This document shows positions 1-64,000 of a DNA stretch of 64,000 nt, one piece after another. A program made the position numbers and the translations under genes. Position 1 is the stretch's first letter, and each line of letters opens with the position of its first letter. Below the pieces are notes generated by a model that was given only the letters and a program-made list of their open reading frames with translations, was not told the DNA's origin and ran no database searches. The stretch lies in contig MHMW01000028.1 in assembly GCA_001819495.1 (NCBI GenBank), forward strand, positions 69,398-133,397, written 5' to 3'. Source of the stretch: Candidatus Portnoybacteria bacterium RBG_19FT_COMBO_36_7 (lineage in GTDB: Bacteria; Patescibacteriota; Minisyncoccia; Portnoybacterales; GWB1-42-6).

Positions 1-31
1 TTTCTTCTGGTTTCAACTCGAAAAACATATT

Positions 32-262
32 TTATAAATTAAAATCAGGCACTATTTCTGTGATTGTTCCCCACGGTATTGAGACAAAAAAGAAAAAAGC
101 CAAACCGATAAATAACAGAGAGCCTATGATAAAAATAGTGGTCGAAGCTGAATTTAAATCGCTCGGCCAGCGGTATTTGCGAAGATGAAAAAGTATTGCC
201 AGCGCGAAAGCAATGTAAATCATTATTAGAAAATTAAAAATGATTAAAGAGGCAATAAACAT
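32..262 (-). CDS. small hydrophobic membrane protein (hypothetical), downstream of ruvB
   Basis: 76-aa ORF; two predicted hydrophobic helices; ATG 1 nt after ruvB stop on the same strand. Confidence 0.35.
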   Translation of the reverse strand: MFIASLIIFNFLIMIYIAFALAILFHLRKYRWPSDLNSASTTIFIIGSLLFIGLAFFFFVSIPWGTITEIVPDFNL

Positions 263-1285
263 TTAGATTAATTTTTTCTGATAAGACTCCGGATATTTAA
301 TGCCTAGATGTTCCCATGCCTGTCGGGAAGCCAGGCGGCCGCGCGGGGTGCGGGTTAAAAAACCCAGCTGCATAAGATATGGTTCATAGACGTCTTCCAG
401 AGTGTCTTCTTCTTCTGATGTGGCCGCCGCCAGCGCCTGTAAGCCAACGGGGCCACCATCGAATTTTTCTATAATAATTTTTAAAATTTGGCGGTCAACC
501 GGTTCAAGACCGAGATCATCAACCTCGAGCATTGCCAGGGCTGCCCGAGCCAGCTGGTCGGTGACGCGACCGTCGCCTTTGACCTGGGCAAAATCGCGGA
601 CGCGTTTAAGCAGGCGGTTGGCGACACGGGGCGTGAAGCGGCAGCAGTTAGAGATGATTTTGGCAGCGGCCGAATCAATGTCAGTTTTTAAAATTTTGGC
701 CGAGCGATTGATAATTCTTTCCATGTCAGCCAGTTGATAAAAATCAAGACGGAAACTTAGGCCAAAACGGGAACGCAGGGGAGAGGAAAGCAGGCCGGGC
801 CGAGTGGTGGCGGCAATCAAAGTGAATCTTGGCAGATCAAGCTGCAGGGTTCTGGCCGAAGGGCCTTTGCCAATGACAATGTCAAGCTTAAAATCTTCCA
901 TAGCCGGATAAAGAACTTCTTCGATTAGCTTGTTTAGGCGGTGAGCTTCGTCAACAAACAAAATATCACCATCAGAAAGGTTAGTTAAAATGGAACCCAG
1001 ATCTCCTGCCCTTTCAATTGCCGGGCCAGACGTAACTTTTAAACCGACTCCGGTTTCGTAGGCAATAATGTGGGCTAAAGTTGTTTTGCCAAGGCCGGAA
1101 GCTCCTGATAAAAGCAGGTGCTCAATTGGTTCTTTGCGTTTTTTTGCGGCTTCTATAAGGATTCTAAGGGATTCTTTGATCTTTTCCTGGCCAAAATAGT
1201 CCCTGAAAGTTCGAGGCCTCAGGGTCTGATCTAGTGTCTGGTCTTCATTTGTTTGGTGGGGATCAGTTAGATGTGGGCTTGACAT
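263..1285 (-). CDS. ruvB: Holliday junction branch migration ATPase RuvB
   Basis: AAA+ Walker [20 protein letters not shown]; Walker [11 protein letters not shown]; length and motif order match RuvB. Confidence 0.9.
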
Positions 1286-1455
1286 TTAGATAAGTTTATG
1301 ATAAAATGCGCTATTCGTTAATTTTTGGCTTAAAAATTAAGTTTTTTAGCTTCTGCTGACCTGTAGGCAATCAAGATCCTCCTTTTTGCACGGGATCTCA
1401 TTGGGGTTTTTCTTAGGCTCTCAGGACAACCTGGTTCGCTCTGGGTTGCTCCTCG

Positions 1456-1487
1456 GAAAAACTTTTACCTTTCCGTTTAACGGAAAG
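1456..1487 (-). terminator. putative intrinsic terminator downstream of the pilus ATPase gene
   Basis: stem ctttccg / cggaaag with 5-nt loop; on the minus strand it is followed by a U-rich tract (GUAAAAGUUUUU). Confidence 0.45.
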
Positions 1488-1522
1488 AGATTGCCTGCAG
1501 ATTAGTGGAAGCTTTTTAGTTT

Positions 1523-4500
1523 TTATATCTCGGTTTTTTCCAGTTCTCCGGTCACTCTTTCAACTTCATCGATTGTCGTTAAGCCTTCCAAAGCTTTTAT
1601 CAGTCCGTCCTGGCGCAGGGTTATCATTCCTGCTTCCTGGGCGGCTTTTTTTATTTCCAAGGTCTGGGCGCCTTTGGCAAACAAAGTCTGCAGATTTTCG
1701 TCTTTTATCAGGATCTCATACAAGCCGACCTGGCCCCAATAGCCGATATTCTTGCATTTGGGACAGCCTTTGGGTTTGTAAAGCTTAATATTGGACAAAT
1801 TCGGTGCTTTGACGTTTTTGGGAAGAGTGGCCATTGTTTTTTGAATTTCACTCACTATGGCAGTTTCCGGTTTGTAAGGAGTTTTACAGTCAGGGCATAA
1901 TTTTCTGACCAGACGCTGGGCCATAATTGCGTTGATGGACGAAGCAATGTCGCCCGAGGTTATGCCGAGGTTAATTAGACGCTGAACAGTGCTGGCCGCG
2001 TCATTAGTGTGCAGGGTTGAAATCACCATATGGCCGGTAAGCGAAGCCTGAATGGCAATTTTGGCGGTTTCCTCGTCTCTTATTTCGCCGACCATGATGA
2101 TATTCGGGTTTTGTCTTAAAAATGATTTTAGGGCCGCGGCAAAAGTGTAGCCGGAAGCCGTATCTATCTGGGTCTGAAGGATACCAGACATTCTGTATTC
2201 GATCGGGTCTTCAATAGTCATGATCTTAGTGCCCCTGACATTAAGTTGCTGCAGAATGCCATAAAGCGTAGTGCTTTTGCCAGAACCGGTCGGCCCGGTG
2301 GTGAGAATAACGCCGGTCGGTTTATGAAATTCTTTATCAAACAGCGGATAAATTTCTTCACGGATACCCATCATTTTAAGATCAAGGCTTCCCTTTTCTG
2401 TCTGGACATCACGGCTCAGGCCTAAGATTCTGATAACGGCTGTTTCGCCATAGCCGCCGGCAATTATTGAAAGCCTGGTGTCCAGACTCTGTCCGGCAAA
2501 ATCAATGTTGAATCTGCCTTCTTGCACGCCGGCAAACTGTTTAGTTTTTAAGCCGCCCAGGATTTTTATTTCGCCCAGCAGCGGCAGATGAAAGATTCTT
2601 TGCATTTTGGCCACGTCTTGCAATATTCCGTCTACGCGGCATCTAACAAGAAGATCAGTCTGGGTAGGTTCAATATGGATGTCCGTCGCCCGCAGAAGCA
2701 GGCTGAAAGTGATGATATATTTTAATATTTCTTCTTGATGGGTATTGGACAGGATTTTTTCCACATTGACTCTTTCCATTGATTCCTTTTCAAGTTTTGT
2801 TTTTATTTCCGGATTGATGACGATGCCGCGGGTTAGAGATTGGGAAACCGCCCGTTCATAAAGTTCTTCCAAATATCCCGGTTTGCCGACCACCCTTTCC
2901 ACTTCTTCCAAGCCGGTCAGCCCTTCCAATGCCCGCAAAACGCCGTCCTGATAAAGCGTCAGCATTCCGGCGTCCACTGCTGAGACAAGAATTTCAAAAG
3001 CCGAAGCGCGGTTTAAAATCAGTTTTCTGATTTCCTCATTCATGGTCAGGACTTCAAAAAGGGGATAGCGGCCTCGATATTTCAGGCCGAAACATTCCGA
3101 ACATCCTTTGGCGCGATATAGCTTTCTGGTCTTTGGCAGTTCCAGTCTGGCTCTGGGCGAGACAATGGACAGAATTTTTTCGATCTTGAGCAGAGTTTCT
3201 TTGTCTGGTTCATATTCTTCTTTACAATTGGGGCATAATTTTCTGACCAAGCGCTGGGCAATAATAGCATTTAGTGCATCAGGCAAGGTCTTGATGTCGG
3301 CGCCCATATCTATCAGACGATGAACGGTGTTGGTGGCGTCATTTGTGTGCAGGGTTGAGAAAACTAAGTGGCCGGTCATAGATGCCTGGAGCGCTATCTT
3401 GGCAGTTTCGTCATCTCTGATTTCGCCGACCATGACCACATTGGGATTTTGACGCAGGATGGCGCGCAAGGCCTGAGCAAAGGAATAATTTTTGCTGATT
3501 TGCGTCTGTACTATTCCAGTCAGGCGATACTCGACCGGGTCCTCAATTGTGATGATTTTAATCTTTGGATTATTGAGATAATTTAGGAATGCATAAAGAG
3601 TGGTGGTCTTTCCGGAGCCTGTCGGTCCGGTATTCAATATCAGGCCGTTTGGTTTCTCCACTTCCCGCATTAAAGTCTGGAAAGTAGTTTCTCTCAAGCC
3701 GACGTTTTTGACATCTAATTTCTCGATGCCAGCGCCAAGGATTCTGATGACGACAGTTTCGGCGTTGCCTTCTGGCAGAATAGAAACTCTGGTTTCCATT
3801 TCCTGGATAATTTTTGTTTGCTCCTCTGTCTTCTCAATAATCTGTATGGTAAAGCGGCCATCCTGGCTGATATCATGAACGTTAATCATCAAGTCTGATA
3901 AAAGTTTGATGCGGGTCAGCATGAACTGATACGATTTTTCCGGAAAAGTGGCGATATCCTGAAGCACGCCGTCGATTCTGAAACGCAGACGGATTTCCTT
4001 TCCCGGTTCAATATGAATATCGCCAGCCCCAGTTTTTAGGGAGCCGGCGATAATAGTTTCCAAAATTTCGGTTGTCGAAAGGGTGTTGATTCTGTCTTTG
4101 AGCTCAGTGATGTTTTTTACTCTTTCGTTAAATTCGTCAAGATATTTTTTTTGGATGGCCACTTTGCCTACCAGCGGCACATCAGAGCTTTTGATTTGAT
4201 AAAACTTGAATGCCCGCTGGAGGCTCGAGAGAGAAATAATAACTTGTGAAATAAGGACGCCGTGTTTGGCGGCCAGATCTTCAATGATATTTTTTGCTTC
4301 TTGGTTTTCCGGATTAGTCAGGCCGACGGTTATTTTATCCAGTTGTTTTTTTAAAACTACAATACTGCCTTTGTGGGCATCTTTTTCCCTAAGCACATAA
4401 AGAATCTCGGCGTTAATAGGAAAAACGCTCAAATCCATATAAGGCAATTTGTATTTTACAGCCAGACGCTGAGCGGCTTCTTCTTCCTGTTTGCGTTTGA

Positions 4501-4546
4501 GCTGGTCTAATTTTTCACTTATCCGCACTACTTTGGAAATAGCCAT
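1523..4546 (-). CDS. tandem-duplicated type II/IV secretion system ATPase (GspE/PilB family) with two complete ATPase cores in one polypeptide
   Basis: N-terminal GspE_N-like domain. Core 1: Walker A GPTGSGKTTTLYA, Walker B VMVGEIRD, His box TLHTNDA, tetracysteine CPNC...CSEC. Core 2: GPTGSGKSTTLYG, IMVGEIRD, TLHTNDA, CPDC...CPKC. Confidence 0.85.
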   Translation of the reverse strand: MAISKVVRISEKLDQLKRKQEEEAAQRLAVKYKLPYMDLSVFPINAEILYVLREKDAHKGSIVVLKKQLDKITVGLTNPENQEAKNIIEDLAAKHGVLISQVIISLSSLQRAFKFYQIKSSDVPLVGKVAIQKKYLDEFNERVKNITELKDRINTLSTTEILETIIAGSLKTGAGDIHIEPGKEIRLRFRIDGVLQDIATFPEKSYQFMLTRIKLLSDLMINVHDISQDGRFTIQIIEKTEEQTKIIQEMETRVSILPEGNAETVVIRILGAGIEKLDVKNVGLRETTFQTLMREVEKPNGLILNTGPTGSGKTTTLYAFLNYLNNPKIKIITIEDPVEYRLTGIVQTQISKNYSFAQALRAILRQNPNVVMVGEIRDDETAKIALQASMTGHLVFSTLHTNDATNTVHRLIDMGADIKTLPDALNAIIAQRLVRKLCPNCKEEYEPDKETLLKIEKILSIVSPRARLELPKTRKLYRAKGCSECFGLKYRGRYPLFEVLTMNEEIRKLILNRASAFEILVSAVDAGMLTLYQDGVLRALEGLTGLEEVERVVGKPGYLEELYERAVSQSLTRGIVINPEIKTKLEKESMERVNVEKILSNTHQEEILKYIITFSLLLRATDIHIEPTQTDLLVRCRVDGILQDVAKMQRIFHLPLLGEIKILGGLKTKQFAGVQEGRFNIDFAGQSLDTRLSIIAGGYGETAVIRILGLSRDVQTEKGSLDLKMMGIREEIYPLFDKEFHKPTGVILTTGPTGSGKSTTLYGILQQLNVRGTKIMTIEDPIEYRMSGILQTQIDTASGYTFAAALKSFLRQNPNIIMVGEIRDEETAKIAIQASLTGHMVISTLHTNDAASTVQRLINLGITSGDIASSINAIMAQRLVRKLCPDCKTPYKPETAIVSEIQKTMATLPKNVKAPNLSNIKLYKPKGCPKCKNIGYWGQVGLYEILIKDENLQTLFAKGAQTLEIKKAAQEAGMITLRQDGLIKALEGLTTIDEVERVTGELEKTEI

Positions 4547-4657
4547 ATTTAATAATTTCTAATTTTTTAATCCAGTTCCGTCTGCGGCGAGACATCAAAT
4601 AGGCAAAATTTTAAATGAAGACCTCCTAGAGAGACCTTATTATATTTTAATTTTATC

Positions 4658-5779
4658 TTATAAGAGCGGATTTATCAAGCTGTCAAGACTGGATTTGATT
4701 GTCTGCAGATCTTGTTGAACAAACTTAAGGAAAAGCCGATGATTTTTCTGTGAGCCGCCGGCGTCCAGATTCAATTTCTGCAGCATTTCTGGCTTGGAAG
4801 ACTGGATTAGCGCTTGGGATGAGCCTTCTTGATCCTGCCAAAGCAGGATGCTGGCATTTAATTGAGGTAGCATTTCGTTTATTTCTTCCGAAATTGAAGA
4901 TAAGTCTTCCGGCGAAGGCTGGAGCTGTTCAAATTCAGAGAGCTCAACGATTATCCAGGCGAGCCCTTTTTCGTTGTTGAGCTCAAGGTTTTTGAGTAGC
5001 GCTCCCCAAAGCTTGAGATACCGGAGGGGCTTGGTTTTGTAAAGAAACTGGATAATTGTTTCTTTTTCCGCTCCGTGCGTTATTAACAAAGAAGCGAGAT
5101 TGAAAGTCTGGGGAGTGGTATTGATTTTTTGGAAACTGCGGGTTTCTTCTATAATGCCCGATAGCAGACAGGTTGCCAGCGGAGCAGTAATTTGATTAGG
5201 AAAAAAAGAATTCAAAAAATCAGTTATGATTTCGGCGCAGGAACTTGAAGTCGGTTCCACCAAATTGATTTCGCCGAAATAATCATTGCCGGATTTGTGG
5301 TCAATGTTCAAAATCGGTTTTTCAAAGAAAAGGTCGGTATGTTTTTCATAAAATTGGCCGATGGTCTCCAGGTCCGGCGCACCAATAGTAATCAGGGATT
5401 CATAATTAAAAGGGCCCGGTTCCAGAAGAATATCTTTTTGCTCAAGACTATCGGGCCCGGCCAGGAATATTTTTAAAACCGAATTTTTATTTTCGTAGCG
5501 GAGCTGTTTGATCTTTTTCTGAGAAGTGTCAATTGAGATAATAAAATCGCGCAGAGGCGCGATTTCACTTTTTATTAGCTCAAGCCCGGGCAAAAAAGAC
5601 AGTTTTTCTGCGACCGGCTGTTGAACTACCAAGTCCGCTTTTTTGCCAAGATCCCTGGCCAGCATTGTCAGCGCCAAACCTGAACCAAGCGCGTCGGGCG
5701 TGTAGTCGCGAGGCAGAATTATTAAAATATTCTGGCTTTTATTGATTAGATCAAAAGCTTGTTGTTTTGGGGAAAGCAT
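4658..5779 (-). CDS. DHH-family phosphoesterase (NrnA-like nanoRNase/pAp phosphatase)
   Basis: motif DYTPDALGSGLAL matches the PDxDALGS signature; IDHKSG in the DHH motif position; ~370 aa with a DHHA1-like C-terminus. Confidence 0.65.
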   Translation of the reverse strand: MLSPKQQAFDLINKSQNILIILPRDYTPDALGSGLALTMLARDLGKKADLVVQQPVAEKLSFLPGLELIKSEIAPLRDFIISIDTSQKKIKQLRYENKNSVLKIFLAGPDSLEQKDILLEPGPFNYESLITIGAPDLETIGQFYEKHTDLFFEKPILNIDHKSGNDYFGEINLVEPTSSSCAEIITDFLNSFFPNQITAPLATCLLSGIIEETRSFQKINTTPQTFNLASLLITHGAEKETIIQFLYKTKPLRYLKLWGALLKNLELNNEKGLAWIIVELSEFEQLQPSPEDLSSISEEINEMLPQLNASILLWQDQEGSSQALIQSSKPEMLQKLNLDAGGSQKNHRLFLKFVQQDLQTIKSSLDSLINPLL

Positions 5780-5786
5780 ACCAATA

Positions 5787-5821
5787 AACTTTCAATTACT
5801 AATTACCAATTTCCAACAAAT
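5787..5821. repeat. heptamer-periodic array (AACTTTC AATTACT AATTACC AATTTCC AACAAAT)
   Basis: 5 tandem 7-nt units of the AATTNCC type in the divergent region between the DHH gene and tsaE. Confidence 0.6.
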
Positions 5822-5956
5822 GCCGTCCTTGGCGGGCAAGATATTAGCATACTCTAACGCGGAAAGCATTTTGAGGTCAAGTGGATAACTTTTTTGGATT
5901 ATATTTGGCATAAAAATACACTTTTTTCTTTAAAAACGGCATGATACAATAGAAAT

Positions 5957-6436
5957 ATGAAAAAGCTGGAGTATTTGAGCAAAAGCGCGGCCCAGACTCA
6001 AAAATTGGCTGGTGAAGTATTAAAAGAAACATTAAGTATAAAAAAGCGGAAAAACGGCATTGTTTTGGCGCTGGAAGGAGAATTAGGAGGAGGCAAGACG
6101 ACTTTTGTACAAGGGCTGGCTCGTGCGCTGGGAGTAAAAGAGAAGATAACCAGTCCAACTTTTGTTATTTTAAAAAGATTCATGATTCAAGATTCAAGAT
6201 TCAAGAACCTATATCATATTGATTGCTACCGTTTGGACAATATTGAAGATTTGGCTGATTTGGGCTTTGAGGAAATAATAAAAAATCCAGAAAATTTAGT
6301 CGTTATCGAATGGGCGGATAAAATTAAATCTATAATTCCAAAAGATGCGGTGTGGGTTAAATTTGAATGGAAAGAGGAGAAGAAAAGGAAAATAATGATG
6401 GATAATTCCCAATACCCAATTCTTAATTTCCAATAA
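5957..6436 (+). CDS. tsaE: tRNA threonylcarbamoyladenosine biosynthesis protein TsaE
   Basis: P-loop [37 protein letters not shown]: classic YjeE/TsaE motifs. Confidence 0.9.
6177..6204. repeat. heptamer array inside tsaE (GATTCAT GATTCAA GATTCAA GATTCAA)
   Basis: 4 tandem 7-nt units; translated in-frame as IQDSRFKN within TsaE. Confidence 0.6.
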
Positions 6437-6459
6437 AATTCTAAATATCAAATGACAAA
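6404..6459. repeat. heptamer-periodic array across the tsaE 3' end (AATTCCC AATACCC AATTCTT AATTTCC AATAAAA ...)
   Basis: about 8 tandem 7-nt units of the AATNNCC type covering the last codons and stop of tsaE. Confidence 0.55.
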
Positions 6460-6536
6460 AATACTTAGAAACTAGACATTCGAGCATTGGATATTTTATT
6501 GGAAATTGGATATTGGTAATTTGAAATTTTTAGACC

Positions 6537-8795
6537 ATGTCCGAACAAAAAGAAAAAACCTTGGTCCTGATCGATTCGCACGCGCTCATCCACCGCGCGT
6601 TTCATGCCTTGCCGGAGCTTTCCACCAAGAAAGGGGAGCGGGTGAACGCTGTCTATGGTTTTGTTTCGGTTTTTTTAAAGGTGCTCAAGGAATTAAAACC
6701 GGATTATCTGGTGGCCGCTTTTGACCTGCCCGGCCCCACATTCCGGCATAAAGAATTTGAGGCGTATAAGGCAACAAGAGTCAAGGCGCCGGACGAACTT
6801 TATCAGCAGATTGGCCGGGTCAAAGAAATTTTACAGGCGTTTGATATTCCCATTTTTGAAAAAACTGGCTTTGAAGCTGACGATATTATCGCTTCGCTTG
6901 TCAGAAAAAGCGAAGCCCAGAAAGAAAAAATCAAGAATATCATTGTGACAGGCGATTTAGATACTCTCCAGCTGATCAGCGAGAGAACAAATGTCTTCAC
7001 TTTAAAAAAGGGAATTGGCGATACAGCCGTTTATGACAAAGAAGCAGTGAGAGAACGATTTGGCCTGGCTCCGGAACAAATGCCGGATTTTAAGGGTCTA
7101 AAAGGTGATCCTTCGGACAATATACCAGGCGTGCCGGGCATAGGAGATAAGACTGCAACAACGCTTTTAAAAGAGTACCAAGACATAGAAAATCTTTACA
7201 GCAAAATAGAAGAAAAATTAAAAAATAAAAAATCAAAATTAAAAATTAAGGGAAAAGATTTAAAATTATATGAAAAGCTTTTAAAAAATAAAGATCAGGC
7301 GATCTTCAGCAAATATCTGGCCACAGTCAAAAAAGACATTCCATTAAAATTTGATCTGGCAAAAGCAAAATTCAAGCAGTACGATATTGCCAAGGTTTCG
7401 GAACTTTTCAAAGAATTAGAATTTTTCAGTCTGATAGCGAGGCTGCCAAGATTGGAGGATATGAAAGAAAGAGAAGTTGTTGAGATTAAAAATGAAAAAG
7501 CCAGCGAGCCGGGCATTTTAGAAAAAATAGAACAGGCCAAAGAAGCAGGGGTTTTATCGGAAAGGATATATGAACTGGAAAAAGAATTGATGCCGATAAT
7601 TAATCAGATGCAGGAGTACGGTATAAAAGTAGATATAAAAAAATTAAATGAATTAAATAAAAAATTCACCGGGCGGCTGGAGGAGCTCGAGAAAAAGATT
7701 CATAATCTGACCGGCGGTGCTTTTAATATTAATTCACCCCAGCAGTTAAGCGAAGTCCTTTTTGAAAAATTGAAACTGGAAGTAAAAGGGCTTAAAAAGA
7801 CGCCTGGCCGGGTTATTTCAACAGCCGCGCCGGAACTTATCAAATTAAAAGGTCAGCATGAAGTTATTGATCTGATAATTGAATATAGAGAATTGGCAAA
7901 ATTAAAATCGACATATGCTGAAAGCCTGCCTCGTCTGGTGGATGCAAAAGACGGCCGGCTGCATACTCAATATGACCAACTGGGAGCGGTTACCGGCCGA
8001 TTATCATCAAAAAATCCAAATTTGCAGAATATTCCTATAAAAAGCGAGCTGGGCAACGAGATAAGAAAAGCATTTATCGCCGAAAAAGGCTGTTGGTTGC
8101 TCTCGGCTGATTATTCACAGCTTGAGCTAAGAATTGTTGCTTCTTTGGCAGAGGATGAAAAAATGATTAGTATATTAAAGGAAGGCAAGGATATCCATTC
8201 GGCCACAGCTTCGGAGGTATTTGAAGTGTCAATGGAAAAAGTGACGCCGAAAATGCGCAATTCGGCCAAAGCGCTCAATTTCGGAGTTATCTACGGTATG
8301 AGCATGCACGGATTTGCTCAGGCAGCCGATATTGACATCAGCCGGGCAAAGACTTTCATAAAAAAATATTTTGAAGAATTTGAAGGAGTGTCCAGATATG
8401 TTGAAAAAATAAAGGAAGAAGTGGCGTGCAGTGGCTATGTTGAAACTTTATTCGGCCGCAAGCGTTTTCTGCCGGAAATCAATTCTTCAGCCTGGAATTT
8501 GCGGGCCTCAGCCGAAAGAGCCGCCATTAATTTTCCGGTCCAGGGTACAGCCGCGGATTTAATGAAAATGGCCATGGCCGATATTAGCCATAAATTAAAA
8601 GCGAAAAGCGAAAAGCTGAAGATGTTGTTGCAGGTGCATGACGAGCTGATTTTTGAAGTGCAGGAGGACGAAATCGATTTTTTTGCACCTCAAATAAAAG
8701 AAATCATGGAAAATATCTATCAGTTGTCCGCTCCGCTTAAAGTTGAGATTGAAATAGGGAGTAACTGGGGAGAGCTCATAAAGTGGAAAACATAG
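6537..8795 (+). CDS. polA: DNA polymerase I (5'-nuclease + polymerase domains; too short for a full 3'-5' exonuclease domain)
   Basis: 5'-nuclease N-terminus LVLIDSHALIHRAFHAL; polymerase motifs RNSAKALNFGVIYGMS and LLQVHDELIFEV; 752 aa. Confidence 0.9.
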   Translation: MSEQKEKTLVLIDSHALIHRAFHALPELSTKKGERVNAVYGFVSVFLKVLKELKPDYLVAAFDLPGPTFRHKEFEAYKATRVKAPDELYQQIGRVKEILQAFDIPIFEKTGFEADDIIASLVRKSEAQKEKIKNIIVTGDLDTLQLISERTNVFTLKKGIGDTAVYDKEAVRERFGLAPEQMPDFKGLKGDPSDNIPGVPGIGDKTATTLLKEYQDIENLYSKIEEKLKNKKSKLKIKGKDLKLYEKLLKNKDQAIFSKYLATVKKDIPLKFDLAKAKFKQYDIAKVSELFKELEFFSLIARLPRLEDMKEREVVEIKNEKASEPGILEKIEQAKEAGVLSERIYELEKELMPIINQMQEYGIKVDIKKLNELNKKFTGRLEELEKKIHNLTGGAFNINSPQQLSEVLFEKLKLEVKGLKKTPGRVISTAAPELIKLKGQHEVIDLIIEYRELAKLKSTYAESLPRLVDAKDGRLHTQYDQLGAVTGRLSSKNPNLQNIPIKSELGNEIRKAFIAEKGCWLLSADYSQLELRIVASLAEDEKMISILKEGKDIHSATASEVFEVSMEKVTPKMRNSAKALNFGVIYGMSMHGFAQAADIDISRAKTFIKKYFEEFEGVSRYVEKIKEEVACSGYVETLFGRKRFLPEINSSAWNLRASAERAAINFPVQGTAADLMKMAMADISHKLKAKSEKLKMLLQVHDELIFEVQEDEIDFFAPQIKEIMENIYQLSAPLKVEIEIGSNWGELIKWKT

Positions 8796-8816
8796 GAAAA
8801 CGCGGAAAAATTCTGT

Positions 8817-8825
8817 GATATAATG
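8817..8825 (+). promoter_or_regulatory. extended -10 promoter element (TGATATAAT) upstream of paralog array 1
   Basis: TGnTATAAT match about 140 nt upstream of the first paralog ATG. Confidence 0.35.
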
Positions 8826-8890
8826 GAATAAATATGAATAACGGAGGAAAAAAGGATAAAGTTGTTTTAATTTATCTTATTTTGTGATTT

Positions 8891-8962
8891 ATGCCAGGTA
8901 GTAGAAATTCGGCCGCTGCCAGGCAACCCTAATTTTATATTGCCGAATTTTCACTACCTGGT
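8891..8962. repeat. palindromic element copy 1 (ATGCCAGGTAGTAGAAATTCGGC ... GCCGAATTTTCACTACCTGGT), ends exactly at the ATG of paralog 1
   Basis: about 20-nt arms that are near-perfect reverse complements separated by about 30 nt; same core as copies at 30388, 42854, 50887 and 62365. Confidence 0.8.
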
Positions 8963-9871
8963 ATGGATAATTTTGAAAAACAGCAGACTATTGAAGCGAT
9001 AAAAGTTTCGATAAAGGCGCGCTGGATATACGCTTCTATTATTTTTGTCCAGGGGATAATAATCAAATATTTTTTTACTTCAGTTCCGCTGGCCGATACC
9101 CCAATTCTTTCTTTTATTCTGGCTAGTGCCTTTTTATTTAATATCGGCTATTGGCTATATATTCGCCGCCCTCCAGAAAAAATAAGTAATTTCGGAGTAC
9201 ATTTAGTTAAGGCTTTGCAGGTAGCAATGGATTCAATCTGGATTTCGGCCATTTTATTTTTTTCCGGGACAGTGGGCAAAATGATTATTACGGGTTATTT
9301 CATTGCCATTATGAACGGCGCCAGCCTCTATAAGAAAAAAGGTATGGTTCTTTCAACTTTATTTTTACAGTTTCTTTTTACTGTTTTGGCGGTGCTGCAA
9401 TATAGCGGAAAAATCAATGCAAATCCTCCTGTGAAAGAAGTATTTTCTTTTCCGTTTGCCAAGGGAGATAAACATGGCTTACTTTTTCTTTTAGTTGCTT
9501 TTTATGCTTATTCTTCTGGTGGCGCTGTTTTCGGAGGTTATCTGGCCGGACTTTTTAAAAAAAGAGAAATAAAACTGGTAGCGCAAAGAAACGAATTATC
9601 AGAAAAAACCCAGACACTTGTTCATCAGGCGCAGGAGCTTAATAAGACCAAAGACTATCTCCACGAAGCTCTGACAAAATCAGATAAAGCCAGAAACGAG
9701 CTTGAAGCAACGAAAAAGAATCTGGAAAAAACCAATCTTGAATTGAAGAATAAACTTGACGAGCTTGAAAAATACGGCCAGGTGACCACCGGCCGGGAAC
9801 TCAAAATGATTGAACTAAAAGAGAAAATCAGGTTGCTTGAGCAAAGAATCGGAGAATTAGATAAAAACTAA
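8963..9871 (+). CDS. paralog 1 of the multi-TM + C-terminal coiled-coil membrane protein family (MDNFEKQQTIEAIK family)
   Basis: N-terminus MDNFEKQQTIEAIK; about 6 hydrophobic helices with conserved FSGTVxKM; C-terminal heptad region ending ...ELEKYGQVTTGRELKMIELKEKI. Confidence 0.8.
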   Translation: MDNFEKQQTIEAIKVSIKARWIYASIIFVQGIIIKYFFTSVPLADTPILSFILASAFLFNIGYWLYIRRPPEKISNFGVHLVKALQVAMDSIWISAILFFSGTVGKMIITGYFIAIMNGASLYKKKGMVLSTLFLQFLFTVLAVLQYSGKINANPPVKEVFSFPFAKGDKHGLLFLLVAFYAYSSGGAVFGGYLAGLFKKREIKLVAQRNELSEKTQTLVHQAQELNKTKDYLHEALTKSDKARNELEATKKNLEKTNLELKNKLDELEKYGQVTTGRELKMIELKEKIRLLEQRIGELDKN

Positions 9872-9898
9872 TTTAAATAATCGCTAATTTAAGATTAA

Positions 9899-10810
9899 AT
9901 GGATAATTTTGAAAAACAACAGACCATTGAAGCGATAAAGACGGTCATCAAGGCAAGATGGCTTTATGTTTTATTGATTCTTTTGCAGGCACTATTTATT
10001 AAAACTATAACCTTAAATAAAGTTGTTCCGCTTCCTTCTTTACCGCTTATTTTTTTGCTGTTTATTGCCATCTTTATTTTAAATTTTGGTTATTGGATTT
10101 ACTTTCGCAGACCATTTGAACGGGTGAAAGTTTTTCAATTGAAAATAATTAAATTTTCTCAGTTTATTATTGACCAGTTATCCATCTCGGCAATTTTATA
10201 CTTTTCTGGGACGGTCAATAAGATGCTCATTCTGGCTTATTTTGTGCCTTTAGTTTTTGCAGCTAGTTTATACCGGAGAAAAGGAGTTATTTTCGCCGCT
10301 GTTTCCGGAATTCTGCTTTTTAGTTTTTTGGTTATTTTAGAATATTTAGGAATAATCAAGCCTGGCACTCCAGAAGAAACAACGTTTGCGCGTTTTGTTA
10401 CCGGTGACAAGGTCTGGCTGCGCGGTGAATTAATTGGTTTTACTTTTTATTATTTTTGTGGGGCAGTAGCCGCTATTTATATGGCGGATTTGTTCAGAAA
10501 AAGAGAAGAAGAATTAAAAATAAAAAAAGATGAGCTAACCGGCAAAACAGAGATTCTGACAACGCAAACTCAGGAATTAACCAAAACCCGCGATTGGCTT
10601 CATGACGCTTTGATTAAATCTGATACCGCCAGATTAGAAATAAAAAAAACAAAAGATGAACTTCAAAAGACTAATGTTGAACTTCAGGCCAAAATCAACG
10701 AACTTGAAAAATATGGAGAAGTGACAACCGGCCGGGAACTCAAAATGATTGAATTGAAAGAGAAAATCAGGTTGCTTGAGGAAAAAATCGCAGAATTATA
10801 TAAAAAATAG
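9899..10810 (+). CDS. paralog 2 of the multi-TM coiled-coil family
   Basis: same architecture and conserved motifs (MDNFEKQQTIEAIK, FSGTVNKM, EKYGEVTTGRELKMIELKEKI). Confidence 0.8.
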   Translation: MDNFEKQQTIEAIKTVIKARWLYVLLILLQALFIKTITLNKVVPLPSLPLIFLLFIAIFILNFGYWIYFRRPFERVKVFQLKIIKFSQFIIDQLSISAILYFSGTVNKMLILAYFVPLVFAASLYRRKGVIFAAVSGILLFSFLVILEYLGIIKPGTPEETTFARFVTGDKVWLRGELIGFTFYYFCGAVAAIYMADLFRKREEELKIKKDELTGKTEILTTQTQELTKTRDWLHDALIKSDTARLEIKKTKDELQKTNVELQAKINELEKYGEVTTGRELKMIELKEKIRLLEEKIAELYKK

Positions 10811-10837
10811 CAAAAACAATCACTGGCCCCAATCAAA

Positions 10838-11761
10838 ATGGATATTTTTGAGAAACAGCAGACAATTGAAGCGATAAGGACAATTATTAAAGCTCGCTGG
10901 TTTTTTATTTTAGTAATTGTTCTCCAGGCATTAATCGTAAAGATATTTTTTCAGGAAACGCCTTTGGCGAGCGCCTCGCTGATTTTTTTAATGGTCGGCA
11001 CCAGCTTTTTGTATAACTTTATTTATTGGCTTTATCTCCGTCGGTCGCCAGAAAAAGTTAATGATTCGATACTGAAAATTATTAAATTTTTGCAGGGTTT
11101 TTTAGACCAGCTGGCATTTGGAACCGTGCTTTATTTTTCTGGTACAGCCAATAAGATGCTGATGATTACCTATTTTATAATTATTATAATCAGCATGGGT
11201 GTTTATGGGAAAAAAGGGATTATTCTTACAACTCTTTCTGGCATGGCTATTTATAACGGTTTGGTTACCATGGAATACTATAGGTTAATGCCGCAGTTTT
11301 CGCCAGAGGTTTTTTCTACCACCCCGTGGCAGCCGTTAGCCAGTAATCCTGATTTTGCCCAGAAGCAAATAATTGCTTTTAGCTTATATTTAATCTCAGC
11401 GGCAATGTTTGCAATATTTTTAGGTGATTTATTTAAAAAAAGAGAGAAGCGATTAGCCGATCAAAGAGACGATTTAATAAAAAAAAGTGGTCTTTTAACT
11501 GTTCAGACCCAGGAACTTACCAAGACCAAAGACTATCTCCACGAAGCTCTGACAAAATCAGATAAAGCCAGAACAGAACTCGAACATACCAAAGCTCAGC
11601 TGGAAAAAACCAATGCCGAATTAAAAGCTAAACTAGATGAAGTTGAAAAATATGGCCAGGTGACAACCGGCCGTGAATTGAAAATGGCGGAACTGAAAGA
11701 GAAGATTAAGTCCATGGAAGAAAGGATAAGAGAATTAGAACAACAAATAACTGATAAATAA
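10838..11761 (+). CDS. paralog 3 of the multi-TM coiled-coil family
   Basis: MDIFEKQQTIEAIR; FSGTANKM; QTQELTKTKDYLHEALTKSDKAR; EKYGQVTTGRELKMAELKEKI. Confidence 0.8.
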   Translation: MDIFEKQQTIEAIRTIIKARWFFILVIVLQALIVKIFFQETPLASASLIFLMVGTSFLYNFIYWLYLRRSPEKVNDSILKIIKFLQGFLDQLAFGTVLYFSGTANKMLMITYFIIIIISMGVYGKKGIILTTLSGMAIYNGLVTMEYYRLMPQFSPEVFSTTPWQPLASNPDFAQKQIIAFSLYLISAAMFAIFLGDLFKKREKRLADQRDDLIKKSGLLTVQTQELTKTKDYLHEALTKSDKARTELEHTKAQLEKTNAELKAKLDEVEKYGQVTTGRELKMAELKEKIKSMEERIRELEQQITDK

Positions 11762-11764
11762 AAA

Positions 11765-12691
11765 ATGGACAATTTTGAGAAACAGCAGACAATTGAAGCG
11801 GTAAAAATGGTCATTAAAGCCAGGTGGTTTTATGTTTTGACCATTGTGCTTCAGGGCGCGGTTATAAAAATTTGGTTTCCTAGCGTTCCTTTGCCTACTT
11901 CGTTTTTGATTTTTCTGGTTGTGATTATTGTTTTTTTGATAAATTTTGGTTTTTGGGTATATCTTCGCCGGTCGCCGGAAAAAATCAACAATTTTACCTT
12001 AGAAGTCATTAAATTTTCCCAGGTGCCTTTGGAGCAATTTGGATTGGCCGCCATTCTTTATTTTTCAGGTACGGCCAATAAAATGCTTTTGATGATGTAT
12101 ATTATTCCGATTATGGTGGGCAGCGCTCTTTATAGGATAAAGGGAATAATTTTATCTGCTTTTTCCACAATGATTTTATACAGCGGCTTGGTTTTTTTGG
12201 AATATTTAGGGTTAATGCCTTATTTATCCCCTGAAGCCGCCGTCCAGTCAACAGGCAAGGTTTTAAGAGGAGAATGGTATTTGGTTAAAGGCCATATTAT
12301 AGGGTTTAACTTATATATAATCGGTGCTTCTTTTTATGCGGCTTATCTTGCTAATTTATTCAAACGCCGTGAGAAAAATCTTGTATTGCAGAAAAATGAT
12401 TTAGCTCAAAAAACTCAAGCGCTTATGATTCAGGCCGAGGAGCTTGAGAAAACTAAGAATTATCTTCATGAAGCCTTGGTTAAATCAGACAAAGCCAGAG
12501 CGGATCTTGAACAAATTAAATCAGAGATAGAAAAAGCTAATTCCGAATTGAAAATAAAAATCAACGAGCTTGAAAAATACAGCCAGGTGACCACCGGCCG
12601 GGAACTCAAGATGATTGAACTGAAAGAGGAAATAAAAAACCTCAAAGAAACCATCGGAAATTTAAAAAGTCAATTAGTTTCTGACAAATAA
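11765..12691 (+). CDS. paralog 4 of the multi-TM coiled-coil family
   Basis: MDNFEKQQTIEAVK; FSGTANKM; EKYSQVTTGRELKMIELKEEI. Confidence 0.8.
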   Translation: MDNFEKQQTIEAVKMVIKARWFYVLTIVLQGAVIKIWFPSVPLPTSFLIFLVVIIVFLINFGFWVYLRRSPEKINNFTLEVIKFSQVPLEQFGLAAILYFSGTANKMLLMMYIIPIMVGSALYRIKGIILSAFSTMILYSGLVFLEYLGLMPYLSPEAAVQSTGKVLRGEWYLVKGHIIGFNLYIIGASFYAAYLANLFKRREKNLVLQKNDLAQKTQALMIQAEELEKTKNYLHEALVKSDKARADLEQIKSEIEKANSELKIKINELEKYSQVTTGRELKMIELKEEIKNLKETIGNLKSQLVSDK

Positions 12692-12713
12692 ATTTTAATA
12701 AAAAAATAAATTT

Positions 12714-13718
12714 ATGAGCAATAGAAAAATATTTTTTATCTTAATGATTTTTTTATTTGCCTTGGCCGCTGTATTTTTTTTGATAGTCAATCCGTTTGGC
12801 GAAAGAAAAGAATCTAAGATTTTTCATGTTGGGCTGCTGCAGATGGCTTCAACCGTCAATGCCAATATAGAAGGTTTTAAAGCCGGTATGGAAGAGCTGG
12901 GATACGAAGAAGGCATAAATATTTTATATGATTATAAGAATGCGGAAGGAGATATGGATCTGACCAAAAAATACGCAAAGGAGATAGTGGCCAAAAACCC
13001 GGATCTGATTTTCACCAATACTTCTCCGGCAACCCAGGCAATAAAGGATGAAACCGCGAGCAAAAACATTCCTGTTGTTTTTTCTATGGTCGCTGACCCG
13101 GTAGGGGCTGGTTTTGTTGCCAGTATTCAGAGTTCCGGAAATAATCTTTGCGGCACCAGCTGCGCTTATATTGACATCGCGCCAAAAAGATTGGAATTTT
13201 TAAAGGAAGCATTTCCTGGTATCAAAAAAGTGCTGGTTTTTTATCGGCCAGAAGACAAATCCGGCGCTCCGGCGACCGAAGCGATAAAAAAAGCCGGTCA
13301 AAAATTAGGAATAAAAATAATAGATAAGCCCATTTCCAACTCGGATGAAATAAAATCGGTGCTGGAGGCTTTGGCGCCAGGCGATGTAGACGCTTTAATG
13401 GATCCGGCCGATTCCATGGTAACGGCCAATGTTGATTCATTGGTCATGGCTTCGCGGAGGCTAAAGATTCCTCTAATAATGATGAGCGACCTGGAAGCAG
13501 AGAAAGGAGCAACTATTACTTATGGCGTAGATTATTCTGACTTAGGGAAACAGTCGGCTTATATTGCTGATAAAATCCTTAAAGGAGCAGAGCCGGCTGA
13601 AATTCCGATCGAGATGCCAAGAAAATTTCGGATAGTTATGAACTTGAAAGTAGCCAGCGAGATTGGCCTTGAAATATCAGACGATGCGATTATTAGAGCA
13701 AGCCGAAAAATAGATTAA
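12714..13718 (+). CDS. ABC-transporter-type substrate-binding protein (ABC_sub_bind / COG2984-like)
   Basis: N-terminal signal/anchor helix; periplasmic binding-protein fold of the family commonly encoded next to sensor kinases; directly upstream of a histidine kinase. Confidence 0.65.
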   Translation: MSNRKIFFILMIFLFALAAVFFLIVNPFGERKESKIFHVGLLQMASTVNANIEGFKAGMEELGYEEGINILYDYKNAEGDMDLTKKYAKEIVAKNPDLIFTNTSPATQAIKDETASKNIPVVFSMVADPVGAGFVASIQSSGNNLCGTSCAYIDIAPKRLEFLKEAFPGIKKVLVFYRPEDKSGAPATEAIKKAGQKLGIKIIDKPISNSDEIKSVLEALAPGDVDALMDPADSMVTANVDSLVMASRRLKIPLIMMSDLEAEKGATITYGVDYSDLGKQSAYIADKILKGAEPAEIPIEMPRKFRIVMNLKVASEIGLEISDDAIIRASRKID

Positions 13719-13760
13719 AAATTTTAATCTTCACTAAACAAATATTAAAGTCGCCAAAAA

Positions 13761-16112
13761 ATGATTTTTAAGATGCCGAAAATAAAACTAGGGAATAAAA
13801 TTGCTCTTATCTATTTTGTTTTGGGATTTGCGACGATTATCGCAGTCAGTCTTATCTGGTTTTTGCCCTCGCTGAGCGAGACAAAAACAAATGCGGCCAG
13901 GGTCCAGCTTGAAATAGCCAGACGAGGAGCGCAAGAAATCAGTTCTTTTATAGACTACAAACTGGATTCACTCCAAAAGCTAAGCTTTTTTATGGAGCCC
14001 GAAGAGACGGAAAAAAATCGGGAGATTTTCAACAGGTTTATGCAGAAAGACCAGTCTTTTTTTGAGATAACTTTAATTGGCGAAACAGGGAGAGAACAGA
14101 TTAAGGTTTCGCAATTTGATATTTTTACGGAAGCGGACATGGCCGACCGCAGCAAAGAAGAATATTTTCAGATGACGCTTGAAGGATCCTATCTTATCAG
14201 CCAAGTTTTTTTCAATGAAATGGCCGAGCCTTACCTGGTTTTGGCCGTTCCGGTTTTTTCTTTTCCAAAAGGGGCGGTAATATTGGCAAAATTTAAACTG
14301 GCAGAGATGTGGCAGATTGTTTCTTCTCTTAAGGCCGGATTACAAAGCCGCGCGTTTGTTGTTGATAATGAAGGAAAGCTGATTGCCGATTCTAACCCTT
14401 CATTGGTTTTAAAAAATATAAATCTGGCGGATTTGCCGCCGGTTAAAAAAATAATTGAAAACAATCTTATTGTCGACGGATTGAGCCCTGAAGACAGTTA
14501 TTTGAACGATCAAAGCCAGACGGTTTTATCGGTTGGCGTGCCAATGGAAAAATTAGGCTGGGGGGTTATTATTGAGCAACCAGAAGAAGACGCGTACAGC
14601 GCGTTGGGCAATAAAATAACTGCTTTCGTTCTTATATTTTTATTAGGAGGTGTTTCGATTTTTTTTGTCGGCCGGCTTTTGGTCATTTATCTTTTCGGGC
14701 CGATGAATAAACTGGAGAAAGGCGCAAAAATCATTGGGGCGGGAAATCTTGACTACCGATTGAATATTAGGACAGGAGATGAAATTGAGGAGCTGGCCCA
14801 ATCTTTCAATGAAATGGCCAGTCAATTGAAGGAATTTTATACCGATTTAGAGCATAAAGTTGACGAAAGGACATCGGAGCTAAAAAGTCAACGAAACAAA
14901 CTTGATCAATCTTCTAAAAAACTGATTGACAGGGAAATCGTTCTTGGTGAGGTTAAAAAACAACAAGAAAAAGCGCTCCAAGAAGCAACCAAGGCCAGGC
15001 ATAAAGCAGAAGAAGCCAGAATCGCTAGTTTGAATATTTTAGAGGATATTGACGAGGCCAGAAAAGCTCAAGAAGACGAAAAGAACAAGATCGAGGCGGT
15101 ATTAAGAAGTTTAACTGACGGTTTGATAATGCTGGACCAATTTGGCTGGGTTTCTTTGATCAACGTTGAAGCGGAATTAATGCTGAATTTAAAGAAAGAA
15201 GATATCGTTTCAAAAAGGCTCGGAGAAATAACCAATCCGAATATCAAAAAAATAGACGATCTTATCAGGACTAAAGAAGAAGATGTTGAAAAAACAGAAA
15301 TCCAGTTAGACGGTTTTGACGAAAGGATCCTAGAAATCAGTACAGCGCCGGTCATCGGGATTAATAAAAAAATCTTGGGTCAGATTATAATTTTGCATGA
15401 TATTACGCGCGAAAAAGCCGTTGAAAGGATGAAAACGGAATTTGTCACGATTGCTGCTCATCAGTTGCGTACACCGCTGTCGGCCGTCAAATGGACGCTG
15501 CGGCTTATCCTAGACGGTGATATAGGTAAGATCACTGAAGAGCAGGCAGAAACCCTTCAGAAAGGATATCTGAGCAATGAGAGGATGATTAGTTTGGTTA
15601 ATGATCTGCTTAATATTACCAGGATCGAAGAAGGAAGATTCATTTTCGGATTTTTAAAGACTCCTTTCGTTTCTTTAATTCAGGAAACAATTGATAACTT
15701 TCAGGTGCTAGCCAACATGAAAAATATTAAAATAAAATTTGAAAAGCCGAAGAATGATATTGAAATCCTGGCTGACAAAGAAAAAATTAAGCTGGCTTTG
15801 CAAAATCTGATGGAAAATGCCATCAATTATTCGCCTTCAGGAAGCGACGTGACAATTTCGCTTGATTGGGATAATATTAATTTGACGTTCAGCGTTGCCG
15901 ATAAAGGAATGGGAATTCCTAAAAAACAGCAGGAAAGGATTTTTACTAAATTTTTTAGAGGTGAAAATGCAATAAGAACGGAAACCGAAGGCACGGGCCT
16001 TGGTCTTTTCTTGACTAAGAACATCATAGAGAAGCATGGAGGCAAGATCTGGTTTGAAACCGAGGAGAATAAGGGATCAGTATTCTTTTTTTCACTGCCA
16101 TTAGCTAAATAA
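13761..16112 (+). CDS. sensor histidine kinase (extracytoplasmic sensor domain, TM, HAMP, coiled coil, PAS-like, HisKA, HATPase_c)
   Basis: H-box IAAHQLRTPLSAV; N/G boxes LQNLMENAINYS and GTGLGLFLTKNIIEKHGG; two TM segments flanking a ~270-aa periplasmic domain; post-HAMP ERTSELKSQRNKL. Confidence 0.9.
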   Translation: MIFKMPKIKLGNKIALIYFVLGFATIIAVSLIWFLPSLSETKTNAARVQLEIARRGAQEISSFIDYKLDSLQKLSFFMEPEETEKNREIFNRFMQKDQSFFEITLIGETGREQIKVSQFDIFTEADMADRSKEEYFQMTLEGSYLISQVFFNEMAEPYLVLAVPVFSFPKGAVILAKFKLAEMWQIVSSLKAGLQSRAFVVDNEGKLIADSNPSLVLKNINLADLPPVKKIIENNLIVDGLSPEDSYLNDQSQTVLSVGVPMEKLGWGVIIEQPEEDAYSALGNKITAFVLIFLLGGVSIFFVGRLLVIYLFGPMNKLEKGAKIIGAGNLDYRLNIRTGDEIEELAQSFNEMASQLKEFYTDLEHKVDERTSELKSQRNKLDQSSKKLIDREIVLGEVKKQQEKALQEATKARHKAEEARIASLNILEDIDEARKAQEDEKNKIEAVLRSLTDGLIMLDQFGWVSLINVEAELMLNLKKEDIVSKRLGEITNPNIKKIDDLIRTKEEDVEKTEIQLDGFDERILEISTAPVIGINKKILGQIIILHDITREKAVERMKTEFVTIAAHQLRTPLSAVKWTLRLILDGDIGKITEEQAETLQKGYLSNERMISLVNDLLNITRIEEGRFIFGFLKTPFVSLIQETIDNFQVLANMKNIKIKFEKPKNDIEILADKEKIKLALQNLMENAINYSPSGSDVTISLDWDNINLTFSVADKGMGIPKKQQERIFTKFFRGENAIRTETEGTGLGLFLTKNIIEKHGGKIWFETEENKGSVFFFSLPLAK

Positions 16113-16206
16113 AAATAAAACAATGCCAATATCATGCGAATGATATTCAAATGACGCGAATATATCTGCGGCATTTGTATCCGTTCGTAGATTTACATTA
16201 TATTTT

Positions 16207-17034
16207 ATGAAGAAAATTTTAATAATTGAAGACGAAAAAGTCCTTTTGGAGATTCTAGAAAAGAAGTTAACAGCGCAGGGATACGAAGTGGTGGTTGCCA
16301 AAGACGGGGAAGAAGGTTTAAATAAAATGAAAGAGTCAAAACCGGATCTTATTTTGCTAGATATTATTATGCCGAAAATGGATGGCTTTGAGGTTTTGAC
16401 CGAGATGAACAAAAATGGGGCACTTTCAGAAATCCCAGTTATTATTATTTCAAATTCGGGTCAGCCGGTTGAAATTGACAGAGCGCTTAAGCTGGGTGTT
16501 AAGGATTATCTGATAAAAACGGAATTTAACCCGGAAGAAGTGATTGCTAAGGTTATTAAAATATTCGGTGAAGCTCCGGCAATGCCGGAAAAAAAAGATT
16601 TGTCAGGGTCCGAAAGCAAGGAAAAATCAATGGGAAAAAAAAGGAATAATTCAGGCAATAAGATTCTGATTGTTGAAGACGATAAGTTTCTGCGCGACTT
16701 GATCATCAAAAAATTAAAAAATGAGGGCTATGAAACTGTTTTTGCTGTCGGCGGAGAGGAAGGGTTGAAGAAAATAGAAGAAGAAAGACCGTCTTTGGTG
16801 CTTCTCGATCTTATCTTGCCGGGAATTGACGGATTTGAGGTATTAAAACAGGTGAAAAGTAATTCTTCCGATGAGATCAAAAATATCCCGGTGATAATTT
16901 TGAGCAATTTGGGTCAGCAAGATGATGTGAAAAAAGGCATTAATCTGGGCGCAGTTGATTTTTTAATAAAAGCCCATTTTACGCCAAGTGAGATTATTGA
17001 TAAAATAAAGCAGGTCTTGAAAGAAAAAAAATAG
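16207..17034 (+). CDS. response regulator with two tandem receiver domains and no output domain
   Basis: REC1: ILIIEDEKV ... LILLDIIMPKMDGFEVL. REC2: ILIVEDDKFL ... LVLLDLILPGIDGFEVL. No DNA-binding or enzymatic domain. Confidence 0.85.
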   Translation: MKKILIIEDEKVLLEILEKKLTAQGYEVVVAKDGEEGLNKMKESKPDLILLDIIMPKMDGFEVLTEMNKNGALSEIPVIIISNSGQPVEIDRALKLGVKDYLIKTEFNPEEVIAKVIKIFGEAPAMPEKKDLSGSESKEKSMGKKRNNSGNKILIVEDDKFLRDLIIKKLKNEGYETVFAVGGEEGLKKIEEERPSLVLLDLILPGIDGFEVLKQVKSNSSDEIKNIPVIILSNLGQQDDVKKGINLGAVDFLIKAHFTPSEIIDKIKQVLKEKK

Positions 17035-17038
17035 CAGA

Positions 17039-18091
17039 ATGAAAAAGAAGCACCGTTTGATTATATTGAAAGCAGTTTTTGCCGCGGCCTTTATTTTAGG
17101 CCTCTTTTTGATTTGGGAAAAAAGGTCAGTTTTTACAATTATTCCTGAACAAGCAGGTCAGGACAACAGAGAAGAAGAGATGATTGATGAACCAAGCGGG
17201 CTAAAAAGTCCGATTTCAGGCGTTGCCTGTGAAAATGCAAAGCGTCGGCCAATCGCTGTTATGCTTGGAGGAGATACAGTAGCCAGGCCTCTTTCTGGCA
17301 TCGGGGAAGCAGACCTGGTTTTTGAGATGCAGGTGATTGAAGGAAGTATTACTCGTTTAATGGCCGTGTTTGTCTGTGCTGACCCAGGGCAAATCGGGGC
17401 GGTCAGGAGCGCCAGGCACGATTTTATTCCTTTGGCCAATGGTTTCGACGCGATCTACGCCCATTGGGGCGGCTCCCACTTTGCTTTGGATAAACTAAAG
17501 ACCGGTATTGCTGATAATATAGATGCCCTGCCTAATCTATACAGCGCTTTTTATAGACAAAGCGGCATTGTTGCGCCACATAACGGTTTTACTTCAACAA
17601 GCCGATTGTTAAATGCGGCTGAAAAACTTAGTTATCGGACAACCGGAAAATTTATTGGTTATTATCATATGACAGAAAAGGAGACTGCCTTGCATGGACA
17701 GGAAAATAAAATCTTGCGCATAAGCTACGCGCCGCCTTTCAATATCGGTTATGAGTATAGCCCGAAAAAAAACTCTTATCTGCGTTTCCGCGGCGGCACC
17801 AAAGAAATTGATAAAAATACCGGCAATCAGATTGAGGCGAAAAACATTGTTGTCATGCGGGCTATTTCCCAGCCGCTTGAAGGGCAATATAATGATGTTC
17901 AAGTTGAAGGGGAAGGTAAAGCAGAGTATTATTTAAACGGACACAAAAAAGACGGCAAATGGAAAAAAGATAAAAGCGACGTGAGCAGCAAACTCTATTT
18001 TTACGATAAAGAAGGAGAAGAAATTAAATTCGTGCCCGGTTCAATCTGGATTGAGATAGCTGACCCTGGCATGGCGATAACTTGGGAATGA
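17039..18091 (+). CDS. DUF3048-family protein (YerB-like), membrane-anchored
   Basis: N-terminal TM helix; RPIAVMLGGDTVARPLSGIGEADLVFEMQVIEGSITRLMAVF resembles the DUF3048 N-domain signature. Confidence 0.6.
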   Translation: MKKKHRLIILKAVFAAAFILGLFLIWEKRSVFTIIPEQAGQDNREEEMIDEPSGLKSPISGVACENAKRRPIAVMLGGDTVARPLSGIGEADLVFEMQVIEGSITRLMAVFVCADPGQIGAVRSARHDFIPLANGFDAIYAHWGGSHFALDKLKTGIADNIDALPNLYSAFYRQSGIVAPHNGFTSTSRLLNAAEKLSYRTTGKFIGYYHMTEKETALHGQENKILRISYAPPFNIGYEYSPKKNSYLRFRGGTKEIDKNTGNQIEAKNIVVMRAISQPLEGQYNDVQVEGEGKAEYYLNGHKKDGKWKKDKSDVSSKLYFYDKEGEEIKFVPGSIWIEIADPGMAITWE

Positions 18092-18100
18092 TTTTAGGCT

Positions 18101-19054
18101 ATGATTATTTTTCTCTACGGTCCGGATTCATACCGGTCCAATCAAAAATTAAAAGAAATAATTAAGAATTATAAGGCCAAACATAAAAGCGGGCTGAATT
18201 TTCAGTCGTTTGACTGGTCGAGCAGCGCTCTGAACGATATAAAAAATATTTTGTCTTCTGTTTCAATGTTTGACGAAAAAAAATTAATCGTTGTCAAAAA
18301 TGCCTGCGGCGCAGCCAAAGATAATCAGGGGAAAATGATAGAAATACTGAAGGAAAAGAAAGCGTTGCAAGACGAGAGCGTTATAATCTTGTTTTTTGAA
18401 GCGGCAAAACCCGAAAAAAGCGAACTTTTTAGCTGGCTGGCCAGGCATGTCAGAATGGTTGAATGTTTTGAAAGTCTGATTGGTGCTAAGCTTGTCAATT
18501 GGGTAAAAAAAGAAATCGAGAAAGCGGGCAGCCTGATCGAAGCCGAGGCGCTTGAAAAACTGGTCAGTTTTATCGGCGCTGATCTTTGGCAGATGCATAA
18601 TGAAATTGATAAGTTGGTTAGTTTTAAGGCTGGCGAGCCGATAACCGAAAATGACGTGGACTTGTTTATTCGTTCAAAATACGACACCAATATTTTTGCT
18701 ATGATTGACGCTTTGGCCGCGCGCAATAAAAACTTAGCTTATAAATTAATGCACCAGCACCTAAGCTTGGGAGAAAATGAAATATATATTCTGACTATGT
18801 TTATTTATCAATTCAGGAACTTACTGCAGATAAAAAATTTGATTGATGCTGGAATTTCTTACGATGCCTTGGCTAAAAAAACAGGACTACACCCTTTTAT
18901 CATAAAGAAATCATGGCCGCAATTGAAAAATTTCAGCCAGGATATTTTGAAAAAGATTTACGACAGGCTGCTTAGCATAGATATCGGGATTAAGCGCGGG
19001 CATATCGAGCCACAGACAGCGCTGGATTTAGTGGTAGGGGAAATAGCGGGATAG
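18101..19054 (+). CDS. holA: DNA polymerase III delta subunit
   Basis: start IIFLYGPDSY and overall length/helical C-terminus typical of HolA. Confidence 0.7.
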   Translation: MIIFLYGPDSYRSNQKLKEIIKNYKAKHKSGLNFQSFDWSSSALNDIKNILSSVSMFDEKKLIVVKNACGAAKDNQGKMIEILKEKKALQDESVIILFFEAAKPEKSELFSWLARHVRMVECFESLIGAKLVNWVKKEIEKAGSLIEAEALEKLVSFIGADLWQMHNEIDKLVSFKAGEPITENDVDLFIRSKYDTNIFAMIDALAARNKNLAYKLMHQHLSLGENEIYILTMFIYQFRNLLQIKNLIDAGISYDALAKKTGLHPFIIKKSWPQLKNFSQDILKKIYDRLLSIDIGIKRGHIEPQTALDLVVGEIAG

Positions 19055-19095
19055 TTCAAATTTTAAAGTTAAAAGTTCAAAGTCAAAAACAAAAA
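19054..19095. repeat. heptamer array (GTTCAAA TTTTAAA GTTAAAA GTTCAAA GTCAAAA ACAAAAA)
   Basis: 6 tandem 7-nt units immediately followed by a GC hairpin terminator. Confidence 0.65.
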
Positions 19096-19096
19096 T

Positions 19097-19120
19097 CCGC
19101 CTTTTAGGCGGTATTTTTGT
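19097..19120. terminator. bidirectional intrinsic terminator between holA and rpsT
   Basis: CCGCC-TTTTA-GGCGG hairpin flanked by an A-run on the left and a T-run on the right. Confidence 0.6.
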
Positions 19121-19375
19121 TTATTTATTAAGAAGTTTCATTAAGCGGGATTTTTTTCGGGCGGCCGTATTTTTCTTGATAACGCCTCTTTTAGCCGCTT
19201 TATCAAGTGCCTGATAGGCAGAAGCCATCAGTTTTTTAGCTTCGTCTCTATTTGTTAAAGCCAGTTTTTTGATTTTTTTTGTTATGTCTTTGACCGCTTT
19301 GGCGCGCGCCAAATTAAGCACTCGGTGCTTTTTTGCCTGTCTTAATGCTTTTTTCGCAGATTCTTTTATTGGCAT
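19121..19375 (-). CDS. rpsT: 30S ribosomal protein S20
   Basis: MPIKESAKKALRQAKKHRVLNLARAKAVK: canonical bS20. Confidence 0.9.
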   Translation of the reverse strand: MPIKESAKKALRQAKKHRVLNLARAKAVKDITKKIKKLALTNRDEAKKLMASAYQALDKAAKRGVIKKNTAARKKSRLMKLLNK

Positions 19376-19383
19376 GAAAAATA

Positions 19384-19411
19384 GTTGAAAGTTTAAAGTT
19401 AAAAGTGAAAA
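19384..19411. repeat. heptamer array (GTTGAAA GTTTAAA GTTAAAA GTGAAAA) followed by a GC-rich imperfect hairpin
   Basis: 4 tandem 7-nt units, then CCCCGCCTTCGC...GCGAGGCGAGG. Confidence 0.6.
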
Positions 19412-19515
19412 GTTCCCCGCCTTCGCTAAAGCTGAGGCGAGGCGAGGGAGGTCGAAAATTTATTCTGGATTAGCATAGAAAATATATCAGAAAATCGGAT
19501 TTTTAGCAAGTTTTT

Positions 19516-21522
19516 TTATTTTTTTGCTAACTTGCTTACTTTATTTATTTGTTCCTGTAGTCTTATTGCTTCATCAAATTGTAGATTGCGGTTGGCCAGT
19601 GACATTTTAAATTGAAGCTCTTTGAGGTATTCTTTCAAATACTCGCGCTCGGTTTTGGGGCTGATTTTTGCCTTGGTAACCTCCACGATGCTGGGCCTGA
19701 TTGGCTTTTTTATCGCCTTAGGCTCAACTCTATGTTCTTTGTTGTATTTTTCTTGGATGCGCCTGCGGCGATTGGTTTCATCAATCGCGCGTTTTATTGA
19801 ATTGGTGATTTTGTCAGCGTACATTATAACTCTGCCTTGCGGGTGGCGGCTGGCGCGGCCCATAGTCTGGATGAGGGTGGTTTCGTTGCGCAAAAAACCT
19901 TCTTTATCTGCGTCCAAAATAGCAACTAGAGCGACTTCGGGCAAATCTAGCCCTTCGCGTAAAAGATTTATCCCGACTAAAACATCAACTTTGCCGAGCC
20001 GCAGATCTTTTAAAATTTCCGGCCGCTCCAGCGTTTTGATTTCAGAATGCAGATATTGCGCTTTGATTCCTTCATCGTGCAGATATTCAGCCAGATCTTC
20101 GGCCAGGCGCTTGGTCAGGGTTGTCACGAGCACTCTGGCACCCAATTTGATAGCCGCCCTTATTTTTTTTATCAAATGCGGAATCTGGTTTTTTGTTGGT
20201 CTGACTTGAATTACGGGATCCAGGAGTCCAGTCGGTCTTATTAATTGTTCAACTATAAACTTTTGACTTTTAACTTTTACTTGCCCGCCGAATCCTTGGC
20301 GGAGGCGGGACTTTTTAATTTCGTATGGCCCCGGCGTGGCCGAAGTATAAATAACCTGATTTACGCGTGTTTCAAATTCTTTGAATTTGAGCGGCCGGTT
20401 ATCAATGGCCGAAGGCAGGCGGAAGCCGTATTCTATTAAGATTTTTTTGCGCGCTTCGTCGCCATGAGCCATGCCGTTTAATTGAGGAACGGTCATATGC
20501 GATTCGTCAATAATTAAAAGGTAATCTTTGGGGTAATAATCAATAAGAGCAAAAGGTGGCTCGCCAGGTGATCGGAATTCCAGATGGCGTGAGTAATTTT
20601 CAATGCCGTGACAATAGCCGACCTCTTTCATCATTTCAAGATCAAAATTAGTCCGGCGTAGCAATCTTTCTGCTTCCAGCAGCTTTTTTTGCCGTCTCAA
20701 TTTTATTAGCCTGTCTTCCAGCTCCATTTTTATATTCTTGATAGCCAGATTTATTTTTTGTTCGGGCGCGACCCAATATTTAGCCGGGAAAACTTTGGCA
20801 TATTCAATTTCCTGTTCTGGCCTTGCCTTCAAAATGTTATTGGGCAGATTAATTTCTGATATTTTTTCTATTTGATTGCCAAAAAAATCAAATTTCAAGA
20901 TTTGCTCGCCAGTGGCGCTCCAGACATGGATGAGGTCTCCCAAAACGCGGAAAGTGCCGCGTTTAAAATCAATGTCTGAGCGGATATATTGCAGAGAAGT
21001 CAGATGTCGTAAAAATTTCTGGCGCGATATTAACTGCCCCTTTTTAAATTCCAAGCTCAAATTTTTGTATTCGTCTGGCGAGCCGATGTTGTAGATGCAA
21101 GAAACTGAGGCGACAATTATTACGTCGTCGCGTGATAACAATGCTTGGGTGGCCGCGTGGCGCAATCTGTCAATTTCGTCATTGATTTTAGCATCTTTGT
21201 CTATATAGGTGTCGGTTTGGGGGATATATGCCTCGGGCTGATAATAGTCGTAATATGAAACAAAAAAATGGACGGCGTTTTGCGGAAAAAATTCTTTGAA
21301 TTCCTGATAGAGCTGGGCGGCAAGGGCTTTGTTATGAGAAATGATAAGCGTCGGTTTCTGTTCTTTTTCAATAACATTAGCTATCGTGAAAGTTTTGCCG
21401 CTGCCGGTCACGCCCAAAAGCGTCTGGTGGCCGACACCAGCATCTAAATTTTTGACCAGCGCGTCTATGGCAGTCGGTTGATCGCCAGTCGGCTTAAATG
21501 GGGCGCGGAGTTTGAATTTCAT
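19516..21522 (-). CDS. uvrB: excinuclease ABC subunit B
   Basis: GVTGSGKTFTIANVIEK Walker A; helicase motifs; C-terminal UVR domain; 668 aa. Confidence 0.95.
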   Translation of the reverse strand: MKFKLRAPFKPTGDQPTAIDALVKNLDAGVGHQTLLGVTGSGKTFTIANVIEKEQKPTLIISHNKALAAQLYQEFKEFFPQNAVHFFVSYYDYYQPEAYIPQTDTYIDKDAKINDEIDRLRHAATQALLSRDDVIIVASVSCIYNIGSPDEYKNLSLEFKKGQLISRQKFLRHLTSLQYIRSDIDFKRGTFRVLGDLIHVWSATGEQILKFDFFGNQIEKISEINLPNNILKARPEQEIEYAKVFPAKYWVAPEQKINLAIKNIKMELEDRLIKLRRQKKLLEAERLLRRTNFDLEMMKEVGYCHGIENYSRHLEFRSPGEPPFALIDYYPKDYLLIIDESHMTVPQLNGMAHGDEARKKILIEYGFRLPSAIDNRPLKFKEFETRVNQVIYTSATPGPYEIKKSRLRQGFGGQVKVKSQKFIVEQLIRPTGLLDPVIQVRPTKNQIPHLIKKIRAAIKLGARVLVTTLTKRLAEDLAEYLHDEGIKAQYLHSEIKTLERPEILKDLRLGKVDVLVGINLLREGLDLPEVALVAILDADKEGFLRNETTLIQTMGRASRHPQGRVIMYADKITNSIKRAIDETNRRRRIQEKYNKEHRVEPKAIKKPIRPSIVEVTKAKISPKTEREYLKEYLKELQFKMSLANRNLQFDEAIRLQEQINKVSKLAKK
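20245..20279. repeat. heptamer array plus GC hairpin embedded in-frame in uvrB
   Basis: units TTGTTCA ACTATAA ACTTTTG ACTTTTA ACTTTTA then CCCGCCGAATCCTTGGCGG; encodes GFGGQVKVKSQKF just before the conserved EQLIRPTGLLDP. Confidence 0.6.
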
Positions 21523-21582
21523 AATGATTGACTTTTATAATCTTTTAATATACCTTGTATAAAAAGGAGAGGGGGTGTTCTT

Positions 21583-22197
21583 TTGAAAAAGATAGATAAT
21601 ATTTCGATTGGTGTGCCGGCTGTAGTTGTCGTGAAAAAAATTGCGGATATAAATTTAATTGACAAGCTAACATTTATTTTATATACCACGCAGAAGCCTA
21701 ACGAAAAAATACTAAAAGAGCCTGATGTGCCAGTTGATTTATTATTGCGGCATAGCGGTCAAACCGATGAGGCGCGTCTGCCTGTTAAGAGGGAAGAGAT
21801 TTATGATTTCTATGATAGGTATACAAATAAAATAAGGCAGGAATCAGCTATCGGTGTATGCTCATCGGTGAACATGAGGCAGAATTTTTTTCATATCCCA
21901 ATGATAGATTTTCACTGCGATGTGTCAGATGTCAATTTAGCAAGGCTGAAGGATTTTTTGCTCTATATCGGCCAAAAAGAAGGTGCAATTTTAGAGTCTG
22001 GAAGATCATATCATTATTACGGGATAAAACTTTTAACAGTTGAGCAGTGGGTAGAATTTATGGGTAAATGCTTATTGCTCTGTACAGATGCGGGACAGAG
22101 ATACATAGGGCACTCTTTGATGGACGGGTTTTGTACTTTAAGAATATCTGGCAAGGCATTGCATAATTATATCCCAAAAGTTGTAACAATCTTATGA
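21583..22197 (+). CDS. hypothetical protein, weak archaeo-eukaryotic primase (AEP/PrimPol)-like motif pattern
   Basis: TTG start after extended -10 TGTATAAAA and RBS AAAGGAGAGGGGG; motifs IPMIDFHCD, SGRSYHYYG, LCTDAG with spacing reminiscent of AEP motifs I-II-III; unverified. Confidence 0.4.
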   Translation: MKKIDNISIGVPAVVVVKKIADINLIDKLTFILYTTQKPNEKILKEPDVPVDLLLRHSGQTDEARLPVKREEIYDFYDRYTNKIRQESAIGVCSSVNMRQNFFHIPMIDFHCDVSDVNLARLKDFLLYIGQKEGAILESGRSYHYYGIKLLTVEQWVEFMGKCLLLCTDAGQRYIGHSLMDGFCTLRISGKALHNYIPKVVTIL

Positions 22198-22261
22198 AGG
22201 GTCTCTATCGAGAGCCCTTTTTTATTTGAATTTCATTTGAGCGTGGAGTATACTAAAATCA

Positions 22262-22837
22262 ATGATTTCTTCTTTGGAAGGCAAAATTGCGCTCAAGTCC
22301 GAGAAATACGCCGTAATTGAAACCAACGGTATTGGTTTTCGCGTCAACCTATCTGAAAAAACTCTTTCAAAAATACCACAAATAGGGGCTTCTGTTAAGC
22401 TTTTTACCTATCTTTCTGTCAAAGAGAATGGCTGGGATCTGTTCGGATTTTTAACTTTTGACGAGCTGGAACTTTTTGAACTTTTAATTTCTATTCCAGG
22501 TATCGGGCCAAAAACCGCTTCAAATATTTTAGCCTTAGCCTCGGTTGAAGACCTGCAGGAAGCAATTGTTTTGGGCGATGAAACGATTTTAGCGCGAGTT
22601 TCGGGCATCGGCAAAAAAGTGGCGCAAAAGATAGTTTTGGAATTAAAATCAAAAGTTAAAAAATTATCAAAAGGAGAAGGCTCGGGCATAGCCGGCGACA
22701 TAGAAGTAATTGATGCGCTTGTTAATTTGGGTTATAAGGTTTATGAAGTCAGGGAAGTTTTACAAAAACTGCCGGAAAACATTAAGGGCCTGGAAAACAG
22801 GGTTAAAGAAACTTTGAAGAGATTAGGCAAGAAGTAA
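22262..22837 (+). CDS. ruvA: Holliday junction DNA helicase subunit RuvA
   Basis: MISSLEGKI...IETNGIGFRV N-terminus, HhH motifs (IPGIGPKTA), C-terminal domain III. Confidence 0.9.
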   Translation: MISSLEGKIALKSEKYAVIETNGIGFRVNLSEKTLSKIPQIGASVKLFTYLSVKENGWDLFGFLTFDELELFELLISIPGIGPKTASNILALASVEDLQEAIVLGDETILARVSGIGKKVAQKIVLELKSKVKKLSKGEGSGIAGDIEVIDALVNLGYKVYEVREVLQKLPENIKGLENRVKETLKRLGKK

Positions 22838-22977
22838 GCCCAAATATCAAATCCCCGCCCGCCAGAGCCGATTGGATGAGCAATGGGATATTGATGAAAG
22901 AAACTGAATGCAGACATAACTTATTAAAACCACTTGTTCGCTTTGGCAATCGGCGGGCAGGCAAATTATTCCAAATC

Positions 22978-23061
22978 AAGGTCAAAATCCAAAATCCAAA
23001 ACGTTTTAAGCTTTGAACTTTGGATTTGATTTGACATTTGAGCTTTGATATTTGGATTTAA
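22978..23061. repeat. long heptamer-periodic array with internal inverted symmetry (GTCAAAA TCCAAAA TCCAAAA ... TTTGGAT TTGATTT GAC ...)
   Basis: about 12 units of 7 nt; the first half is approximately the reverse complement of the second half, giving a long imperfect hairpin between ruvA and the FemAB gene. Confidence 0.6.
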
Positions 23062-24062
23062 AAAATAATCTCCTAATGCAAGATAAAACAACATTTGACA
23101 GGGAGGATTGGAATAAATTCGTTCTTGAGCAGGACGGTTCTTTTTTACAATCCTGGGAATGGGGCGAGTTTCAAAAAGCAATTGGCAGGCAGGTATTCTA
23201 TTTGAAAGTCGACAGCTATCAATCGCTGATTATAAAACATGATCTAGCGTTGGGAAAGAGCTATCTTTATTGTCCGAGAGGGCCGATTGCTTCGCTTAAT
23301 TTAAAAGTTGAAAGTGAAAAATTAAAAATTATTGAGTTATTTTTAAAAGAAATAAAAGAATTAGCGAAACAGGAGAACGCGATATTTGTGAGAGTTGAGC
23401 CGACAAGGGGTATCGCTGAAGACGATTTAAGAAAAGCGGGATTTATCAGAGCTCAGAAAGAGGTTCAGCCTTCACGGACGCTGATTTTGGATTTGAATTT
23501 GAGTGAAGAAGAATTGTTGGCGCAAATGCACGAGAAAACGCGATATAACATAGGGCTAGCCCAGCGCAAAGGCATTTCCGTGACCTTAAGAAAATTAGAA
23601 GACGGAGAAGAAGCTTTTGAAAAATTCTGGCAGCTTTTGAATCAGACGGCAAAAAGGCAGAAGATCAGTATTTTCTCCAGAGATTATTACAAAAGGCAGA
23701 TGACCATCAAAAGCGGCCAATTTGAAAACCTGCTTTTCATCGCCGCTTATCAGGGCAAGGCAATCGCGGCCAACCTTGTCATTTTTTTTGGAAACACAGC
23801 GACTTATTTGCACGGCGGGTCTGACAATGTATATCGTGCTCAAATGGCGCCGCATCTGCTTCAGTGGGAGCAGATAAAAGAAGCCAAAAGGCGTGACTGC
23901 AGAACATATGATTTTTGGGGAATTGACGAAAATAATTGGCCGGGAATAACCAGATTCAAAAATGGTTTTGGCGGCAGAGAAGTTCAATATATCGGCACTT
24001 TCGACCTGATTCTGAAACAGGCCTGGTATAGCGCTTATGTTTTAATTAAAAAAGTTTTATAA
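23052..24062 (+). CDS. FemAB-family peptidyltransferase (FemX-like, tRNA-dependent peptidoglycan branch formation)
   Basis: WEWGEFQK N-region; ANLVIFFGNTATYLHGGSDNVYRAQMAPHLLQWEQIKEAKRRDCRTYDFWGI resembles FemAB C-terminal region; start could be 23076 instead. Confidence 0.65.
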   Translation: MDLKNNLLMQDKTTFDREDWNKFVLEQDGSFLQSWEWGEFQKAIGRQVFYLKVDSYQSLIIKHDLALGKSYLYCPRGPIASLNLKVESEKLKIIELFLKEIKELAKQENAIFVRVEPTRGIAEDDLRKAGFIRAQKEVQPSRTLILDLNLSEEELLAQMHEKTRYNIGLAQRKGISVTLRKLEDGEEAFEKFWQLLNQTAKRQKISIFSRDYYKRQMTIKSGQFENLLFIAAYQGKAIAANLVIFFGNTATYLHGGSDNVYRAQMAPHLLQWEQIKEAKRRDCRTYDFWGIDENNWPGITRFKNGFGGREVQYIGTFDLILKQAWYSAYVLIKKVL

Positions 24063-25375
24063 TGAAAAATTTATTGAAAAAACTTGTCCCAAACTTTATT
24101 TTTAGCATCTACCATTGGAAGCTGGCTTATTTAGGAGCGATGATTTATGGTTTCCCTTCGCGAAAACTGATTGTGATTGGCGTGACAGGGACAAAAGGCA
24201 AAACAACAACCTGCAATTTGATTGCCCAGATTTTGAATGGCGCAGGATATAAAACTGGTATGGCTACAACTGTTAATTTCAGGATTGGCGAAAAAGAATG
24301 GATAAACGAATATAAGCAGACAATGCTTGGGAGATTCAGGCTACAGAAACTGTTGCGGCAAATGGTTCGCGAAGGATGCAAATACGCGGTGATAGAAACT
24401 TCTTCAGAAGGAATTTTGCAGCACAGGCACAGAGGCATAAATTATTCTGTTGCGGTTTTCACTAATTTGTCGCCCGAACACATTGAGCGCCACGGTAGCT
24501 TTGAAAATTATCGGGCGGCCAAGCTCAAATTATGCGAGGCAGTGGCAAAAAAAAGAGAAGGTATCGGGATTTATAATCTGGATGACGCCAACGTGGATTA
24601 TTTTTTGAAATGCAATATTTTAAATAAATTCGGGTATGGAACGCATAATAAATATCAGCTTGCAAGTTTCAATAAAATTTCAGAGATTAAATTATTTCCA
24701 GACCACACCGAATTTTCTGTCAATGGTGAAAAATTTCAGATGCCTTTGATCGGCGAATTCAATGTTTATAACGCCACCGCCGCGATTTGCGTGGTACAAT
24801 CACAGGGAATTAGGATAGAGAAAATCAAAGAAATTTTAAAGCACACCAAACCGACCCCGGGCAGATTGGAGATTGTAAATATTGGTCAGTCCTTTACTGT
24901 CATTGTTGATTACGCGCATGAGCCGGCTTCGCTGGAAGCGGTTTATAAATTTTTGATTGAAATGAAAAAATTTACCCCGAGCGTAGTCGAGGGGCCAAAA
25001 AGAATTATTGCCTTACTCGGCGCACAGGGCGGGGGAAGAGACAAGGGAAAACGTCCGGAATTGGGCAGGATAGCGGGAGAATTCGCGGATATAATAATAG
25101 TTACAAATGAAGACCCGTATGATGAAAGTCCGCAGCAGATAATTGATGATGTAAAACAAGGAATAACCCCTCGACTTCGCTCGGGGCAGAATCTCTTTGA
25201 GATTTTGGATCGTAGAGAAGCAATTAAAAAAGCGCTGAGCCTGGCCGAGCCAGGGGACATCGTGATTTTAACAGGCAAAGGAGGCGAAGTCTGGATGTGC
25301 GTAGAAAATGGCAAAAAAATACCCTGGAATGAGCGGGAAATAATTGAAGAAGAACTAAGGAGAGCAGTTTTTTAA
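24062..25375 (+). CDS. Mur ligase family protein (MurE-like central and C-terminal domains; the N-terminal UDP-binding domain is replaced by a hydrophobic segment)
   Basis: GVTGTKGKTTT P-loop; FTNLSPEHIERHGSFENYRAAKLKL; C-terminal Mur ligase domain; ATG overlaps the FemAB stop by 1 nt. Confidence 0.65.
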   Translation: MKNLLKKLVPNFIFSIYHWKLAYLGAMIYGFPSRKLIVIGVTGTKGKTTTCNLIAQILNGAGYKTGMATTVNFRIGEKEWINEYKQTMLGRFRLQKLLRQMVREGCKYAVIETSSEGILQHRHRGINYSVAVFTNLSPEHIERHGSFENYRAAKLKLCEAVAKKREGIGIYNLDDANVDYFLKCNILNKFGYGTHNKYQLASFNKISEIKLFPDHTEFSVNGEKFQMPLIGEFNVYNATAAICVVQSQGIRIEKIKEILKHTKPTPGRLEIVNIGQSFTVIVDYAHEPASLEAVYKFLIEMKKFTPSVVEGPKRIIALLGAQGGGRDKGKRPELGRIAGEFADIIIVTNEDPYDESPQQIIDDVKQGITPRLRSGQNLFEILDRREAIKKALSLAEPGDIVILTGKGGEVWMCVENGKKIPWNEREIIEEELRRAVF

Positions 25376-25417
25376 AAATAAAAAAATATAATTCTATTAG
25401 GAAGGGAGGACAAAGAT

Positions 25418-25624
25418 ATGACAGGCAGAGAGATTCTTGTTTGTACCGATTGTAAAAGCGCGATTTTCGTGGATTCAGTAGCCAATACGGCGCCAAGATT
25501 TACAGGTAACTTCGGGGATCATCCGGAAAACAGGGAAATGATTGATGGGCAAGACGACTTGCGTGATTTTAAAAGAACCCACAGGAAACACAAAGTTATT
25601 GAAGTTAAGCTTAAGTATGATTGA
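25418..25624 (+). CDS. small hypothetical protein with CxxC
   Basis: RBS GGAAGGGAGG 7 nt upstream; 68 aa; single CTDC motif. Confidence 0.4.
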   Translation: MTGREILVCTDCKSAIFVDSVANTAPRFTGNFGDHPENREMIDGQDDLRDFKRTHRKHKVIEVKLKYD

Positions 25625-25712
25625 TCGGAAGATGGAACTATAATAGGCCAAAAACTGATTTTTAGCTTTTGGCCTTATTTTTTTCTTTAAAACACGGTGA
25701 TATAATTGATTC

Positions 25713-26120
25713 ATGGACAAGTCTTTCGAAATTTTAGATCATCCGGCGGATTTGAAAATCAGGGCTTTTGGAAAAACAAAAGAAGGATTGTTTTTGAACA
25801 TGATGCGCGGCATGGCAGAGTCACAGCAGGGAGAAATTGAAAACAAAAAAGAAATAAAAAAAGAAATTAAAGTTAAATCTTCTGATCTGGCCTCGCTTTT
25901 GGTTGATTTTTTAAGCGAGATAATCTATCTCAGTCAGACAAATAAAGAGATTTATTTTAATGCAGGATTCAGAAAATTCAGCGAAAATTATCTAGAAGGA
26001 GAATTATTTGGCCAAAAAGTCAAAAGATTTAATGAAGACATCAAGGCGGTTACTTATCACGAATTGGAAATAAAAAAAGCTGATGACCACTGGGAAGCAA
26101 CAGTCATTTTCGACATATGA
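25713..26120 (+). CDS. archease (RtcB activator)
   Basis: FEILDHPADLKIRAFG N-terminal signature; 135 aa; stop overlaps rtcB start. Confidence 0.85.
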   Translation: MDKSFEILDHPADLKIRAFGKTKEGLFLNMMRGMAESQQGEIENKKEIKKEIKVKSSDLASLLVDFLSEIIYLSQTNKEIYFNAGFRKFSENYLEGELFGQKVKRFNEDIKAVTYHELEIKKADDHWEATVIFDI

Positions 26121-27547
26121 TGACCAAAAAAGACTTAAATAAAATTTCCGATTTTGTTTGGGAAATTCCAAAGAGTTTTCGCGCTGACATGCGCGTGCCG
26201 GCCAGAATTTACGCAGACCAAAATCTGCTGGAAAAAGTATTTGATGACAGGTCGCTTGAGCAACTGATAAATGTTGCCACTTTGCCGGGCATCATAAATT
26301 ATGCTTTGGCCATGCCCGATATGCACGAAGGTTATGGTTTCCCAATTGGCGGAGTGGCTGGTTTTGAGGCAAAAGAAGGGATAATTTCGCCTGGCGGAGT
26401 CGGATACGATATTAATTGCGGAGTGCGAGTTTTGCGTTCTGATTTGAGCTTTGGCGAAATACAGCCGCACATTGTCAATTTAATGAATCAAATTCAGCGC
26501 GATGTGCCATCGGGTGTCGGTCAGGGCGGCGGAGTGAAATTAAGCGAAGAATCAATGAAAAAAGTTCTGGAGGAGGGAGTGAGATGTATTATTGAAAAGG
26601 GATACGGCCAAAAAGAAGATATTGAATATTGCGAGGAAAGGGGAATGATGGCTGGCGCGCAGGCTTCAGCGGTTTCTGAAAAGGCAAAAAGCAGGGGGCG
26701 CGACCAATTAGGCACCCTGGGAGCAGGCAATCATTTTTTGGAAGTCCAGAAAGTTGATGAAATTTTTGACGATAAAATCGCGGCAGTTTTTGGCTTAAAA
26801 AAGGATTTGGTGACAATAATGATACATTGCGGATCGCGAGGCCTGGGTCACCAAGTGGCAACCGACTATGTTTCAGTTATGCACAAAGTCGCGTCAAAAT
26901 ATAAAATTTCTTTGTCCGATGCGGAGCTGGCCTGCGCGCCTTTTGAAAGCCAGGAAGGCAAGCAATATTTTTCAGCCATGGCTTCCAGCGCCAATTTTGC
27001 CTGGGCCAATAGGCAGATGATAATGCATTTGGTGCGCGGCGCCTGGCAGAGGATTTTAGGGCAAAGCGGCGGACAGCTGAAACTGATTTATGACGTAGCG
27101 CATAATGTGGCGAAATTAGAGAAATATGATGGTCAGAATTTAGTTATTCACAGAAAAGGGGCGACTCGCGCTTTTCCTCCGGCCAGCCATGATATTCCAG
27201 AAAAATATCGGCTATCCGGCCAGCCGGTTTTGATTCCCGGCACCATGGGCACGGCTTCTTATATTTTAGCCGGCACGCAGAAAGCTAAAGAAACATTTTT
27301 TTCTGTTTGCCACGGCGCGGGCAGGGTAATGTCGCGCCATGCTGCCATTCGAGCGGCTGAAAGCAGTCAATTGCGCCAGAAATTGGAATCAGAAGGAATT
27401 GTGGTGCGTTGTTTATCAAATAAAGGCCTGGCTGAAGAAGCGCCGATGGCATATAAAGACATTCATAATGTTGTTGAAGTAGTTGAACAGGCGGGTCTGG
27501 CAAAAAAAGTGGCTCGGCTGAAACCATTGGGAGTAATAAAGGGTTAA
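26117..27547 (+). CDS. rtcB: RNA-splicing ligase RtcB (3'-phosphate/5'-hydroxyl RNA ligase)
   Basis: ALAMPDMHEGYGFPIGGVAG, NHFLEV, metal-binding His/Cys pattern; 476 aa. Confidence 0.95.
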   Translation: MMTKKDLNKISDFVWEIPKSFRADMRVPARIYADQNLLEKVFDDRSLEQLINVATLPGIINYALAMPDMHEGYGFPIGGVAGFEAKEGIISPGGVGYDINCGVRVLRSDLSFGEIQPHIVNLMNQIQRDVPSGVGQGGGVKLSEESMKKVLEEGVRCIIEKGYGQKEDIEYCEERGMMAGAQASAVSEKAKSRGRDQLGTLGAGNHFLEVQKVDEIFDDKIAAVFGLKKDLVTIMIHCGSRGLGHQVATDYVSVMHKVASKYKISLSDAELACAPFESQEGKQYFSAMASSANFAWANRQMIMHLVRGAWQRILGQSGGQLKLIYDVAHNVAKLEKYDGQNLVIHRKGATRAFPPASHDIPEKYRLSGQPVLIPGTMGTASYILAGTQKAKETFFSVCHGAGRVMSRHAAIRAAESSQLRQKLESEGIVVRCLSNKGLAEEAPMAYKDIHNVVEVVEQAGLAKKVARLKPLGVIKG

Positions 27548-27604
27548 AATAAAAAGAAAAATCCCTTAACAGAATATGTTAAGGGATTTTGTTGTTTATA
27601 TTTT

Positions 27605-27934
27605 TTACTTATTTTTTATGTCTTCTAGTTTCTGGGTTGCCTTAACAACCTTACGGCTTGGTTTTTTTTGTGTATGAAATTTCCATTCCTGAACGACTCC
27701 GTCGTTTCCTCGCCTGACATAGACCTTAAAATCAAGCGGGAACGATTTTTTGGTTTTTTGGAGGCGAGCAATAAAACGGGAATCAACCTCCCAAACCTGA
27801 AGGGGCCGCTTTTTAAAAATTATTTCAACAGTTTCGCTTCCAAAGCCAAGATGTTTGGCTGCTGCGGAAATGACATCATTGGTGAAAGTATCAAGATGCT
27901 CCACAAACCACTGGTACGCCACTTTCTTTTTCAT
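27605..27934 (-). CDS. hypothetical protein
   Basis: strong RBS AAAGGAGGG 7 nt upstream of ATG; 109 aa; no recognisable motif. Confidence 0.5.
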   Translation of the reverse strand: MKKKVAYQWFVEHLDTFTNDVISAAAKHLGFGSETVEIIFKKRPLQVWEVDSRFIARLQKTKKSFPLDFKVYVRRGNDGVVQEWKFHTQKKPSRKVVKATQKLEDIKNK

Positions 27935-28262
27935 TGTTCCCTCCTTTGACAGTTAGTTTCAATTCAAGCTGTACCGGCCGCTTTATTTTGATTGCTGATT
28001 TTTTTGAGTCAACCCTTTTTCTTAATAGAATTTGTGCGGCCTGGCGGCATGCTTTTTTAAAAATTTCAGGGGGTATCCAGAGAGAATCCGGATCGTAGAC
28101 GCTGGCATAAGGGTCAAATTTCGCTGCCAGATGGATGCGTTTTCGTCCTTGGCGGAAAATGCAATGGATGTTTTTTATTTTAAGTTCTACTTCCCCCGGC
28201 TTTTTGGTATCTATAACTTCTATTTCTTTAATCTTTGCCTCCTTTTTGTTTATCCCCATTTT
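27891..28262 (-). CDS. hypothetical protein (shorter model starting MGINKKEAKIKEIEV...)
   Basis: internal ATG at 28262 is preceded by GGAGGAAAGAAA; the longer N-terminus of the tracked ORF overlaps a + strand extended -10 promoter and looks spurious; 3' end overlaps the next gene by 44 nt. Confidence 0.45.
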   Translation of the reverse strand, partial: KMGINKKEAKIKEIEVIDTKKPGEVELKIKNIHCIFRQGRKRIHLAAKFDPYASVYDPDSLWIPPEIFKKACRQAAQILLRKRVDSKKSAIKIKRPVQLELKLTVKGGNNEKESGVPVVCGAS

Positions 28263-28353
28263 CTTTCCTCCTTTCTTAGTTTTTAAGGTGCCGAGATTTA
28301 TTAGGATAACATTACAATCATTATTTGTCAAATTAATTTCATTTGAATCGCAG

Positions 28354-28362
28354 AAAATGGTA
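28354..28362 (+). promoter_or_regulatory. extended -10 promoter element (TGGTATAAT) upstream of paralog array 2
   Basis: TGnTATAAT match about 170 nt upstream of the paralog 5 ATG. Confidence 0.35.
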
Positions 28363-28530
28363 TAATAACAAAAATAAGTTAAATAATGAAAAAATATTCT
28401 TCCGCCAGAGCCAGCCGAGGAAAAACGGCCTATCGCACGCCGTCTGATTTTCGCTATCGGCATCTTAAGAAAATTGAACAAAGAAAAGTTTTCCAAAAAT
28501 TAAAATAGAATAAATTTTGGATGCAGCCAT

Positions 28531-29439
28531 ATGGATATTTTTCAAAAGCAGCAAATAGTTGATTCGATTAAAGCAATAATTAAAGCCCGCTGGTTTTTTG
28601 CGGCAACTGTTTTTGTTCAGGGAATAATTGTTAAAGTATTTTTCCCCAACCCCTTAGCCTCTACTTGGCAGCTGGCAGTGATTTTAATAGTCAGTTATTT
28701 TTACAACATTGCCTATTGGCTATATGTCCGGCGACCGCCAGAAAAAATGACAGATTTGGGCATTAAAGCCGTGAAAGCGCTTCAAATTATTATGGACTCT
28801 TTGGCTATTTCGGCTATACTTTTTTTCTCCGGAACAGTCGACAAAATGATAGTGGTCTGGTATTTTGTTGTTTTAATGATTGGCGTCAGTCTTTATAAAA
28901 AAAGGGGGATTGCCTTAAGCGCTTTTTTTTGTATTTTTCTTTATAGCAGCCTTTTAATTTTAGAATATTATGGATTTTTAATTGTTCCAGCAGGGGCTAA
29001 AAATTTTACTACTGCTTACGGAAATATAGAGCTTACGCTTGGTAATTTGATTGGCTTTGGTACTTATATGATCGCGGCTTCTTTTTTTGCCTGGTTTTTG
29101 GGAAGTTTATTGAGAAAAAGAGAAAAAAGACTGCAAGAGAGAACCGATCAGGCAGTAAAGCAGGCACAAATTCTTGCTCACCAAACCCAAGAGCTTACCA
29201 AAACCAAAGACTATCTCCACGAAGCGCTGGTCAAATCAGATAAATCCAGGACAGAGCTTGAGAAAACAAAAGTAAGTCTGGAAAAAATCAACCTTGAATT
29301 AAAAGCTAAATTGGACGAAGTGGAAAAATACAGCGAAGTGACGACGGGCAGAGAGCTTAAGATGATTGAGCTGAAAGATAAGATAAAATCTATGGAAGAA
29401 AGGATGAAAGAATTAGAGGAACAGATTGCCAATAAATAG
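28531..29439 (+). CDS. paralog 5 of the multi-TM coiled-coil family
   Basis: MDIFQKQQIVDSIK; FSGTVDKM; QTQELTKTKDYLHEALVKSDKSR; EKYSEVTTGRELKMIELKDKI. Confidence 0.8.
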   Translation: MDIFQKQQIVDSIKAIIKARWFFAATVFVQGIIVKVFFPNPLASTWQLAVILIVSYFYNIAYWLYVRRPPEKMTDLGIKAVKALQIIMDSLAISAILFFSGTVDKMIVVWYFVVLMIGVSLYKKRGIALSAFFCIFLYSSLLILEYYGFLIVPAGAKNFTTAYGNIELTLGNLIGFGTYMIAASFFAWFLGSLLRKREKRLQERTDQAVKQAQILAHQTQELTKTKDYLHEALVKSDKSRTELEKTKVSLEKINLELKAKLDEVEKYSEVTTGRELKMIELKDKIKSMEERMKELEEQIANK

Positions 29440-29451
29440 ATATTAAAATCT

Positions 29452-30381
29452 ATGGACGCATTTGAAAAACAGCAGAGGATAGAATCTATAAACGGAATTA
29501 TAAAAGTCCGCTGGTTTATTGTGGCTATTATAGTCGGGCTAGGCTTTATTTTAAAGGCAAAATATTTCGGGTGGGTAGGCGGTTTTCAGGGAGATTTCCT
29601 TTCAGGCTATTTAAAGATGGGTGCTTTTGGGCTGGCGGCTTTTGGTTATAATTTTATCTTTTGGTTTTTTATGCGCCGGTTAAGGCGCAGACCGATAGAA
29701 AAGATTAGCGATAGGGCATTGAATATCATGGCAGCGCTGCAGATAATCCCAGATCAGCTTATGTTTACCCTGGTTTATTACAACACCGGCACAGTAGACG
29801 GAATGTCATTTCTGTTTTATTTTATTTCTGTTTTTTTAGCCAGCAGCATTTACAAATCTAAGGGCATTATCTTAACTGGTCTGCTGTCTGGATTTTTTTA
29901 TACCGGGCTTTTAATTGTCGAATACCAGGGATTAATACCGCATCTCAACACCTATCAAGGGGTAACTCTCTTTGGCAGTCCATACGTGACACGGGGGAAA
30001 ATTATTTCCTTTATATTTTATATAGGTATTATGACATTTGCGGCCGCTTTCCTCTCTAATTTAATCCGTAATCGGGAGAAGAAACTTAGAGAGCAACGCG
30101 ATCAATTGTCGGGCCAGACCCAGCTTTTGACAGTACAGACTCAGGAACTGACCGAGACCCGCGACTATCTCCATGAAGCCTTAACTAAATCAGATAAAGC
30201 CAGAAGCGAACTTGAAAAAACAAAAGAAGAGCAACAAAAGACGAATCTTGAGCTCAAAGCCAAGCTTGAGGAAGTTGAAAAATATGGTCAGGTGACAACG
30301 GGCAGAGAGCTTAAGATGATTGAGCTGAAAGATAAGATTAAGACACTAGAGCAGAGGATTGGTGACTTAGAAAAAAAATAA
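29452..30381 (+). CDS. paralog 6 of the multi-TM coiled-coil family (most divergent N-terminal region)
   Basis: MDAFEKQQRIESIN; NTGTVDGM; QTQELTETRDYLHEALTKSDKAR; EKYGQVTTGRELKMIELKDKI. Confidence 0.8.
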   Translation: MDAFEKQQRIESINGIIKVRWFIVAIIVGLGFILKAKYFGWVGGFQGDFLSGYLKMGAFGLAAFGYNFIFWFFMRRLRRRPIEKISDRALNIMAALQIIPDQLMFTLVYYNTGTVDGMSFLFYFISVFLASSIYKSKGIILTGLLSGFFYTGLLIVEYQGLIPHLNTYQGVTLFGSPYVTRGKIISFIFYIGIMTFAAAFLSNLIRNREKKLREQRDQLSGQTQLLTVQTQELTETRDYLHEALTKSDKARSELEKTKEEQQKTNLELKAKLEEVEKYGQVTTGRELKMIELKDKIKTLEQRIGDLEKK

Positions 30382-30387
30382 ATTTTT

Positions 30388-30480
30388 ATGCCAGGTAGTG
30401 AAAATTCGGCTGCTGCCTGGCAGTAAAAATTATTAAATGCCGAATCTTGCCTGTCGGCAGACAGGTTTCTACTATCTATT
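30388..30480. repeat. palindromic element copy 2 (ATGCCAGGTAGTGAAAATTCGGCTGCTGCCTGGCAG ... GTTTCTACTATCTATT), ends at the ATG of the MBL RNase gene
   Basis: left arm identical to copies 1 and 3; the right arm is partly degenerate with an internal extra palindrome GCCTGTCGGCAGACAGG. Confidence 0.75.
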
Positions 30481-31887
30481 ATGGCAAAACTGCATTTTTA
30501 CGGAGGAACAAGAATTGTCAGCGGAAGCTGCTATTTGTTGGAAGTTAATGACCCGCTTCGTCCGCGAAGCGAGGCGAGTAAGAAGATTTTAATTGATTGC
30601 GGCTTGTTTCAGGGCTCCAGAGAATTTGAAGCAAAAAATCACGCACCATTCCCTTTCAATCCAAAAGAGATTGATTGCGTTATAATTACTCATTCGCATC
30701 TTGACCATATCGGTCGCCTGCCAACATTGGTCAAAGCGGGATTCCGGGGAAAAATATTTGCCACTCTTCCGACAATAGAATTCACTCATTTGATGCTGGA
30801 GGACAGCAAAAAGGTCATGAAGGAAAAGGCCAGGCATGCCGATGCCATCCCTCTTTTCTATGAAGGAGAAATCGATGAAATGATGAAATTTTTTGTGCCG
30901 GTTGGATATCACGAAAAAACAGAAATATCGGATTTTATATCTTTTAAATTTCATGAGGCAGGGCATATTTTGGGCTCGGCGTTTATTGAATTGACCTTTC
31001 AAGAAGTCCGAAGTAATGAATCCGGAAAAAAGACAATTATTTTTTCCGGCGACTTGGGAAATTTGTCGGTGCCGATTATCAAGCCGTTGGAAAATATCGG
31101 AGAGGCGGATTATGTGCTAATTGAGTCTGCTTATGGCGACAAAATGCACGAAGATAAGAGATTGGCTAAAGACATGATAGAAGATGCGACCGAAGAAACA
31201 ATTGCCAGGCATGGCGTTTTGATGATTCCCAGTTTTGCCATGGAACGCACCCAGCAGCTGCTTTTTCATTTCAACGAGCTGGTTGAGCATAAACGCATTC
31301 CCGCCATTCCGATTTTTATCGACAGCCCGCTGGCGACAGAAGTAACGAAGGTTTATAAAAAATTTACTGATTTTTTTAACTCAGAAGCAAAGAACATGGT
31401 TTTGGTCGGGGATGATATTTTTAAATTTCCTGGCTTGAAATATACTCCCTCTGTCAAAGAATCAAAAGAAATTAACGATATCGCTCCGCCCAAGATTATC
31501 ATTGCGGGCTCGGGCATGTCTCAGGGCGGCCGGATCGTGCATCACGAAGTTCGCTATTTGCCGGACGAACGCAATACGCTTCTTATGGTTACTTATCAGG
31601 CGCATGGCACTTTGGGCCGTAAAATTTTAGAAGGAGCCAAAGAAGTGGAAATTTTGGACCAAAAAATATCGGTCAGGGCAAAAGTTAAAAGCATCAGTAG
31701 CTATTCAGCCCACGCTGACCAGAAAGGTCTGCTTGATTGGCTCTGCTGTTTGCAGAAACCGGTTAAGAAAATTTTTGTGGTGCAGGGCGAGGAAGAGCCG
31801 GCTAATGTTTTGGCGCAAAAAATAAAGGATAGCATGGGAATAGACGCACAAGTGCCCAGATTCGGGCAGGTGACGGAATTATCGTAA
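30481..31887 (+). CDS. MBL-fold metallo-hydrolase of the beta-CASP RNA-metabolising family (RNase J/CPSF-like)
   Basis: HSHLDHIG motif 2; beta-CASP region; C-terminal motif SAHADQ; 468 aa. Confidence 0.8.
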   Translation: MAKLHFYGGTRIVSGSCYLLEVNDPLRPRSEASKKILIDCGLFQGSREFEAKNHAPFPFNPKEIDCVIITHSHLDHIGRLPTLVKAGFRGKIFATLPTIEFTHLMLEDSKKVMKEKARHADAIPLFYEGEIDEMMKFFVPVGYHEKTEISDFISFKFHEAGHILGSAFIELTFQEVRSNESGKKTIIFSGDLGNLSVPIIKPLENIGEADYVLIESAYGDKMHEDKRLAKDMIEDATEETIARHGVLMIPSFAMERTQQLLFHFNELVEHKRIPAIPIFIDSPLATEVTKVYKKFTDFFNSEAKNMVLVGDDIFKFPGLKYTPSVKESKEINDIAPPKIIIAGSGMSQGGRIVHHEVRYLPDERNTLLMVTYQAHGTLGRKILEGAKEVEILDQKISVRAKVKSISSYSAHADQKGLLDWLCCLQKPVKKIFVVQGEEEPANVLAQKIKDSMGIDAQVPRFGQVTELS

Positions 31888-31968
31888 AAATAGACTTTTC
31901 TAAATAACTAATATAAAATAAAAGATATTAAACTATTTACTGCCCGCGCGGTTCGGGAATAAAAAACT

Positions 31969-32571
31969 ATGGAAAAAATAGCGTCATCTTATCTAAAATA
32001 TAAAATTTGCGTTTCAGGGGCAGCGGTAACCGATTGTTGCTCGCCGGACGCCCTGGAAAAAGCCAAAGAAGTTGGCCGGGAAATTGTCAGGCACAACGGG
32101 GTTTTAGTAACCGGTGCGACTACCGGTATTCCTTACTGGGCGGCGATCGGCGCCAAAGATGAAGGCGGGATTTCAATCGGTCTCTCGCCGGCTGCTTCTG
32201 AAGAAGCGCATGTTAAAGCTTACCGCCTGCCAACTGACTATTTTGATATGATAATCTACACCGGTTTTGAATATGCAGGCAGAAATCTTTTATTGACCAG
32301 ATCTTCAGATGCGGTGATTGTAATTTGTGGCCGCATGGGAACATTAAACGAATTTACTATCGCTTTTGAAGATAAAAAACCCATTGGAGTTTTGACAGGA
32401 ACAGGAGGCATGTCAGATTTTTATGACGATATAGTAAAAAAAGCCAAACGCGGTCCGGGGAAAATCGTTTATGATTCAGATCCCAAGACCTTAGTTGAAA
32501 AAGTGCTTGAATTGGTAGAAAAAGAAAAGGTGGTTAAAATAGAGAAAAAGCCGAGAATAAAAAAAGATTAA
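31969..32571 (+). CDS. LOG/TIGR00725-like Rossmann-fold protein
   Basis: ICGRMGTLNEF resembles the LOG-family GxGTxxE motif; about 200 aa. Confidence 0.5.
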   Translation: MEKIASSYLKYKICVSGAAVTDCCSPDALEKAKEVGREIVRHNGVLVTGATTGIPYWAAIGAKDEGGISIGLSPAASEEAHVKAYRLPTDYFDMIIYTGFEYAGRNLLLTRSSDAVIVICGRMGTLNEFTIAFEDKKPIGVLTGTGGMSDFYDDIVKKAKRGPGKIVYDSDPKTLVEKVLELVEKEKVVKIEKKPRIKKD

Positions 32572-32574
32572 ATA

Positions 32575-32652
32575 AAATGCCTGAATTGGCCGCTGGTTGG
32601 CGGTTTGACGGGCGAAACCCACTTTCGCTAATGCTACGGTGGGCGAGGGGAG
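32575..32652 (+). promoter_or_regulatory. GC-rich structured 5' leader (candidate cis-regulatory RNA) upstream of a small beta-barrel protein gene
   Basis: local GC spike in an AT-rich genome; hairpins GGGCGAAACCC and CCCAC-16nt-GTGGG; ends in strong SD GGGGAGGTG. Confidence 0.3.
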
Positions 32653-32661
32653 GTGAGAATA

Positions 32662-32919
32662 ATGGCGGAAGAAAAATTAGTCGGCAAGATCATACATTTC
32701 TACACTAACATCGGCGTGGGCATCATTGAACTTTCCGATAAATTGGATGCGGGCGAAAAAATTCATGTCAAAGGATTAAGCACCGATTTTGAGCAGACAG
32801 TGGAATCTATGCAGGTTGAGCATCAAAATGTGGAGTCAGCCAAAGCCGGAGAATCTATCGGAATAAAATTGAATGAGAAGGTGAGGGAAGGCGACGAAGT
32901 TTTTAAATTATTTGAATAA
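32662..32919 (+). CDS. small beta-barrel protein resembling EF-Tu domain 2 (hypothetical)
   Basis: ATG 9 nt after GGAGG; GKIIHFYTNIGVGIIEL...GEKIHVKG...GESIGIKL pattern like translation-factor beta-barrel domains. Confidence 0.45.
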   Translation: MAEEKLVGKIIHFYTNIGVGIIELSDKLDAGEKIHVKGLSTDFEQTVESMQVEHQNVESAKAGESIGIKLNEKVREGDEVFKLFE

Positions 32920-32945
32920 TCGAGCGAAAAGATTTTTATTTGGAT

Positions 32946-33023
32946 AATTCGGATGTATTCGTAAATTTGGGTCGCTTTGAAAACTGACCCGAATGACCCG
33001 AATCAGACCCGAATATCCCGAAT
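32946..33023. promoter_or_regulatory. array of GACCCGAAT direct repeats with upstream inverted half-sites (candidate operator) before the permease gene
   Basis: GACCCGAAT x3 plus TCCCGAAT at 9-11 nt spacing; upstream AATTCGGAT / GGGTC are reverse-complement half-sites. Confidence 0.4.
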
Positions 33024-33046
33024 GATTTTAGATTACAGTTTTTTAT

Positions 33047-34183
33047 ATGTCTAAAAAATTTTTCTATGCTTTGTCTGTCTTGACTGGAATGATTATTGGT
33101 GTAGGAATTTTTGGGATTCCTTATTGTTTCGCCCAGACCGGAATTTTGATTGGCTTTTTTTATTTGATTTTTTTGACCATCGTGGTCACAAGCATCCATC
33201 TTTTATACGGCGAGATAATTTTACGAACAGGTCAGGATTGCCGTTTGGTGGGCTACGGCGAAAAATATCTTGGACCAAAAGGCAAGGCGGCGGTGACTGG
33301 CATTGTTATTTTCCAGTTTTATGGGGCTCTTTTGGCCTATATAATCGCGGGCGGATATTTTTTGAACATAATTTTTGGCAGATTTTTTGGCGGCACGGAT
33401 TTTTCGTGGTCGCTGATTTTTTTTGCTTTGGGAGCTCTGGCTATTTTTTTCGGGCTGAAAACAGTTTCACTTTCCGAGTTTTTTATGGCAATTATTCTTG
33501 TGGTTCTCGCCTGTCTTTTTGTTTTAAAAGGAGCGCCTTTTGTCAGTTTTGAAAATCTTAAAGGTTTTAATCTAATGAAATTTTTTCTGCCCTACGGCGT
33601 CGTTTTCTTTTCTTTGACAGGCGGAGCGGCAGTGCCGGAGCTTCGCCAGATCCTGAAGGGGCAGGAAAGAAAAATTAAAAGAGTCATAGTTTTAGGGACG
33701 GTGATTCCGGCAGTTATTTATTTTCTTTTTGCTCTGGTGGTGGTCGGAACAACGGGGCAGGATACGAGCAAAGATGCAATTTCTGGTCTTGTCCCTTATC
33801 TTGGGCAAAATATTATTGTCTTGGGTGCAGTTTTTGGGTTTTTGACGGTTATTACTTCTTTTTTAATGCTTGGTCTGAATCTGCGAAAAATGTTCCAGCT
33901 GGATTATAAACTGAACAAATTTTTGGCTTGGGCGCTGGCCTGTTTTATTCCTCTCATTGCTTTTTTAATTGGCTTTAAAGATTTTATCATGGTCATCGGG
34001 CTGATCGGTGCAGTGGCCGGAGGTTTTGAGGGGATTGTGACAATTTTAATTTATCGCCGCGCAAAAAAAATGGGCAACCGCCAGCCCGAATACAGCCTTA
34101 AATTAAACAGAATATTTATCTGGACAATGGTTCTGCTTTTTGCCTTAGGCATATTTTACGAGTTTATCTATTTGGCAAAATGA
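33047..34183 (+). CDS. amino acid permease-like transporter (about 11 TM)
   Basis: entirely hydrophobic with 11 predicted helices; N-terminal LSVLTGMIIGVGIFGIPY resembles Trp/Tyr-permease/AAAP-type carriers. Confidence 0.55.
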   Translation: MSKKFFYALSVLTGMIIGVGIFGIPYCFAQTGILIGFFYLIFLTIVVTSIHLLYGEIILRTGQDCRLVGYGEKYLGPKGKAAVTGIVIFQFYGALLAYIIAGGYFLNIIFGRFFGGTDFSWSLIFFALGALAIFFGLKTVSLSEFFMAIILVVLACLFVLKGAPFVSFENLKGFNLMKFFLPYGVVFFSLTGGAAVPELRQILKGQERKIKRVIVLGTVIPAVIYFLFALVVVGTTGQDTSKDAISGLVPYLGQNIIVLGAVFGFLTVITSFLMLGLNLRKMFQLDYKLNKFLAWALACFIPLIAFLIGFKDFIMVIGLIGAVAGGFEGIVTILIYRRAKKMGNRQPEYSLKLNRIFIWTMVLLFALGIFYEFIYLAK

Positions 34184-35541
34184 AATTTTTGGAAAAAATT
34201 GAATGCTGGCTTTTTTATGCTTTAGTTTTTTTTGTGCCTCTGCAACTAAGGATTATCTTGCGTTCTTTCAGCTCTCAATTTAATGAATGGACAAGCACCT
34301 ATCTTTATGCCACTGATATCCTCATATTTTTAATTCTGCTGTTTTGGCTGACAAGAAAGATTAAGGAAAAAAAATGGAAAATTGTAAGTTTTCAAAATAT
34401 CTGGGTTGAGGTAGGGCTTTTTTTGTTTTTACTGGTAAGCGGGGTCTCAATTTTTCTGTCCAACAATTTTTGGTTGAGTTTTTTCAGCTGGGTCAAGCTA
34501 GTAGAATTTAGTCTATTGTTTTTATATATAAAATATAATTTTGGAAAATTATTCAGTCTCCAGAGATTTTGGCAGATTTTTATGGTCAGTGCTGTGGTGC
34601 AGAGCGGCCTAGCGATTTATCAGTTTTTTGCGCAAAAAAGCTTAGGCTTGAAAATATTGGCTGAGAGTCCCATTGCGCCTGATATTTTAGGTGTGGCAAA
34701 AATAGTGGTAGACGGCAAAAAAATAGTCCGTGCCTATGGCCTGGTGCCGCACCCCAATATTCTGGCGGCAATCTTGATGCTGGCGATTTTCGGTTTAATT
34801 TATTTGTTTATAAAAAATTACGGGAAATTAAAAAATTGGCAAAAGGCGGTTTATGGAGGAACGTTAATTTTGGTCTCGGTCGCGTTATTTTTTACTTTTT
34901 CGCGCAGTGCCACCCTTATCGGTTTTATTTTATTTGCTATCTGGTTAGCCGTCGTCTATTGGAAGCAGGCAGCGTGTAGGCGGCCGATAATTTTAACCGC
35001 GATTTTGCTATTGGCCATATGCTCTTTGCTATTAGCCATTTATCGGCCTTATGTTTCAGCCCGTTATGACACAGTTTCGCTTGGTGCGAGCCAGGCCGTA
35101 AGTTTGCGCGTTTTTTATAGCGAGATAGCCTGGCAATTAATAAAAGGTAGTCCAATTTTGGGCGTCGGCCAGGGCAATTTTGTCTGGACTTTTATTCAAC
35201 CAGCTGCCCTTGAGGACTGGATATATCAGCCGGTACACAATATCTATTTATTGATCGCTGCTGAAACCGGCATTTTGGGATTATTTGCTTTTCTCTGGTT
35301 TTTGTTTAAGATAACGAGAAGCATTTATCTGGAAAAGAAAGCGATAAAAGACAGATTATCATTATATTGTCTGTTTAGCATCTTTATTTTCTTTTTGGCC
35401 ATCGGTTTTTTTGACCATTTTTTGTGGGATCTGCAACAGGGGCAATTGATGCTATGGATGGGATTAGGTATAATAGCGGGACTTAGTCCCTATGGCTCCC
35501 TCCTTCGCCCAAATGGATTTGGGCTTCGGAAGGGCAAGTAG
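34180..35541 (+). CDS. O-antigen ligase-like (Wzy_C family) polytopic membrane protein
   Basis: about 12 TM; FTFSRSATLIGFILFAIWL loop region typical of the O-antigen ligase/WaaL family. Confidence 0.55.
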   Translation: MKFLEKIECWLFYALVFFVPLQLRIILRSFSSQFNEWTSTYLYATDILIFLILLFWLTRKIKEKKWKIVSFQNIWVEVGLFLFLLVSGVSIFLSNNFWLSFFSWVKLVEFSLLFLYIKYNFGKLFSLQRFWQIFMVSAVVQSGLAIYQFFAQKSLGLKILAESPIAPDILGVAKIVVDGKKIVRAYGLVPHPNILAAILMLAIFGLIYLFIKNYGKLKNWQKAVYGGTLILVSVALFFTFSRSATLIGFILFAIWLAVVYWKQAACRRPIILTAILLLAICSLLLAIYRPYVSARYDTVSLGASQAVSLRVFYSEIAWQLIKGSPILGVGQGNFVWTFIQPAALEDWIYQPVHNIYLLIAAETGILGLFAFLWFLFKITRSIYLEKKAIKDRLSLYCLFSIFIFFLAIGFFDHFLWDLQQGQLMLWMGLGIIAGLSPYGSLLRPNGFGLRKGK

Positions 35542-35599
35542 TGTGCTAAAATCAATGCCCGCCACTCGAAGCTCCAATTATTATTGGAGCGAAGTGCGG

Positions 35600-35670
35600 T
35601 CCCTATAGCTCAACGGATCGAGCGCGGCCCTCCGAAGGCTGAGATCGAGGTTCAATTCCTCGTAGGGACG
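35600..35670 (+). tRNA. tRNA-Arg (anticodon CCG)
   Basis: cloverleaf folds by hand: acceptor GTCCCTA/TAGGGAC, U8, D-stem GCTC/GAGC, anticodon stem CGGCC/GGCTG, loop CTCCGAA (CCG), T-stem CGAGG/CCTCG, T-loop TTCAATT, discriminator G; CCA not encoded. Confidence 0.8.
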
Positions 35671-35694
35671 CTATAAAAATTAAATATATAAAAT

Positions 35695-35820
35695 ATGTCG
35701 GTAAAAAAAGAAGGCGAAAAATATAGATGCAATGTTTGCGGCAATGAAGTCGTTGTCGCGAAAGTCGGAGGCGGAACTTTGGTTTGCTGCGGCCAAGACA
35801 TGGAATTACTGGAAGAATAA
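35695..35820 (+). CDS. desulforedoxin-like small metal-binding protein (41 aa; missed by the ORF track)
   Basis: MSVKKEGEKYRCNVCGNEVVVAKVGGGTLVCCGQDMELLEE: CxxC ... GGGxLxCCGxxM is the desulforedoxin / Dfx N-domain signature. Confidence 0.6.
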   Translation: MSVKKEGEKYRCNVCGNEVVVAKVGGGTLVCCGQDMELLEE

Positions 35821-35852
35821 AAATCAAGTACTTTTATAAAAGGAGGCGAGCT

Positions 35853-36338
35853 ATGGCGAGATTCTTTAATGGCTACAAGGATGAGTCGGTGATTGTCGTC
35901 AAGAGCGTTTTTCCGGACAGCGATCTGATTTTTTCTACACCAATAGAATTCAGCAAACAAAGATCAGGAGTTTATATCGAAGGCAATTTTTTTCATCAGA
36001 TGGCGATTTTTGAACATTTAAAGAAGTTATTAGACGTAAACCCTGAAGAGATCTATTTTGGAAAATGGATCTGGGTGAGCCCGCCGGACGATTTCGAAGA
36101 AATTCCCCACATAGTTATGCATTATGAGGCAACAGAAGAAATTGATAAGCTGCAGTTGCTTAATTTAGTCTTGCCCAGGCAATTGGCGATAGTGTGTAAC
36201 CTGAAGCTTTCCTGGGTCTGGGAAATAATCGTCAGAATAAAGGGGGAGATCGCCCAAAAAGATTTCGTCGTTTTGCCGCAAGACGTGCCAAATGGAGAAA
36301 TAGCTCTTTGTGCCCAGCAGAAAATTGAAATTCCTTAA
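35853..36338 (+). CDS. hypothetical protein
   Basis: ATG 6 nt after AGGAGG; the tracked longer ORF start overlaps the upstream small gene and looks spurious; no recognisable motifs. Confidence 0.5.
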   Translation: MARFFNGYKDESVIVVKSVFPDSDLIFSTPIEFSKQRSGVYIEGNFFHQMAIFEHLKKLLDVNPEEIYFGKWIWVSPPDDFEEIPHIVMHYEATEEIDKLQLLNLVLPRQLAIVCNLKLSWVWEIIVRIKGEIAQKDFVVLPQDVPNGEIALCAQQKIEIP

Positions 36339-36412
36339 TAATTTAAGAGAAAATAAAAAGAACGCGCAACTGATATTTTGGTTGCGCGTTGTTTTTTAAT
36401 TTTTGAAAATAT

Positions 36413-37480
36413 TTAGAACGTGCTGTAAAGTTTGACGTTGTCAGGCCGCAGCAGTTCTGTAAGCGAGCGGCCTTCGACCATTCTGGCGATTGCTTCGCTC
36501 AAAAGCTTGGCGGCCGAAAGGATAATGATTTTTCCTTGACCGTTGATGTTCAGCTTATGGCCGACAGGAACGCTGTCTGTGGTAATGAATTTTTTTATGG
36601 GCGACTGTTCTAATCTTTCAATAAGGTCCCGGTGGCTGAGCTGTTTGTGCTCGAGTATCGGGTGGACCGCTGCCATAAACAGAGTTTTAGCTCCTGCCTC
36701 AATAAGAACTTTCGCGTCTTTGATGGCCGTGCTGCCTGTTAATATTTCATCGTCAAAAAGCAGGCAATTTTTGTTTTTTACTTCGCCGATGATCTTTTTT
36801 GGTGTCGGGTTCTCGGAGTTATCTTCGCGATCCTTAACGATGTACGCCTGTCCCGCCCTAAGGAGATTGGCTATTTTTTCATACTTATTGGCCGCACCAG
36901 CATCAGCAAAGACCATTGTCCATTCATTGCTGTTTTTACCAAGAAAATTTTTTTTTAGATAGTCTGCCAGTAGATAGACCGCGGTTATTTCATTGGCCGC
37001 CGGCTTGAAATAATGCTTGAGATGGCTGTCATGCGGGTCCATGATAAGCACGCGGTGAATGCCAAAAAAATTGCTGATCATATCTCCATAGAGATCCGCG
37101 AAAGTTGAGATACGGGGCTGGTTTTTTCTGTCAGAACGAGAAAACCACATATAGGGGTGCACTAGTATGATGTCAGCGACATCAGCATCGATCAGGGCAT
37201 GCAGCATAGCGTGAAATAACATGTAGTTGTGGGCGACCGGCTGGGCTTGAGTGCAGATAATAACTGCCAGCATATCTCGGACTTCCTCAACTTGGGCCTG
37301 AGGATTGCCATTTGAGAAAATTTCGTATTCAGTTTTGGCCAGCCGGAGCTTGCCTCCTTCATAAGGAATGAAATACCGGGGAATGCGGTTTTGCAGATAA
37401 TTGCAAACATTTTGAGTGATTTCTTCAGACCCGGGAGCAGCAAATAACTTTATTGCGGTAAAATAGCTTGTTCTGATCAT
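36413..37480 (-). CDS. prs: ribose-phosphate pyrophosphokinase family protein
   Basis: N-terminal KLFAAPGSEEITQNV; PRPP-binding-type loop FDDEILTGSTAIKDA; 355 aa. Confidence 0.7.
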   Translation of the reverse strand: MIRTSYFTAIKLFAAPGSEEITQNVCNYLQNRIPRYFIPYEGGKLRLAKTEYEIFSNGNPQAQVEEVRDMLAVIICTQAQPVAHNYMLFHAMLHALIDADVADIILVHPYMWFSRSDRKNQPRISTFADLYGDMISNFFGIHRVLIMDPHDSHLKHYFKPAANEITAVYLLADYLKKNFLGKNSNEWTMVFADAGAANKYEKIANLLRAGQAYIVKDREDNSENPTPKKIIGEVKNKNCLLFDDEILTGSTAIKDAKVLIEAGAKTLFMAAVHPILEHKQLSHRDLIERLEQSPIKKFITTDSVPVGHKLNINGQGKIIILSAAKLLSEAIARMVEGRSLTELLRPDNVKLYSTF

Positions 37481-37564
37481 TTTTCCCTCCTTTTTTATTT
37501 ATTTTTTAAAGATCAAAATTTAATATCTTTAATATTCAAAAATACCATTTTTAGAATTTAACGT

Positions 37565-37597
37565 CAATAAAAAATGCGCAGCTGATTCAGCTGCGCA
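37565..37597 (-). terminator. intrinsic terminator downstream of the NUDIX gene
   Basis: perfect palindrome TGCGCAGCTGATTCAGCTGCGCA followed on the minus strand by a T-run. Confidence 0.65.
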
Positions 37598-37612
37598 TTA
37601 TTCAGTCAAAGC

Positions 37613-38020
37613 TTACATGCTTTTTTTGTATTCTTCAATCACGGGCTTGATGTTCGGCGCGCAGTCTGGTGGCAGATTATCAATGTTAAACCATTTCGCC
37701 TCTCTTATATCTTCACCAAGCTTTACTTCACCGAGGCGTTTTGCTAGATAGTGGATTAAGATAACCCATGTTTGTAGATCACCGGGTTTTGGTATCATCA
37801 TTGGTTTTAGCGGCCGGATGATTTCAATATCAATGCCCATTTCTTCTTTAACTTCGCGGCGGCAGGCCTCTTCCAAAGAATTATTTATATCGGAAAAATC
37901 GAAATCTTCCACGCGGCCGCCCAAAAACTTCCAGAAAGTGTCATCACCGTGCTTGTTCAAAAGAACTTTACCTTCTTCAATAATGACCGGTCCTGAAGCG
38001 ACAATAAATTGTTTTTCCAT
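37613..38020 (-). CDS. NUDIX hydrolase
   Basis: Nudix box GGRVEDFD...EACRREVKEEMGI. Confidence 0.85.
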   Translation of the reverse strand: MEKQFIVASGPVIIEEGKVLLNKHGDDTFWKFLGGRVEDFDFSDINNSLEEACRREVKEEMGIDIEIIRPLKPMMIPKPGDLQTWVILIHYLAKRLGEVKLGEDIREAKWFNIDNLPPDCAPNIKPVIEEYKKSM

Positions 38021-38039
38021 ATTAATTTCCTCCTTTCTT

Positions 38040-39641
38040 CTATATGTTTTTTATCATATATTCATTTTTTAGTCCATAGCCGAGCTTTTTGTAGTAGTGG
38101 CGTACGCCAATGCCGGAAATGACAGCGATTTTTTTGTAGCCATCTTTTTTCGCTATTTTTTCCGCTTCAGCCATCAGCTTTTTGCCAAGACCGGAATGCT
38201 GGACGATTTTTTTGTCTGAGTTTATGCCGAGCGGAGCGAGATGGCCGTAAGTGTGCAATTCGCGGATTAGGGCAGAGCCATTTAATACGGGCGAGGCTTC
38301 AGCTTGAACAGATGGGATGCGCAGCCGCAAAAGCGCGTATAATTTTTTTTGTTTTGGGTCTTCAAAAGATAAAAATATTTCTTTGCCTCCCGAAGCCTTG
38401 TATTCGCGGCGGAATAATTTGATTTTATCACTTGGCAAATACTGACCCCGGATTTCGCGGCATCTGATGCAGCGGCATTGCTTCTGGCCTGAATTATCTA
38501 TAATTTGGCGCAGATTGGTCAGTTTGCTGCCGGCGATTATGCTTTGGCCGGGAATGTCTCTGATAATTCTTTGAATGCGCACATAAGGCGGAATTTTTTG
38601 TTTGATGCGCAGAATTAAATCAATGAGCTGGATTTCATTATAAGGCTTATATTTTCCTTGTTTCCAAAATTTATAGAGCTGGGCAGTTTTCAAAATAATG
38701 CAGGGATAGATTTTTAAGAGATCGGGCTGGAAATCCGGATTTTTAAATAATTCTTCAAGCATCTTTTCATCGCGCGCCAAATTTGAGCCTGGCAGATTAA
38801 GCATCATATGATAGTTAATTTTAAATCCCGCATTTTTTAAAAGTTTCGTGGCCCGTATCGTTTCTGCCACATCATGGCCGCGCAGATTTTTTCTTAAAAT
38901 GTCATCATAAATGCTTTGAACGCCCAATTCAACCCTTGTGCATCCCAGATCCCGCATTCTTTTAATTTCATCCAGATCAATAAAGTCGGGTCTGGTTTCC
39001 AAAGTCAGCCCGATGATACGATGTGCAGCAGTTTCATTCTTTTTCTGTTCTGCTTTTAATAATTTCCGTAAATTTTGAATTTTTAACTGTGATTTTGAAC
39101 TTTGAACTTTCAGCTTTGAACTTAAGGCGTTAGCCGCTTTGAAGCACTCTTTTATAAACCAGTATTGGTATAATCCCGGATATGCACTCCATGTTCCGCC
39201 CAGCACAATCAGTTCGATTTTGTCAGTTGGATGACCGGTCATTTTTAGCGCTTCGATTCTAGTTCTGACCTGCGCATAAGGATTAAATTTTGTCAGGTAC
39301 GCTCTTTGGGCTGCTGGCTCATTTTTCAGGTAGCTTTTGGGCATTCCTCTCTCATTCGGGCAATAAAGGCATCGGCCGGGGCAGGGCCATGGCTTTGTCA
39401 GCACTGTAATCACGGCCACGCCAGATGAAGTTCTTATTTCGCGGGTTTTTAGTGTTTTTTCCAGCTGTGGATTACTTTTTACCTTTTTCTTTTTGAGCAA
39501 ATCGTGATAAACTTTAAGCAGTTGAATATTATTGGGAACTTTTTGTTTAAATCTTAAGCTGCCCTCTCGCTTAATCTTAGCCAAATCTTGGGGGGTTTGG
39601 ATTTTTTGTTTGATTGATTGGCGAACGATATAAGTTAACAT
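38040..39641 (-). CDS. Elp3-family radical SAM + GNAT protein (tRNA wobble-uridine cm5U-type modification enzyme homologue)
   Basis: radical SAM CPGRCLYCP (Cx4Cx2C), radical SAM core, C-terminal GNAT HSGLGKKLMAEAEKIAKKDGYKKIAV; 533 aa. Confidence 0.8.
   Translation of the reverse strand: MLTYIVRQSIKQKIQTPQDLAKIKREGSLRFKQKVPNNIQLLKVYHDLLKKKKVKSNPQLEKTLKTREIRTSSGVAVITVLTKPWPCPGRCLYCPNERGMPKSYLKNEPAAQRAYLTKFNPYAQVRTRIEALKMTGHPTDKIELIVLGGTWSAYPGLYQYWFIKECFKAANALSSKLKVQSSKSQLKIQNLRKLLKAEQKKNETAAHRIIGLTLETRPDFIDLDEIKRMRDLGCTRVELGVQSIYDDILRKNLRGHDVAETIRATKLLKNAGFKINYHMMLNLPGSNLARDEKMLEELFKNPDFQPDLLKIYPCIILKTAQLYKFWKQGKYKPYNEIQLIDLILRIKQKIPPYVRIQRIIRDIPGQSIIAGSKLTNLRQIIDNSGQKQCRCIRCREIRGQYLPSDKIKLFRREYKASGGKEIFLSFEDPKQKKLYALLRLRIPSVQAEASPVLNGSALIRELHTYGHLAPLGINSDKKIVQHSGLGKKLMAEAEKIAKKDGYKKIAVISGIGVRHYYKKLGYGLKNEYMIKNI
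39074..39122. repeat. heptamer array embedded in-frame in the Elp3 gene (TTTTGAA TTTTTAA CTGTGAT TTTGAAC TTTGAAC TTTCAGC TTTGAAC)
   Basis: 7 units of 7 nt; encodes SSKLKVQSSKSQLKIQNL on the minus strand. Confidence 0.6.
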
Positions 39642-40329
39642 GGATAGAGAATTCGCGCTGAAAATTTTGGAAGATATCCGGCAGAGTTATGACAAGATTG
39701 CCGAAGATTTTTCGCGCACAAGAAAATCAGTCTGGGAGGAATTTAAACCGTTGAACCAATATGCTAAAGATGGCGATAAAATCCTGGATTTGGGATGCGG
39801 CAATGGCAGATTCGTTGAATTGTTTCAGGGTAAGAAAGTGGAATATGTCGGAATTGATGCTTCAGAAAAATTAATAGAAATTGCCAGCGGGAAATATCCC
39901 AATATCAATTTTCGGGCTTTCGACGGCCTAAAAATTCCTTTTTCTGATAACTATTTCGACGCGATATATTGCGTAGCTGTTTTGCATCATATTCCGGGGA
40001 ATGAATTAAGGCAAGAATTTTTGAAAGAAGTGTGCCGAGTACTGAAACCAAGCTGTAGATTGGTTTTAAGCACCTGGTATCTATGGCAGCAGAATACATT
40101 TTGGGGATTGCTTTTTAAGTTTACATTAAAAAAGTTAGTTGGCAAGTCGCGTCTGGATTTTTTTGATGTCATGGAGCCCTGGGGAAAAATATCGGAAAGA
40201 TACGTTCATAATTTCAGAAAAAAGGAGTTAAAAAACTTAATCAGAAAATGCGGTTTTGAAATTGAAGACTTTTTTGTTTTAAGAAGAGGATTGCATAATA
40301 ATAATTTATTAATGGTGGCAAAAAAATAA
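39640..40329 (+). CDS. class I SAM-dependent methyltransferase (Trm9-like motif I), divergent from Elp3
   Basis: motif I ILDLGCGNGRF; motif II/III pattern; 229 aa; start codon abuts the Elp3 start on the opposite strand. Confidence 0.7.
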   Translation: MDREFALKILEDIRQSYDKIAEDFSRTRKSVWEEFKPLNQYAKDGDKILDLGCGNGRFVELFQGKKVEYVGIDASEKLIEIASGKYPNINFRAFDGLKIPFSDNYFDAIYCVAVLHHIPGNELRQEFLKEVCRVLKPSCRLVLSTWYLWQQNTFWGLLFKFTLKKLVGKSRLDFFDVMEPWGKISERYVHNFRKKELKNLIRKCGFEIEDFFVLRRGLHNNNLLMVAKK

Positions 40330-41657
40330 TGTCGTTCATCGCCGATTTTCATATTCATTCTAAATACTCCCGCGCCACCTCGCGCGATATGGACCTGGAG
40401 CATCTTGAGCAGTGGGCAAAGATAAAAGGGATCAAGATTCTGGGCACGGGCGATTTTACCCATCCTGTCTGGTTTAAAGAGTTGACCTCCAGACTTGAGC
40501 CGGCTGAAAAAGGGCTGTTTAAAATTAAAAGGCATGGTTTGAACGGAAAGTCAAAAAACGGAAATGATCTGGGCTGGTATACTCCTTGCTTCAGGCCTGA
40601 AGAAATCAGGTTTATTCTAACGACAGAAATCAGCTGTATTTATTCAAAAAACAACCGGACCAGAAAAATTCATCTGATTGTCTTTGCGCCAAGCTTTGAA
40701 TTTGTTGAAAAATTCAATACTCACCTGGGATGGCTGGGAAATCTGAAAGCGGATGGCCGGCCGATTTTGGGGCTGGATGCAAAAGAAATTGTTAAAATTT
40801 CCCTGAATTTGTCGTCAGAGGCAATGGTTGTTCCCGGCCATGCCTGGACTCCCTGGTTTTCTATCTTTGGCTCAATGTCGGGTTTTAATTCAATTCAGGA
40901 ATGCTTCGACGAATATTCGAGGCATATTTATGCGATTGAAACCGGCCTTTCCAGCGATCCGGCCATGAACTGGCGGGTAGCAGATTTAGACGACATAACC
41001 TTAATTTCTAATTCCGATTCCCACAGCCCGCAGAAAATTGGCCGGGAGGCAAATATTTTGGAAGGCAAAGAGATTAGTTATTCAAAGATTACCGAAGCGA
41101 TACGGCTGGGAGCCAAAGCGCCAAAATCAAATAGCCTGCGATTGATAAAAACAGTTGAATTCTTTCCTGAAGAAGGAAAATATCATTATGACGGCCATCG
41201 CGTCTGCAAGGTCGTTTTTAGTCCCCAAGAAACAAAAAAACATAAAAATATCTGTCCTGTCTGCGGCCGGCCCCTGACCATCGGAGTAATGAACAGGGTG
41301 GATGAGCTGGCCAAGCGGCCTGAGGAATTCAAAAAAGAAGGGGCGATTCCGTATTTAAGCCTTATTCCGCTTGAAGAAATAATTGCCGATGCATTTGGAG
41401 TCGGAGTTGGCACAAAAACAGTTGACCGTGAATATAAAGATCTGATAAATAAATTCGGCAACGAATTCAATATTTTGATGGACGCTTCCCGCAGCGAACT
41501 TGAAAGGTCAACTAAGCCCGAAGTGGCAGAAGGAATTATCAGGGTCAGAGAGAAAAAGGTAAAGATTGAGCCGGGCTATGACGGCGAATACGGAAAGATC
41601 AAGATTTTTAGCGAGGGAGAACAGAAGGGTTATTCCAAGCAGAGCAGCCTTTTTTGA
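40329..41657 (+). CDS. PHP-domain phosphoesterase with C-terminal zinc ribbon
   Basis: N-terminal DFHIHSKYS PHP motif; further His/Asp metal ligands; CPVCGRPL zinc ribbon; 442 aa. Confidence 0.6.
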   Translation: MSFIADFHIHSKYSRATSRDMDLEHLEQWAKIKGIKILGTGDFTHPVWFKELTSRLEPAEKGLFKIKRHGLNGKSKNGNDLGWYTPCFRPEEIRFILTTEISCIYSKNNRTRKIHLIVFAPSFEFVEKFNTHLGWLGNLKADGRPILGLDAKEIVKISLNLSSEAMVVPGHAWTPWFSIFGSMSGFNSIQECFDEYSRHIYAIETGLSSDPAMNWRVADLDDITLISNSDSHSPQKIGREANILEGKEISYSKITEAIRLGAKAPKSNSLRLIKTVEFFPEEGKYHYDGHRVCKVVFSPQETKKHKNICPVCGRPLTIGVMNRVDELAKRPEEFKKEGAIPYLSLIPLEEIIADAFGVGVGTKTVDREYKDLINKFGNEFNILMDASRSELERSTKPEVAEGIIRVREKKVKIEPGYDGEYGKIKIFSEGEQKGYSKQSSLF

Positions 41658-41662
41658 ATATT

Positions 41663-41692
41663 GACTTGTGGCCCCAAAGGGCTATCATATAA
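41663..41692 (+). promoter_or_regulatory. sigma70-like promoter (-35 TTGACT, 16 nt, -10 TATCAT)
   Basis: sequence match only. Confidence 0.35.
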
Positions 41693-41808
41693 ATAGACAA
41701 ATAAGTTAGCTACAATCGAGGTCCCAAAAAGTATTTTAGTTTTATCTAGGTATCTTTGAAGGCCAAAGAAGTATTAACTTATTAGTCTGGAAAGCGAGGT
41801 GAAAAAAT

Positions 41809-42021
41809 TTGGCCTTCAATAAATTTGGCAAAGGACCTCGAAGAGATGACGGCGGCGCCGGTCCTGGCGGAGGTTTTCAGCGGCAGATGTTCCAGGGCGA
41901 CTGGACCTGTTCTGATTGCGGAGGAAAAATAACGGAACTGCCCTTCCAGCCGGCACCGGATCGTCCTATATACTGCCGTGACTGCCACCAGAAACACAGG
42001 CAAGATCGTTTTAGCCGCTAA
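41809..42021 (+). CDS. small zinc-ribbon protein (CxxC...CxxC) with Gly-rich N-terminus
   Basis: TTG start 8 nt after AGGTGA; CSDCGGKITELPFQPAPDRPIYCRDC pattern. Confidence 0.45.
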   Translation: MAFNKFGKGPRRDDGGAGPGGGFQRQMFQGDWTCSDCGGKITELPFQPAPDRPIYCRDCHQKHRQDRFSR

Positions 42022-42157
42022 TCTTTATCTGCAGATAATTCAAAGCCCCGACTGAACCGGGGTTTTGAATTATTTTTAAGTTGACGGATTCTTTGTTATT
42101 GTGATAATTTTATATAACAAGTTGTTTAATAATTGAATAAAAAAACAAAAAGGAGGA

Positions 42158-42547
42158 ATGGATATGCATGCACATTTTGGAGATCCGTTGGTGGTCGAGG
42201 GTAATTATTTTTTCCGTTTGCCTGCCGGAAGAAAAGGCAAGGCATTGGAAGAAGGGTATCGGATATTTGATTTAGATAATCCAACCAAAGTAGTGGATAT
42301 CACCGGCAGAGAGCTTGGTGAGGCGCAGGTAATTTCTACAAAACAGACCAAGTTTGATTATTTGTCCAAAAAAGATATCGGCGAACTGAAAAACCTTGGC
42401 CTTAAATCAAAAGAGCAGGCATTAAGGACTCTTAACAGCAGATATTCAAAAAATATCAGATGGGTTACTTTTGTGATATTTATTCCAGTAGTAAGATTGG
42501 TCAATAGAGAACCTTTTTATAAAAAGGAGGTCGTTGATGGAAGATGA
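42158..42547 (+). CDS. hypothetical protein
   Basis: RBS AAAGGAGG 7 nt upstream of ATG; 129 aa; no recognisable motif. Confidence 0.5.
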   Translation: MDMHAHFGDPLVVEGNYFFRLPAGRKGKALEEGYRIFDLDNPTKVVDITGRELGEAQVISTKQTKFDYLSKKDIGELKNLGLKSKEQALRTLNSRYSKNIRWVTFVIFIPVVRLVNREPFYKKEVVDGR

Positions 42548-42818
42548 ATGTAAATTTTTTGAAAGTGATAAAGTTGAGGGAGTTTCTGAATCAGAAATAC
42601 GGAGTTTCAATAATGATTACGATTACCGGTGCCCTCATTGCGGAAGCAGTGAATATCTTGTTTATCTTAACCATATCATAGGCTGCAACTGGATTATTTT
42701 TTCATGCGAGAAATGCCTGATTGGGTTCAAGGAGGAAGATCTGGTAGGCGGGTTTTTCCCGCAGAAACAATTATGGCTAAAAGAAAAGTACCAACAAAAA
42801 CAGAGAACTAAAAGTTAA
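42537..42818 (+). CDS. small zinc-ribbon protein (CPHCG...CEKC)
   Basis: ATG 6 nt after AGGAGG; two CxxC pairs. Confidence 0.5.
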   Translation: MEDECKFFESDKVEGVSESEIRSFNNDYDYRCPHCGSSEYLVYLNHIIGCNWIIFSCEKCLIGFKEEDLVGGFFPQKQLWLKEKYQQKQRTKS

Positions 42819-42821
42819 TTA

Positions 42822-42850
42822 AGGCCGGGTTTTTGCTACCCGGCTTTTTT
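42822..42850 (+). terminator. intrinsic terminator
   Basis: GCCGGGT-TTTTGCT-ACCCGGC perfect 7-bp stem followed by TTTTTT. Confidence 0.6.
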
Positions 42851-42853
42851 ATT

Positions 42854-42916
42854 GGCGGGTAGTGAAATTTCGTCAATAATTTTTTGGGCGAAACAGTCGA
42901 AATTCTACTACCCGCC
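42854..42916. repeat. palindromic element copy 4 (GGCGGGTAGTGAAATTTCG ... CGAAATTCTACTACCCGCC) with compensatory arm changes
   Basis: same GTGAAAWTTCG / CGAAWTTCTAC core as the other copies; arm ends changed CCAGG to GCGGG and CCTGG to CCCGC in a complementary manner. Confidence 0.75.
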
Positions 42917-42951
42917 TTGCCCAATTAATTGAATTACATTACGATTATCGT

Positions 42952-43893
42952 ATGAAGAAAAACAAAAAAGCAAAAGCTTTGGTTTTGCTTTCAGGCGGCT
43001 TGGATTCAATTTTGGCCGTCAGATTATTGCAGGAACAGGGAATAGAAGTTGTGGCGATAAATTTCCGGACTAATTTTTGCGGCCCGTCCAAAGCCAGACC
43101 GGCGGCGCAGGCGCTGGGCGTGCCTCTGCGCGAAGTTGATATCAGAAATGAATTTATTGAAGTTTTGAAGAAACCAAAACACGGCTACGGCGCGGGACTG
43201 AATCCCTGCATTGACTGCCACGCCTTGATGCTAAAAAAAGCAGCAGAGATCACGAGGCGGGAAGGTTATGATTTTGTGGCCACCGGCGAAGTTTTAGGCG
43301 AACGGCCGATGTCTCAGTATAGAAAAGCCTTAAAGATCGTGGAAAAAGAAGCTGGCCTGGAAGGTTATTTATTGCGTCCGCTTTCCGCCAAATTGCTTGA
43401 GCCGACAGTTGCCGAACATGACGGTCGTATCAATCGTGAAAAATTATTGGCTTTGAGCGGTCGCAACCGGAAACCGCAGATGGAACTGGCAAAAAAATTT
43501 GGCATTAAACAATATCCCAGCCCGGCGGGCGGCTGCGCTCTGACGCAGGCTGGATTTGTTGAGCGGTTAAGGGAACTGATAGGTCAAAAACCGGATTTTA
43601 ATTCAGAAGACACAGATTTAGTGCGGATTGGCAGGCATTTTTGGATTGAAGGCAGGCAGATTATCATTGGCCGCAATAAAGAGGAAAATCAAATTTTGGA
43701 AGCCATTTTTAAAAAAGGCGATATTTTAATTAAGCCAAAAAGCTTTATCGGGCCAAGCGCCCTTTTGCGAGGAGAAAAAATTGACAGCCAGATAGTTCAA
43801 AGAATCAAAGAATTAATCTTTAAGTTTTCGTCTGGGGCAAAAAATTTAGATATATCGGAATTAAATTTTAAAACGAGAGGCAGAATCAAATAA
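42952..43893 (+). CDS. PP-loop ATP pyrophosphatase, ThiI/MnmA-like tRNA thiolation-type enzyme
   Basis: PP-loop LLSGGLDSILA; CIDC plus a later Cys; about 313 aa; exact subfamily not resolvable by eye. Confidence 0.55.
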   Translation: MKKNKKAKALVLLSGGLDSILAVRLLQEQGIEVVAINFRTNFCGPSKARPAAQALGVPLREVDIRNEFIEVLKKPKHGYGAGLNPCIDCHALMLKKAAEITRREGYDFVATGEVLGERPMSQYRKALKIVEKEAGLEGYLLRPLSAKLLEPTVAEHDGRINREKLLALSGRNRKPQMELAKKFGIKQYPSPAGGCALTQAGFVERLRELIGQKPDFNSEDTDLVRIGRHFWIEGRQIIIGRNKEENQILEAIFKKGDILIKPKSFIGPSALLRGEKIDSQIVQRIKELIFKFSSGAKNLDISELNFKTRGRIK

Positions 43894-43943
43894 AAAATTT
43901 AAAGAGACAAGTTCTTTTAAAAAAACAAAAAGGAGGCACAAAA

Positions 43944-44114
43944 ATGAAACCGGATGAAATTTGGGAAAGTTTTTTGGTAAAGGTAAAATATGCAGGGGAG
44001 GATATTTGGAATTTTTTATTGTTTAAGCTGGCAATCTGGATATTAGCCGGTGCGATTATCGGATTTTTGGAAACAAAAGAATTTTTTGAAAAGACGATTA
44101 AAAAACGAAAATAG
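43944..44114 (+). CDS. small membrane protein (hypothetical)
   Basis: ATG 7 nt after AGGAGG; 56 aa with one TM helix. Confidence 0.4.
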   Translation: MKPDEIWESFLVKVKYAGEDIWNFLLFKLAIWILAGAIIGFLETKEFFEKTIKKRK

Positions 44115-44164
44115 CCAAATCATCAAATGCCAAAGAGAAGTTCCATTCTTTGTTTTTGCCAAGA

Positions 44165-44193
44165 TTGACAATTATCTTGGTTTAAGATATAAT
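44165..44193 (+). promoter_or_regulatory. consensus sigma70 promoter (-35 TTGACA, 17 nt, -10 TATAAT; a second TATAAT follows)
   Basis: perfect hexamers with 17-nt spacer, about 50 nt upstream of the 44245 ORF. Confidence 0.55.
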
Positions 44194-44244
44194 TATAATC
44201 CAGTTGGATGAATCAAAATTCTTTAAAAATTTAAGGAGGTAAAA

Positions 44245-44691
44245 ATGAGAAGCAATGACAATGGCAGTAGGAAACAAACAACTTTTCCTATCAAATGTTA
44301 TTATTGCAGAGAAGAATTTAAAGTGGCAGCAGACCATCCGAGTTTCATCAATAAGGCTTTTTGCAATAAAAGGGAATGCGTAGAAAAACACTTCGAAGAC
44401 AAAAAGAACGGCAGGAAGCGGCTCGAGAAATATAAAGCACATGTTATCTCGGAAAAAGAGAAACATAAAAAGAAGAAAAAATTCATGGTGGTTTTTTTTG
44501 TTGACGAAGAGAAAAAAGTTGTTTTCAGGGAAAATGGCGGCGGACCGCCCATCCGGGTCGGGGAAATAATCCCGGAAGAAAGAATTCCCGAAAGGCTGAA
44601 AGATAATGATTATGTTTTTGTAATAGAAGGTTTTGGTCTGCCTGGCCGGATAAACCAATATCGTAGGGACATTATCAGAGGGCTCTCTTAA
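44245..44691 (+). CDS. hypothetical protein with N-terminal Cys4 zinc-binding region
   Basis: RBS AAGGAGG 7 nt upstream; CYYC...CNKREC; 148 aa. Confidence 0.5.
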   Translation: MRSNDNGSRKQTTFPIKCYYCREEFKVAADHPSFINKAFCNKRECVEKHFEDKKNGRKRLEKYKAHVISEKEKHKKKKKFMVVFFVDEEKKVVFRENGGGPPIRVGEIIPEERIPERLKDNDYVFVIEGFGLPGRINQYRRDIIRGLS

Positions 44692-44766
44692 AAAATTAAA
44701 ATAGCGGACTTTAAACTTAAGGTCCGCTTTTTGATTTTTTTGGGCAGATGCTGATATAATGAAAAT

Positions 44767-46491
44767 ATGATGAATTCAAAAATAGCCAAGATTTTTTATC
44801 AGATATCGGAATATCTTATCATGAAAGATGTGGCTTTTAAGCCCCAGGCCTATGAGCGGGCAGCGCGGCTTATCGAATCAATGGAAGAAGATCTTGATGA
44901 TGTCTACAAAAAAGGCGGGGTTAAAGCTTTGATGAAAATTGAAGGCATTGGAGAAAGCATGGCGGAAAAAATAGAGGAATTCATCAAAACAGGCAAAATA
45001 AAAGATTATGAAAAATTGCGAAAAGAGTGCCCGGTTGACCTGGAAGTGCTGACATCAGTAGAGGGGATCGGGCCAAAAATGATAAAAGCGCTTTACGAAA
45101 AACTGCATGTGAAAACGTTAAACGATTTGGAAAAAGCGGCCAAAGCCCATAAGATTCAGAAATTGCCGCGATTCGGGCCCAAAGTCGAGGAAAATATCTT
45201 GACCGGCATTGAATTTGCCAAAGGAAGCCATGGCCGGTTTTTGCTGGGTTTTATTTTGCCGCTGGTGCGAAAAATAGAAAATCGGCTGCGGGATCTGGAT
45301 TTTGTTTCCCAGGCAGTGGCGGCCGGTTCGGTCCGCCGCATGAAAGAAACCGTCGGGGATATCGATATTTTAGTCGTTTCTTCCAAGCCGGAAAAAGCGA
45401 TGGACTATTTTTGTTCGATGAACGAAGTGGAAAAAATAATTGCCAAAGGAGAAACAAAGAGTTCAGTACGGCTGGATCTGGGGCTGGATGCCGATATCAG
45501 GGTTGTTGCAAAAGAAAGTTTCGGCGCCGCTCTGCAGTATTTTACCGGCAATAAAGACCATAACGTGGTGCTTCGCCGGCTGGCTCAGGATAAAAGATTT
45601 AAGCTCAACGAATACGGCATTTTTCGCGGCAAAAAACGAATTGCCGGAAAAACCGAAGAGGAAGTTTATAAAGTTCTTGGACTTGAATGGATGGATCCGG
45701 AATTAAGAGAAAATACAGGCGAAATAGAGGCATCTGATTCGGGCAAACTGCCGAAACTCGTCGATTACAAAGATATCAAAGGCGATCTGCAGATGCATTC
45801 GGAATGGTCGGATGGCGCGCATTCAATAAAAAAATTAGCCGAAACAGCAGGACAGCTTGGCCATGAATATATTGCCATAACCGATCATACGGGCGAGCTA
45901 CGCATTGCCGGCGGCATGAGCGAAAAAGAAATTTTGAGATATTTTGTCGAAATCGAAAAGATTGATAAGGCGCTTAAAGGCATCAGAATTTTAAAAGGAA
46001 TTGAAACAAATATCAGAAAAGACGGGACAATTGATATCTCTGACAAAATTCTGGCCAAAGCAGACATTGTTTTGGCTTCGGTGCATTCCAATTTTAAAAT
46101 GGGCAAAGAAGAGATGACAAAAAGGATCTGCCGCGCAATGGAAAATCCATACGTTGACATTATTTCCCATCCAACGGCCAGGGTCATTCAGGGCCGGCCA
46201 GGATACGAAGTTGATTTTGACAAACTTTTTGAATGCGCCAAGCGAACAGGCACGGTGCTGGAAATAAATTCTTATCCAGACAGACTTGATCTTTCTGACG
46301 TCAATATCAAGCGGGCAATTGGGGCGGGAGTTAAACTTTCCATCGGCACTGATTCGCATTCAAGAAACCAGCTGCACAATATCGAACTTGGCATTGCGCA
46401 GGCGAGGCGAGGTTGGTCTGAAAAGAAAGACATAATCAACACAATGGGCTTTGAAGATTTAATAGTTTTTTTAAAGAGGCATAAAAAATGA
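44767..46491 (+). CDS. DNA polymerase X family protein with C-terminal PHP domain
   Basis: HhH motifs (IEGIGESMAEKI, VEGIGPKMI), nucleotidyltransferase GSVRRMKETVGDIDILV, C-terminal PHP histidines; 574 aa. Confidence 0.85.
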   Translation: MMNSKIAKIFYQISEYLIMKDVAFKPQAYERAARLIESMEEDLDDVYKKGGVKALMKIEGIGESMAEKIEEFIKTGKIKDYEKLRKECPVDLEVLTSVEGIGPKMIKALYEKLHVKTLNDLEKAAKAHKIQKLPRFGPKVEENILTGIEFAKGSHGRFLLGFILPLVRKIENRLRDLDFVSQAVAAGSVRRMKETVGDIDILVVSSKPEKAMDYFCSMNEVEKIIAKGETKSSVRLDLGLDADIRVVAKESFGAALQYFTGNKDHNVVLRRLAQDKRFKLNEYGIFRGKKRIAGKTEEEVYKVLGLEWMDPELRENTGEIEASDSGKLPKLVDYKDIKGDLQMHSEWSDGAHSIKKLAETAGQLGHEYIAITDHTGELRIAGGMSEKEILRYFVEIEKIDKALKGIRILKGIETNIRKDGTIDISDKILAKADIVLASVHSNFKMGKEEMTKRICRAMENPYVDIISHPTARVIQGRPGYEVDFDKLFECAKRTGTVLEINSYPDRLDLSDVNIKRAIGAGVKLSIGTDSHSRNQLHNIELGIAQARRGWSEKKDIINTMGFEDLIVFLKRHKK

Positions 46492-47087
46492 AATTTGCGA
46501 AAATTTATTTGGTGCGGCATGGCGAGGTTGCAAATTATAAAAATATCATTTACGGATACAGGCCGCTAAAATTAAGCAAGAAAGGGGAGCGAGAGGCCAG
46601 AGAAACCGCTGTTTTTTTGAAAAACAAAAATATTACGGCGATTTTTTCAAGCCCGCAAAAAAGAACCCAGCAGACTTCCAAAATCATAAGCCAGGTTATT
46701 TCAAAAAGAAAGACAAAAGTCCAGACAGAAAGAGATCTGCGTGAATCAGGCTGGGGGCATTTTTTGGAAGGGTTGACCTGGGAGCAGGTAAGAAAAAAAT
46801 ATCCAAAAGAGACGCTTCTTTATAACCGCGAGCCTTCCAAGATAAAAAAAGGCGAAAGCCTGCAAAAAATGGCTGGCCGGATGTTAAAAATTATCCAAAA
46901 AATAATTAAAAAATATCCGGGTCAAAATTTTGTCATTGTTTCGCACCGCGACCCTATTCTGGCTTTGTTGCTTAAAATTTCCAAGCGCAGTTTCAATGAT
47001 CTGCACAAGGTTCAATATCTATGCGGCACCGGCTCGGTCCTGGAAGTTGACTTAATCGGGGAGAGACTGATTAATAAAAACTTTTAA
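46488..47087 (+). CDS. histidine phosphatase superfamily protein (phosphoglycerate mutase-like)
   Basis: IYLVRHGEV RHG motif; later SH motif (VSHRD). Confidence 0.75.
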   Translation: MKFAKIYLVRHGEVANYKNIIYGYRPLKLSKKGEREARETAVFLKNKNITAIFSSPQKRTQQTSKIISQVISKRKTKVQTERDLRESGWGHFLEGLTWEQVRKKYPKETLLYNREPSKIKKGESLQKMAGRMLKIIQKIIKKYPGQNFVIVSHRDPILALLLKISKRSFNDLHKVQYLCGTGSVLEVDLIGERLINKNF

Positions 47088-47108
47088 TTTTTCAATTTTC
47101 ATTTTTAA
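47081..47108. repeat. heptamer array (CTTTTAA TTTTTCA ATTTTCA TTTTTAA)
   Basis: 4 tandem 7-nt units overlapping the stop codon of the phosphatase gene. Confidence 0.5.
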
Positions 47109-47123
47109 CTTAGCGAAGCACTT

Positions 47124-47591
47124 ATGCCTTTTGAAAAATCTGCCGGAGCAATAATTTTTTATAGAGAAAAAGATAGAACCGTAAAATACCTGCTTTTAAA
47201 GCACAGGGCTGGTCATTGGAATTTTCCCAAAGGATTGATCGAGAAAAGAGAGAAGCTGACAGATGCTGCTATGCGCGAGGTCAAAGAGGAAACCGGATTG
47301 GAGCACCCGAGCCTTATTAACGGATTTAAAGAAACTATTAGGTATTTTTTTAGGGCCAAATATGATTATCAGATAAAAGAACGGGGGCTAAAAATGGGGC
47401 AGACAGTTATGAAATTCGTAACATATTTTTTAATGGAATCAGATGATAAAAATGTTAAGTTATCTTTTGAACACGTTAATTTTGAGTGGTTGGAGTATAG
47501 TGATGCAAAAGAAAGATTAAAGAATTTAAAAAATATGCTGCCGGTTTTAAAAAAAGCCCATCAATTTCTGAACAAAAATGACCGATTTTGA
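47124..47591 (+). CDS. NUDIX hydrolase
   Basis: Nudix box GHWNFPKGLIEKREKLTDAAMREVKEETGL. Confidence 0.85.
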   Translation: MPFEKSAGAIIFYREKDRTVKYLLLKHRAGHWNFPKGLIEKREKLTDAAMREVKEETGLEHPSLINGFKETIRYFFRAKYDYQIKERGLKMGQTVMKFVTYFLMESDDKNVKLSFEHVNFEWLEYSDAKERLKNLKNMLPVLKKAHQFLNKNDRF

Positions 47592-47832
47592 GAAAAAAAT
47601 ATATAATGTCGTCAAGAAGATCCCGCGCGGAAAAGTGTTGACTTATAAGCAGGTAGCGCTAAAATTGGGGAATATCGGTTTTGCCAGAGCGGTGGGGAAC
47701 GCGTTGAATAAAAACCGGGATAAAAAAGTTCCTTGTCATCGGGTCATCCGTTCGGACGGAAAAACAGGAGGTTATCAAGGCGGGGTTAAGAAAAAAGTTC
47801 TTTTACTTCAAAAAGAAGGTTATTTAAAATAA
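47578..47832 (+). CDS. methylated-DNA-protein-cysteine methyltransferase, C-terminal DNA-binding/active-site domain only
   Basis: active-site PCHRVI and upstream HTH; 84 aa; no N-terminal domain. Confidence 0.75.
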   Translation: MTDFEKKIYNVVKKIPRGKVLTYKQVALKLGNIGFARAVGNALNKNRDKKVPCHRVIRSDGKTGGYQGGVKKKVLLLQKEGYLK

Positions 47833-47848
47833 AAAAAGGAGGTTAAAA

Positions 47849-48217
47849 ATGGAAGCAGTCCAAAAGCTGAACGAAATACAAGCAGTAATAGCTGAACTGG
47901 AAAAGCTTGAAAAATATTTATACGGGCCAATTGAGCGTTTTCGCAAGTTAAGAAAAGAAATTTCTTCATCAGCCGATTTTTTGAGAGGATTGCAAAAAAG
48001 CATCAGGCAGGCAGACAAGAAGGATCACAATTTGACGCTTAAGATAGCGGCCGGAATGGAAACAGCGGATTCAGAGATCCTGAATAAATTTTTTGAGAGG
48101 ACAATCAACGATCTTAATGAGATCAGGCAGGAAATTACAGAAAAATGGTCCGCCTTAAAAGAAGCGAGAGAAGAAAATGCATTGGTTGGCGAGCAGGGAG
48201 AATCAGAAATCTCCTAA
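47849..48217 (+). CDS. hypothetical coiled-coil protein
   Basis: RBS AAGGAGG 8 nt upstream; 122 aa, largely heptad/charged. Confidence 0.45.
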   Translation: MEAVQKLNEIQAVIAELEKLEKYLYGPIERFRKLRKEISSSADFLRGLQKSIRQADKKDHNLTLKIAAGMETADSEILNKFFERTINDLNEIRQEITEKWSALKEAREENALVGEQGESEIS

Positions 48218-48226
48218 TTTTTTGAA

Positions 48227-48269
48227 AAGCCTTATCTGTGATAAAATAAAGATAAGGCTTTTATTTTTT
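48227..48269 (+). terminator. intrinsic terminator
   Basis: AAGCCTTATC ... GATAAGGCTT 10-bp stem then TTTATTTTTT; the next gene's ATG follows immediately. Confidence 0.6.
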
Positions 48270-48707
48270 ATGTCCCATAGTGAAAATTTTGGTATGATCA
48301 AATTTCTGAAAAATTGGCTGCCGGTTATTCTGTGGGCGGGATTAATTTTTTATTTATCGGCCCAGCCGGGTTTAAAATCTGGTTATGCCTGGCCTTATGA
48401 TTTCATTTTACGCAAAAGCGCGCACATAACGGAATTTGCCGTTTTATTTTTATTACTCCTGCGTGCATTCGGAAGCCATAATTTACAATCCTCCTCCGCC
48501 CCGCTAAGCGGGGCTACGGAAGGGTTATTCCCTGCCGGAAATAAAAAAGCCCTGTTATGGGCTTTTATGCTGGCGATTTTATATGCGATTTCTGATGAAT
48601 TGCATCAGTCTTGTGTCGTTCAGAGAGTGGCCGGTGCCTCAGACGTGGTCATTGATTCTTTTGGCGTTTTGCTTCTCACTTGGTGGCGAATTCGACGATT
48701 TTCTTGA
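48270..48707 (+). CDS. VanZ-like family membrane protein
   Basis: ISDELHQS motif and 4 TM helices; shorter start MSHSENFGMIK directly after the terminator preferred. Confidence 0.65.
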   Translation: MSHSENFGMIKFLKNWLPVILWAGLIFYLSAQPGLKSGYAWPYDFILRKSAHITEFAVLFLLLLRAFGSHNLQSSSAPLSGATEGLFPAGNKKALLWAFMLAILYAISDELHQSCVVQRVAGASDVVIDSFGVLLLTWWRIRRFS

Positions 48708-49023
48708 AGGTTTCAGAATTATTCTGAGCCAGGTTTGCCAATATCTTGCGGTCGAGCAGGATATTATTTTTTTTAAGCGCATTAATGAATCGGCTGTAAG
48801 TGATTCCCAGTTCCCGGCAGGCAGCATTAACTTGAATGTTCCAAAGCCCGCGGAAATCAGCTTTTTTCTTCCTTCGGTCAAAATAGGCGCGGGAGAGCGC
48901 ATGGCGTACCGCGTCTTTTGCCTGGCGATAGCGCGAAGAGCGGCTCCACATGTAGCCCTTGGCCATCTTTAAGATTTTTCTTCGTTTTTTGCGAGCGTGA
49001 ACCGCCCGCTTGACTCTGCTCAT
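48676..49023 (-). CDS. rplT: 50S ribosomal protein L20
   Basis: MSRVKRAVHARKKRRKILKMAKGYMWSRS: canonical bL20. Confidence 0.95.
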   Translation of the reverse strand: MSRVKRAVHARKKRRKILKMAKGYMWSRSSRYRQAKDAVRHALSRAYFDRRKKKADFRGLWNIQVNAACRELGITYSRFINALKKNNILLDRKILANLAQNNSETFKKIVEFATK

Positions 49024-49027
49024 AATT

Positions 49028-49198
49028 TTAGATGATTTTGTTTAACGTTTTAGCTAAATAATTAAAATGCTTTTTTCCTCTTTTGGCCCTTCTGCTGTTT
49101 CCGGATTTTTTGGCCAAAAAATGATTCTGGCCAGTTGGCTGGTGCAGCATCTTTCCGCTTCTGGTAATTTTAAAACGCTTCAGCAGCGCTTTATTCAT
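49028..49198 (-). CDS. rpmI: 50S ribosomal protein L35 (56 aa; missed by the ORF track)
   Basis: MNKALLKRFKITRSGKMLHQ...; sits between infC and rplT as in the conserved infC-rpmI-rplT operon. Confidence 0.75.
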   Translation of the reverse strand: MNKALLKRFKITRSGKMLHQPTGQNHFLAKKSGNSRRAKRGKKHFNYLAKTLNKII

Positions 49199-49213
49199 AT
49201 TGTTTTTTGTTAT

Positions 49214-49720
49214 TTATTTTCCGATTATCATTGAAAAACCTCTTGGTTGTCTGGTTATTCCCTGTTCAACCGAGACTGCTTCGCTTAACAGCGATTTGAA
49301 CTCTCCTATTTTTTGCCTGGCCATGTTGCCGAATGCTTTTTCCCGGCCGCGCAGAATAATCTCTATCCTTACTTTATATCCCTTTTTTAAAAAATTCTCT
49401 GCCTGGTTTACTTTAAGTTCAAGGTCGTGCTTGGCAGTGTTTAATCCGATACGGATTCCTTTCAATCCTGATTTTTTCTGATTAACTTTTTGCTGGCGCG
49501 CCTGTTTTTCTTTCTGATACTGGAATTTGCCGTAATCGGCAATGCGGCAGACCGGCGGGTCAGATTTGGCCGAGACTTCAATTAAGTCCAGGCCCTTATC
49601 CATGGCCATCTGGAGTGCTTGGGAAGTCGGCACAACGCCAATTTGCTTGCCTGTTTCGTCTACCAGGCGCACTTGAGGGACTCTTATTTGGTGATTAACT
49701 CGGTTAGATATAAAGATAAT
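49214..49720 (-). CDS. infC: translation initiation factor IF-3, probably with an AUU start
   Basis: upstream in-frame NRVNHQIRVPQVRLVDETGKQIGVV matches the IF3 N-domain, so the tracked GTG start at 49672 is internal; in-frame ATT codons at 49720 and 49753 before an upstream stop; IF3 classically uses AUU. Confidence 0.8.
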   Translation of the reverse strand: MIFISNRVNHQIRVPQVRLVDETGKQIGVVPTSQALQMAMDKGLDLIEVSAKSDPPVCRIADYGKFQYQKEKQARQQKVNQKKSGLKGIRIGLNTAKHDLELKVNQAENFLKKGYKVRIEIILRGREKAFGNMARQKIGEFKSLLSEAVSVEQGITRQPRGFSMIIGK

Positions 49721-49728
49721 TTTGCGCT

Positions 49729-49986
49729 TTAATGATAAAGATAATGATTTAATTGTTTTTTAAGAAATTTTCTACCGGAACCACTTTTCAGAAATCTTTC
49801 TCTATTTTTTGCATCAATTCTGTCTATATAGCTTTCATAGTAAATTAACTTTATTAGCAATCTGTTTTTTGTTGAATCAACTTCGCCCTTGCTGTGACTT
49901 TTAAATCTGAGCTTCAAATCATTAGTATGTCCTATATACTACCATCCATTATCTTTTTTGCTTTCTAGAAGATAGACGTAATACAT
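49729..49986 (-). pseudogene. GIY-YIG nuclease family protein interrupted by an in-frame TAG
   Basis: ATG at 49986 gives MYYVYLLESKKDNGW-TAG-YIGHTNDLKLRFKSHSKGEVDSTKNR...SGSGRKFLKKQL; GIY and YIG motifs intact apart from the stop at codon 16. Confidence 0.6.
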
Positions 49987-50027
49987 TTTACGTGCCTACC
50001 GCGTGGAAAAATTTGTATGCAAATTTT

Positions 50028-50389
50028 TCTTTACGCGGTGGAGATGGCGGGAATTGAACCCGCGTCTAGTTAGCGTTTTTCAAATTATTTCTACGATCAT
50101 ATCCTAATTTTGCCTCTTAGGTTAGGAAACTTAAAATTAGACAAAATGAATCCAAACCGCATTCGGTTTATCTCGGCCGCATCCCCGAAAATATGCAGCC
50201 TATCTCGATTTTTTGACACCTTTATTTGGCTATCGAGAATCACCAAGAAAGATGTGCTTTAAGCAATAGCTAAAGCAGGTTGTTTGTTGAACAAGTTGGC
50301 ACTTATTCTTTTTCTAAAAGTTTAATGAGATTTTAGAATACTCAGATCGCATATTTTAAAAAGTGCTCCTATCGAGGCCTATCATCCCC
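50028..50389 (-). ncRNA. ssrA: tmRNA (ssrA)
   Basis: 5' end GGGGGAUGAUAGG and 3' end GCGGGUUCAAUUCCCGCCAUCUCCACC form the tRNA-Ala-like acceptor with a G3:U70 wobble and T-arm; internal frame GCC AAC TTG TTC AAC AAA CAA CCT GCT TTA GCT ATT GCT TAA encodes tag ANLFNKQPALAIA; immediately downstream of smpB. Confidence 0.85.
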
Positions 50390-50393
50390 CTGA

Positions 50394-50843
50394 TTAGTAT
50401 TTTCCCCGCAAGGCTCTGTTTATGTCTCTTTTTGACTCTCGTTCTATTATTTTACCGCGTTTATCAGCCTTGCGTTTTCCTCTGGCTAAGGCAAATTCAA
50501 TTTTGACCCTAGCCTTTTTAGTATACACACGGATAGGCACTAAAGTCAATCCTTTCTGGTGGGTTTTGCCGATCAGGCTTTGAATTTCGTGCTTGTGCAA
50601 AAGGAGCTTTCTCGTGCGCAAAGGGTCATAATCCGGCGGCGCGTTTTTAGGCTGAAAAGGGGCGATATTGGCGTTTAATAACCAGGCTTCTTGGCCACGG
50701 ATGACAACATAAGACCCCTGCAGGCTGATATGGCCTTTTTTGGCGGACTTAACCTCGTGGCCGGTCAAAACTAAACCCGCCTCGTATTTTTCAAGGAATT
50801 CGTAGTCAAATGAAGCTTTGCGGTTGTAGGCTAATTCAGGCAT
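50394..50843 (-). CDS. smpB: SsrA-binding protein SmpB
   Basis: NRKASFDYEFLEKYEAGLVLTGHEVKS... canonical SmpB; 149 aa. Confidence 0.9.
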   Translation of the reverse strand: MPELAYNRKASFDYEFLEKYEAGLVLTGHEVKSAKKGHISLQGSYVVIRGQEAWLLNANIAPFQPKNAPPDYDPLRTRKLLLHKHEIQSLIGKTHQKGLTLVPIRVYTKKARVKIEFALARGKRKADKRGKIIERESKRDINRALRGKY

Positions 50844-50886
50844 TCTACGTTTACTTTAGCATTTATTTGCGATAAACTGAAGATAC

Positions 50887-50959
50887 ATGCCAGGTAGTGA
50901 AAATTCGACTGCTGCCTGGCAGCAATCGTAAAATATTAGTCGAATTTCTACTACCTGGT
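50887..50959. repeat. palindromic element copy 3 (ATGCCAGGTAGTGAAAATTCGAC ... GTCGAATTTCTACTACCTGGT), ends exactly at the argS ATG
   Basis: near-perfect 20-nt inverted arms; the tracked argS N-terminal extension (MKIRLLPGSNRKILVEFLLPG) is a translation of this element. Confidence 0.8.
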
Positions 50960-52552
50960 ATGCTTCGTCAAGAAATCAAAAAATTTTTGAATATGCCGGA
51001 GGCCGAAATCGGCCGGCCGGAAAATAGGAACTTTGGCGATTATTCAACTAACGTTGCTTTGAAATTGGCCAAAAAAGAAGGAAAGAATCCGATGGAAGCA
51101 GCAGAAGAAATAAAAAAGAATTTGGAATCAGGAGTCAGGAATCAGGAATTATTTAAGAAAACTGAAATTGTTAAGCCGGGTTTTATAAATTTTTTCGTGT
51201 CAGACGAATATTTGCAAAAAGAAATCGGTCAGATCATAGAAGATGGAGCGGAATATGGCAGGTTAAAACTCGGCGACAACAAAAAAGTTCAGGTTGAATT
51301 TATTTCCGCCAACCCCACAGGCCCGCTGACGCTTGGCAACGGCCGAGGCGGATTTTTTGGCGACGCGCTGGCCAACATATATGGAAAGGCCGGTTTTTCG
51401 GTAAAGCGGGAATATTTCATCAATGACGCCGGTTATCAGGTTGAGATTTTAGGCCATTCGATCCTGGGCGACGAGAAAGCGCAGTATCAGGGGCAGTATA
51501 TTGACGAACTGCGCAAAAAATTCACCGGATTTTTTTCGTCAAAAGACCCAAAGAAAGTGGGGGAAAAAGCGGCTGACTATATTATGGAAAAAATGATAAA
51601 ACCGACAGTCCGGGAACGGATGAACATAAAGTTTGATGAATGGATCTCTGAGAAAAAAATGCGTCAAACAGGCGCAGTTGAAAAAATACTCAAGCTTCTG
51701 AAAGAAAAAAACCTGACCTATGAGAAAGAAGGGGCTTTGTGGTTCAGGTCAGCTGATTTTGGCGACGACAAAGACAGAGTATTGATTACCTCTGATAAAA
51801 ATGAGAGAAACAACGAAGCGACTTATATATTATCCGATATTGCTTATCATCATGATAAATTCGTTGAGCGAAAGTTTGATAAAGCGGTAGATGTCTGGGG
51901 CGCGGACCATCACGGCTATGTAGGACGTTTGAAAGCCGCCAAAAAAGCGCTGCAGCTGCCTGGGGAGCTGGAAATCATCATTATGCAATTGGTGCGCCTG
52001 TTTGAAGGCGGCCAGGAGATCAGGATGTCAAAACGAGAGGGCACTTATATCACACTCGATGAATTACTTTATGAAATTCCGCTAGATGTGGCCAGATTTT
52101 TCTTTCTTATGTACAGCCCCGACACCCATATGGATTTTAATCTTGATCTGGCGCGCGAACAGTCGGAGAAAAATCCGGTCTATTATGTCCAATATGCATA
52201 CGCTCGGATACATAGTATCCTTGCTAAGTTCAAAGTTCAAAGTTCAAAGTTCAAGGTTGCAAGTCAAAATTTAAAATTATTGACTCATCCCTCAGAGATG
52301 GATCTGATAAAACAATTGATCCGCTTGCCAGAAATCATTGAGGATACAGCGCTCGATTATCAGGTCCAGCGTCTGCCCCAATACGCCTTGGAGATGGTGA
52401 GAGCTTTTCATAAATTTTATGAGGAATGCCGGGTGATTGATGATAAAAATCTTGATTTGACCGCGGCACGGCTTAAATTGGTGGAAGCAACCGGAATCGT
52501 TCTGAAAAACACTCTGGATTTGATGGGGATCAGCGCGCCGGAAAAAATGTAG
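50960..52552 (+). CDS. argS: arginine--tRNA ligase
   Basis: ENRNFGDYSTNVALKLAKK N-domain; class I HIGH-like region; C-terminal anticodon-binding domain; start moved to the ATG at 50960 after the repeat element. Confidence 0.9.
   Translation: MLRQEIKKFLNMPEAEIGRPENRNFGDYSTNVALKLAKKEGKNPMEAAEEIKKNLESGVRNQELFKKTEIVKPGFINFFVSDEYLQKEIGQIIEDGAEYGRLKLGDNKKVQVEFISANPTGPLTLGNGRGGFFGDALANIYGKAGFSVKREYFINDAGYQVEILGHSILGDEKAQYQGQYIDELRKKFTGFFSSKDPKKVGEKAADYIMEKMIKPTVRERMNIKFDEWISEKKMRQTGAVEKILKLLKEKNLTYEKEGALWFRSADFGDDKDRVLITSDKNERNNEATYILSDIAYHHDKFVERKFDKAVDVWGADHHGYVGRLKAAKKALQLPGELEIIIMQLVRLFEGGQEIRMSKREGTYITLDELLYEIPLDVARFFFLMYSPDTHMDFNLDLAREQSEKNPVYYVQYAYARIHSILAKFKVQSSKFKVASQNLKLLTHPSEMDLIKQLIRLPEIIEDTALDYQVQRLPQYALEMVRAFHKFYEECRVIDDKNLDLTAARLKLVEATGIVLKNTLDLMGISAPEKM
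52228..52276. repeat. heptamer array embedded in-frame in argS (GTTCAAA x3, GTTCAAG, GTTGCAA, GTCAAAA, TTTAAAA)
   Basis: 7 units of 7 nt encoding AKFKVQSSKFKVASQNLKL just after the conserved YAYARIHSIL. Confidence 0.65.
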
Positions 52553-52577
52553 CGTTAAATTCCTTGATTAAAAAATT

Positions 52578-52609
52578 AAAGCACCGCTTAAATTAACGCG
52601 GTGCTTTTT
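52578..52609. terminator. bidirectional intrinsic terminator after argS
   Basis: AAAGCACCGC-TTAAATTAA-CGCGGTGCTTT hairpin with an A-run upstream and a T-run downstream. Confidence 0.6.
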
Positions 52610-52619
52610 GGCGCAGCTG

Positions 52620-52814
52620 CTAATTGAACATTGTCGGAGGGGCCGGAATATTGGTAGAAATATTGATTCCGCCTTTCTTTTTTGCGCTTCTTGGATAACC
52701 CAGAGAAATTGTCATTAAATTAGGGCGTTTCTTGAACCGGCGCAGAATTTTTGCTTTTTGGGCGCTGATGCAGCCAATGTCATCCTGGCATGGATCATAT
52801 CCATTGATGCACAT
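52620..52814 (-). CDS. small Cys-rich protein (hypothetical)
   Basis: ATG 8 nt after AGGAGG; MCINGYDPCQDDIGC... 64 aa. Confidence 0.45.
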   Translation of the reverse strand: MCINGYDPCQDDIGCISAQKAKILRRFKKRPNLMTISLGYPRSAKKKGGINISTNIPAPPTMFN

Positions 52815-52938
52815 ATTCACCACCTCCTTTGACTAATATTTTTAGGAAAAGAACAGCTGATTATTTTATAACAGATTGGTTGATTTTGGTCAAATAAAAA
52901 AGGCCGCTTTTTTGACTTTTTAAGATTTTCGGACTACT

Positions 52939-55785
52939 ATGAAATATATGAATCTTCCCCAAATAGAGCAGAAAATCCTCAGGTTCTGGGATAAAAAGAA
53001 AATATTTTCCAAAAGTTTAGCTAAGACCAAAAAAGGGTCTCGTTTTGTTTTCTTTGAAGGCCCGCCGACCGCCAACGGTCTGCCTGGTCTGCATCATGTT
53101 GAAGCGCGGGCTTTTAAGGATATAATTCTCCGTTTCAAAACAATGCAGGGTTTTTTTGTTGAAAGGAAAGCCGGCTGGGACACTCATGGTCTGCCGGTTG
53201 AGATCGAAGTCGAAAAACAGCTCGGACTGAAAAGCAAAAAAGATATAGAAAAATACGGAATAGACAGATTCAATAAAAAATGCAAAGAAAGCGTCTGGCG
53301 CTACAAAAATGAATGGGAAAGAATGACCGCCCGCATGGCATTCTGGCTGGACATGAAAAATCCCTATGTCACTTATGAAAATTATTATATTGAAAGCGTC
53401 TGGCATATTTTGAAGGAGATCTTTGACAAAGGCCTGCTTTACAAAGGCCAGCGGGTAGTGCCTTATTGTCCAAGATGCGGCACGGCCTTGTCTTCTCATG
53501 AGGTCGCTTTGGGTTATGAAACAATTAAAGAGGCATCAATCTATTTTAAATTGCCGATCAAGGCCGAAAATTCTTCATATTTCTTAGTTTGGACAACGAC
53601 TCCCTGGACCCTGCCGGCCAATACGGCTTTGGCAGTCGGGGAAAACATAAATTACGTTAAGGTTAAGCTGGGCAAAGAAAAATATATTCTGGCCAGAGAG
53701 CGCCTCGGCGTTTTGCCGGAAGGCTATGAAATTGAAAGCGAATTTTTGGGCGGAGCGCTGGTTGGCCGGGAATACGAACCGCTCTATCCGATGAAACTGG
53801 ACAAACCCGGTTATAAAGTAGTGGCCGCCGATTTTGTTTCGGTGGAAGAGGGTACGGGTATTGTCCATATCGCTCCTTCGTTTGGTATCGAAGATATGGA
53901 ATTGGGCGAGAAAGAAAGCCTGCCTTCGGTGATGACAGTGGAGCTTGACGGAAATGTGACAAAGGGCTTGGGTATCCCCGGTGAAGGTAAGTTTGTCAAA
54001 GAAGCGGATGAGGACATAAAAGCGGATCTTAAAAAACGCAGGATGCTTTTCAAAGAAGAAATGTACGAACATGAATATCCTTTTTGCTGGAGATGCGATA
54101 CCCCTTTAATTTATTACGCCAAAATTTCCTGGTTTATAAAAATGTCTTCTGTCAGGCAGAAGCTTTTGCAGAACAACGAAGAGATCAATTGGGAGCCGGC
54201 GCATTTGAAACGGGGGCGTTTTGGGGAATGGCTGAGGGAAGCCAAAGACTGGAATTTATCGCGGGAAAGATTTTGGGGCACACCCCTGCCCATTTGGGAA
54301 TGCGAAAAATGCCATCAATTAAAAGCCATAGGCAGCATCAGGGAACTGGGTAAAAAATTAAAAGATCTGCACCGTCCGCATATAGATAAAATAACTTTTT
54401 CTTGTCCAAGATGCAGCGGAGCAATGAAGCGGGTGCCATATGTTATTGACTGCTGGTTTGATTCTGGCTCCATGCCGTTTGCCCAATGGCATTATCCGTT
54501 TGAGAAAAATAATAAGATCGAGGAAGGCGAAGCTTTTCCGGCCGATTATATCTGCGAAGCGGTTGATCAGACGCGCGGCTGGTTCTATACTTTGCTGGCC
54601 ATTTCAACTTTGCTAGGCAAGGGAACTTCCTATAAAAATGTGATCTGCCTGGGCCACGTTCTGGACGCCAAAGGCCAGAAAATGTCAAAGTCCAAAGGCA
54701 ATATCATTATGCCTCTGGACGTCATCAATCAATTTGGTTCAGACACGGTGCGCTGGTATCTTTACACGATAAATCAGGCAGGCGAGCCCAAGCGATTTGA
54801 TCTGAAAGACGTTAAAGATAAATTTAACCGGTTTTTTGGCACGCTTTACAACACATTTATATTTTTTCAAACCTATACAGGCAGATCTTTCAGGCCGGCA
54901 AAAAATTATAAACCAAAAAATATTTTGGACAGATGGATCATTTCTTTACTGAACTCTCGGATCATAAAAATGACTGACGGCCTTGAGCATTATGATGTGG
55001 TGACGGCGGCCAGATCCTTTGAAAGTTTCATTGACGATCTTTCCAACTGGTATGTGCGAAGATCGCGCCGCCGATTCCAGAAGCCCGAAAACGAAAAAGA
55101 AAAAAATGAAGCGGCCCAGACGCTCTATTATGTTCTCGTCAATCTATCAAAGCTGGCCGCGCCTTTTATTCCTTTCATTGCCGAAGAGATCTACCTGAAT
55201 TTAAAAAAGTCAAAAATGCCCGAATCAGTTCATCTTTGCGACTGGCCCCAAGCGGACAAAAAATCCATCAATAAAAATCTTGAGGGGGAAATGGCAGCAG
55301 TCAGAGAAATTGCCGCGCTGGCCCTGGCGGAGCGGGCGGGTGCCGGAATTAAAGTCCGCCAGCCACTTAATCAGTTAAAAGTTAAAAGTTCAAAGTTAAA
55401 AGCTGACAAAGAGCTGCTTGAGCTCATCAAGGACGAAGTTAATGTCAAAGAAATTATTTTTGAGGAAACTTTGAAGGGCGAGATTAAACTGGACAAAAAA
55501 ATAACCAAAGAGCTGAAAGAAGAAGGAATGTCCAGAGAGCTTATTCGTTCTGTCCAAGACATGAGAAGACAGCTGGGTTTAACGCGCAAAGACAGTATTT
55601 TGATAAATTTCCAATACCCAGTTTCCAATAACCAATTAAAAAAATTGATTGATAATTGGGCCGGATTCATAAAAAAAGAGACTTTATCGCGGGAGCTGAC
55701 CATCGGCCAGAAAATTAAATTTGATCAGGAAAAAGAAATTGAACTGGAGGGAAATAAAATAAAGGTCGGCATAAATAAAATATAA
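52939..55785 (+). CDS. ileS: isoleucine--tRNA ligase
   Basis: HIGH-type PGLHHV, KMSKS, editing domain, C-terminal zinc CxxC pairs; 948 aa. Confidence 0.95.
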   Translation: MKYMNLPQIEQKILRFWDKKKIFSKSLAKTKKGSRFVFFEGPPTANGLPGLHHVEARAFKDIILRFKTMQGFFVERKAGWDTHGLPVEIEVEKQLGLKSKKDIEKYGIDRFNKKCKESVWRYKNEWERMTARMAFWLDMKNPYVTYENYYIESVWHILKEIFDKGLLYKGQRVVPYCPRCGTALSSHEVALGYETIKEASIYFKLPIKAENSSYFLVWTTTPWTLPANTALAVGENINYVKVKLGKEKYILARERLGVLPEGYEIESEFLGGALVGREYEPLYPMKLDKPGYKVVAADFVSVEEGTGIVHIAPSFGIEDMELGEKESLPSVMTVELDGNVTKGLGIPGEGKFVKEADEDIKADLKKRRMLFKEEMYEHEYPFCWRCDTPLIYYAKISWFIKMSSVRQKLLQNNEEINWEPAHLKRGRFGEWLREAKDWNLSRERFWGTPLPIWECEKCHQLKAIGSIRELGKKLKDLHRPHIDKITFSCPRCSGAMKRVPYVIDCWFDSGSMPFAQWHYPFEKNNKIEEGEAFPADYICEAVDQTRGWFYTLLAISTLLGKGTSYKNVICLGHVLDAKGQKMSKSKGNIIMPLDVINQFGSDTVRWYLYTINQAGEPKRFDLKDVKDKFNRFFGTLYNTFIFFQTYTGRSFRPAKNYKPKNILDRWIISLLNSRIIKMTDGLEHYDVVTAARSFESFIDDLSNWYVRRSRRRFQKPENEKEKNEAAQTLYYVLVNLSKLAAPFIPFIAEEIYLNLKKSKMPESVHLCDWPQADKKSINKNLEGEMAAVREIAALALAERAGAGIKVRQPLNQLKVKSSKLKADKELLELIKDEVNVKEIIFEETLKGEIKLDKKITKELKEEGMSRELIRSVQDMRRQLGLTRKDSILINFQYPVSNNQLKKLIDNWAGFIKKETLSRELTIGQKIKFDQEKEIELEGNKIKVGINKI
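55374..55401. repeat. heptamer array embedded in ileS (GTTAAAA GTTAAAA GTTCAAA GTTAAAA), preceded by a GC hairpin
   Basis: 4 units encoding LKVKSSKLK; upstream GGCGG ... CCGCC. Confidence 0.55.
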
Positions 55786-55859
55786 ATTCACCCCGTTAAA
55801 TAAAAATCTAGAAGATTTTTAATTTGCTCTGCAAATTATTTAACAGGGTAAATAATTTC

Positions 55860-56993
55860 ATGAAAAAGATATTCATAATTTCTGCAGCGATTTTAATTCT
55901 GATTCCTTTTGCTGCTTCAGCCGCGCTTATTGAAAAAGATACCAGCTATACTCTGTCAAAAGAAAAGACTGTCGCAACCAACGTTTATGCCATGGGCAGC
56001 AGTATTATGTTTTTGGGCAATGCCAGCGAGGATCTGCTGGCAGTGGGAGGCACGATAGTTGTTTCTGGTAATGTCAGCAAAGATTTGAGTCTGGCCGGCG
56101 GCACCATTAATATTTCGGGCGAAACAGGAGAAGATGTCCGGGTGGGTGGCGGAACGATAAACCTGGACGGAAAAGTCGGGGGCGAACTGGCGGCTTTGGG
56201 CGGGCAAATTATTATCGGGCCGGGTGCTGAGGTAAAAAAAGACAGCTATATAATCGGCGGCAATATCCTGATAAACGGACATCTGGGGCAATATCTGGTG
56301 ATCAAAGGCGAAACAGTGACAATAGATGGCGTGATTGACGGAAGCGTCAAGATCACAGCCAGCGAAAAAATTACCATTGGCAGCAGCGCTCAGATAAAAG
56401 GAGCCCTGGACTACAGCGCACCGCATCGAGCAGAGATTGAGGAAGGTGCCAAGATCAGCGGAGCCGTCACATATAAGCAGTATATTGTGCCAAAAACCGG
56501 GGTAAAAACCAAAGGAGCTTTCATCCTCTGGATGCTGGTAAAAGGATTGATGGTTTTGCTGGCGGCGGTTGTTGTTTCTTTGCTCATTAAAAAACAAACG
56601 CAGGCGGCTGTACGATACGCCCTGCCTAATTTTGGCAAAGAGCTTCTGCGGGGTTTTATCATTCTGGTCGTTCTGCCGGTGGCGGTAATTATTTCCTTTA
56701 TAACAGTATTTGGTGGAATTCTGGGAGGCGCCGCTTTGCTTCTTTATATTACGATGGCGTTCTTTGGGGCAATTTTGTCGCCGATAATTTTGGGTGCGCT
56801 TTTGGCAAAATATATTTTTAAGCAGACAAATTTTGAAGGAGACTGGAAATCCGCGATTTTGGGTTCGGTTGTTTGGGGCGCTTTATATTTTGTTCCGTAT
56901 ATTGGGAAAACGGTATGTTTCGTATTTTTCCTGGCGGCATTCGGCACTCTCTTTAACTTCCTTTATAAACATTTCAGAGAGGCAGAAAAATAA
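55860..56993 (+). CDS. bactofilin-like repeat domain fused to a multi-TM C-terminal region (hypothetical)
   Basis: signal peptide; repeated GGTI(N/V)xSG(E/N) beta-helix-like units typical of bactofilin/DUF583; then 5-6 TM helices; start at 55860 preferred. Confidence 0.5.
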   Translation: MKKIFIISAAILILIPFAASAALIEKDTSYTLSKEKTVATNVYAMGSSIMFLGNASEDLLAVGGTIVVSGNVSKDLSLAGGTINISGETGEDVRVGGGTINLDGKVGGELAALGGQIIIGPGAEVKKDSYIIGGNILINGHLGQYLVIKGETVTIDGVIDGSVKITASEKITIGSSAQIKGALDYSAPHRAEIEEGAKISGAVTYKQYIVPKTGVKTKGAFILWMLVKGLMVLLAAVVVSLLIKKQTQAAVRYALPNFGKELLRGFIILVVLPVAVIISFITVFGGILGGAALLLYITMAFFGAILSPIILGALLAKYIFKQTNFEGDWKSAILGSVVWGALYFVPYIGKTVCFVFFLAAFGTLFNFLYKHFREAEK

Positions 56994-57111
56994 AGAATAT
57001 GGAAAAAATCGCTTCCAAAAGAGGCGGTTTTTTCATTTGCTGGAGCCATTGGACAATGCTCAAGGCAGGCCGTCTGATGAATTGTTAGAGCCGCCAAAAA
57101 ATAGTATAATT

Positions 57112-57792
57112 ATGATAATGAAAAAAACATTTTATCTTTTTATTTTTATGGCTTTGGCAGGTCTTTTCCTGGCCGGCCAGGCCCAGGCTCATCAGCCCAG
57201 AATAGTTTCTGGCCAGGAAACAGCGGTCCAAAACCCGGAAATCTCCCAGGCTTTTTACGGCGAGCTGAAAGGCCAGCCGCAGTTGTTTGAAATTAATTCT
57301 GAAAATGATTTTGTCCTTTACGTCAATATTTTGGTGCCTGATCTGCCCGGTGCGAACAAGGGAATCAAGGCGGATATATATAGGATAGAAAACGGGGATC
57401 AGCAGCTGGTCGCAGAACTGGGCGGCGAAAATTTTGACTGGAGTAAATTTTTTGAGCCGTTCGGCGGGGACAGCTACTTAAAAGGCCCGGAATATAGAGA
57501 ACAGGCGGAGAAAGGCAGATATTTGGTCAGCGTTTCTAGCAGCCAGAACTCAGGCAAATATTCTCTGGCCATCGGCTCGCAGGAATCATTTCCGCTTAAA
57601 GAAATTTTAAAGACGATAGCGCTCCTGCCGGTTTTAAAAATGGATTTTTTTGAAAGATCTCCCTTAACCGCCTATTTTAACTACACCGGCCTTTTTTTGC
57701 TGGGAACTCTGATAATTTTGTTTCTGGCCATATTTTTGGTTATTAAGCTTGCCAAAAAATTAAGGAAAAAAGACAACCCTGTTACTTTTTGA
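57112..57792 (+). CDS. secreted protein with C-terminal membrane anchor (hypothetical)
   Basis: start MIMKKTFYLFIFMALAGLFLAGQAQA signal peptide after TAGTATAAT; the tracked longer ORF N-terminus overlaps the upstream gene and is rejected. Confidence 0.5.
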   Translation: MIMKKTFYLFIFMALAGLFLAGQAQAHQPRIVSGQETAVQNPEISQAFYGELKGQPQLFEINSENDFVLYVNILVPDLPGANKGIKADIYRIENGDQQLVAELGGENFDWSKFFEPFGGDSYLKGPEYREQAEKGRYLVSVSSSQNSGKYSLAIGSQESFPLKEILKTIALLPVLKMDFFERSPLTAYFNYTGLFLLGTLIILFLAIFLVIKLAKKLRKKDNPVTF

Positions 57793-57814
57793 TGGTTATT
57801 TCGTTCTAAATTAT

Positions 57815-58345
57815 ATGAAAAAGACTATTTTAATTTTGATCACCGTGGCGGTCTTGGGGGTCGCGGTCTGGGTCTATTTAAAGCAGACAAATAGTCTGCC
57901 TTTTGACAGCCAGCCGCTGCAAAGCAATTCAGAAGACCAGTCAGGCGATCAGAGACAGTTGGATATCTACAATAACGACGAATTTTTTCCTGAGCCAGAG
58001 CCCGGCCAAAAAGAGCTGACACCCGAGGAATTTGTCAGAAACTATCTGGAGGCCTATAAAAATATCGCGACAAAAAAGAATTTTGCCGAGGTAAAAAATT
58101 TTTTGACTTCCGACGCCCTGATTTTCATGCAAAGTGAAGGAGTGCCGCTGGAAACCAATTATACCAGCTTTGACAGCTTTGAGGTTCTAGATGTGGAAAA
58201 TTTGGGCAATCATTACGTTTCAAAAGTAAAGCTGTCCGGTAACGGACAGCTTTTGAAAAATCCTGATGGCGGCGAAGCAATCGAAATAGATTTCATCAGG
58301 CAGGGGGAAAATTTCAAGGCAGAAACCTGGTATTTCACCCAATAA
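57815..58345 (+). CDS. membrane-anchored hypothetical protein
   Basis: N-terminal TM helix; 176 aa. Confidence 0.5.
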   Translation: MKKTILILITVAVLGVAVWVYLKQTNSLPFDSQPLQSNSEDQSGDQRQLDIYNNDEFFPEPEPGQKELTPEEFVRNYLEAYKNIATKKNFAEVKNFLTSDALIFMQSEGVPLETNYTSFDSFEVLDVENLGNHYVSKVKLSGNGQLLKNPDGGEAIEIDFIRQGENFKAETWYFTQ

Positions 58346-58367
58346 ATAAAAAATAAATTAAAAAAAT

Positions 58368-59180
58368 ATGAAAAATATTCATCAGACAAACCGGGGTTTC
58401 CAAAAAATTCTGACAATAATGTTGACGGTCATCATTGCTTCGCTGGCCATTGCCGGCGGCGCCTATGCTTATAAAATATGGATAGTACCGGCAATGAATC
58501 AGCCAAGAGCAGAAGATAACAGCCAGCTGATCGGCGGGCAAAAAGACGAACATGGCTGTCTGATCGCGGCTGGCTATTCCTGGTGCGAGGCGAAACAAAA
58601 ATGTCTGCGAACCTGGGAAGAGCCATGCGTTTTTTTATCCGACGAGCAGGGCATCAGGCAGGCGTTTGCAGAAAAGTACAGCAAGATAACTTCGGATATA
58701 AATTTAAACATTTCTCAAAATGACGGAGCTTTTGCTAAGGGCTCGGTGGTATTTGGTCAGGGCGGACCGGGCGAAGGCGGCTATTTCTTCGCTTATAAAA
58801 AGGATGAAAAATGGGAAATTGCGGCTGATGGCAACGGTTCTGTTTCCTGCCGGTATCTGAAATATTACGGTTTTCCCGAAAGCATGACAGAGAATTTCTG
58901 TTACAATTCTGAAACAGTCAATGATTTTTCAGAGACCGGCAATTTGGTTGTGCGGGCAGGGGAATCGCCGGCTAGCTCATGGGTACTGGTCTATGAGGAG
59001 GCAGGCCAGCCGGCGTTATCCGTAAATTTATTCTTTACCCAAGACAGCTTCTGCAATTTTGGTTCCGGCGCCCAGCCGTGTCTTGAGCCCCAATTTAGCC
59101 AGGGCCAGCGCGCCAGGGTTGAAGGCTGGTTTTCCTCGCAGGGAAACGTGATGGTGAAAGACCTTATCATTATCAAATAA
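58368..59180 (+). CDS. membrane-anchored hypothetical protein (Cys-containing extracytoplasmic domain)
   Basis: N-terminal TM helix; 270 aa. Confidence 0.5.
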   Translation: MKNIHQTNRGFQKILTIMLTVIIASLAIAGGAYAYKIWIVPAMNQPRAEDNSQLIGGQKDEHGCLIAAGYSWCEAKQKCLRTWEEPCVFLSDEQGIRQAFAEKYSKITSDINLNISQNDGAFAKGSVVFGQGGPGEGGYFFAYKKDEKWEIAADGNGSVSCRYLKYYGFPESMTENFCYNSETVNDFSETGNLVVRAGESPASSWVLVYEEAGQPALSVNLFFTQDSFCNFGSGAQPCLEPQFSQGQRARVEGWFSSQGNVMVKDLIIIK

Positions 59181-59191
59181 ATAATTTTTAA

Positions 59192-59764
59192 ATGTTGCAG
59201 CTCGAGGAACAAAATTTGATCAGGGAATGCGCGCAGGGAGATCTGGAGAAGTTCGGGGCGCTCTATGATATTTACGCCGACAAAATCTACCGCTATGTCT
59301 TTTATCGGGTGCGCCATAAAGAAACTGCAGAGGATTTAGTCAGCCAGGCATTTTTCAAAGCGCTGGAAGGAATAAGAAGTTTTAATGCAGACAAAGGTAA
59401 TTTTTCTGCGTGGCTCTATCGGATTGCCAGGAATAGCCTGATTGATCACTGGAGAAAACAAAAAGCTCATTTCAATATAGATGATTTATGGAGCGTGAGC
59501 TCCCAAGAAGATCTGGAAAGCAAAGCTTCAGTTAAAGAAAAGATCGGCAAGGTCAAGGAATTTCTGGCAAAACTGGAAAGCTCCCAGCGCGAGATTATCG
59601 TGATGAGGATCTGGGACGGCATGACGCACAAAGAAATATCGCAAATTCTTGGCAGGAGCGAGGCAAGCGTCAAAATGAACTTTTCGCGGGCTATAGCCAA
59701 ATTGAGAAAAGAAGAAATTCTGGCGCTGATTGCCTTTGGCATTCTTTTAAATCAGATAATTTAG
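59192..59764 (+). CDS. ECF-type RNA polymerase sigma-70 factor
   Basis: region 2 YRYVFYRVRHKETAEDLVSQAFFKAL and region 4 HTH EISQILGRSEASVKMNFSRAIAKLR. Confidence 0.8.
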   Translation: MLQLEEQNLIRECAQGDLEKFGALYDIYADKIYRYVFYRVRHKETAEDLVSQAFFKALEGIRSFNADKGNFSAWLYRIARNSLIDHWRKQKAHFNIDDLWSVSSQEDLESKASVKEKIGKVKEFLAKLESSQREIIVMRIWDGMTHKEISQILGRSEASVKMNFSRAIAKLRKEEILALIAFGILLNQII

Positions 59765-59854
59765 CTGGATTGTTGGCAGAGCGAGGGATCTCTGATCCGA
59801 CTCCTCGAGCGGAAAAGAGATTTCTCGCTTTGTAAACAATTAACATCGAGGAAA

Positions 59855-61366
59855 ATGATGAAACTTAATCAGGAACAATTGAAAAAAATTCTGGAAGATC
59901 TTTATGCAGTTGACGAAAATCTTCGGCATTATGAAAAAGAACTTGTGCAGATAATTTGCGATATTGTTGAATTGAAACCCGAAGTCAAATTTGACGAAAA
60001 TTTCAGATTGCAGCTCAGAGCGCAATTGATGGAACGGGCGGTCCAATTGGCGCAGGAAAAATCAGTTCAGCCGGCCGGCTCTCTGCTTTCTTGGAAGTTT
60101 TCTTATGTCCTGGCCGGGGCCCTGGCGCTCGCCGTTCTGGTTTTTGGAGGCGGATATCTCGCCCAAAAACAGGGGATAATTGAATTTCCGAAAACGAGCT
60201 TACTTGAGCAAAGCGAAGAGCCGTTTGCTTTTAAAAAATTATCCGTTTCCGATAATGCTTTTGGTTCGCTCAAAGGCGACCAGGCAGTAACTCAGGCCGC
60301 AAGCGGCGTTGGTGGCGGCGGAGGCGCCAGAACCGAGAGCGGCGGCGGGGATGGTTCAAGTTCAATCGCGCCAACTTATGGGCTTGGCGGCGGCGGAATG
60401 ACGTATCCTGGCGTCTATTACAGGTATGTTTATAAAGGCGAGCCGCTGGAACTGGCAAACAGCGAAATTGAGGTTTTGCGCCGCGTCGGCTTTGACCAAA
60501 ATATTTCTTCTTTTGGCAGCCTCTTAAAAAGCTTTGGCCTTGGCATGGTTAATATGGACAGTTTTAGTTCGCTTAAAGTGCAGAATGTCAATCTGGCCGA
60601 AGACAGGGATTTTGGTTATTTTATCTCGGCTAATGTTCAGGAAGGTTCAGTTTATATTTCGCAGAATTGGCTGAAGTGGCCCCAGCCTTATAAATTATGC
60701 GTGGGAGAATCAACTTTGTGTGTTGAGCAAAGCCGCGTCAAAATTTCCGATGTCTTGCCAGACAGCGAAGTGATAAAGATTGCCCGGGATTTTATTAAAG
60801 CCCACGGCATTAATCTTGTTTCCTACGGCGAGCCGGAAATAACTGATGCTTGGCGCGTTGAATATGAAAAAACGGCTGACAAAAGCCAGTTTTACATTCC
60901 CGAATCCTCCAACGTGCTTTTTCCGCTAAAAGTCAACGGCCAATTCGTTTATGACGAAGGCGGATTTAAAACCGGCATGAATTTGAGCGTTGATTACAGG
61001 CAGAAAAAAGTTTCGGGAGCCGCCAACATCACTTCCCAGACCTACCAGGCCTCAAATTATCCGGCGGAAACTGACAGCGCCAAAATCTTGAAGCTGGTTG
61101 AGCAGGGCGGAAATTATTACTGGGGCTATCCTATGGCCGAGAGAGTGGCAGGCAGCGAGGAAAAAATAATTGAGGTTGGCACGCCGACAAGGCAGTATGT
61201 GCTTTATTCAAACTACAGCAACAATCAGGTAAATTTTCTTCTCGTGCCTTCGCTGGTATTTCCGATAACTAAAACGCCCGATGACACAAACTATTTCTAT
61301 CAGAAAAATATCGTGGTGCCTCTGGCCAGAGAGCTCTTAGATCAGCGTTTGGTGCCGATGCAGTAG
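59855..61366 (+). CDS. putative anti-sigma factor (single TM, large extracytoplasmic domain)
   Basis: follows the ECF sigma gene; cytoplasmic N-domain of about 90 aa, TM VLAGALALAVLVFGG, Gly-rich linker, about 350-aa external domain. Confidence 0.45.
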   Translation: MMKLNQEQLKKILEDLYAVDENLRHYEKELVQIICDIVELKPEVKFDENFRLQLRAQLMERAVQLAQEKSVQPAGSLLSWKFSYVLAGALALAVLVFGGGYLAQKQGIIEFPKTSLLEQSEEPFAFKKLSVSDNAFGSLKGDQAVTQAASGVGGGGGARTESGGGDGSSSIAPTYGLGGGGMTYPGVYYRYVYKGEPLELANSEIEVLRRVGFDQNISSFGSLLKSFGLGMVNMDSFSSLKVQNVNLAEDRDFGYFISANVQEGSVYISQNWLKWPQPYKLCVGESTLCVEQSRVKISDVLPDSEVIKIARDFIKAHGINLVSYGEPEITDAWRVEYEKTADKSQFYIPESSNVLFPLKVNGQFVYDEGGFKTGMNLSVDYRQKKVSGAANITSQTYQASNYPAETDSAKILKLVEQGGNYYWGYPMAERVAGSEEKIIEVGTPTRQYVLYSNYSNNQVNFLLVPSLVFPITKTPDDTNYFYQKNIVVPLARELLDQRLVPMQ

Positions 61367-61417
61367 AACAATTAAAAAAGGCTAATCAAATTGATTAGCC
61401 TTTTTGTGTTGAATGAT

Positions 61418-62272
61418 CTAATAGCTCCAAACTCCAAGATCAACGATTCTGAACCCTATCAGTTTGCCGCAGTAGTCAGAAGGGTCATAGCTTGGCGGTT
61501 CAGGAAGCTTTTGGGCAAAATAATAATCAACGTTGAAATACCGGCTGTACATCTTGCTGATAAGCAGGTGATGATAGTCCCCGTGATTTTTTGCCCGAAA
61601 AAGCGCCATGCCTATGTCGTGGCCGAATTTTGCCTCCTTGGCGTCGTTGTCAATTTCAACCTTATAACTTGGTCCGGGAGCCGGTCCGCTTTTGCCTAAG
61701 GGATGCATATGGAAGGTAAAAATATGAGGCCTGGCGAAATCCGAAAAAGGCAGGATATAAGAAGCTTCTGCCCCGTCTCTTTCTTCAATGATGCTGCTTG
61801 GGATGGCCTCAAGCAAAATTTGGCCGTTTTTGAGCAGGCCAAGGCCACCGGGCTCATAAAAATTGCCTTCTTTGTAGTTGTTGATGATTTGGGCAATCTG
61901 TTTTACTAGATTTCCGTTTTCCAGCGCGTCAAAGATAAGATATATGCGCGCCATCTGGGGCAGGGAAAGCTCAAAGATTGATTGTGGTTCGGCTGAAAGC
62001 GAGCAGGGAAGCCGGGCGTGGAAGCGGGTCAGGGGCTTAATCTTTGTGTATAAATCCTGCTTGGCTTTCTGTATATCAAAAAAAAATGCTTTCATATCTT
62101 TTCTGTCTTTGATGCCTTCAAAAAAATACTGGGTGTTTTCAATCGCTTTCTGGGCTGGTGCGGGCGGCAGGAGCGTTGCAAAAGACAGTTCTTCCGCGCT
62201 CGAGAATTGCGCCGATATCGCAAAAACGATCTGAACCAGAAAGATCAGAAAAAAAGCGATTTTTTTTCTCAT
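61418..62272 (-). CDS. secreted hypothetical protein
   Basis: signal peptide MRKKIAFFLIFLVQIVFAISA; 284 aa. Confidence 0.5.
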   Translation of the reverse strand: MRKKIAFFLIFLVQIVFAISAQFSSAEELSFATLLPPAPAQKAIENTQYFFEGIKDRKDMKAFFFDIQKAKQDLYTKIKPLTRFHARLPCSLSAEPQSIFELSLPQMARIYLIFDALENGNLVKQIAQIINNYKEGNFYEPGGLGLLKNGQILLEAIPSSIIEERDGAEASYILPFSDFARPHIFTFHMHPLGKSGPAPGPSYKVEIDNDAKEAKFGHDIGMALFRAKNHGDYHHLLISKMYSRYFNVDYYFAQKLPEPPSYDPSDYCGKLIGFRIVDLGVWSY

Positions 62273-62364
62273 TTTATCCTCCTTTCAGGAATTTTTGGAA
62301 AAGAACTTGTTTTCTGAAATTAGCAGAAAAACGGCTAAAAATCAAGACTCTTGCCCCGAAGTGA

Positions 62365-62425
62365 AATTTCGGCTGTTCTGCCACAGGCGGACCAAAATAA
62401 AAAAATGCCGAAATTCTACTGCGGA
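62365..62425. repeat. palindromic element copy 5 (…CCCGAAGTGAAATTTCGGCTGTTCTGCC…AAAATA…GCCGAAATTCTACTGCGG)
   Basis: aligns to copy 3 across the GTGAAAWTTCG, CTGCC, AAAATA and CGAAWTTCTACT blocks. Confidence 0.65.
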
Positions 62426-62544
62426 GCTTTACTTTTTTGGCATTGCGTGTTATTTATAATATCAAAAACTGCACCTTAAAAAATAAAAAAGAGTCTCCTT
62501 CGTCCCGCTCAGCTGGACGATGGATGACTAAAGGAGGGATAAAG

Positions 62545-62997
62545 ATGAAAAAGATAGCTCTGGTTTTCTTGAGCGGATTGGTTTTTGTTATGATTTTGGC
62601 CTTTCAGGGGCAGGCGGAATTTGAAGGAAAGATGAAAAATATTAGGATGATTCTGTCTTTTTTGGAGGCACAGAACGTTACCATGAACAATATGATTAAT
62701 TTTATAATGGAGGCTCTGCCTCAAAACTCTGTGGCGTTTGTTGAGTCAGTTGCTATAAAAATATTGTTGGAAGAAGAGCAGGTTTTGATTTCCAAATCCC
62801 AGAAGCTCCTGGATGAAATAGAACAAAACAAAGAAAAAGGAGAGAGCGGAATGAAATATTTCAATACCAAAACAGCAGAGCTTCGGGCAAACATGGCCAA
62901 GATCATGAATATCCATATTAAAGTGATCGACTCTCTGGATGAAAAATTTGATTATCTGCTTAAGGAATCGGCAAAAGGAAAAGAAACACCGGTTTAA
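62545..62997 (+). CDS. small secreted protein (hypothetical)
   Basis: ATG 7 nt after AAAGGAGGG; signal peptide MKKIALVFLSGLVFVMILAFQGQA; start of the tracked ORF at 62437 is a TTG inside the repeat element. Confidence 0.5.
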   Translation: MKKIALVFLSGLVFVMILAFQGQAEFEGKMKNIRMILSFLEAQNVTMNNMINFIMEALPQNSVAFVESVAIKILLEEEQVLISKSQKLLDEIEQNKEKGESGMKYFNTKTAELRANMAKIMNIHIKVIDSLDEKFDYLLKESAKGKETPV

Positions 62998-63012
62998 AAG
63001 AAAGGGGGTATC

Positions 63013-63276
63013 ATGAAAAAAGGACAACTTATTTTACAGTCGGACGAAAACTTGCTGGAAATATTGATAACAGCAGCCATTAATCAGGGGCAGTGTCAGG
63101 CGTTGAAATCTATGATTTTTCAGCTTGGCCAGAAGTTTCCCAAAGAAGCGGAATTTAACCTTAAATTATTAGCAGAGAATATCAAAGCGATTGAAACGAT
63201 AATCAAAGAAGACCTTATATATTTGTGCAAGGCCGAAATTATCGGGCGAATTAAAAAAAGCCAAGTAACAGCCTAG
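63013..63276 (+). CDS. hypothetical protein
   Basis: RBS AAAGGGGG upstream; 87 aa. Confidence 0.45.
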   Translation: MKKGQLILQSDENLLEILITAAINQGQCQALKSMIFQLGQKFPKEAEFNLKLLAENIKAIETIIKEDLIYLCKAEIIGRIKKSQVTA

Positions 63277-63378
63277 AATTAAAACAAAGGAGTTGGCAAA
63301 GCCGACTCCTTTTTCTTTTTCCGGCGCTAAATTTTGGCGCGAAGATGAATTTGACGCTTGAGTTAAAAAGAGGGTAGG

Positions 63379-64000
63379 ATGAAGAAAAGCGGATTAAAAA
63401 AAACAATGGTCAGTAAAATAAAATTTGAGGGAAATTTAAAAGAGGCAGTTGAAAAAGCGGTTGGCCAGATCGGCGGATTTAGTTCTTTCATCAAAAGCGG
63501 GGATAAGGTTTTGCTCAAGCCCAATTTCAACACGGCCGATCCCTATCCGGCCTCAAGCGATCCGGAATTTTTAAAAACAGTTGCCCGGCTTGTCTATCAG
63601 GCCGGCGCCTCGGAAGTTTTCATCGGCGATTCCTGCACCATGGCCCTGAATACCTGCAGGGTGATGGAAAAATTGGGAATTTTTGATTTTCAAAAAGAGA
63701 TACAGCCCGCCCCAAAAATTCTGGTCTTTGAAAAAGGCAAGTGGTTGAAAAAGAAAATCGGCCAGAGCCAGTATTTAAAAAGCGCCAGCCTCCCTGAAAT
63801 TCTGGACAAAGTTGATAAATTAATTCTTCTGCCCTGCTTAAAGACCCATTTTTTGGCGCAGTTTACCGGCGCCCTCAAAATTTCGGTCGGCTTCATGAAA
63901 CCTCTTGAGAGGATAGGGCTGCATGCCAGCCACCTTAGCGAAAAAATCGCGGAATTGAATTTATTGATAAAGCCAGATCTTATCATCATGGACGCCAGAA
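63379..64000 (+). CDS. DUF362-family protein, partial (continues past the window end; not in the ORF track)
   Basis: ATG at 63379; KVLLKPNFNTADPYPASSDPEFLKTVARLV matches the DUF362 N-terminal signature; no stop before 64000. Confidence 0.6.
   Translation, partial: MKKSGLKKTMVSKIKFEGNLKEAVEKAVGQIGGFSSFIKSGDKVLLKPNFNTADPYPASSDPEFLKTVARLVYQAGASEVFIGDSCTMALNTCRVMEKLGIFDFQKEIQPAPKILVFEKGKWLKKKIGQSQYLKSASLPEILDKVDKLILLPCLKTHFLAQFTGALKISVGFMKPLERIGLHASHLSEKIAELNLLIKPDLIIMDAR

Follow-up and report, generated by a model that had tools for sequence, protein, structure and literature searches.

Several families of small mobile or palindromic sequences provide the background to this locus. The Correia elements (CREE) of Neisseria and the RUP, BOX and ERIC repeats are short, non-coding bacterial MITEs that are co-transcribed with neighboring genes. 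REPINs and IS200/IS605 elements generate no target-site duplication, have subterminal hairpins and no terminal inverted repeats, and are moved by HUH Y1 transposases. In the attC sites of integrons, conserved unpaired bases in the folded single strand define the substrate, while the palindromic elements of Rickettsia are tolerated at or within genes. Homing endonucleases possess a DNA-binding domain, spread by repair into the cognate allele and leave neither inverted repeats nor duplications. Among nucleases of the GIY-YIG type, Slx1 carries a zinc finger at its C-terminus and depends on Slx4; UPF0213 proteins are not, to our knowledge, mobile or repeat-flanked; and we know of no GIY-YIG protein that acts as a DNA transposase, the known ones being nucleases. 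Slx1, YhbQ and YazA make up one family of structure-selective nucleases, and Slx1 cuts branched DNA in the form of junctions, flaps and stem-loops (PMC7017083). Insertions other than introns in the rRNA genes of CPR bacteria have also been found to contain GIY-YIG genes (PMC11270868).

Here, we analyze a family of palindromic elements in 64,000 nucleotides of a Candidatus Portnoybacteria genome (referred to as the window). The elements had been described in an earlier note as a dedicated translational riboregulator. We arrive at a different reading, to which we assign a probability of roughly 0.7, namely that the five copies in the window are non-autonomous miniatures (60-90 bp) of a transposable-element family that is confined to Patescibacteria, hijacks promoters and start codons, and has a full-length form encoding a GIY-YIG protein.

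Results

Five dispersed copies in the window

The earlier note listed five copies, and all five were found. A covariance model built from 115 copies and run with the filters off recovered precisely these five in 64 kb, with E values from 1e-18 to 4e-6; the same run returned two further matches that are weak and doubtful. The core of the arm, with at most two mismatches, matched the window 8 times compared with 1.2 expected, and 8 matches were reached in none of 100 shuffles. With boundaries refined to run from CCNGG end to CCNGG end, the copies are 61-89 bp long, non-coding and dispersed. They and their principal flanks are as follows (scores are from the covariance model).

8890-8893, plus strand: left TATG target-site duplication of copy 1, an exact direct repeat of 8962-8965
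8894-8961, minus strand: copy 1, a 68-bp ATG-type miniature element; 64.8 bits
8962-8965, plus strand: right TATG duplication of copy 1, containing the ATG at 8963-8965
30391-30479, plus strand: copy 2, a decayed ATG-type element; 32.7 bits
42855-42915, plus strand: copy 3, 61 bp, with GCGGG/CCCGC ends and GAAATTTCG/CGAAATTC inner arms; 55.8 bits
50886-50889, plus strand: left flank of copy 4, CATG, matching the right flank at 3 of 4 positions
50890-50958, plus strand: copy 4, canonical ATG-type, 69 bp; 82.2 bits
50959-50962, plus strand: right flank of copy 4, TATG, in which the ATG at 50960-50962 is the argS start codon
62354-62425, plus strand: copy 5, 72 bp, with CCCCG/CGGAG ends and an interior hairpin; 52.7 bits

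The two 4-nt flanks are identical in two copies and agree at three of four positions in the other three. As previously noted, three copies abut start codons, and these lie at 8963, 30481 and 50960. The ATG at 8963-8965 starts a 302-aa gene (8963-9871) that is the first of five tandem paralogues; the adjoining copy 1 has reversed arm polarity, with the GTAGAAA arm at the left, and its interior hairpin GCTGCCAGGCA still adjoins the left arm. Copy 4 has the layout GTGAAAA arm, interior hairpin GCTGCCTGGCAGC, AT-rich stretch and GTAGAAA arm, and contains a promoter-like site, TCGACT-18-TAAAAT, at 50905-50934. The Arg_tRNA_synt_N domain of ArgS begins at residue 2 counted from the ATG at 50960; a mechanical ORF call from the GTG at 50897 passes in frame through copy 4 into argS and would mis-annotate the ArgS N-terminus. 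Copy 2 is flanked by TATG at 30387-30390 and 30480-30483, and the ATG at 30481 starts a gene for a beta-CASP/RMMBL RNase. Its right arm carries a 21-nt insertion (30446-30466), itself a small hairpin of the form CCTGTC..GACAGG, and its right outer end reads TCTAT instead of CCTGG; because of this decay, the start codon beside copy 2 does not lie within a 20-bp stem. The site is 6 nt past the stop codon of the upstream gene and, therefore, within an operon and not at a transcription start, an observation that counts against our reading.

Copies 3 and 5 lie upstream of promoters and not at start codons. Copy 3, flanked by ATTG (42851-42854) and CTTG (42916-42919), sits on the −35 box of a leaderless-type promoter that can be read directly off the sequence: TTGCCC at 42917-42922, 17 nt, TACGAT at 42940-42945, 6 nt, and ATG at 42952. 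The gene at this ATG has Pfam matches of the tRNA methyltransferase/ThiI-type HUP-domain kind. Copy 5 is flanked by CTTG (62350-62353) and CTTT (62426-62429), and a TATAAT box is located downstream at 62454-62459.

Covarying arms with a conserved tandem mismatch

The 20-bp arms have the consensus CCNGG-TAGTGAAAWTTCG-AC ... GT-CGAAWTTCTACTA-CCNGG. Pairing is conserved in copies from other genomes, which the earlier note had proposed to examine with a covariance model, and compensatory changes are many: across the 115 copies, pairing holds in 93% of the cells of the 20-pair helix, both partners change at 11 pairs, double-change cells number 204 compared with 70 in shuffles, and the covariation score is 0.243 compared with ~0.03 when the partners are slid. 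Within the window, the changes from CCAGG/CCTGG to GCGGG/CCCGC at the arm ends and from GAAAATTCG/CGAATTTC to GAAATTTCG/CGAAATTC in the inner arm are as originally described, but their carrier is copy 3 (42854) and not copy 4; the inner-arm variant of copy 3 is also present in copy 5. The arms had further been described as reverse complements. They do pair over a long distance but never perfectly, one G·U and one A×C at arm positions 10-11 being conserved. As DNA, this tandem G·T/A·C is kept in 202 of 204 elements, whichever way the arms are oriented, while the other arm positions are Watson-Crick paired. Together, arm covariation and the conserved mismatch support the claim that pairing of the palindrome is under selection, and the copies are not passively decaying relics. 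However, covariation of inverted repeats is expected both of an RNA hairpin and of transposon ends that have to remain alike or to pair as DNA and, therefore, does not discriminate between them. A tolerance specific to RNA, that is, G·U favored over A·C at variable arm positions, received no support, the types of mismatch being roughly balanced.

For each window copy, the predicted fold of minimum energy is the long hairpin, at −27 to −41 kcal/mol with z from −3.8 to −8.9 (copy 1, −36 kcal/mol and z −6.2; copy 4, −40.6 kcal/mol and z −8.9); in the predicted fold of copy 2, the outer stem is not formed. The local hairpin that had been proposed as an alternative fold is absent from every minimum-energy fold, but between genomes its two sides change together: of 24 informative copies, 14 have an interior CCNGG that can pair with the left outer CCNGG, and one has the same sequence in both places. 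The interior motif is confined to a single miniature sub-family (24 of 124 non-redundant copies). This interior copy of the right end, covarying with the left end, is not explained by transposition and would fit an RNA or single-stranded DNA switch.

Transposition in Patescibacteria

A genome scan identified at least 108 loci, nearly all in Patescibacteria MAGs; the 108 loci listed, from ~50 Patescibacteria assemblies, provided a census set of 124 non-redundant copies. The interior of the element varies widely between copies in both length and sequence. An exact 4-nt direct repeat, as expected of a target-site duplication, flanks 83 of the 124 copies compared with 1-4 in shifted controls. One MAG contains seven copies of 87-100% identity that have each entered another element at GTGAAAA|TTCG, all in the same orientation and with an AAAA duplication; when a nested copy and one duplicate are excised in silico, the host element becomes contiguous again at 92-94% identity. 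Empty orthologous sites are seen for L158 versus L104, at the start codon of a secA-like gene, and for L095 versus L027. Homologous sites are thus polymorphic for presence and absence of the element, both where nested copies are removed and where orthologous sites are empty. The earlier note had set the family apart from MITEs; on the evidence of target-site duplications, nesting, empty sites and a full-length form with an ORF (see below), the copies are mobile and MITE-like, and the elements transpose.

Some candidates were set aside. Hits L020, L044 and L067, from non-Patescibacteria records, were treated as unrelated hairpins: their arms read AGTAAAATTTCG, and they lack both the CCNGG ends and the GA/AG mismatch. 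The beta-CASP orthologue in L138/L140 was considered as the filled or empty partner of copy 2, but the element there lies ~110 nt upstream at a different site. The identical P0037 protein found in ten places was considered as proof of recent transposition; the gene layouts around it are near-identical, and so the ten places appear to be one locus sampled across many metagenomes.

Insertion at start codons and promoters

The association of the elements with start codons is non-random and holds in dozens of genomes; the random distribution that the earlier note had considered is not what we observe. The junction ATG begins an ORF of 60 codons or more in 44 of the 50 ATG-type copies. The host proteins are unrelated, 81 sequences falling into 67 clusters. 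Insertion sites range over −35 boxes (TTGA, YTTG), start codons and the interiors of other copies, and the register of the duplication on the ATG shifts with the sub-family (TATG, ATGA or TGRA, with TGGA, TGAA and TGAT among the 4-mers observed). Duplications of TCAA or CAAG read as TTGACA −35 boxes on the opposite strand (e.g., L093, TTGACA-17-TATAAT). Upstream of the sites, Shine-Dalgarno (SD)-like motifs are nearly absent, and −10-like boxes peak 6-9 nt upstream; the window itself contains many promoters of the form TGnTAnAAT, 6 nt, ATG. An extended consensus was sought around TATG targets and, beyond AT-richness and the −10-like box, none was found. The start-codon bias may derive in part from purifying selection, and 22 of the 48 non-coding TATG sites in the window, which is 90% coding, are already start codons.

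The duplication restores the ATG and so leaves the host gene with its start codon at the right junction, which explains why three window copies end at an ATG. The junction ATG is part of the TATG duplication, and the ATG at the base of the stem is, therefore, an insertion scar rather than part of a purpose-built riboswitch. With respect to the gene, one arm polarity outnumbers the other by 31 to 8, and about one-fifth of ATG-type copies are reversed. The sequence TCGACN-16-18-TAAAAT occurs in 13 of 49 ATG-type copies compared with 4 expected. A conserved leader peptide starting at the left ATG of miniature copies was also considered, but the mini-ORF is not conserved: in 42 copies it ends ahead of the host ATG, in 15 it continues past it in another frame, and in 5 it is fused in frame. 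The stop that is universal in one control frame arises because TAG lies within GGTAGTG.

The full-length form and its GIY-YIG protein

Full-length elements of ~312 bp have the same arms and duplication as the miniature copies and contain a single ORF of 84-88 aa that matches Pfam GIY-YIG (PF01541, E 1e-16). In 45 non-redundant long elements, this ORF exactly fills the space between the arms, with its stop codon typically 19-20 nt from the element end, and it points toward the host gene in every long element that keeps the right-flank ATG (~36 of 45). In 20 of 33 cases, the ORF shares its reading frame with the junction ATG, and gene callers report 98-aa proteins starting with MPGSENS. The ORF is under purifying selection (median dN/dS 0.15). 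Across sub-families, the arm variants change in step on both sides, and the arms co-diverge with the ORF lineages.

A metagenome scan yielded 562 relatives of the ORF, and a protein search yielded at least 1200 clusters at 90% identity; among the matches listed, the named clusters are GIY-YIG nuclease, putative endonuclease and excinuclease ABC subunit C, and the NCBI names are Patescibacteria. Residues Y4, Y6, R27, H31 and E63 are invariant in 41 sequences and Y17 nearly so. The protein is predicted to form a single domain (pLDDT 90.6). In Foldseek, it most resembles UPF0213 BH0048 and the nuclease domain of Slx1 (TM 0.60-0.69, probability 1.0; 28-32% identity to Slx1), with I-TevI and UvrC well behind, and a profile search gave BH0048 at 1e-7, EF2693 at 7e-6 and SLX1 at 1e-3 to 5e-3. 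The 64-kb window contains no intact GIY-YIG copy with these arms, the only trace of such a gene being a distant pseudogene at 49735-49986; the five copies would, therefore, need to be mobilized in trans from another part of the genome.

Discussion

We find that the palindromic elements of the window belong to a mobile family with 4-nt duplications, a bias toward start codons and promoters, an ORF-bearing form, and paired arms with a conserved tandem mismatch. That the GIY-YIG protein is the mobilizing enzyme seems probable. Whether it does so by cutting the arm hairpin or cruciform as a structure-selective nuclease, with the tandem mismatch as a recognition or ruler feature, we judge to be an even bet; branched DNA, the type of substrate cut by Slx1, is the kind of structure that a 20-bp palindrome can extrude. 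The 88-aa protein has no separate DNA-binding domain or obvious route to strand joining, and ligation or repair by the host would thus be needed. More tentatively still, and at somewhat less than even odds, we suggest that the family represents an unrecognized class of transposable elements, in which a sole Slx1-like 88-aa GIY-YIG protein excises and inserts the element by way of a hairpin or cruciform of its 20-bp ends, marked by G·T/A·C, in which the element targets the start codons and promoters of largely leaderless genes, and in which the 4-bp duplication gives it the host promoter and a 5'-terminal AUG while the host start is re-created.

In our main reading, the element inserts preferentially at start codons, and also at −35 boxes and in other copies. 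At a leaderless or SD-less gene, the host promoter and the left ATG would then drive the element; with the GIY-YIG ORF in frame with the junction ATG, the protein would acquire an MPGSENSTAI- extension, and the host gene would become a second cistron ~20 nt past the GIY-YIG stop codon. The tandem G·T/A·C mismatch sits one helical turn from the base of the stem. We speculate that host expression could be kept by re-initiation after the upstream ORF or by an internal promoter in some miniature copies; an interior decoy of the right end and processing by RNase III are further candidates. The hairpin must affect expression of the downstream gene, and this effect is better read as a consequence that is accommodated than as the purpose of the element.

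The proposal of the earlier note was the opposite, i.e., that a long hairpin in the mRNA sequesters the AUG and alternates with a local hairpin, formed by the left end and the interior CCNGGCA, that frees it, and that the gene is thereby controlled. The long hairpin is indeed very stable, and with the UAUG duplication, G·U pairs extend it over the start codon on the sense strand only; the covariation between the interior and left outer CCNGG (14 of 24 versus one identical) and the biased arm polarity (31 to 8) also speak for a function in RNA. Against this, the family carries target-site duplications, nested copies and empty orthologous sites; the 67 protein clusters downstream are unrelated, and the copies do not occupy a fixed position in the 5' leaders of functionally related genes. 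Many copies, 3 and 5 among them, are located upstream of promoters or on −35 boxes, copy 2 lacks the outer stem, and about one-fifth of ATG-type copies have the reversed polarity. The local hairpin is found in no minimum-energy fold, its interior motif occurs in one miniature sub-family only, and versions with an ORF carry the same arms. There is also no Rfam match to the element: at gathering score, the window returns only tmRNA and one tRNA, and an e-value scan of copy 4 gave only sub-threshold, low-bit matches to miRNA-precursor models. We, therefore, consider a dedicated riboregulator very unlikely. A host-kept operator for a dimeric DNA-binding regulator, or a transcription terminator, would similarly be palindromic, near promoters and covarying in both halves. 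Yet the stem is followed by no T run, the interior is highly variable in length and sequence, the positions extend from −35 boxes to start codons to the interiors of other copies, and insertion polymorphism, nesting and duplications show that the sequences arrived by insertion, which makes this option highly improbable.

Among explanations that accept mobility, the copies could be ordinary MITEs moved in trans by an unlinked conventional transposase that binds the 20-bp ends (e.g., a DDE enzyme making 4-bp duplications), with the GIY-YIG gene as a passenger or as a free-standing homing-endonuclease gene that colonized the element. Terminal inverted repeats with a duplication of fixed length are the classic DDE signature, GIY-YIG enzymes are known as nucleases and not as transposases, an intact cognate GIY-YIG gene is missing from the window although miniature copies are present, and the ~1 Mb of sampled loci leaves room for a trans-acting enzyme. 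Nevertheless, we regard this explanation as unlikely. The ORF is under purifying selection, exactly fills the arm-to-arm space in all 45 non-redundant long elements and has lineages with which the arms co-diverge; in ~190 loci, every arm without a partner within 160 bp belongs to a GIY-bearing element or a nested copy or matches by chance; and a tandem end mismatch in either polarity is unexpected for two identical double-stranded DNA binding sites. The only coherent kilobase-scale arm pair, at 4464-6047 of L095, was examined as a larger autonomous element with a transposase between distant arms; it encloses ordinary host genes and no transposase. Spread of REP/REPIN palindromes by a RAYT (HUH Y1), or of hairpin elements of the IS200/IS605 type, would account for intergenic, high-copy, imperfect palindromes that depend on a hairpin and have GTAG near their ends (GGTAGTG). 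This possibility has very little to recommend it, because the arm elements have a 4-bp duplication and terminal repeats and the ORF between the arms is GIY-YIG; a limited search of the sampled loci revealed no HUH gene between or beside the arms.

If the GIY-YIG protein is the mobilizing enzyme, then it would represent a new catalytic class for DNA transposition, and the full-length form, with ~312 bp and an 88-aa protein, would be among the smallest autonomous mobile elements known. Its choice of sites, comprising start codons, −35 boxes and a defined site in its own arm, would interest those working on insertion tools. Whatever the mechanism, the element is abundant across Patescibacteria (at least 1200 protein clusters) and corrupts annotation, both in GIY-YIG proteins called with the arm-encoded MPGSENS N-terminus and in ORFs such as that called for argS from the GTG at 50897. 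The copies mark promoters and leaderless starts in unculturable organisms, supply insertion polymorphisms for population genomics, and raise the question of how translation persists with a −40 kcal/mol hairpin on the start codon.

In the literature searched, we came across neither a GIY-YIG transposase, nor MITEs in CPR bacteria, nor this arm element, and the family is apparently undescribed both there and in Rfam. Comparison with described systems places it between several of them. The arm elements resemble Correia, RUP, BOX and ERIC sequences in being short and high-copy, with terminal inverted repeats and a target-site duplication, near genes, with long transcript hairpins (predicted here) and possible promoter-like sequences; they differ from all of these in arm sequence and in inserting at start codons and −35 boxes, from Correia elements in that the duplication is 4 bp and variable and not TA, and from Correia-type MITEs with a DDE transposase partner in that their ORF-bearing partner encodes GIY-YIG and that they are found in Patescibacteria only. 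With REPIN/RAYT and IS200/IS605, they share imperfect palindromes as an essential feature, the conserved imperfections of the stem being plausible recognition features; unlike those systems, they have terminal repeats and a duplication, and their sole ORF is GIY-YIG. They lack the integrase and the cassette array that accompany attC sites, and the sequences are unrelated. In contrast to the Rickettsia palindromic elements, the copies abut ORFs and do not extend them, save for a few in-frame fusions. GIY-YIG homing endonuclease genes, whether free-standing or intron-borne (I-TevI, T4 Seg), are likewise selfish elements with GIY-YIG as their only protein and share the catalytic domain, but the separate DNA-binding domain and the repeat-free homing are absent here: the element protein is a bare 88-aa catalytic domain located between arms with a duplication, and it is structurally nearer to Slx1 than to I-TevI (TM 0.65 versus 0.45). 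Its best matches in both sequence and fold are Slx1 and the UPF0213 proteins (YhbQ, YazA, BH0048, EF2693).

Five palindromic copies in the window

Five palindromic miniature elements, that is, short non-coding copies with ~20-bp terminal inverted repeats (arms) and CCNGG outer ends, were read in the window sequence where the earlier note had placed them, and, as it had also stated, three of them adjoin start codons:

8894-8961, copy 1; adjoins ATG 8963, start of the first gene (302 aa) in a set of five paralogues
30391-30479, copy 2; adjoins ATG 30481, start of the beta-CASP RNase gene
42855-42915, copy 3
50890-50958, copy 4; adjoins ATG 50960, the argS start
62354-62425, copy 5

The GCGGG/CCCGC ends, previously assigned to copy 4, belong to copy 3. 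In the window, the arm core TAGTGAAAWTTCG has eight matches at ≤2 mismatches versus 1.2 expected, and none of the shuffles attains eight; inverted-repeat detection recovered four of the five copies as pairs of 19 to 33 nt. Using a covariance model trained on 115 copies from outside the window and run on the window with filters off, we found exactly the five copies (82 to 33 bits) and two weak matches (49995-50042 and 55787-55852). For each copy, the long hairpin is the minimum-energy structure (−27 to −41 kcal/mol; z −3.8 to −8.9).

The right arm of copy 2 carries a 21-nt insertion, and its outer end has decayed. This insertion (30446-30466; CTTGCCTGTCGGCAGACAGGT) can form a small hairpin of its own, with CCTGT/ACAGG-like ends. 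It lies near this arm's equivalent of the arm site hit by nested insertions elsewhere and may be what a nested copy left behind, as a remnant or a footprint. Within copy 4, a GTG at 50897 is in frame with argS with no intervening stop (50897-50959); therefore, mechanical ORF calling falls into an annotation trap and lengthens argS by 21 codons through the copy. The five tandem paralogous genes (302 to 334 aa; 8963-13718) follow copy 1 directly; Pfam gave no confident match for them and only a marginal one to a coiled-coil ATP-synt_B model.

Distribution and mobility of the elements

Scanning one genome per species for the two-arm pattern gave at least 108 loci in ~50 assemblies, and nearly all of the loci listed are CPR MAGs (Paceibacteria, Portnoy-, Nealson-, Giovannoni-, Wolfe-, Gottesman-, Doudna- and Azambacteria, and bins labelled Saccharibacteria). 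Judged by these sequence matches, the family is large and, among the loci listed, confined to Patescibacteria; Rfam holds no family corresponding to the elements. Three matches in other phyla, which lack CCNGG ends, were set aside as unrelated.

The copies are mobile. An exact 4-nt direct repeat lies immediately beyond the CCNGG ends in 83 of 124 copies, while shifting the comparison by 1 to 2 nt gives 1 to 4 matches. In one Portnoybacteria MAG, seven nested copies (87 to 100% identical) each occupy a different host element, all between GTGAAAA and TTCG, identically oriented and flanked by an AAAA duplication; further nested copies occupy the interior hairpin of ATG-type copies, i.e., elements with a junction ATG (sampled loci L029 and L040). 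Once the nested copy and one duplicate are removed, the host element aligns gap-free with dozens of intact copies (identity up to 94%). Orthologous sites lacking the element were found at two start codons: L158 carries it at a secA-like start codon where L104 does not (74% identity across the junction), and L095 carries it at another, which is empty in L027 (80% identity). L087 (1915-2074) holds two identical miniature copies in direct tandem with a common CAGG junction.

A full-length form encodes a GIY-YIG protein

Arms without a short-range partner led to elements of ~312 bp in three loci (L102, L034 and L057), which have the same arms and duplication and a single interior ORF of 88 aa (Pfam GIY-YIG, E 1e-16). 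A metagenome scan with this protein gave 562 relatives; in nearly all of the best 80 of these, the layout is NATG abutting CCNGGTAGTGAAAATTCGAC, 6 to 8 nt, ATG to stop, GTCGAATTTCTACTACCNGG abutting TATG, and the host gene. Among 45 non-redundant long elements, 28 have a TATG duplication; the ORF is directed toward the flanking host gene in all that have a right-flank ATG (~36 of 45), and its stop typically lies 19 to 20 nt before the element end. In 20 of 33 long elements, the junction ATG and the ORF share a reading frame, and consequently public gene calls include 98-aa proteins starting MPGSENS(T/I)AI, which is the left arm translated; in seven more, a short upstream ORF ends 2 to 18 nt before the GIY-YIG start. 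The ORF is under purifying selection (median dN/dS 0.15; 135 pairs), and arm variants shift jointly on both sides across sub-families (e.g., AAAACTCG/CGAGTTTT; GGAAGTG/CACTTCC). Searching for related proteins gave at least 1200 clusters; where these have a source name, it is GIY-YIG nuclease, putative endonuclease or excinuclease ABC subunit C, with NCBI names that point to Patescibacteria.

In a TGGA sub-family (L133, L137, L139, L145, L146 and L173), a GIY-YIG gene with its own leaderless-type promoter lies just beyond an element end (...CACTACCCGG, TGGA, CCGGnnTATAAT, 6 nt, ATG; ~10 to 20 nt upstream of the GIY-YIG start), and elements of this sub-family insert at that TGGA. More distant small GIY-YIG genes at L091 2494-2754 and L093 6239-6487 lie between other inverted repeats (AAATTTTTGACTCG/CGAGTCAAAAATTT and CCCAGTGAAATA/TATTTCACCGGG), so the pairing of ORF and palindrome may reach beyond the family.

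Insertions at start codons and −35 boxes

With every copy oriented by its arms, the duplicated 4-mers were TATG (31), CATA (8), TCAA (8), AAAA (6), CAAG (4) and rarer ones. In 44 of the 50 copies with a junction ATG/CAT, an ORF of 60 codons or more begins at this triplet; thus, the host start codon forms half of the duplication. The link to start codons pointed out in the earlier note is non-random. It is not gene-specific, since clustering the 81 downstream proteins gives 67 unrelated groups.

In reconstructed empty sites, Shine-Dalgarno-like motifs are nearly absent 5 to 12 nt upstream, and −10-like hexamers, often TGnTAnAAT, are enriched 6 to 9 nt upstream. In the window, only 13 of 65 predicted genes have a Shine-Dalgarno-like motif, some very strong (AAAGGAGG), and there are several textbook leaderless promoters (TGATATAAT, 6 nt, ATG; 25713 and 44767). 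Leaderless-type promoters, in which TGnTAnAAT or a close match lies exactly 6 to 7 nt before the ATG without a Shine-Dalgarno motif, occur at gene starts 5957, 22262, 25713, 42952 and 44767. On the opposite strand, the TCAA, CAAG and CAAA classes read as TTGACA-type −35 boxes (e.g., TTGACA-17-TATAAT in L093). Copy 3 is of this class, on TTGCCC-17-TACGAT-6-ATG (42917-42954); copy 5, with flanks CTTG/CTTT and no clear −35 box after it, may be.

The start-codon bias can be explained in part by a neutral model: 22 of 48 non-coding TATG sites in the window already are start codons. It is insufficient because sub-families strike the start codon in shifted registers (ATGA; TGGA, TGAA and TGAT, where the element's final A rebuilds the ATG) and because nested insertions are strict in site and orientation. 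Since copy 2 is located 6 nt past the stop codon of the upstream gene, the feature shared by the sites is the start codon and not always a transcription start.

A conserved arm mismatch and a proposed mechanism

Over 204 elements, all arm positions other than 10-11 are Watson-Crick paired with frequent double substitutions, bearing out the proposal that pairing is selected. Positions 10-11 are G·T and A·C in 202 of the 204, in an order that varies with orientation. This tandem transition mismatch lies one helical turn off the stem base and is kept whichever way the arms face with respect to the ORF. Two identical double-stranded DNA binding sites would hardly account for it, and it fits a folded substrate, hairpin or cruciform. 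The structure of the GIY-YIG protein is predicted confidently (pLDDT 90.6); among solved structures, the protein comes closest to BH0048 and EF2693, both UPF0213 proteins, and to the Slx1 nuclease domain (profile E 1e-7 to 5e-3; TM 0.60 to 0.69), and I-TevI and UvrC match far less well. Slx1 shares with YhbQ and YazA a single family of structure-selective nucleases, whose substrates are branched DNA (PMC7017083). From the mismatch and this kinship, we infer that the GIY-YIG protein recognises and cleaves the folded element ends; strand joining would require host functions.

Effect on the host gene

In sense RNA, G·U pairs carry the stem through the UAUG repeats, burying the host AUG. For the ORF-bearing form, a plausible route to host expression would be that ribosomes start at the left AUG, which in a leaderless gene is 5′-terminal, read through the left arm and re-initiate ~20 nt past the stop codon; this route is not conserved among miniature copies. 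Some of these could use an internal promoter: TCGACN-16-18-TAAAAT occurs in 13 of 49 ATG-type miniature copies, including copy 4 (50905-50934), versus 4.0 expected. RNase III processing might also contribute, as might an interior decoy of the right end, GCTGCCNGGCAGC, which covaries with the left end. This covariation is the one part of the earlier switch model with comparative support. The claim of a dedicated riboregulator rather than a MITE is not supported, given the duplications, nesting, empty sites and 67 unrelated host clusters.

Other palindromes and repeats in the window

49735-49986, minus strand, GIY-YIG pseudogene with one in-frame stop, ~42% identical to element-borne GIY-YIG proteins, directly 3′ of the tmRNA gene (50036-50389, minus strand)
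49995-50042, hairpin between these two (CCGCGTAAAGAAAAATTTG cata CAAATTTTTCCACGCGG), a weak element-model match (E 0.02) and possibly the terminator of the tmRNA gene or a minimal arm relative
55787-55852, intergenic palindrome (CCCCGTTAAATAA, 32 nt, TTATTTAACAGGG) 8 nt upstream of ATG 55861, resembling the arms of the divergent GIY-YIG element L185 (CCCCGTTAGAAATTTAG...); the model match is not significant (E 0.19)
5795-5816, minus strand, and 6499-6527, plus strand, runs of a 7-nt unit TTGGNAA (TTGGAAA TTGGATA TTGGTAA TTTGAAA), which lie 10 to 35 nt upstream of a pair of genes, divergent or adjacent (4658-5779, minus strand; polA at 6537); they may be a regulator-binding array
6404-6439 / 6493-6528, inverted repeat alongside these runs
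22972-23059, complex palindromic, repeat-rich stretch (AAATCCAAAATCCAAA ... TTTGGATTTGATTTG) upstream of an ORF at 23052

Comparison with known systems

A full-text literature search turned up neither this element nor any account of MITEs in CPR bacteria or a GIY-YIG transposase; the element appears to be undescribed, as do its enzyme and its choice of target. According to one paper, GIY-YIG proteins occur in CPR rRNA-gene insertions that are neither introns nor homing-like (PMC11270868); these proteins may be of the same family as the element ORF. We put the probability that the underlying element represents a new transposon class at slightly below even (about 0.45). The elements differ from REPIN/RAYT and IS200/IS605 in having a duplication, and no HUH gene was seen in the sampled loci. 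They also differ from classical GIY-YIG homing endonuclease genes, because the element protein is without a DNA-binding domain and arms and duplication are present. The window copies have the inverted repeats, duplication, multiple copies and insertion polymorphism that define MITEs, and they behave like Correia-type elements.

Follow-up and report, generated by a model that had tools for sequence, protein, structure and literature searches.

Linked genes for Elp3 and a Trm9-like methyltransferase in an uncultured candidate-phyla-radiation bacterium

Two adjacent, divergently transcribed genes of Candidatus Portnoybacteria bacterium RBG_19FT_COMBO_36_7, coding for an Elp3 and a small Trm9-like methyltransferase, quite likely encode a self-contained two-step wobble-uridine modification pathway of the archaeal and eukaryotic type in a member of the candidate phyla radiation (CPR). 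They lie in a stretch of 64,000 nucleotides (GCA_001819495.1 MHMW01000028.1:69398-133397), hereinafter the window. In the first predicted step, Elp3 would deploy its radical-SAM [4Fe-4S] center, along with the acetyl-CoA that its GNAT/KAT domain binds, to install a carboxymethyl group on C5 of U34, generating cm5U34; we infer this from membership in the Elp3 family, for which the chemistry has been shown in archaeal, bacterial and eukaryotic representatives. In the second, the 229-aa methyltransferase would transfer the methyl group of SAM to the carboxylate of cm5U, giving the methyl ester mcm5U34, as suggested by its homology to yeast Trm9 and a matching active site. The genes retain a start-to-start layout, in many cases with CATG common to both, and the methyltransferase would probably function without a Trm112 partner. 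A preliminary description of this DNA had posited such a linked route from cm5U to mcm5U based on a back-to-back full-length Elp3 and class I SAM methyltransferase; both ORFs are indeed present in divergent orientation, and profile comparisons and co-occurrence both favor the proposed linkage.

Neither the pathway nor the clustering of Elp3 and Trm9 genes in archaea is new; what is new is a bacterial member. Our literature searches on Trm9 or Elp3 in Patescibacteria, the CPR and bacterial gene clusters, which covered few subscription journals, turned up no paper on a bacterial Elp3-Trm9 pair. A 2020 review reports no direct biochemical or mass-spectrometric evidence for xcm5U (cm5U/mcm5U) in any bacterium (PMC7663514). 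The pair predicts a tRNA modification so far undocumented in bacteria.

A full-length Elp3 with a basic N-terminal extension

The Elp3 gene (38040..39641, minus strand) specifies a protein of 533 aa, the predicted maker of cm5U34, which combines radical-SAM and GNAT/KAT domains with a basic N-terminal extension. It matches the NCBIfam 'Elp3' model TIGR01211 with 578.9 bits (cutoff 350) in an end-to-end alignment (residues 5-533 against model positions 2-522), and Pfam recovers the Radical_SAM (69 bits), Radical_SAM_C and C-terminal GNAT (Acetyltransf_1, residues 481-522) domains. An alignment of 13 bacterial Elp3 proteins shows all three functional sites to be preserved: the [4Fe-4S] cysteine triad C87, C91 and C94 of the CPGRCLYCP motif is invariant; Q481, H482 and G486 of the acetyl-CoA motif QHxGxG are likewise invariant, with G484 nearly so; and C389, C391 and C394 of the linker zinc site, a CxCxxC of the prokaryotic type, are nearly invariant. 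With every sequence test passed, the assignment as a full-length Elp3 is confirmed, as far as sequence can establish it.

The nearest solved structures are archaeal MinElp3 (6ia8, E 8e-129), bacterial DmcElp3 (5l7j, 1e-116) and yeast Elp3 (6qk7, 7e-102). About 70 Lys/Arg-rich residues precede the radical-SAM core, and it is this kind of basic N-terminal extension that binds tRNA in MinElp3 (PMC6367351). DmcElp3 of Dehalococcoides mccartyi, the only biochemically tested bacterial Elp3 and one that is weakly active in vitro (PMC7663514), resembles the window protein in being a stand-alone bacterial Elp3 with the same zinc-binding Cys triad. However, it lacks the basic extension (PMC6367351; PMC7663514), whereas the window Elp3 and the methyltransferase-adjacent Elp3 proteins of Chloroflexota have long N-termini. 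A bacterial Elp3 with the full tRNA-binding N-terminus would be a better model than DmcElp3. The reviews consulted treat bacterial Elp3 as a Dehalococcoides curiosity, and no discussion of a methyltransferase partner for DmcElp3 was found in the literature searched.

The methyltransferase resembles Trm9 in sequence, predicted structure and active-site residues

The second gene (39640..40329, plus strand) encodes the methyltransferase, a Trm9-like class I SAM enzyme whose predicted role is the methyl esterification of cm5U34 to mcm5U34. Its top Pfam family is Methyltransf_11 (77.8 bits), and it displays the motif I ILDLGCGNGRF and the SAM-binding acidic residue D73. The likeness of motif I to that of Trm9 had been remarked upon earlier, and profile comparisons bear it out. 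When a profile of the methyltransferase family was run against PDB sequences, Yarrowia Trm9 (5cm2_Z) ranked first (87.7 bits, E 6.9e-24, residues 25-213), with a modest margin over the uncharacterised archaeal methyltransferases 1ve3 and 3sm3. Comparison of the family with 15 fungal Trm9 proteins by hhalign gave a probability of 99.9% (E 1e-32) over 211 columns, from the helix at the N-terminus through to the strand at the C-terminus. In direct searches the window protein aligns with authentic ScTrm9 at 31% identity (BLASTP, E 2e-21) and is scored at 83 bits (E 3e-24) by a fungal Trm9 HMM, which matched nothing but the Elp3-adjacent methyltransferase when run on 2,832 ORFs taken from the window plus 160 loci. 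An AF2 model (pLDDT 92.7) retrieves 5cm2_Z in Foldseek at E 1.5e-16, with a target-normalised TM-score of 0.83. No characterised enzyme ranks above Trm9 in this search, only the uncharacterised 3sm3, by a slight margin, and fold comparison by itself cannot tell Trm9 apart from other small methyltransferases of class I.

The pattern of residue conservation, in turn, predicts Trm9-like chemistry as in yeast. Alanine substitution of R29, D72, H116, W145, W168, R241 or N271 abolishes the function of yeast Trm9 (PMC4678810). Across 142 prokaryotic homologues the equivalents of these residues are retained in 141 (R29), 140 (D72), 132 (H116), 142 (W145), 123 plus 17 with F/Y (W168), 131 (R241) and 121 (N271) sequences, and the window protein has R28, D73, H116, H117, W146, W181, R187 and N222 as the corresponding catalytic and substrate residues. 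Those that yeast can dispense with, namely H24, K31, R122, E148, Q149 and D270, are not conserved in the same set. The exception is Y243, where an alanine substitution leaves roughly 10% of the activity (PMC4678810): it is V189 in the window protein, and the position varies among the 142 homologues, with Y (60), V (25), F (19) and C (12) as occupants. The family comprises 1,172 representatives at 50% identity (E <= 1e-30); NCBI annotates it merely as 'class I SAM-dependent methyltransferase' and JGI often as UbiE.

We consider it highly improbable that the enzyme is instead a generic class I methyltransferase of the UbiE/MenG-like kind, which acts on small molecules or other substrates and sits next to Elp3 through inherited synteny devoid of a functional link. 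Such a reading could draw on the class I Rossmann fold and GxGxG SAM motif common to both this family and UbiE/MenG/COQ5, the 46 bits awarded by the broad Pfam model Ubie_methyltran (PF01209; above its low gathering score of 20.1), the uncharacterised archaeal methyltransferase that is the best Foldseek match, and the JGI name 'ubiquinone/menaquinone biosynthesis C-methylase UbiE' borne by several homologues. However, further JGI entries of the very same family are labelled TRM9 or ALKBH8, and the protein falls far under all cutoffs of the NCBIfam equivalogs for UbiE, MenG, UbiG and BioC, those of the UbiE/MenG models being missed by about 100 bits or more (TIGR01934, 62.1 vs 158; PRK00216.1-5, 61.9 vs 216; TIGR02752, 41.7 vs 420). 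Moreover, the conserved Trm9-specific catalytic residues present in this family lie outside the SAM-binding motifs.

Elp3 and the methyltransferase are linked across phyla

The genomic context speaks further against a merely syntenic association. We sampled linkage from both directions, using 80 loci from GTDB species-level genomes that hold the methyltransferase (L001-L080) and 80 metagenomic loci that hold Elp3. Of the 74 informative species loci, 66 have Elp3 no more than 10 kb from the methyltransferase, and of the 76 informative metagenomic ones, 73 have the methyltransferase no more than 6 kb from Elp3. This co-occurrence, which the preliminary description had proposed as a check, is strong both ways. 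The two genes are head to head in 59 and 65 of these cases respectively (59/80 and 65/80 of all loci sampled). The adjacency is no chance arrangement, being shared by clearly more than one hundred further bacterial genomes. Elp3 was absent from eight methyltransferase loci, in which the available flanks measure approximately 2 to 10 kb per side.

The pair occurs in Patescibacteria, Chloroflexota and a few archaea, with two archaeal loci (L009 and L052) showing the same methyltransferase family adjoining Elp3. The pairing is kept down to 25-30% identity between the methyltransferases, across phyla and with all other neighbors changing, and the family is linked to Elp3 rather than to quinone biosynthesis genes. 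When ORFs lying up to about 6 kb from the methyltransferase were clustered all-against-all for the 80 genome loci, no third conserved partner emerged: the only widespread clusters were the methyltransferase itself (80), Elp3 (66) and antisense shadow ORFs, and any other neighbor was conserved in at most 15 of the 80 loci. Across two large groups of bacteria, Elp3-Trm9-type pairs are widespread and their genes tightly linked.

Comparison with archaeal and eukaryotic systems and the question of Trm112

Close parallels lie in archaea, where an Elp3-Trm9 gene cluster was noted in Sulfolobus (S. solfataricus) in 2008 (PMC2584109) and HvoTrm9-Trm112 makes mcm5U in Haloferax, with HvoTrm9 needing Trm112 in vivo (PMC6144793). 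The window pair shares with the archaeal systems the stand-alone Elp3, its basic N-terminus, MinElp3 as the closest solved relative and the chromosomal clustering with Trm9, but its host is bacterial, as is apparent from the tmRNA, SmpB, IF3 and Mur ligase genes in the window. With eukaryotic Elongator and Trm9-Trm112 or ALKBH8-TRMT112 it has in common the same two catalytic proteins, with the radical-SAM and KAT domains of Elp3 and, in Trm9, the N-terminal Y…FSxTR…W helix, the HH motif, W145, W168, the RY(Y)H strand and the C-terminal N271. The reactions, too, are expected to follow one another as in eukaryotes, with cm5U made before mcm5U. In contrast to the eukaryotic systems, the pair comes without Elp1, Elp2 and Elp4-6, its methyltransferase has neither the long yeast insertion nor the AlkB and RRM domains of ALKBH8 and does not conserve Y243, and its genes are physically paired head to head. 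It further differs in that no Trm112 was detected and in the polar nature of the surface to which Trm112 would bind.

Both of these last features suggest that the window methyltransferase probably works without Trm112. In Yarrowia Trm9 the hydrophobic core covered by Trm112 consists of V59, F78 and V102; the equivalent positions are K/R in 99, D/E/N in 88 and Q/R/K/E in 63 of the 142 homologues, and K47, E68 and R92 in the window protein. The mostly charged or polar interface positions include the equivalent of yeast L91, and the yeast L91R substitution breaks the Trm9-Trm112 complex. Searches for a Trm112-like ORF in the window and the 10-kb flanks of L001-L080 returned only noise, using tblastn with approximate E. 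coli YcaR and yeast Trm112 queries and a zinc-knuckle/GIP regular expression, a weak search over partial genomes.

An alternative would retain the same pathway but have the methyltransferase depend on heterodimer formation with a Trm112-like zinc-knuckle protein whose gene lies in another part of the genome, the situation known from eukaryotes and Haloferax. In its favor are the need for Trm112 of every characterised Trm9 (PMC4678810; PMC6144793), the occurrence in bacteria of short Trm112 orthologues of unknown function (PMC5372719), and the conservation in the family of two yeast interface residues, F105 and D106, as F106 and D107. As against this, there are the largely charged or polar positions of the former hydrophobic core, the fruitless ORF search of the window and locus flanks, and the neighborhood clustering, which revealed no conserved small partner, and we regard an obligate heterodimer as unlikely. 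According to one review, bacteria have no homologues of Trm112-dependent methyltransferases (PMC5372719). Separately, PDB 6F5Z, considered as Haloferax Trm9-Trm112, is actually Hvo_0019, an unrelated Trm112 partner, and gives no ground for calling archaeal Trm9 a weak match. A Trm112-free Trm9, if real, would be useful for tRNA-recognition structures, which are hard to obtain with the eukaryotic heterodimers.

The end product of the pathway

Elp3 and the methyltransferase could also act on the same nucleotide without plain mcm5U being the end product, which might instead be mcm5s2U, a hydroxylated form or an amide, with the methyl ester serving as an intermediate only. Precedents exist in that eukaryotes thiolate or hydroxylate mcm5U on some tRNAs and divert cm5U to ncm5U on others (PMC6367351; PMC3110198), and cm5U does not accumulate in the Haloferax trm9-delta strain (PMC6144793). 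Locally, a PP-loop ATPase with weak similarity to MnmA and ThiI is encoded 2.6 kb downstream of the pair (42952-43893). However, no third gene is conserved alongside the pair, and this PP-loop gene is found near it in just one of 160 loci; given this and scores under every MnmA and ThiI cutoff, we rejected the ATPase as a 2-thiolation enzyme. Such elaborations appear rather less likely than plain mcm5U34, the product that we favor.

Overlapping start codons and putative embedded promoters

The preliminary description had also invoked a shared divergent promoter between the two genes. This did not hold up: the start codons overlap by 2 bp in a CATG palindrome (39639..39642, read from the sequence) and therefore no intergenic region exists. 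The starts are not miscalled, because alignments of the two proteins to their homologues set in at residue 1-5. Nor is the overlap peculiar to the window; of 127 head-to-head pairs, 34 have CATG and a further 14 have CATATG. In the literature searched, we found no description of a head-to-head Elp3-Trm9 layout with overlapping start codons.

It follows from the start-to-start layout that the promoter of each gene would lie in the first codons of its partner or deeper within it. For the methyltransferase, a weak candidate for a leaderless promoter is the -10-like hexamer TATAAG (39629..39634, plus strand), positioned 5 nt before the ATG and inside codons 3-5 of Elp3. Elsewhere in the window, genes carry TGnTATAAT some 7 nt ahead of the ATG, and a Shine-Dalgarno sequence precedes only 10 of 51 genes. 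The candidate hexamer was missed by a two-hexamer consensus scan for a shared divergent promoter, whose yield did not exceed that of shuffled sequence (16 sites against 10.5 +/- 3.5) and included none that was usefully placed. An enrichment of -10-like hexamers upstream of both ATGs in 58 tightly juxtaposed pairs was set aside as inseparable from coding constraint on the conserved N-termini.

A possible minimal module beyond the window

In most bacteria the functional analogue of this pathway is MnmE/MnmG (with MnmC), which targets the same C5 of U34 and fulfills the same role in NNA/NNG decoding (PMC7663514), but by an unrelated chemistry that uses a GTPase, FAD and folate with glycine, as opposed to the radical SAM and acetyl-CoA of the window pair. 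As a tentative generalization, which we think more doubtful than the pathway itself, much of Patescibacteria/CPR and many Chloroflexota might place mcm5U on tRNA U34, instead of or alongside MnmEG, by means of a minimal two-enzyme module that dispenses with the other Elongator subunits and Trm112. The module would take the form of a bidirectional CATG-overlap unit with promoters embedded in the first codons of the partner gene. If true, this would constitute a conserved back-to-back and possibly leaderless promoter pair coupling the expression of the Elp3 and methyltransferase steps. The pair renders testable both the existence of mcm5U in bacteria and the activity of a small Trm9 without Trm112.

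Flanking genes

NUDIX and PHP/zinc-ribbon genes had been described as flanking the pair, and both do adjoin it; the label 'PHP phosphoesterase' for the latter, however, gives way to that of an Endonuclease Q homologue with a PHP domain and zinc finger (40329..41657, plus strand; PfuEndoQ 5zb8, E 2.9e-51), which TIGR00375 scores at 196 bits, under its cutoff of 326.6. Its ATG overlaps the methyltransferase stop codon (TAATG, read from the sequence), and it is probably an operon partner in the window. It is a DNA repair enzyme and lies outside the tRNA pathway. No more than 13 of 80 loci have it at a distance of up to 10 kb from the pair, mostly with other genes in between. On the other side, a 19-bp gap separates Elp3 from the downstream NUDIX hydrolase (37613..38020, minus strand; Pfam NUDIX, E 7e-14), which has a Shine-Dalgarno sequence of its own, AAGGAGG, as read from the sequence. 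It is probably an operon partner in the window, with no consistent linkage elsewhere (5 of the 80 genome loci have it close to the pair). A terminator scan and reading of the sequence indicate that this Elp3-NUDIX unit ends in an intrinsic-terminator-like hairpin with a 12-bp stem followed by a T run (37573..37599, minus strand). Finally, a synteny block comprising a SLOG-cluster-4 protein, a small EF-Tu-domain-2-like protein, a permease and EndoQ was set aside, being confined to Parcubacteria.

Identity of the Elp3 gene

The minus-strand gene at 38040-39641 codes for a 533-aa protein that matches the NCBIfam Elp3 model TIGR01211 over its whole length (578.9 bits; cutoff 350) and comprises the Pfam domains Radical_SAM, Radical_SAM_C and a C-terminal GNAT. 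Across 13 bacterial Elp3 proteins there is little or no variation in the radical-SAM cysteines (CPGRCLYCP), a prokaryote-type CxCxxC zinc site or the QHxGxG acetyl-CoA motif; score, domains and motifs together bear out the assignment to the Elp3 family made in the preliminary description. The closest solved structures are archaeal MinElp3 (6ia8; E 8e-129) and bacterial DmcElp3 (5l7j; 1e-116), along with yeast and human Elp3. N-terminal to its catalytic core the window protein carries about 70 basic residues; such a basic extension binds tRNA in MinElp3 and is lacking in DmcElp3 (PMC6367351). The Elp3 proteins adjoining the methyltransferase in Chloroflexota (loci L054, L058, L059, L061, L071, L076 and L077) likewise have long N-terminal extensions, and at 533-591 aa they exceed the 459-aa chain of DmcElp3, the bacterial model.

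A methyltransferase of the Trm9 type

Head to head with Elp3 lies a plus-strand gene (39640-40329) for a 229-aa class I SAM methyltransferase (Methyltransf_11, 77.8 bits). A single-sequence search of the PDB placed Yarrowia lipolytica Trm9 (5cm2_Z, a crystal construct without the first 38 residues) third, with E 8e-14, after two uncharacterised archaeal methyltransferases, and a profile of 33 family members placed it first (87.7 bits, E 6.9e-24, covering residues 25-213). The confident AlphaFold2 model (pLDDT 92.7) gave Trm9 as the second Foldseek match (E 1.5e-16; target-normalised TM-score 0.83), just behind the uncharacterised 3sm3. By BLASTP, the protein is 31% identical to S. cerevisiae Trm9 (ScTrm9; E 2e-21). 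For comparison at the profile level, authentic fungal Trm9 sequences were gathered with a query that shares 99% identity with S. cerevisiae Trm9p (P0121); hhalign matched 15 of them to the bacterial family with a probability of 99.9% (E 1e-32), and the 211 aligned columns run from the N-terminal helix as far as the final strand. The fungal HMM was run against the window and 160 related loci, 2,832 ORFs of 120 aa or longer in all; it scored the window protein at 83 bits (E 3e-24) and found 150 matches, all of them the methyltransferase adjoining Elp3 and no other ORF. Grouping with UbiE-type families, the alternative to the Trm9 resemblance proposed in the preliminary description, finds no support in the curated NCBIfam models: those for UbiE, MenG, UbiG, BioC and similar enzymes all fell far under their cutoffs. 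Automatic names are inconsistent: in JGI the family appears as TRM9, ALKBH8 or UbiE, depending on the member, and in NCBI under generic methyltransferase names. The global similarity of sequence and predicted structure points to Trm9. The family is large, with 1,172 representatives at 50% identity (E <= 1e-30) among 1.84 billion; the best 150 of these are all single-domain proteins of about 230 aa.

The active site offers a sharper comparison, as Létoquart et al. mutated conserved surface residues of ScTrm9 (PMC4678810). In their work, R29A, D72A, H116A, W145A, W168A, R241A, Y243A and N271A abolished or strongly lowered function, whereas H24A, K31A, R122A, E148A, Q149A and D270A did neither (PMC4678810). 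We aligned ScTrm9 with 142 complete prokaryotic family members from genome and metagenome loci. The essential residues are retained as R29 (R in 141/142; window R28), D72 (D in 140/142; D73), H116 (H in 132/142; H117), W145 (W in all 142; W146), W168 (W in 123/142 and F or Y in 17; W181), R241 (R in 131/142; R187) and N271 (N in 121/142; N222). The sole exception is Y243 (Y in 60, V in 25 and F in 19 of 142; window V189), whose replacement by alanine leaves about 10% of activity. Also kept are Y18, the proposed carboxylate binder (Y in 137/142; window Y17), and H115, at which alanine has a mild effect (H in 134/142; window H116). All six dispensable positions are variable in the 142 homologues and not conserved in the window protein. 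The active site is accordingly of the Trm9 type: essential residues other than Y243 are kept and dispensable ones vary, and therefore the family conserves the residues with which yeast Trm9 binds and methylates cm5U. We regard this pattern as the strongest evidence that these enzymes would share the substrate and chemistry of yeast Trm9.

Characterised Trm9 enzymes require Trm112, which shields a hydrophobic surface next to strand beta-3; in the Yarrowia enzyme (YlTrm9) its residues are V59, F78, V102, A110, P112 and F116 (PMC4678810). At three of these positions the prokaryotic homologues are often polar or charged: V59 is replaced by K or R in 99/142 (window K47), F78 by D, E or N in 88/142 (E68), and V102 by Q, R, K or E in 63/142 (R92). 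In yeast, L91R, at the position equivalent to V102 and window R92, disrupts the Trm9–Trm112 complex. A weak search over genome fragments, namely the window and the flanks of the 80 genome loci (L001-L080), found no Trm112-like ORF. The bacterial methyltransferase thus probably works without Trm112. The methyltransferases that partner Trm112 have been described as having no detectable bacterial homologues (PMC5372719).

Linkage of the two genes across genomes

The genomic association was examined from both sides. In the forward direction, methyltransferase patterns independent of Elp3, applied to a single genome for each GTDB species, retrieved 80 loci with as much as 10 kb of flank on either side, in which Elp3 was then located by tblastn with the window protein. 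Elp3 lies head to head within 400 bp in 59 of them, divergent at 0.8-3 kb in four, and in another orientation in three, including tandem pairs in Gracilibacteria (L041) and Crenarchaeota (L052); six have flanks too short to judge. Elp3 is therefore near the methyltransferase in 66/74 informative loci, and absent from about 2-10 kb on each side in the other eight (L022, L031, L038, L047, L055, L057, L063 and L064), whose genomes may encode it elsewhere or whose methyltransferases may have another role. Conversely, an Elp3 alignment retrieved 80 metagenome loci, with the methyltransferase head to head in 65, divergent within 4.2 kb in six, otherwise arranged in two and absent in three; four were uninformative, giving 73/76. 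When every ORF in the vicinity of the methyltransferase was clustered for the 80 genome loci, no third conserved neighbor emerged: leaving aside antisense shadow ORFs, the methyltransferase family counts 80, Elp3 66 and the next family 15.

The loci span many CPR lineages (Paceibacterota, Portnoybacteria, Kuenenbacteria, Kerfeldbacteria, Komeilibacteria, Peribacteria, Gracilibacteria, WWE3 and others), about 25 Chloroflexota (mostly Anaerolineae) and a few archaea, with identity to the window proteins as low as 25-30% for the methyltransferase and about 40% for Elp3. These taxon counts call for caution, as L029, L031, L036, L048-L050 and L076 carry a CPR-type pair under the labels Gammaproteobacteria, Nitrosomonadaceae or Saccharibacteria; such depositors' bin labels on CPR-type MAGs look unreliable.

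Family grouping and co-occurrence both favor the linked two-step pathway of the preliminary description, and we consider it quite likely that the pair constitutes a functional cm5U-to-mcm5U pathway, in which the predicted product of Elp3 at the tRNA wobble U34 would be cm5U and that of the methyltransferase its methyl ester, mcm5U.

Overlapping start codons and transcription

The same description had the two genes sharing a divergent promoter, which does not hold: their start codons overlap in a CATG palindrome (39639-39642), with no intergenic region to accommodate one. Both starts are genuine, because both N-termini align with homologues from their first residues. Among 127 head-to-head pairs with assignable starts (loci L001-L160), the gap is -2 (CATG) in 34 and 0 (CATATG) in 14, with a median of 3 bp; spacers between the window's other divergent gene pairs measure 34-177 bp. 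We infer from such short gaps that each promoter would lie within the opposite gene of the pair. A -10-like TATAAG (39629-39634) stands 5 nt before the methyltransferase ATG, and no comparable -10-like element was seen ahead of the Elp3 start. A promoter consensus scan was uninformative on the pair; in related loci, promoter-like hexamers are inseparable from the coding constraint on the conserved N-termini. Shine-Dalgarno sequences are recognisable in only 10/51 window genes, and in several genes (e.g. at 5957, 25713 and 44767) an extended -10, TGnTATAAT or a close variant, ends about 7 nt ahead of the start codon, which suggests that leaderless mRNAs may be common in this organism.

Relation to known systems

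In eukaryotes the reaction order, Elp3 then Trm9, is established, and archaeal Elp3 forms cm5U in vitro. Haloferax Trm9–Trm112 makes mcm5U in vivo (PMC6144793), and a cluster of Elp3 and Trm9 genes was noted in Sulfolobus solfataricus in 2008 (PMC2584109). For bacteria, the wording of a 2026 paper is 'numerous bacteria'; our search for Trm9 or Elp3 with CPR or Patescibacteria gave no match in a literature from which subscription journals were mostly missing. Both the pathway and this kind of gene cluster are thus known already, and the pair adds a bacterial member: a logical extension rather than a surprise. What is new is that the pair occurs so widely in Patescibacteria and Chloroflexota, that its methyltransferase probably needs no Trm112 and that the start codons overlap. 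Both mcm5U in bacteria and a stand-alone Trm9 become directly testable.

Genomic setting and flanking genes

The window, with a G+C content of about 40%, comes from a bacterium: it carries a tmRNA gene beside smpB and genes for IF3, a Mur ligase, UvrB and RuvA. The nearest named homologues of the studied genes come from Candidatus Portnoybacteria and other Parcubacteria (candidate phyla radiation). Genes of archaeal or eukaryotic flavor are concentrated at 21583-27547, with an AEP-like primase (21583-22197) and Archease plus RtcB RNA ligase (25713-27547), and at 44767-46491, where a PHP-domain PolX is encoded; EndoQ, Elp3 and the Trm9-like gene are further examples.

Neither immediate neighbor belongs to the conserved unit. 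The NUDIX gene downstream of Elp3 has its own Shine-Dalgarno, is followed by a strong terminator-like hairpin (37599-37573), and recurs after Elp3 in a handful of loci. The plus-strand gene at 40329-41657, earlier labeled a PHP phosphoesterase with a zinc ribbon, is instead an Endonuclease Q homologue (PHP domain and zinc finger; PfuEndoQ 5zb8, E 2.9e-51), whose ATG shares bases with the methyltransferase stop codon in TAATG. EndoQ is a DNA repair nuclease known mainly from Thermococcales plus a few bacteria. Homologues turn up repeatedly at Parcubacteria loci; in 13/80 genome loci the gene lies no more than 10 kb from the pair, usually with a SLOG-cluster-4 gene, a small EF-Tu-domain-2-like gene and a permease between it and the methyltransferase. 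This block comes straight after the methyltransferase in some 35-45 Parcubacteria loci (e.g. L002-L004, L010, L100 and L109); in the window it (SLOG-cluster-4 or LOG-like, 88-aa EF-Tu-domain-2-like and amino-acid permease genes; 31969-34183, plus strand) lies 6-8 kb away, and its proximity is probably synteny.

A 313-aa PP-loop ATPase (42952-43893, plus strand), near the Elp3 pair in only 1/160 loci, combines weak N-terminal similarity to MnmA/ThiI, under all curated cutoffs, with a C-terminal NFACT-R_2 RNA-binding domain and may be a tRNA thiolase. Just after EndoQ, 41809-42021 (plus strand) encodes a 70-aa CxxC-x17-CxxC treble-clef zinc-finger protein (TIGR04272/PF23477) with a glycine- and arginine-rich N-terminus.
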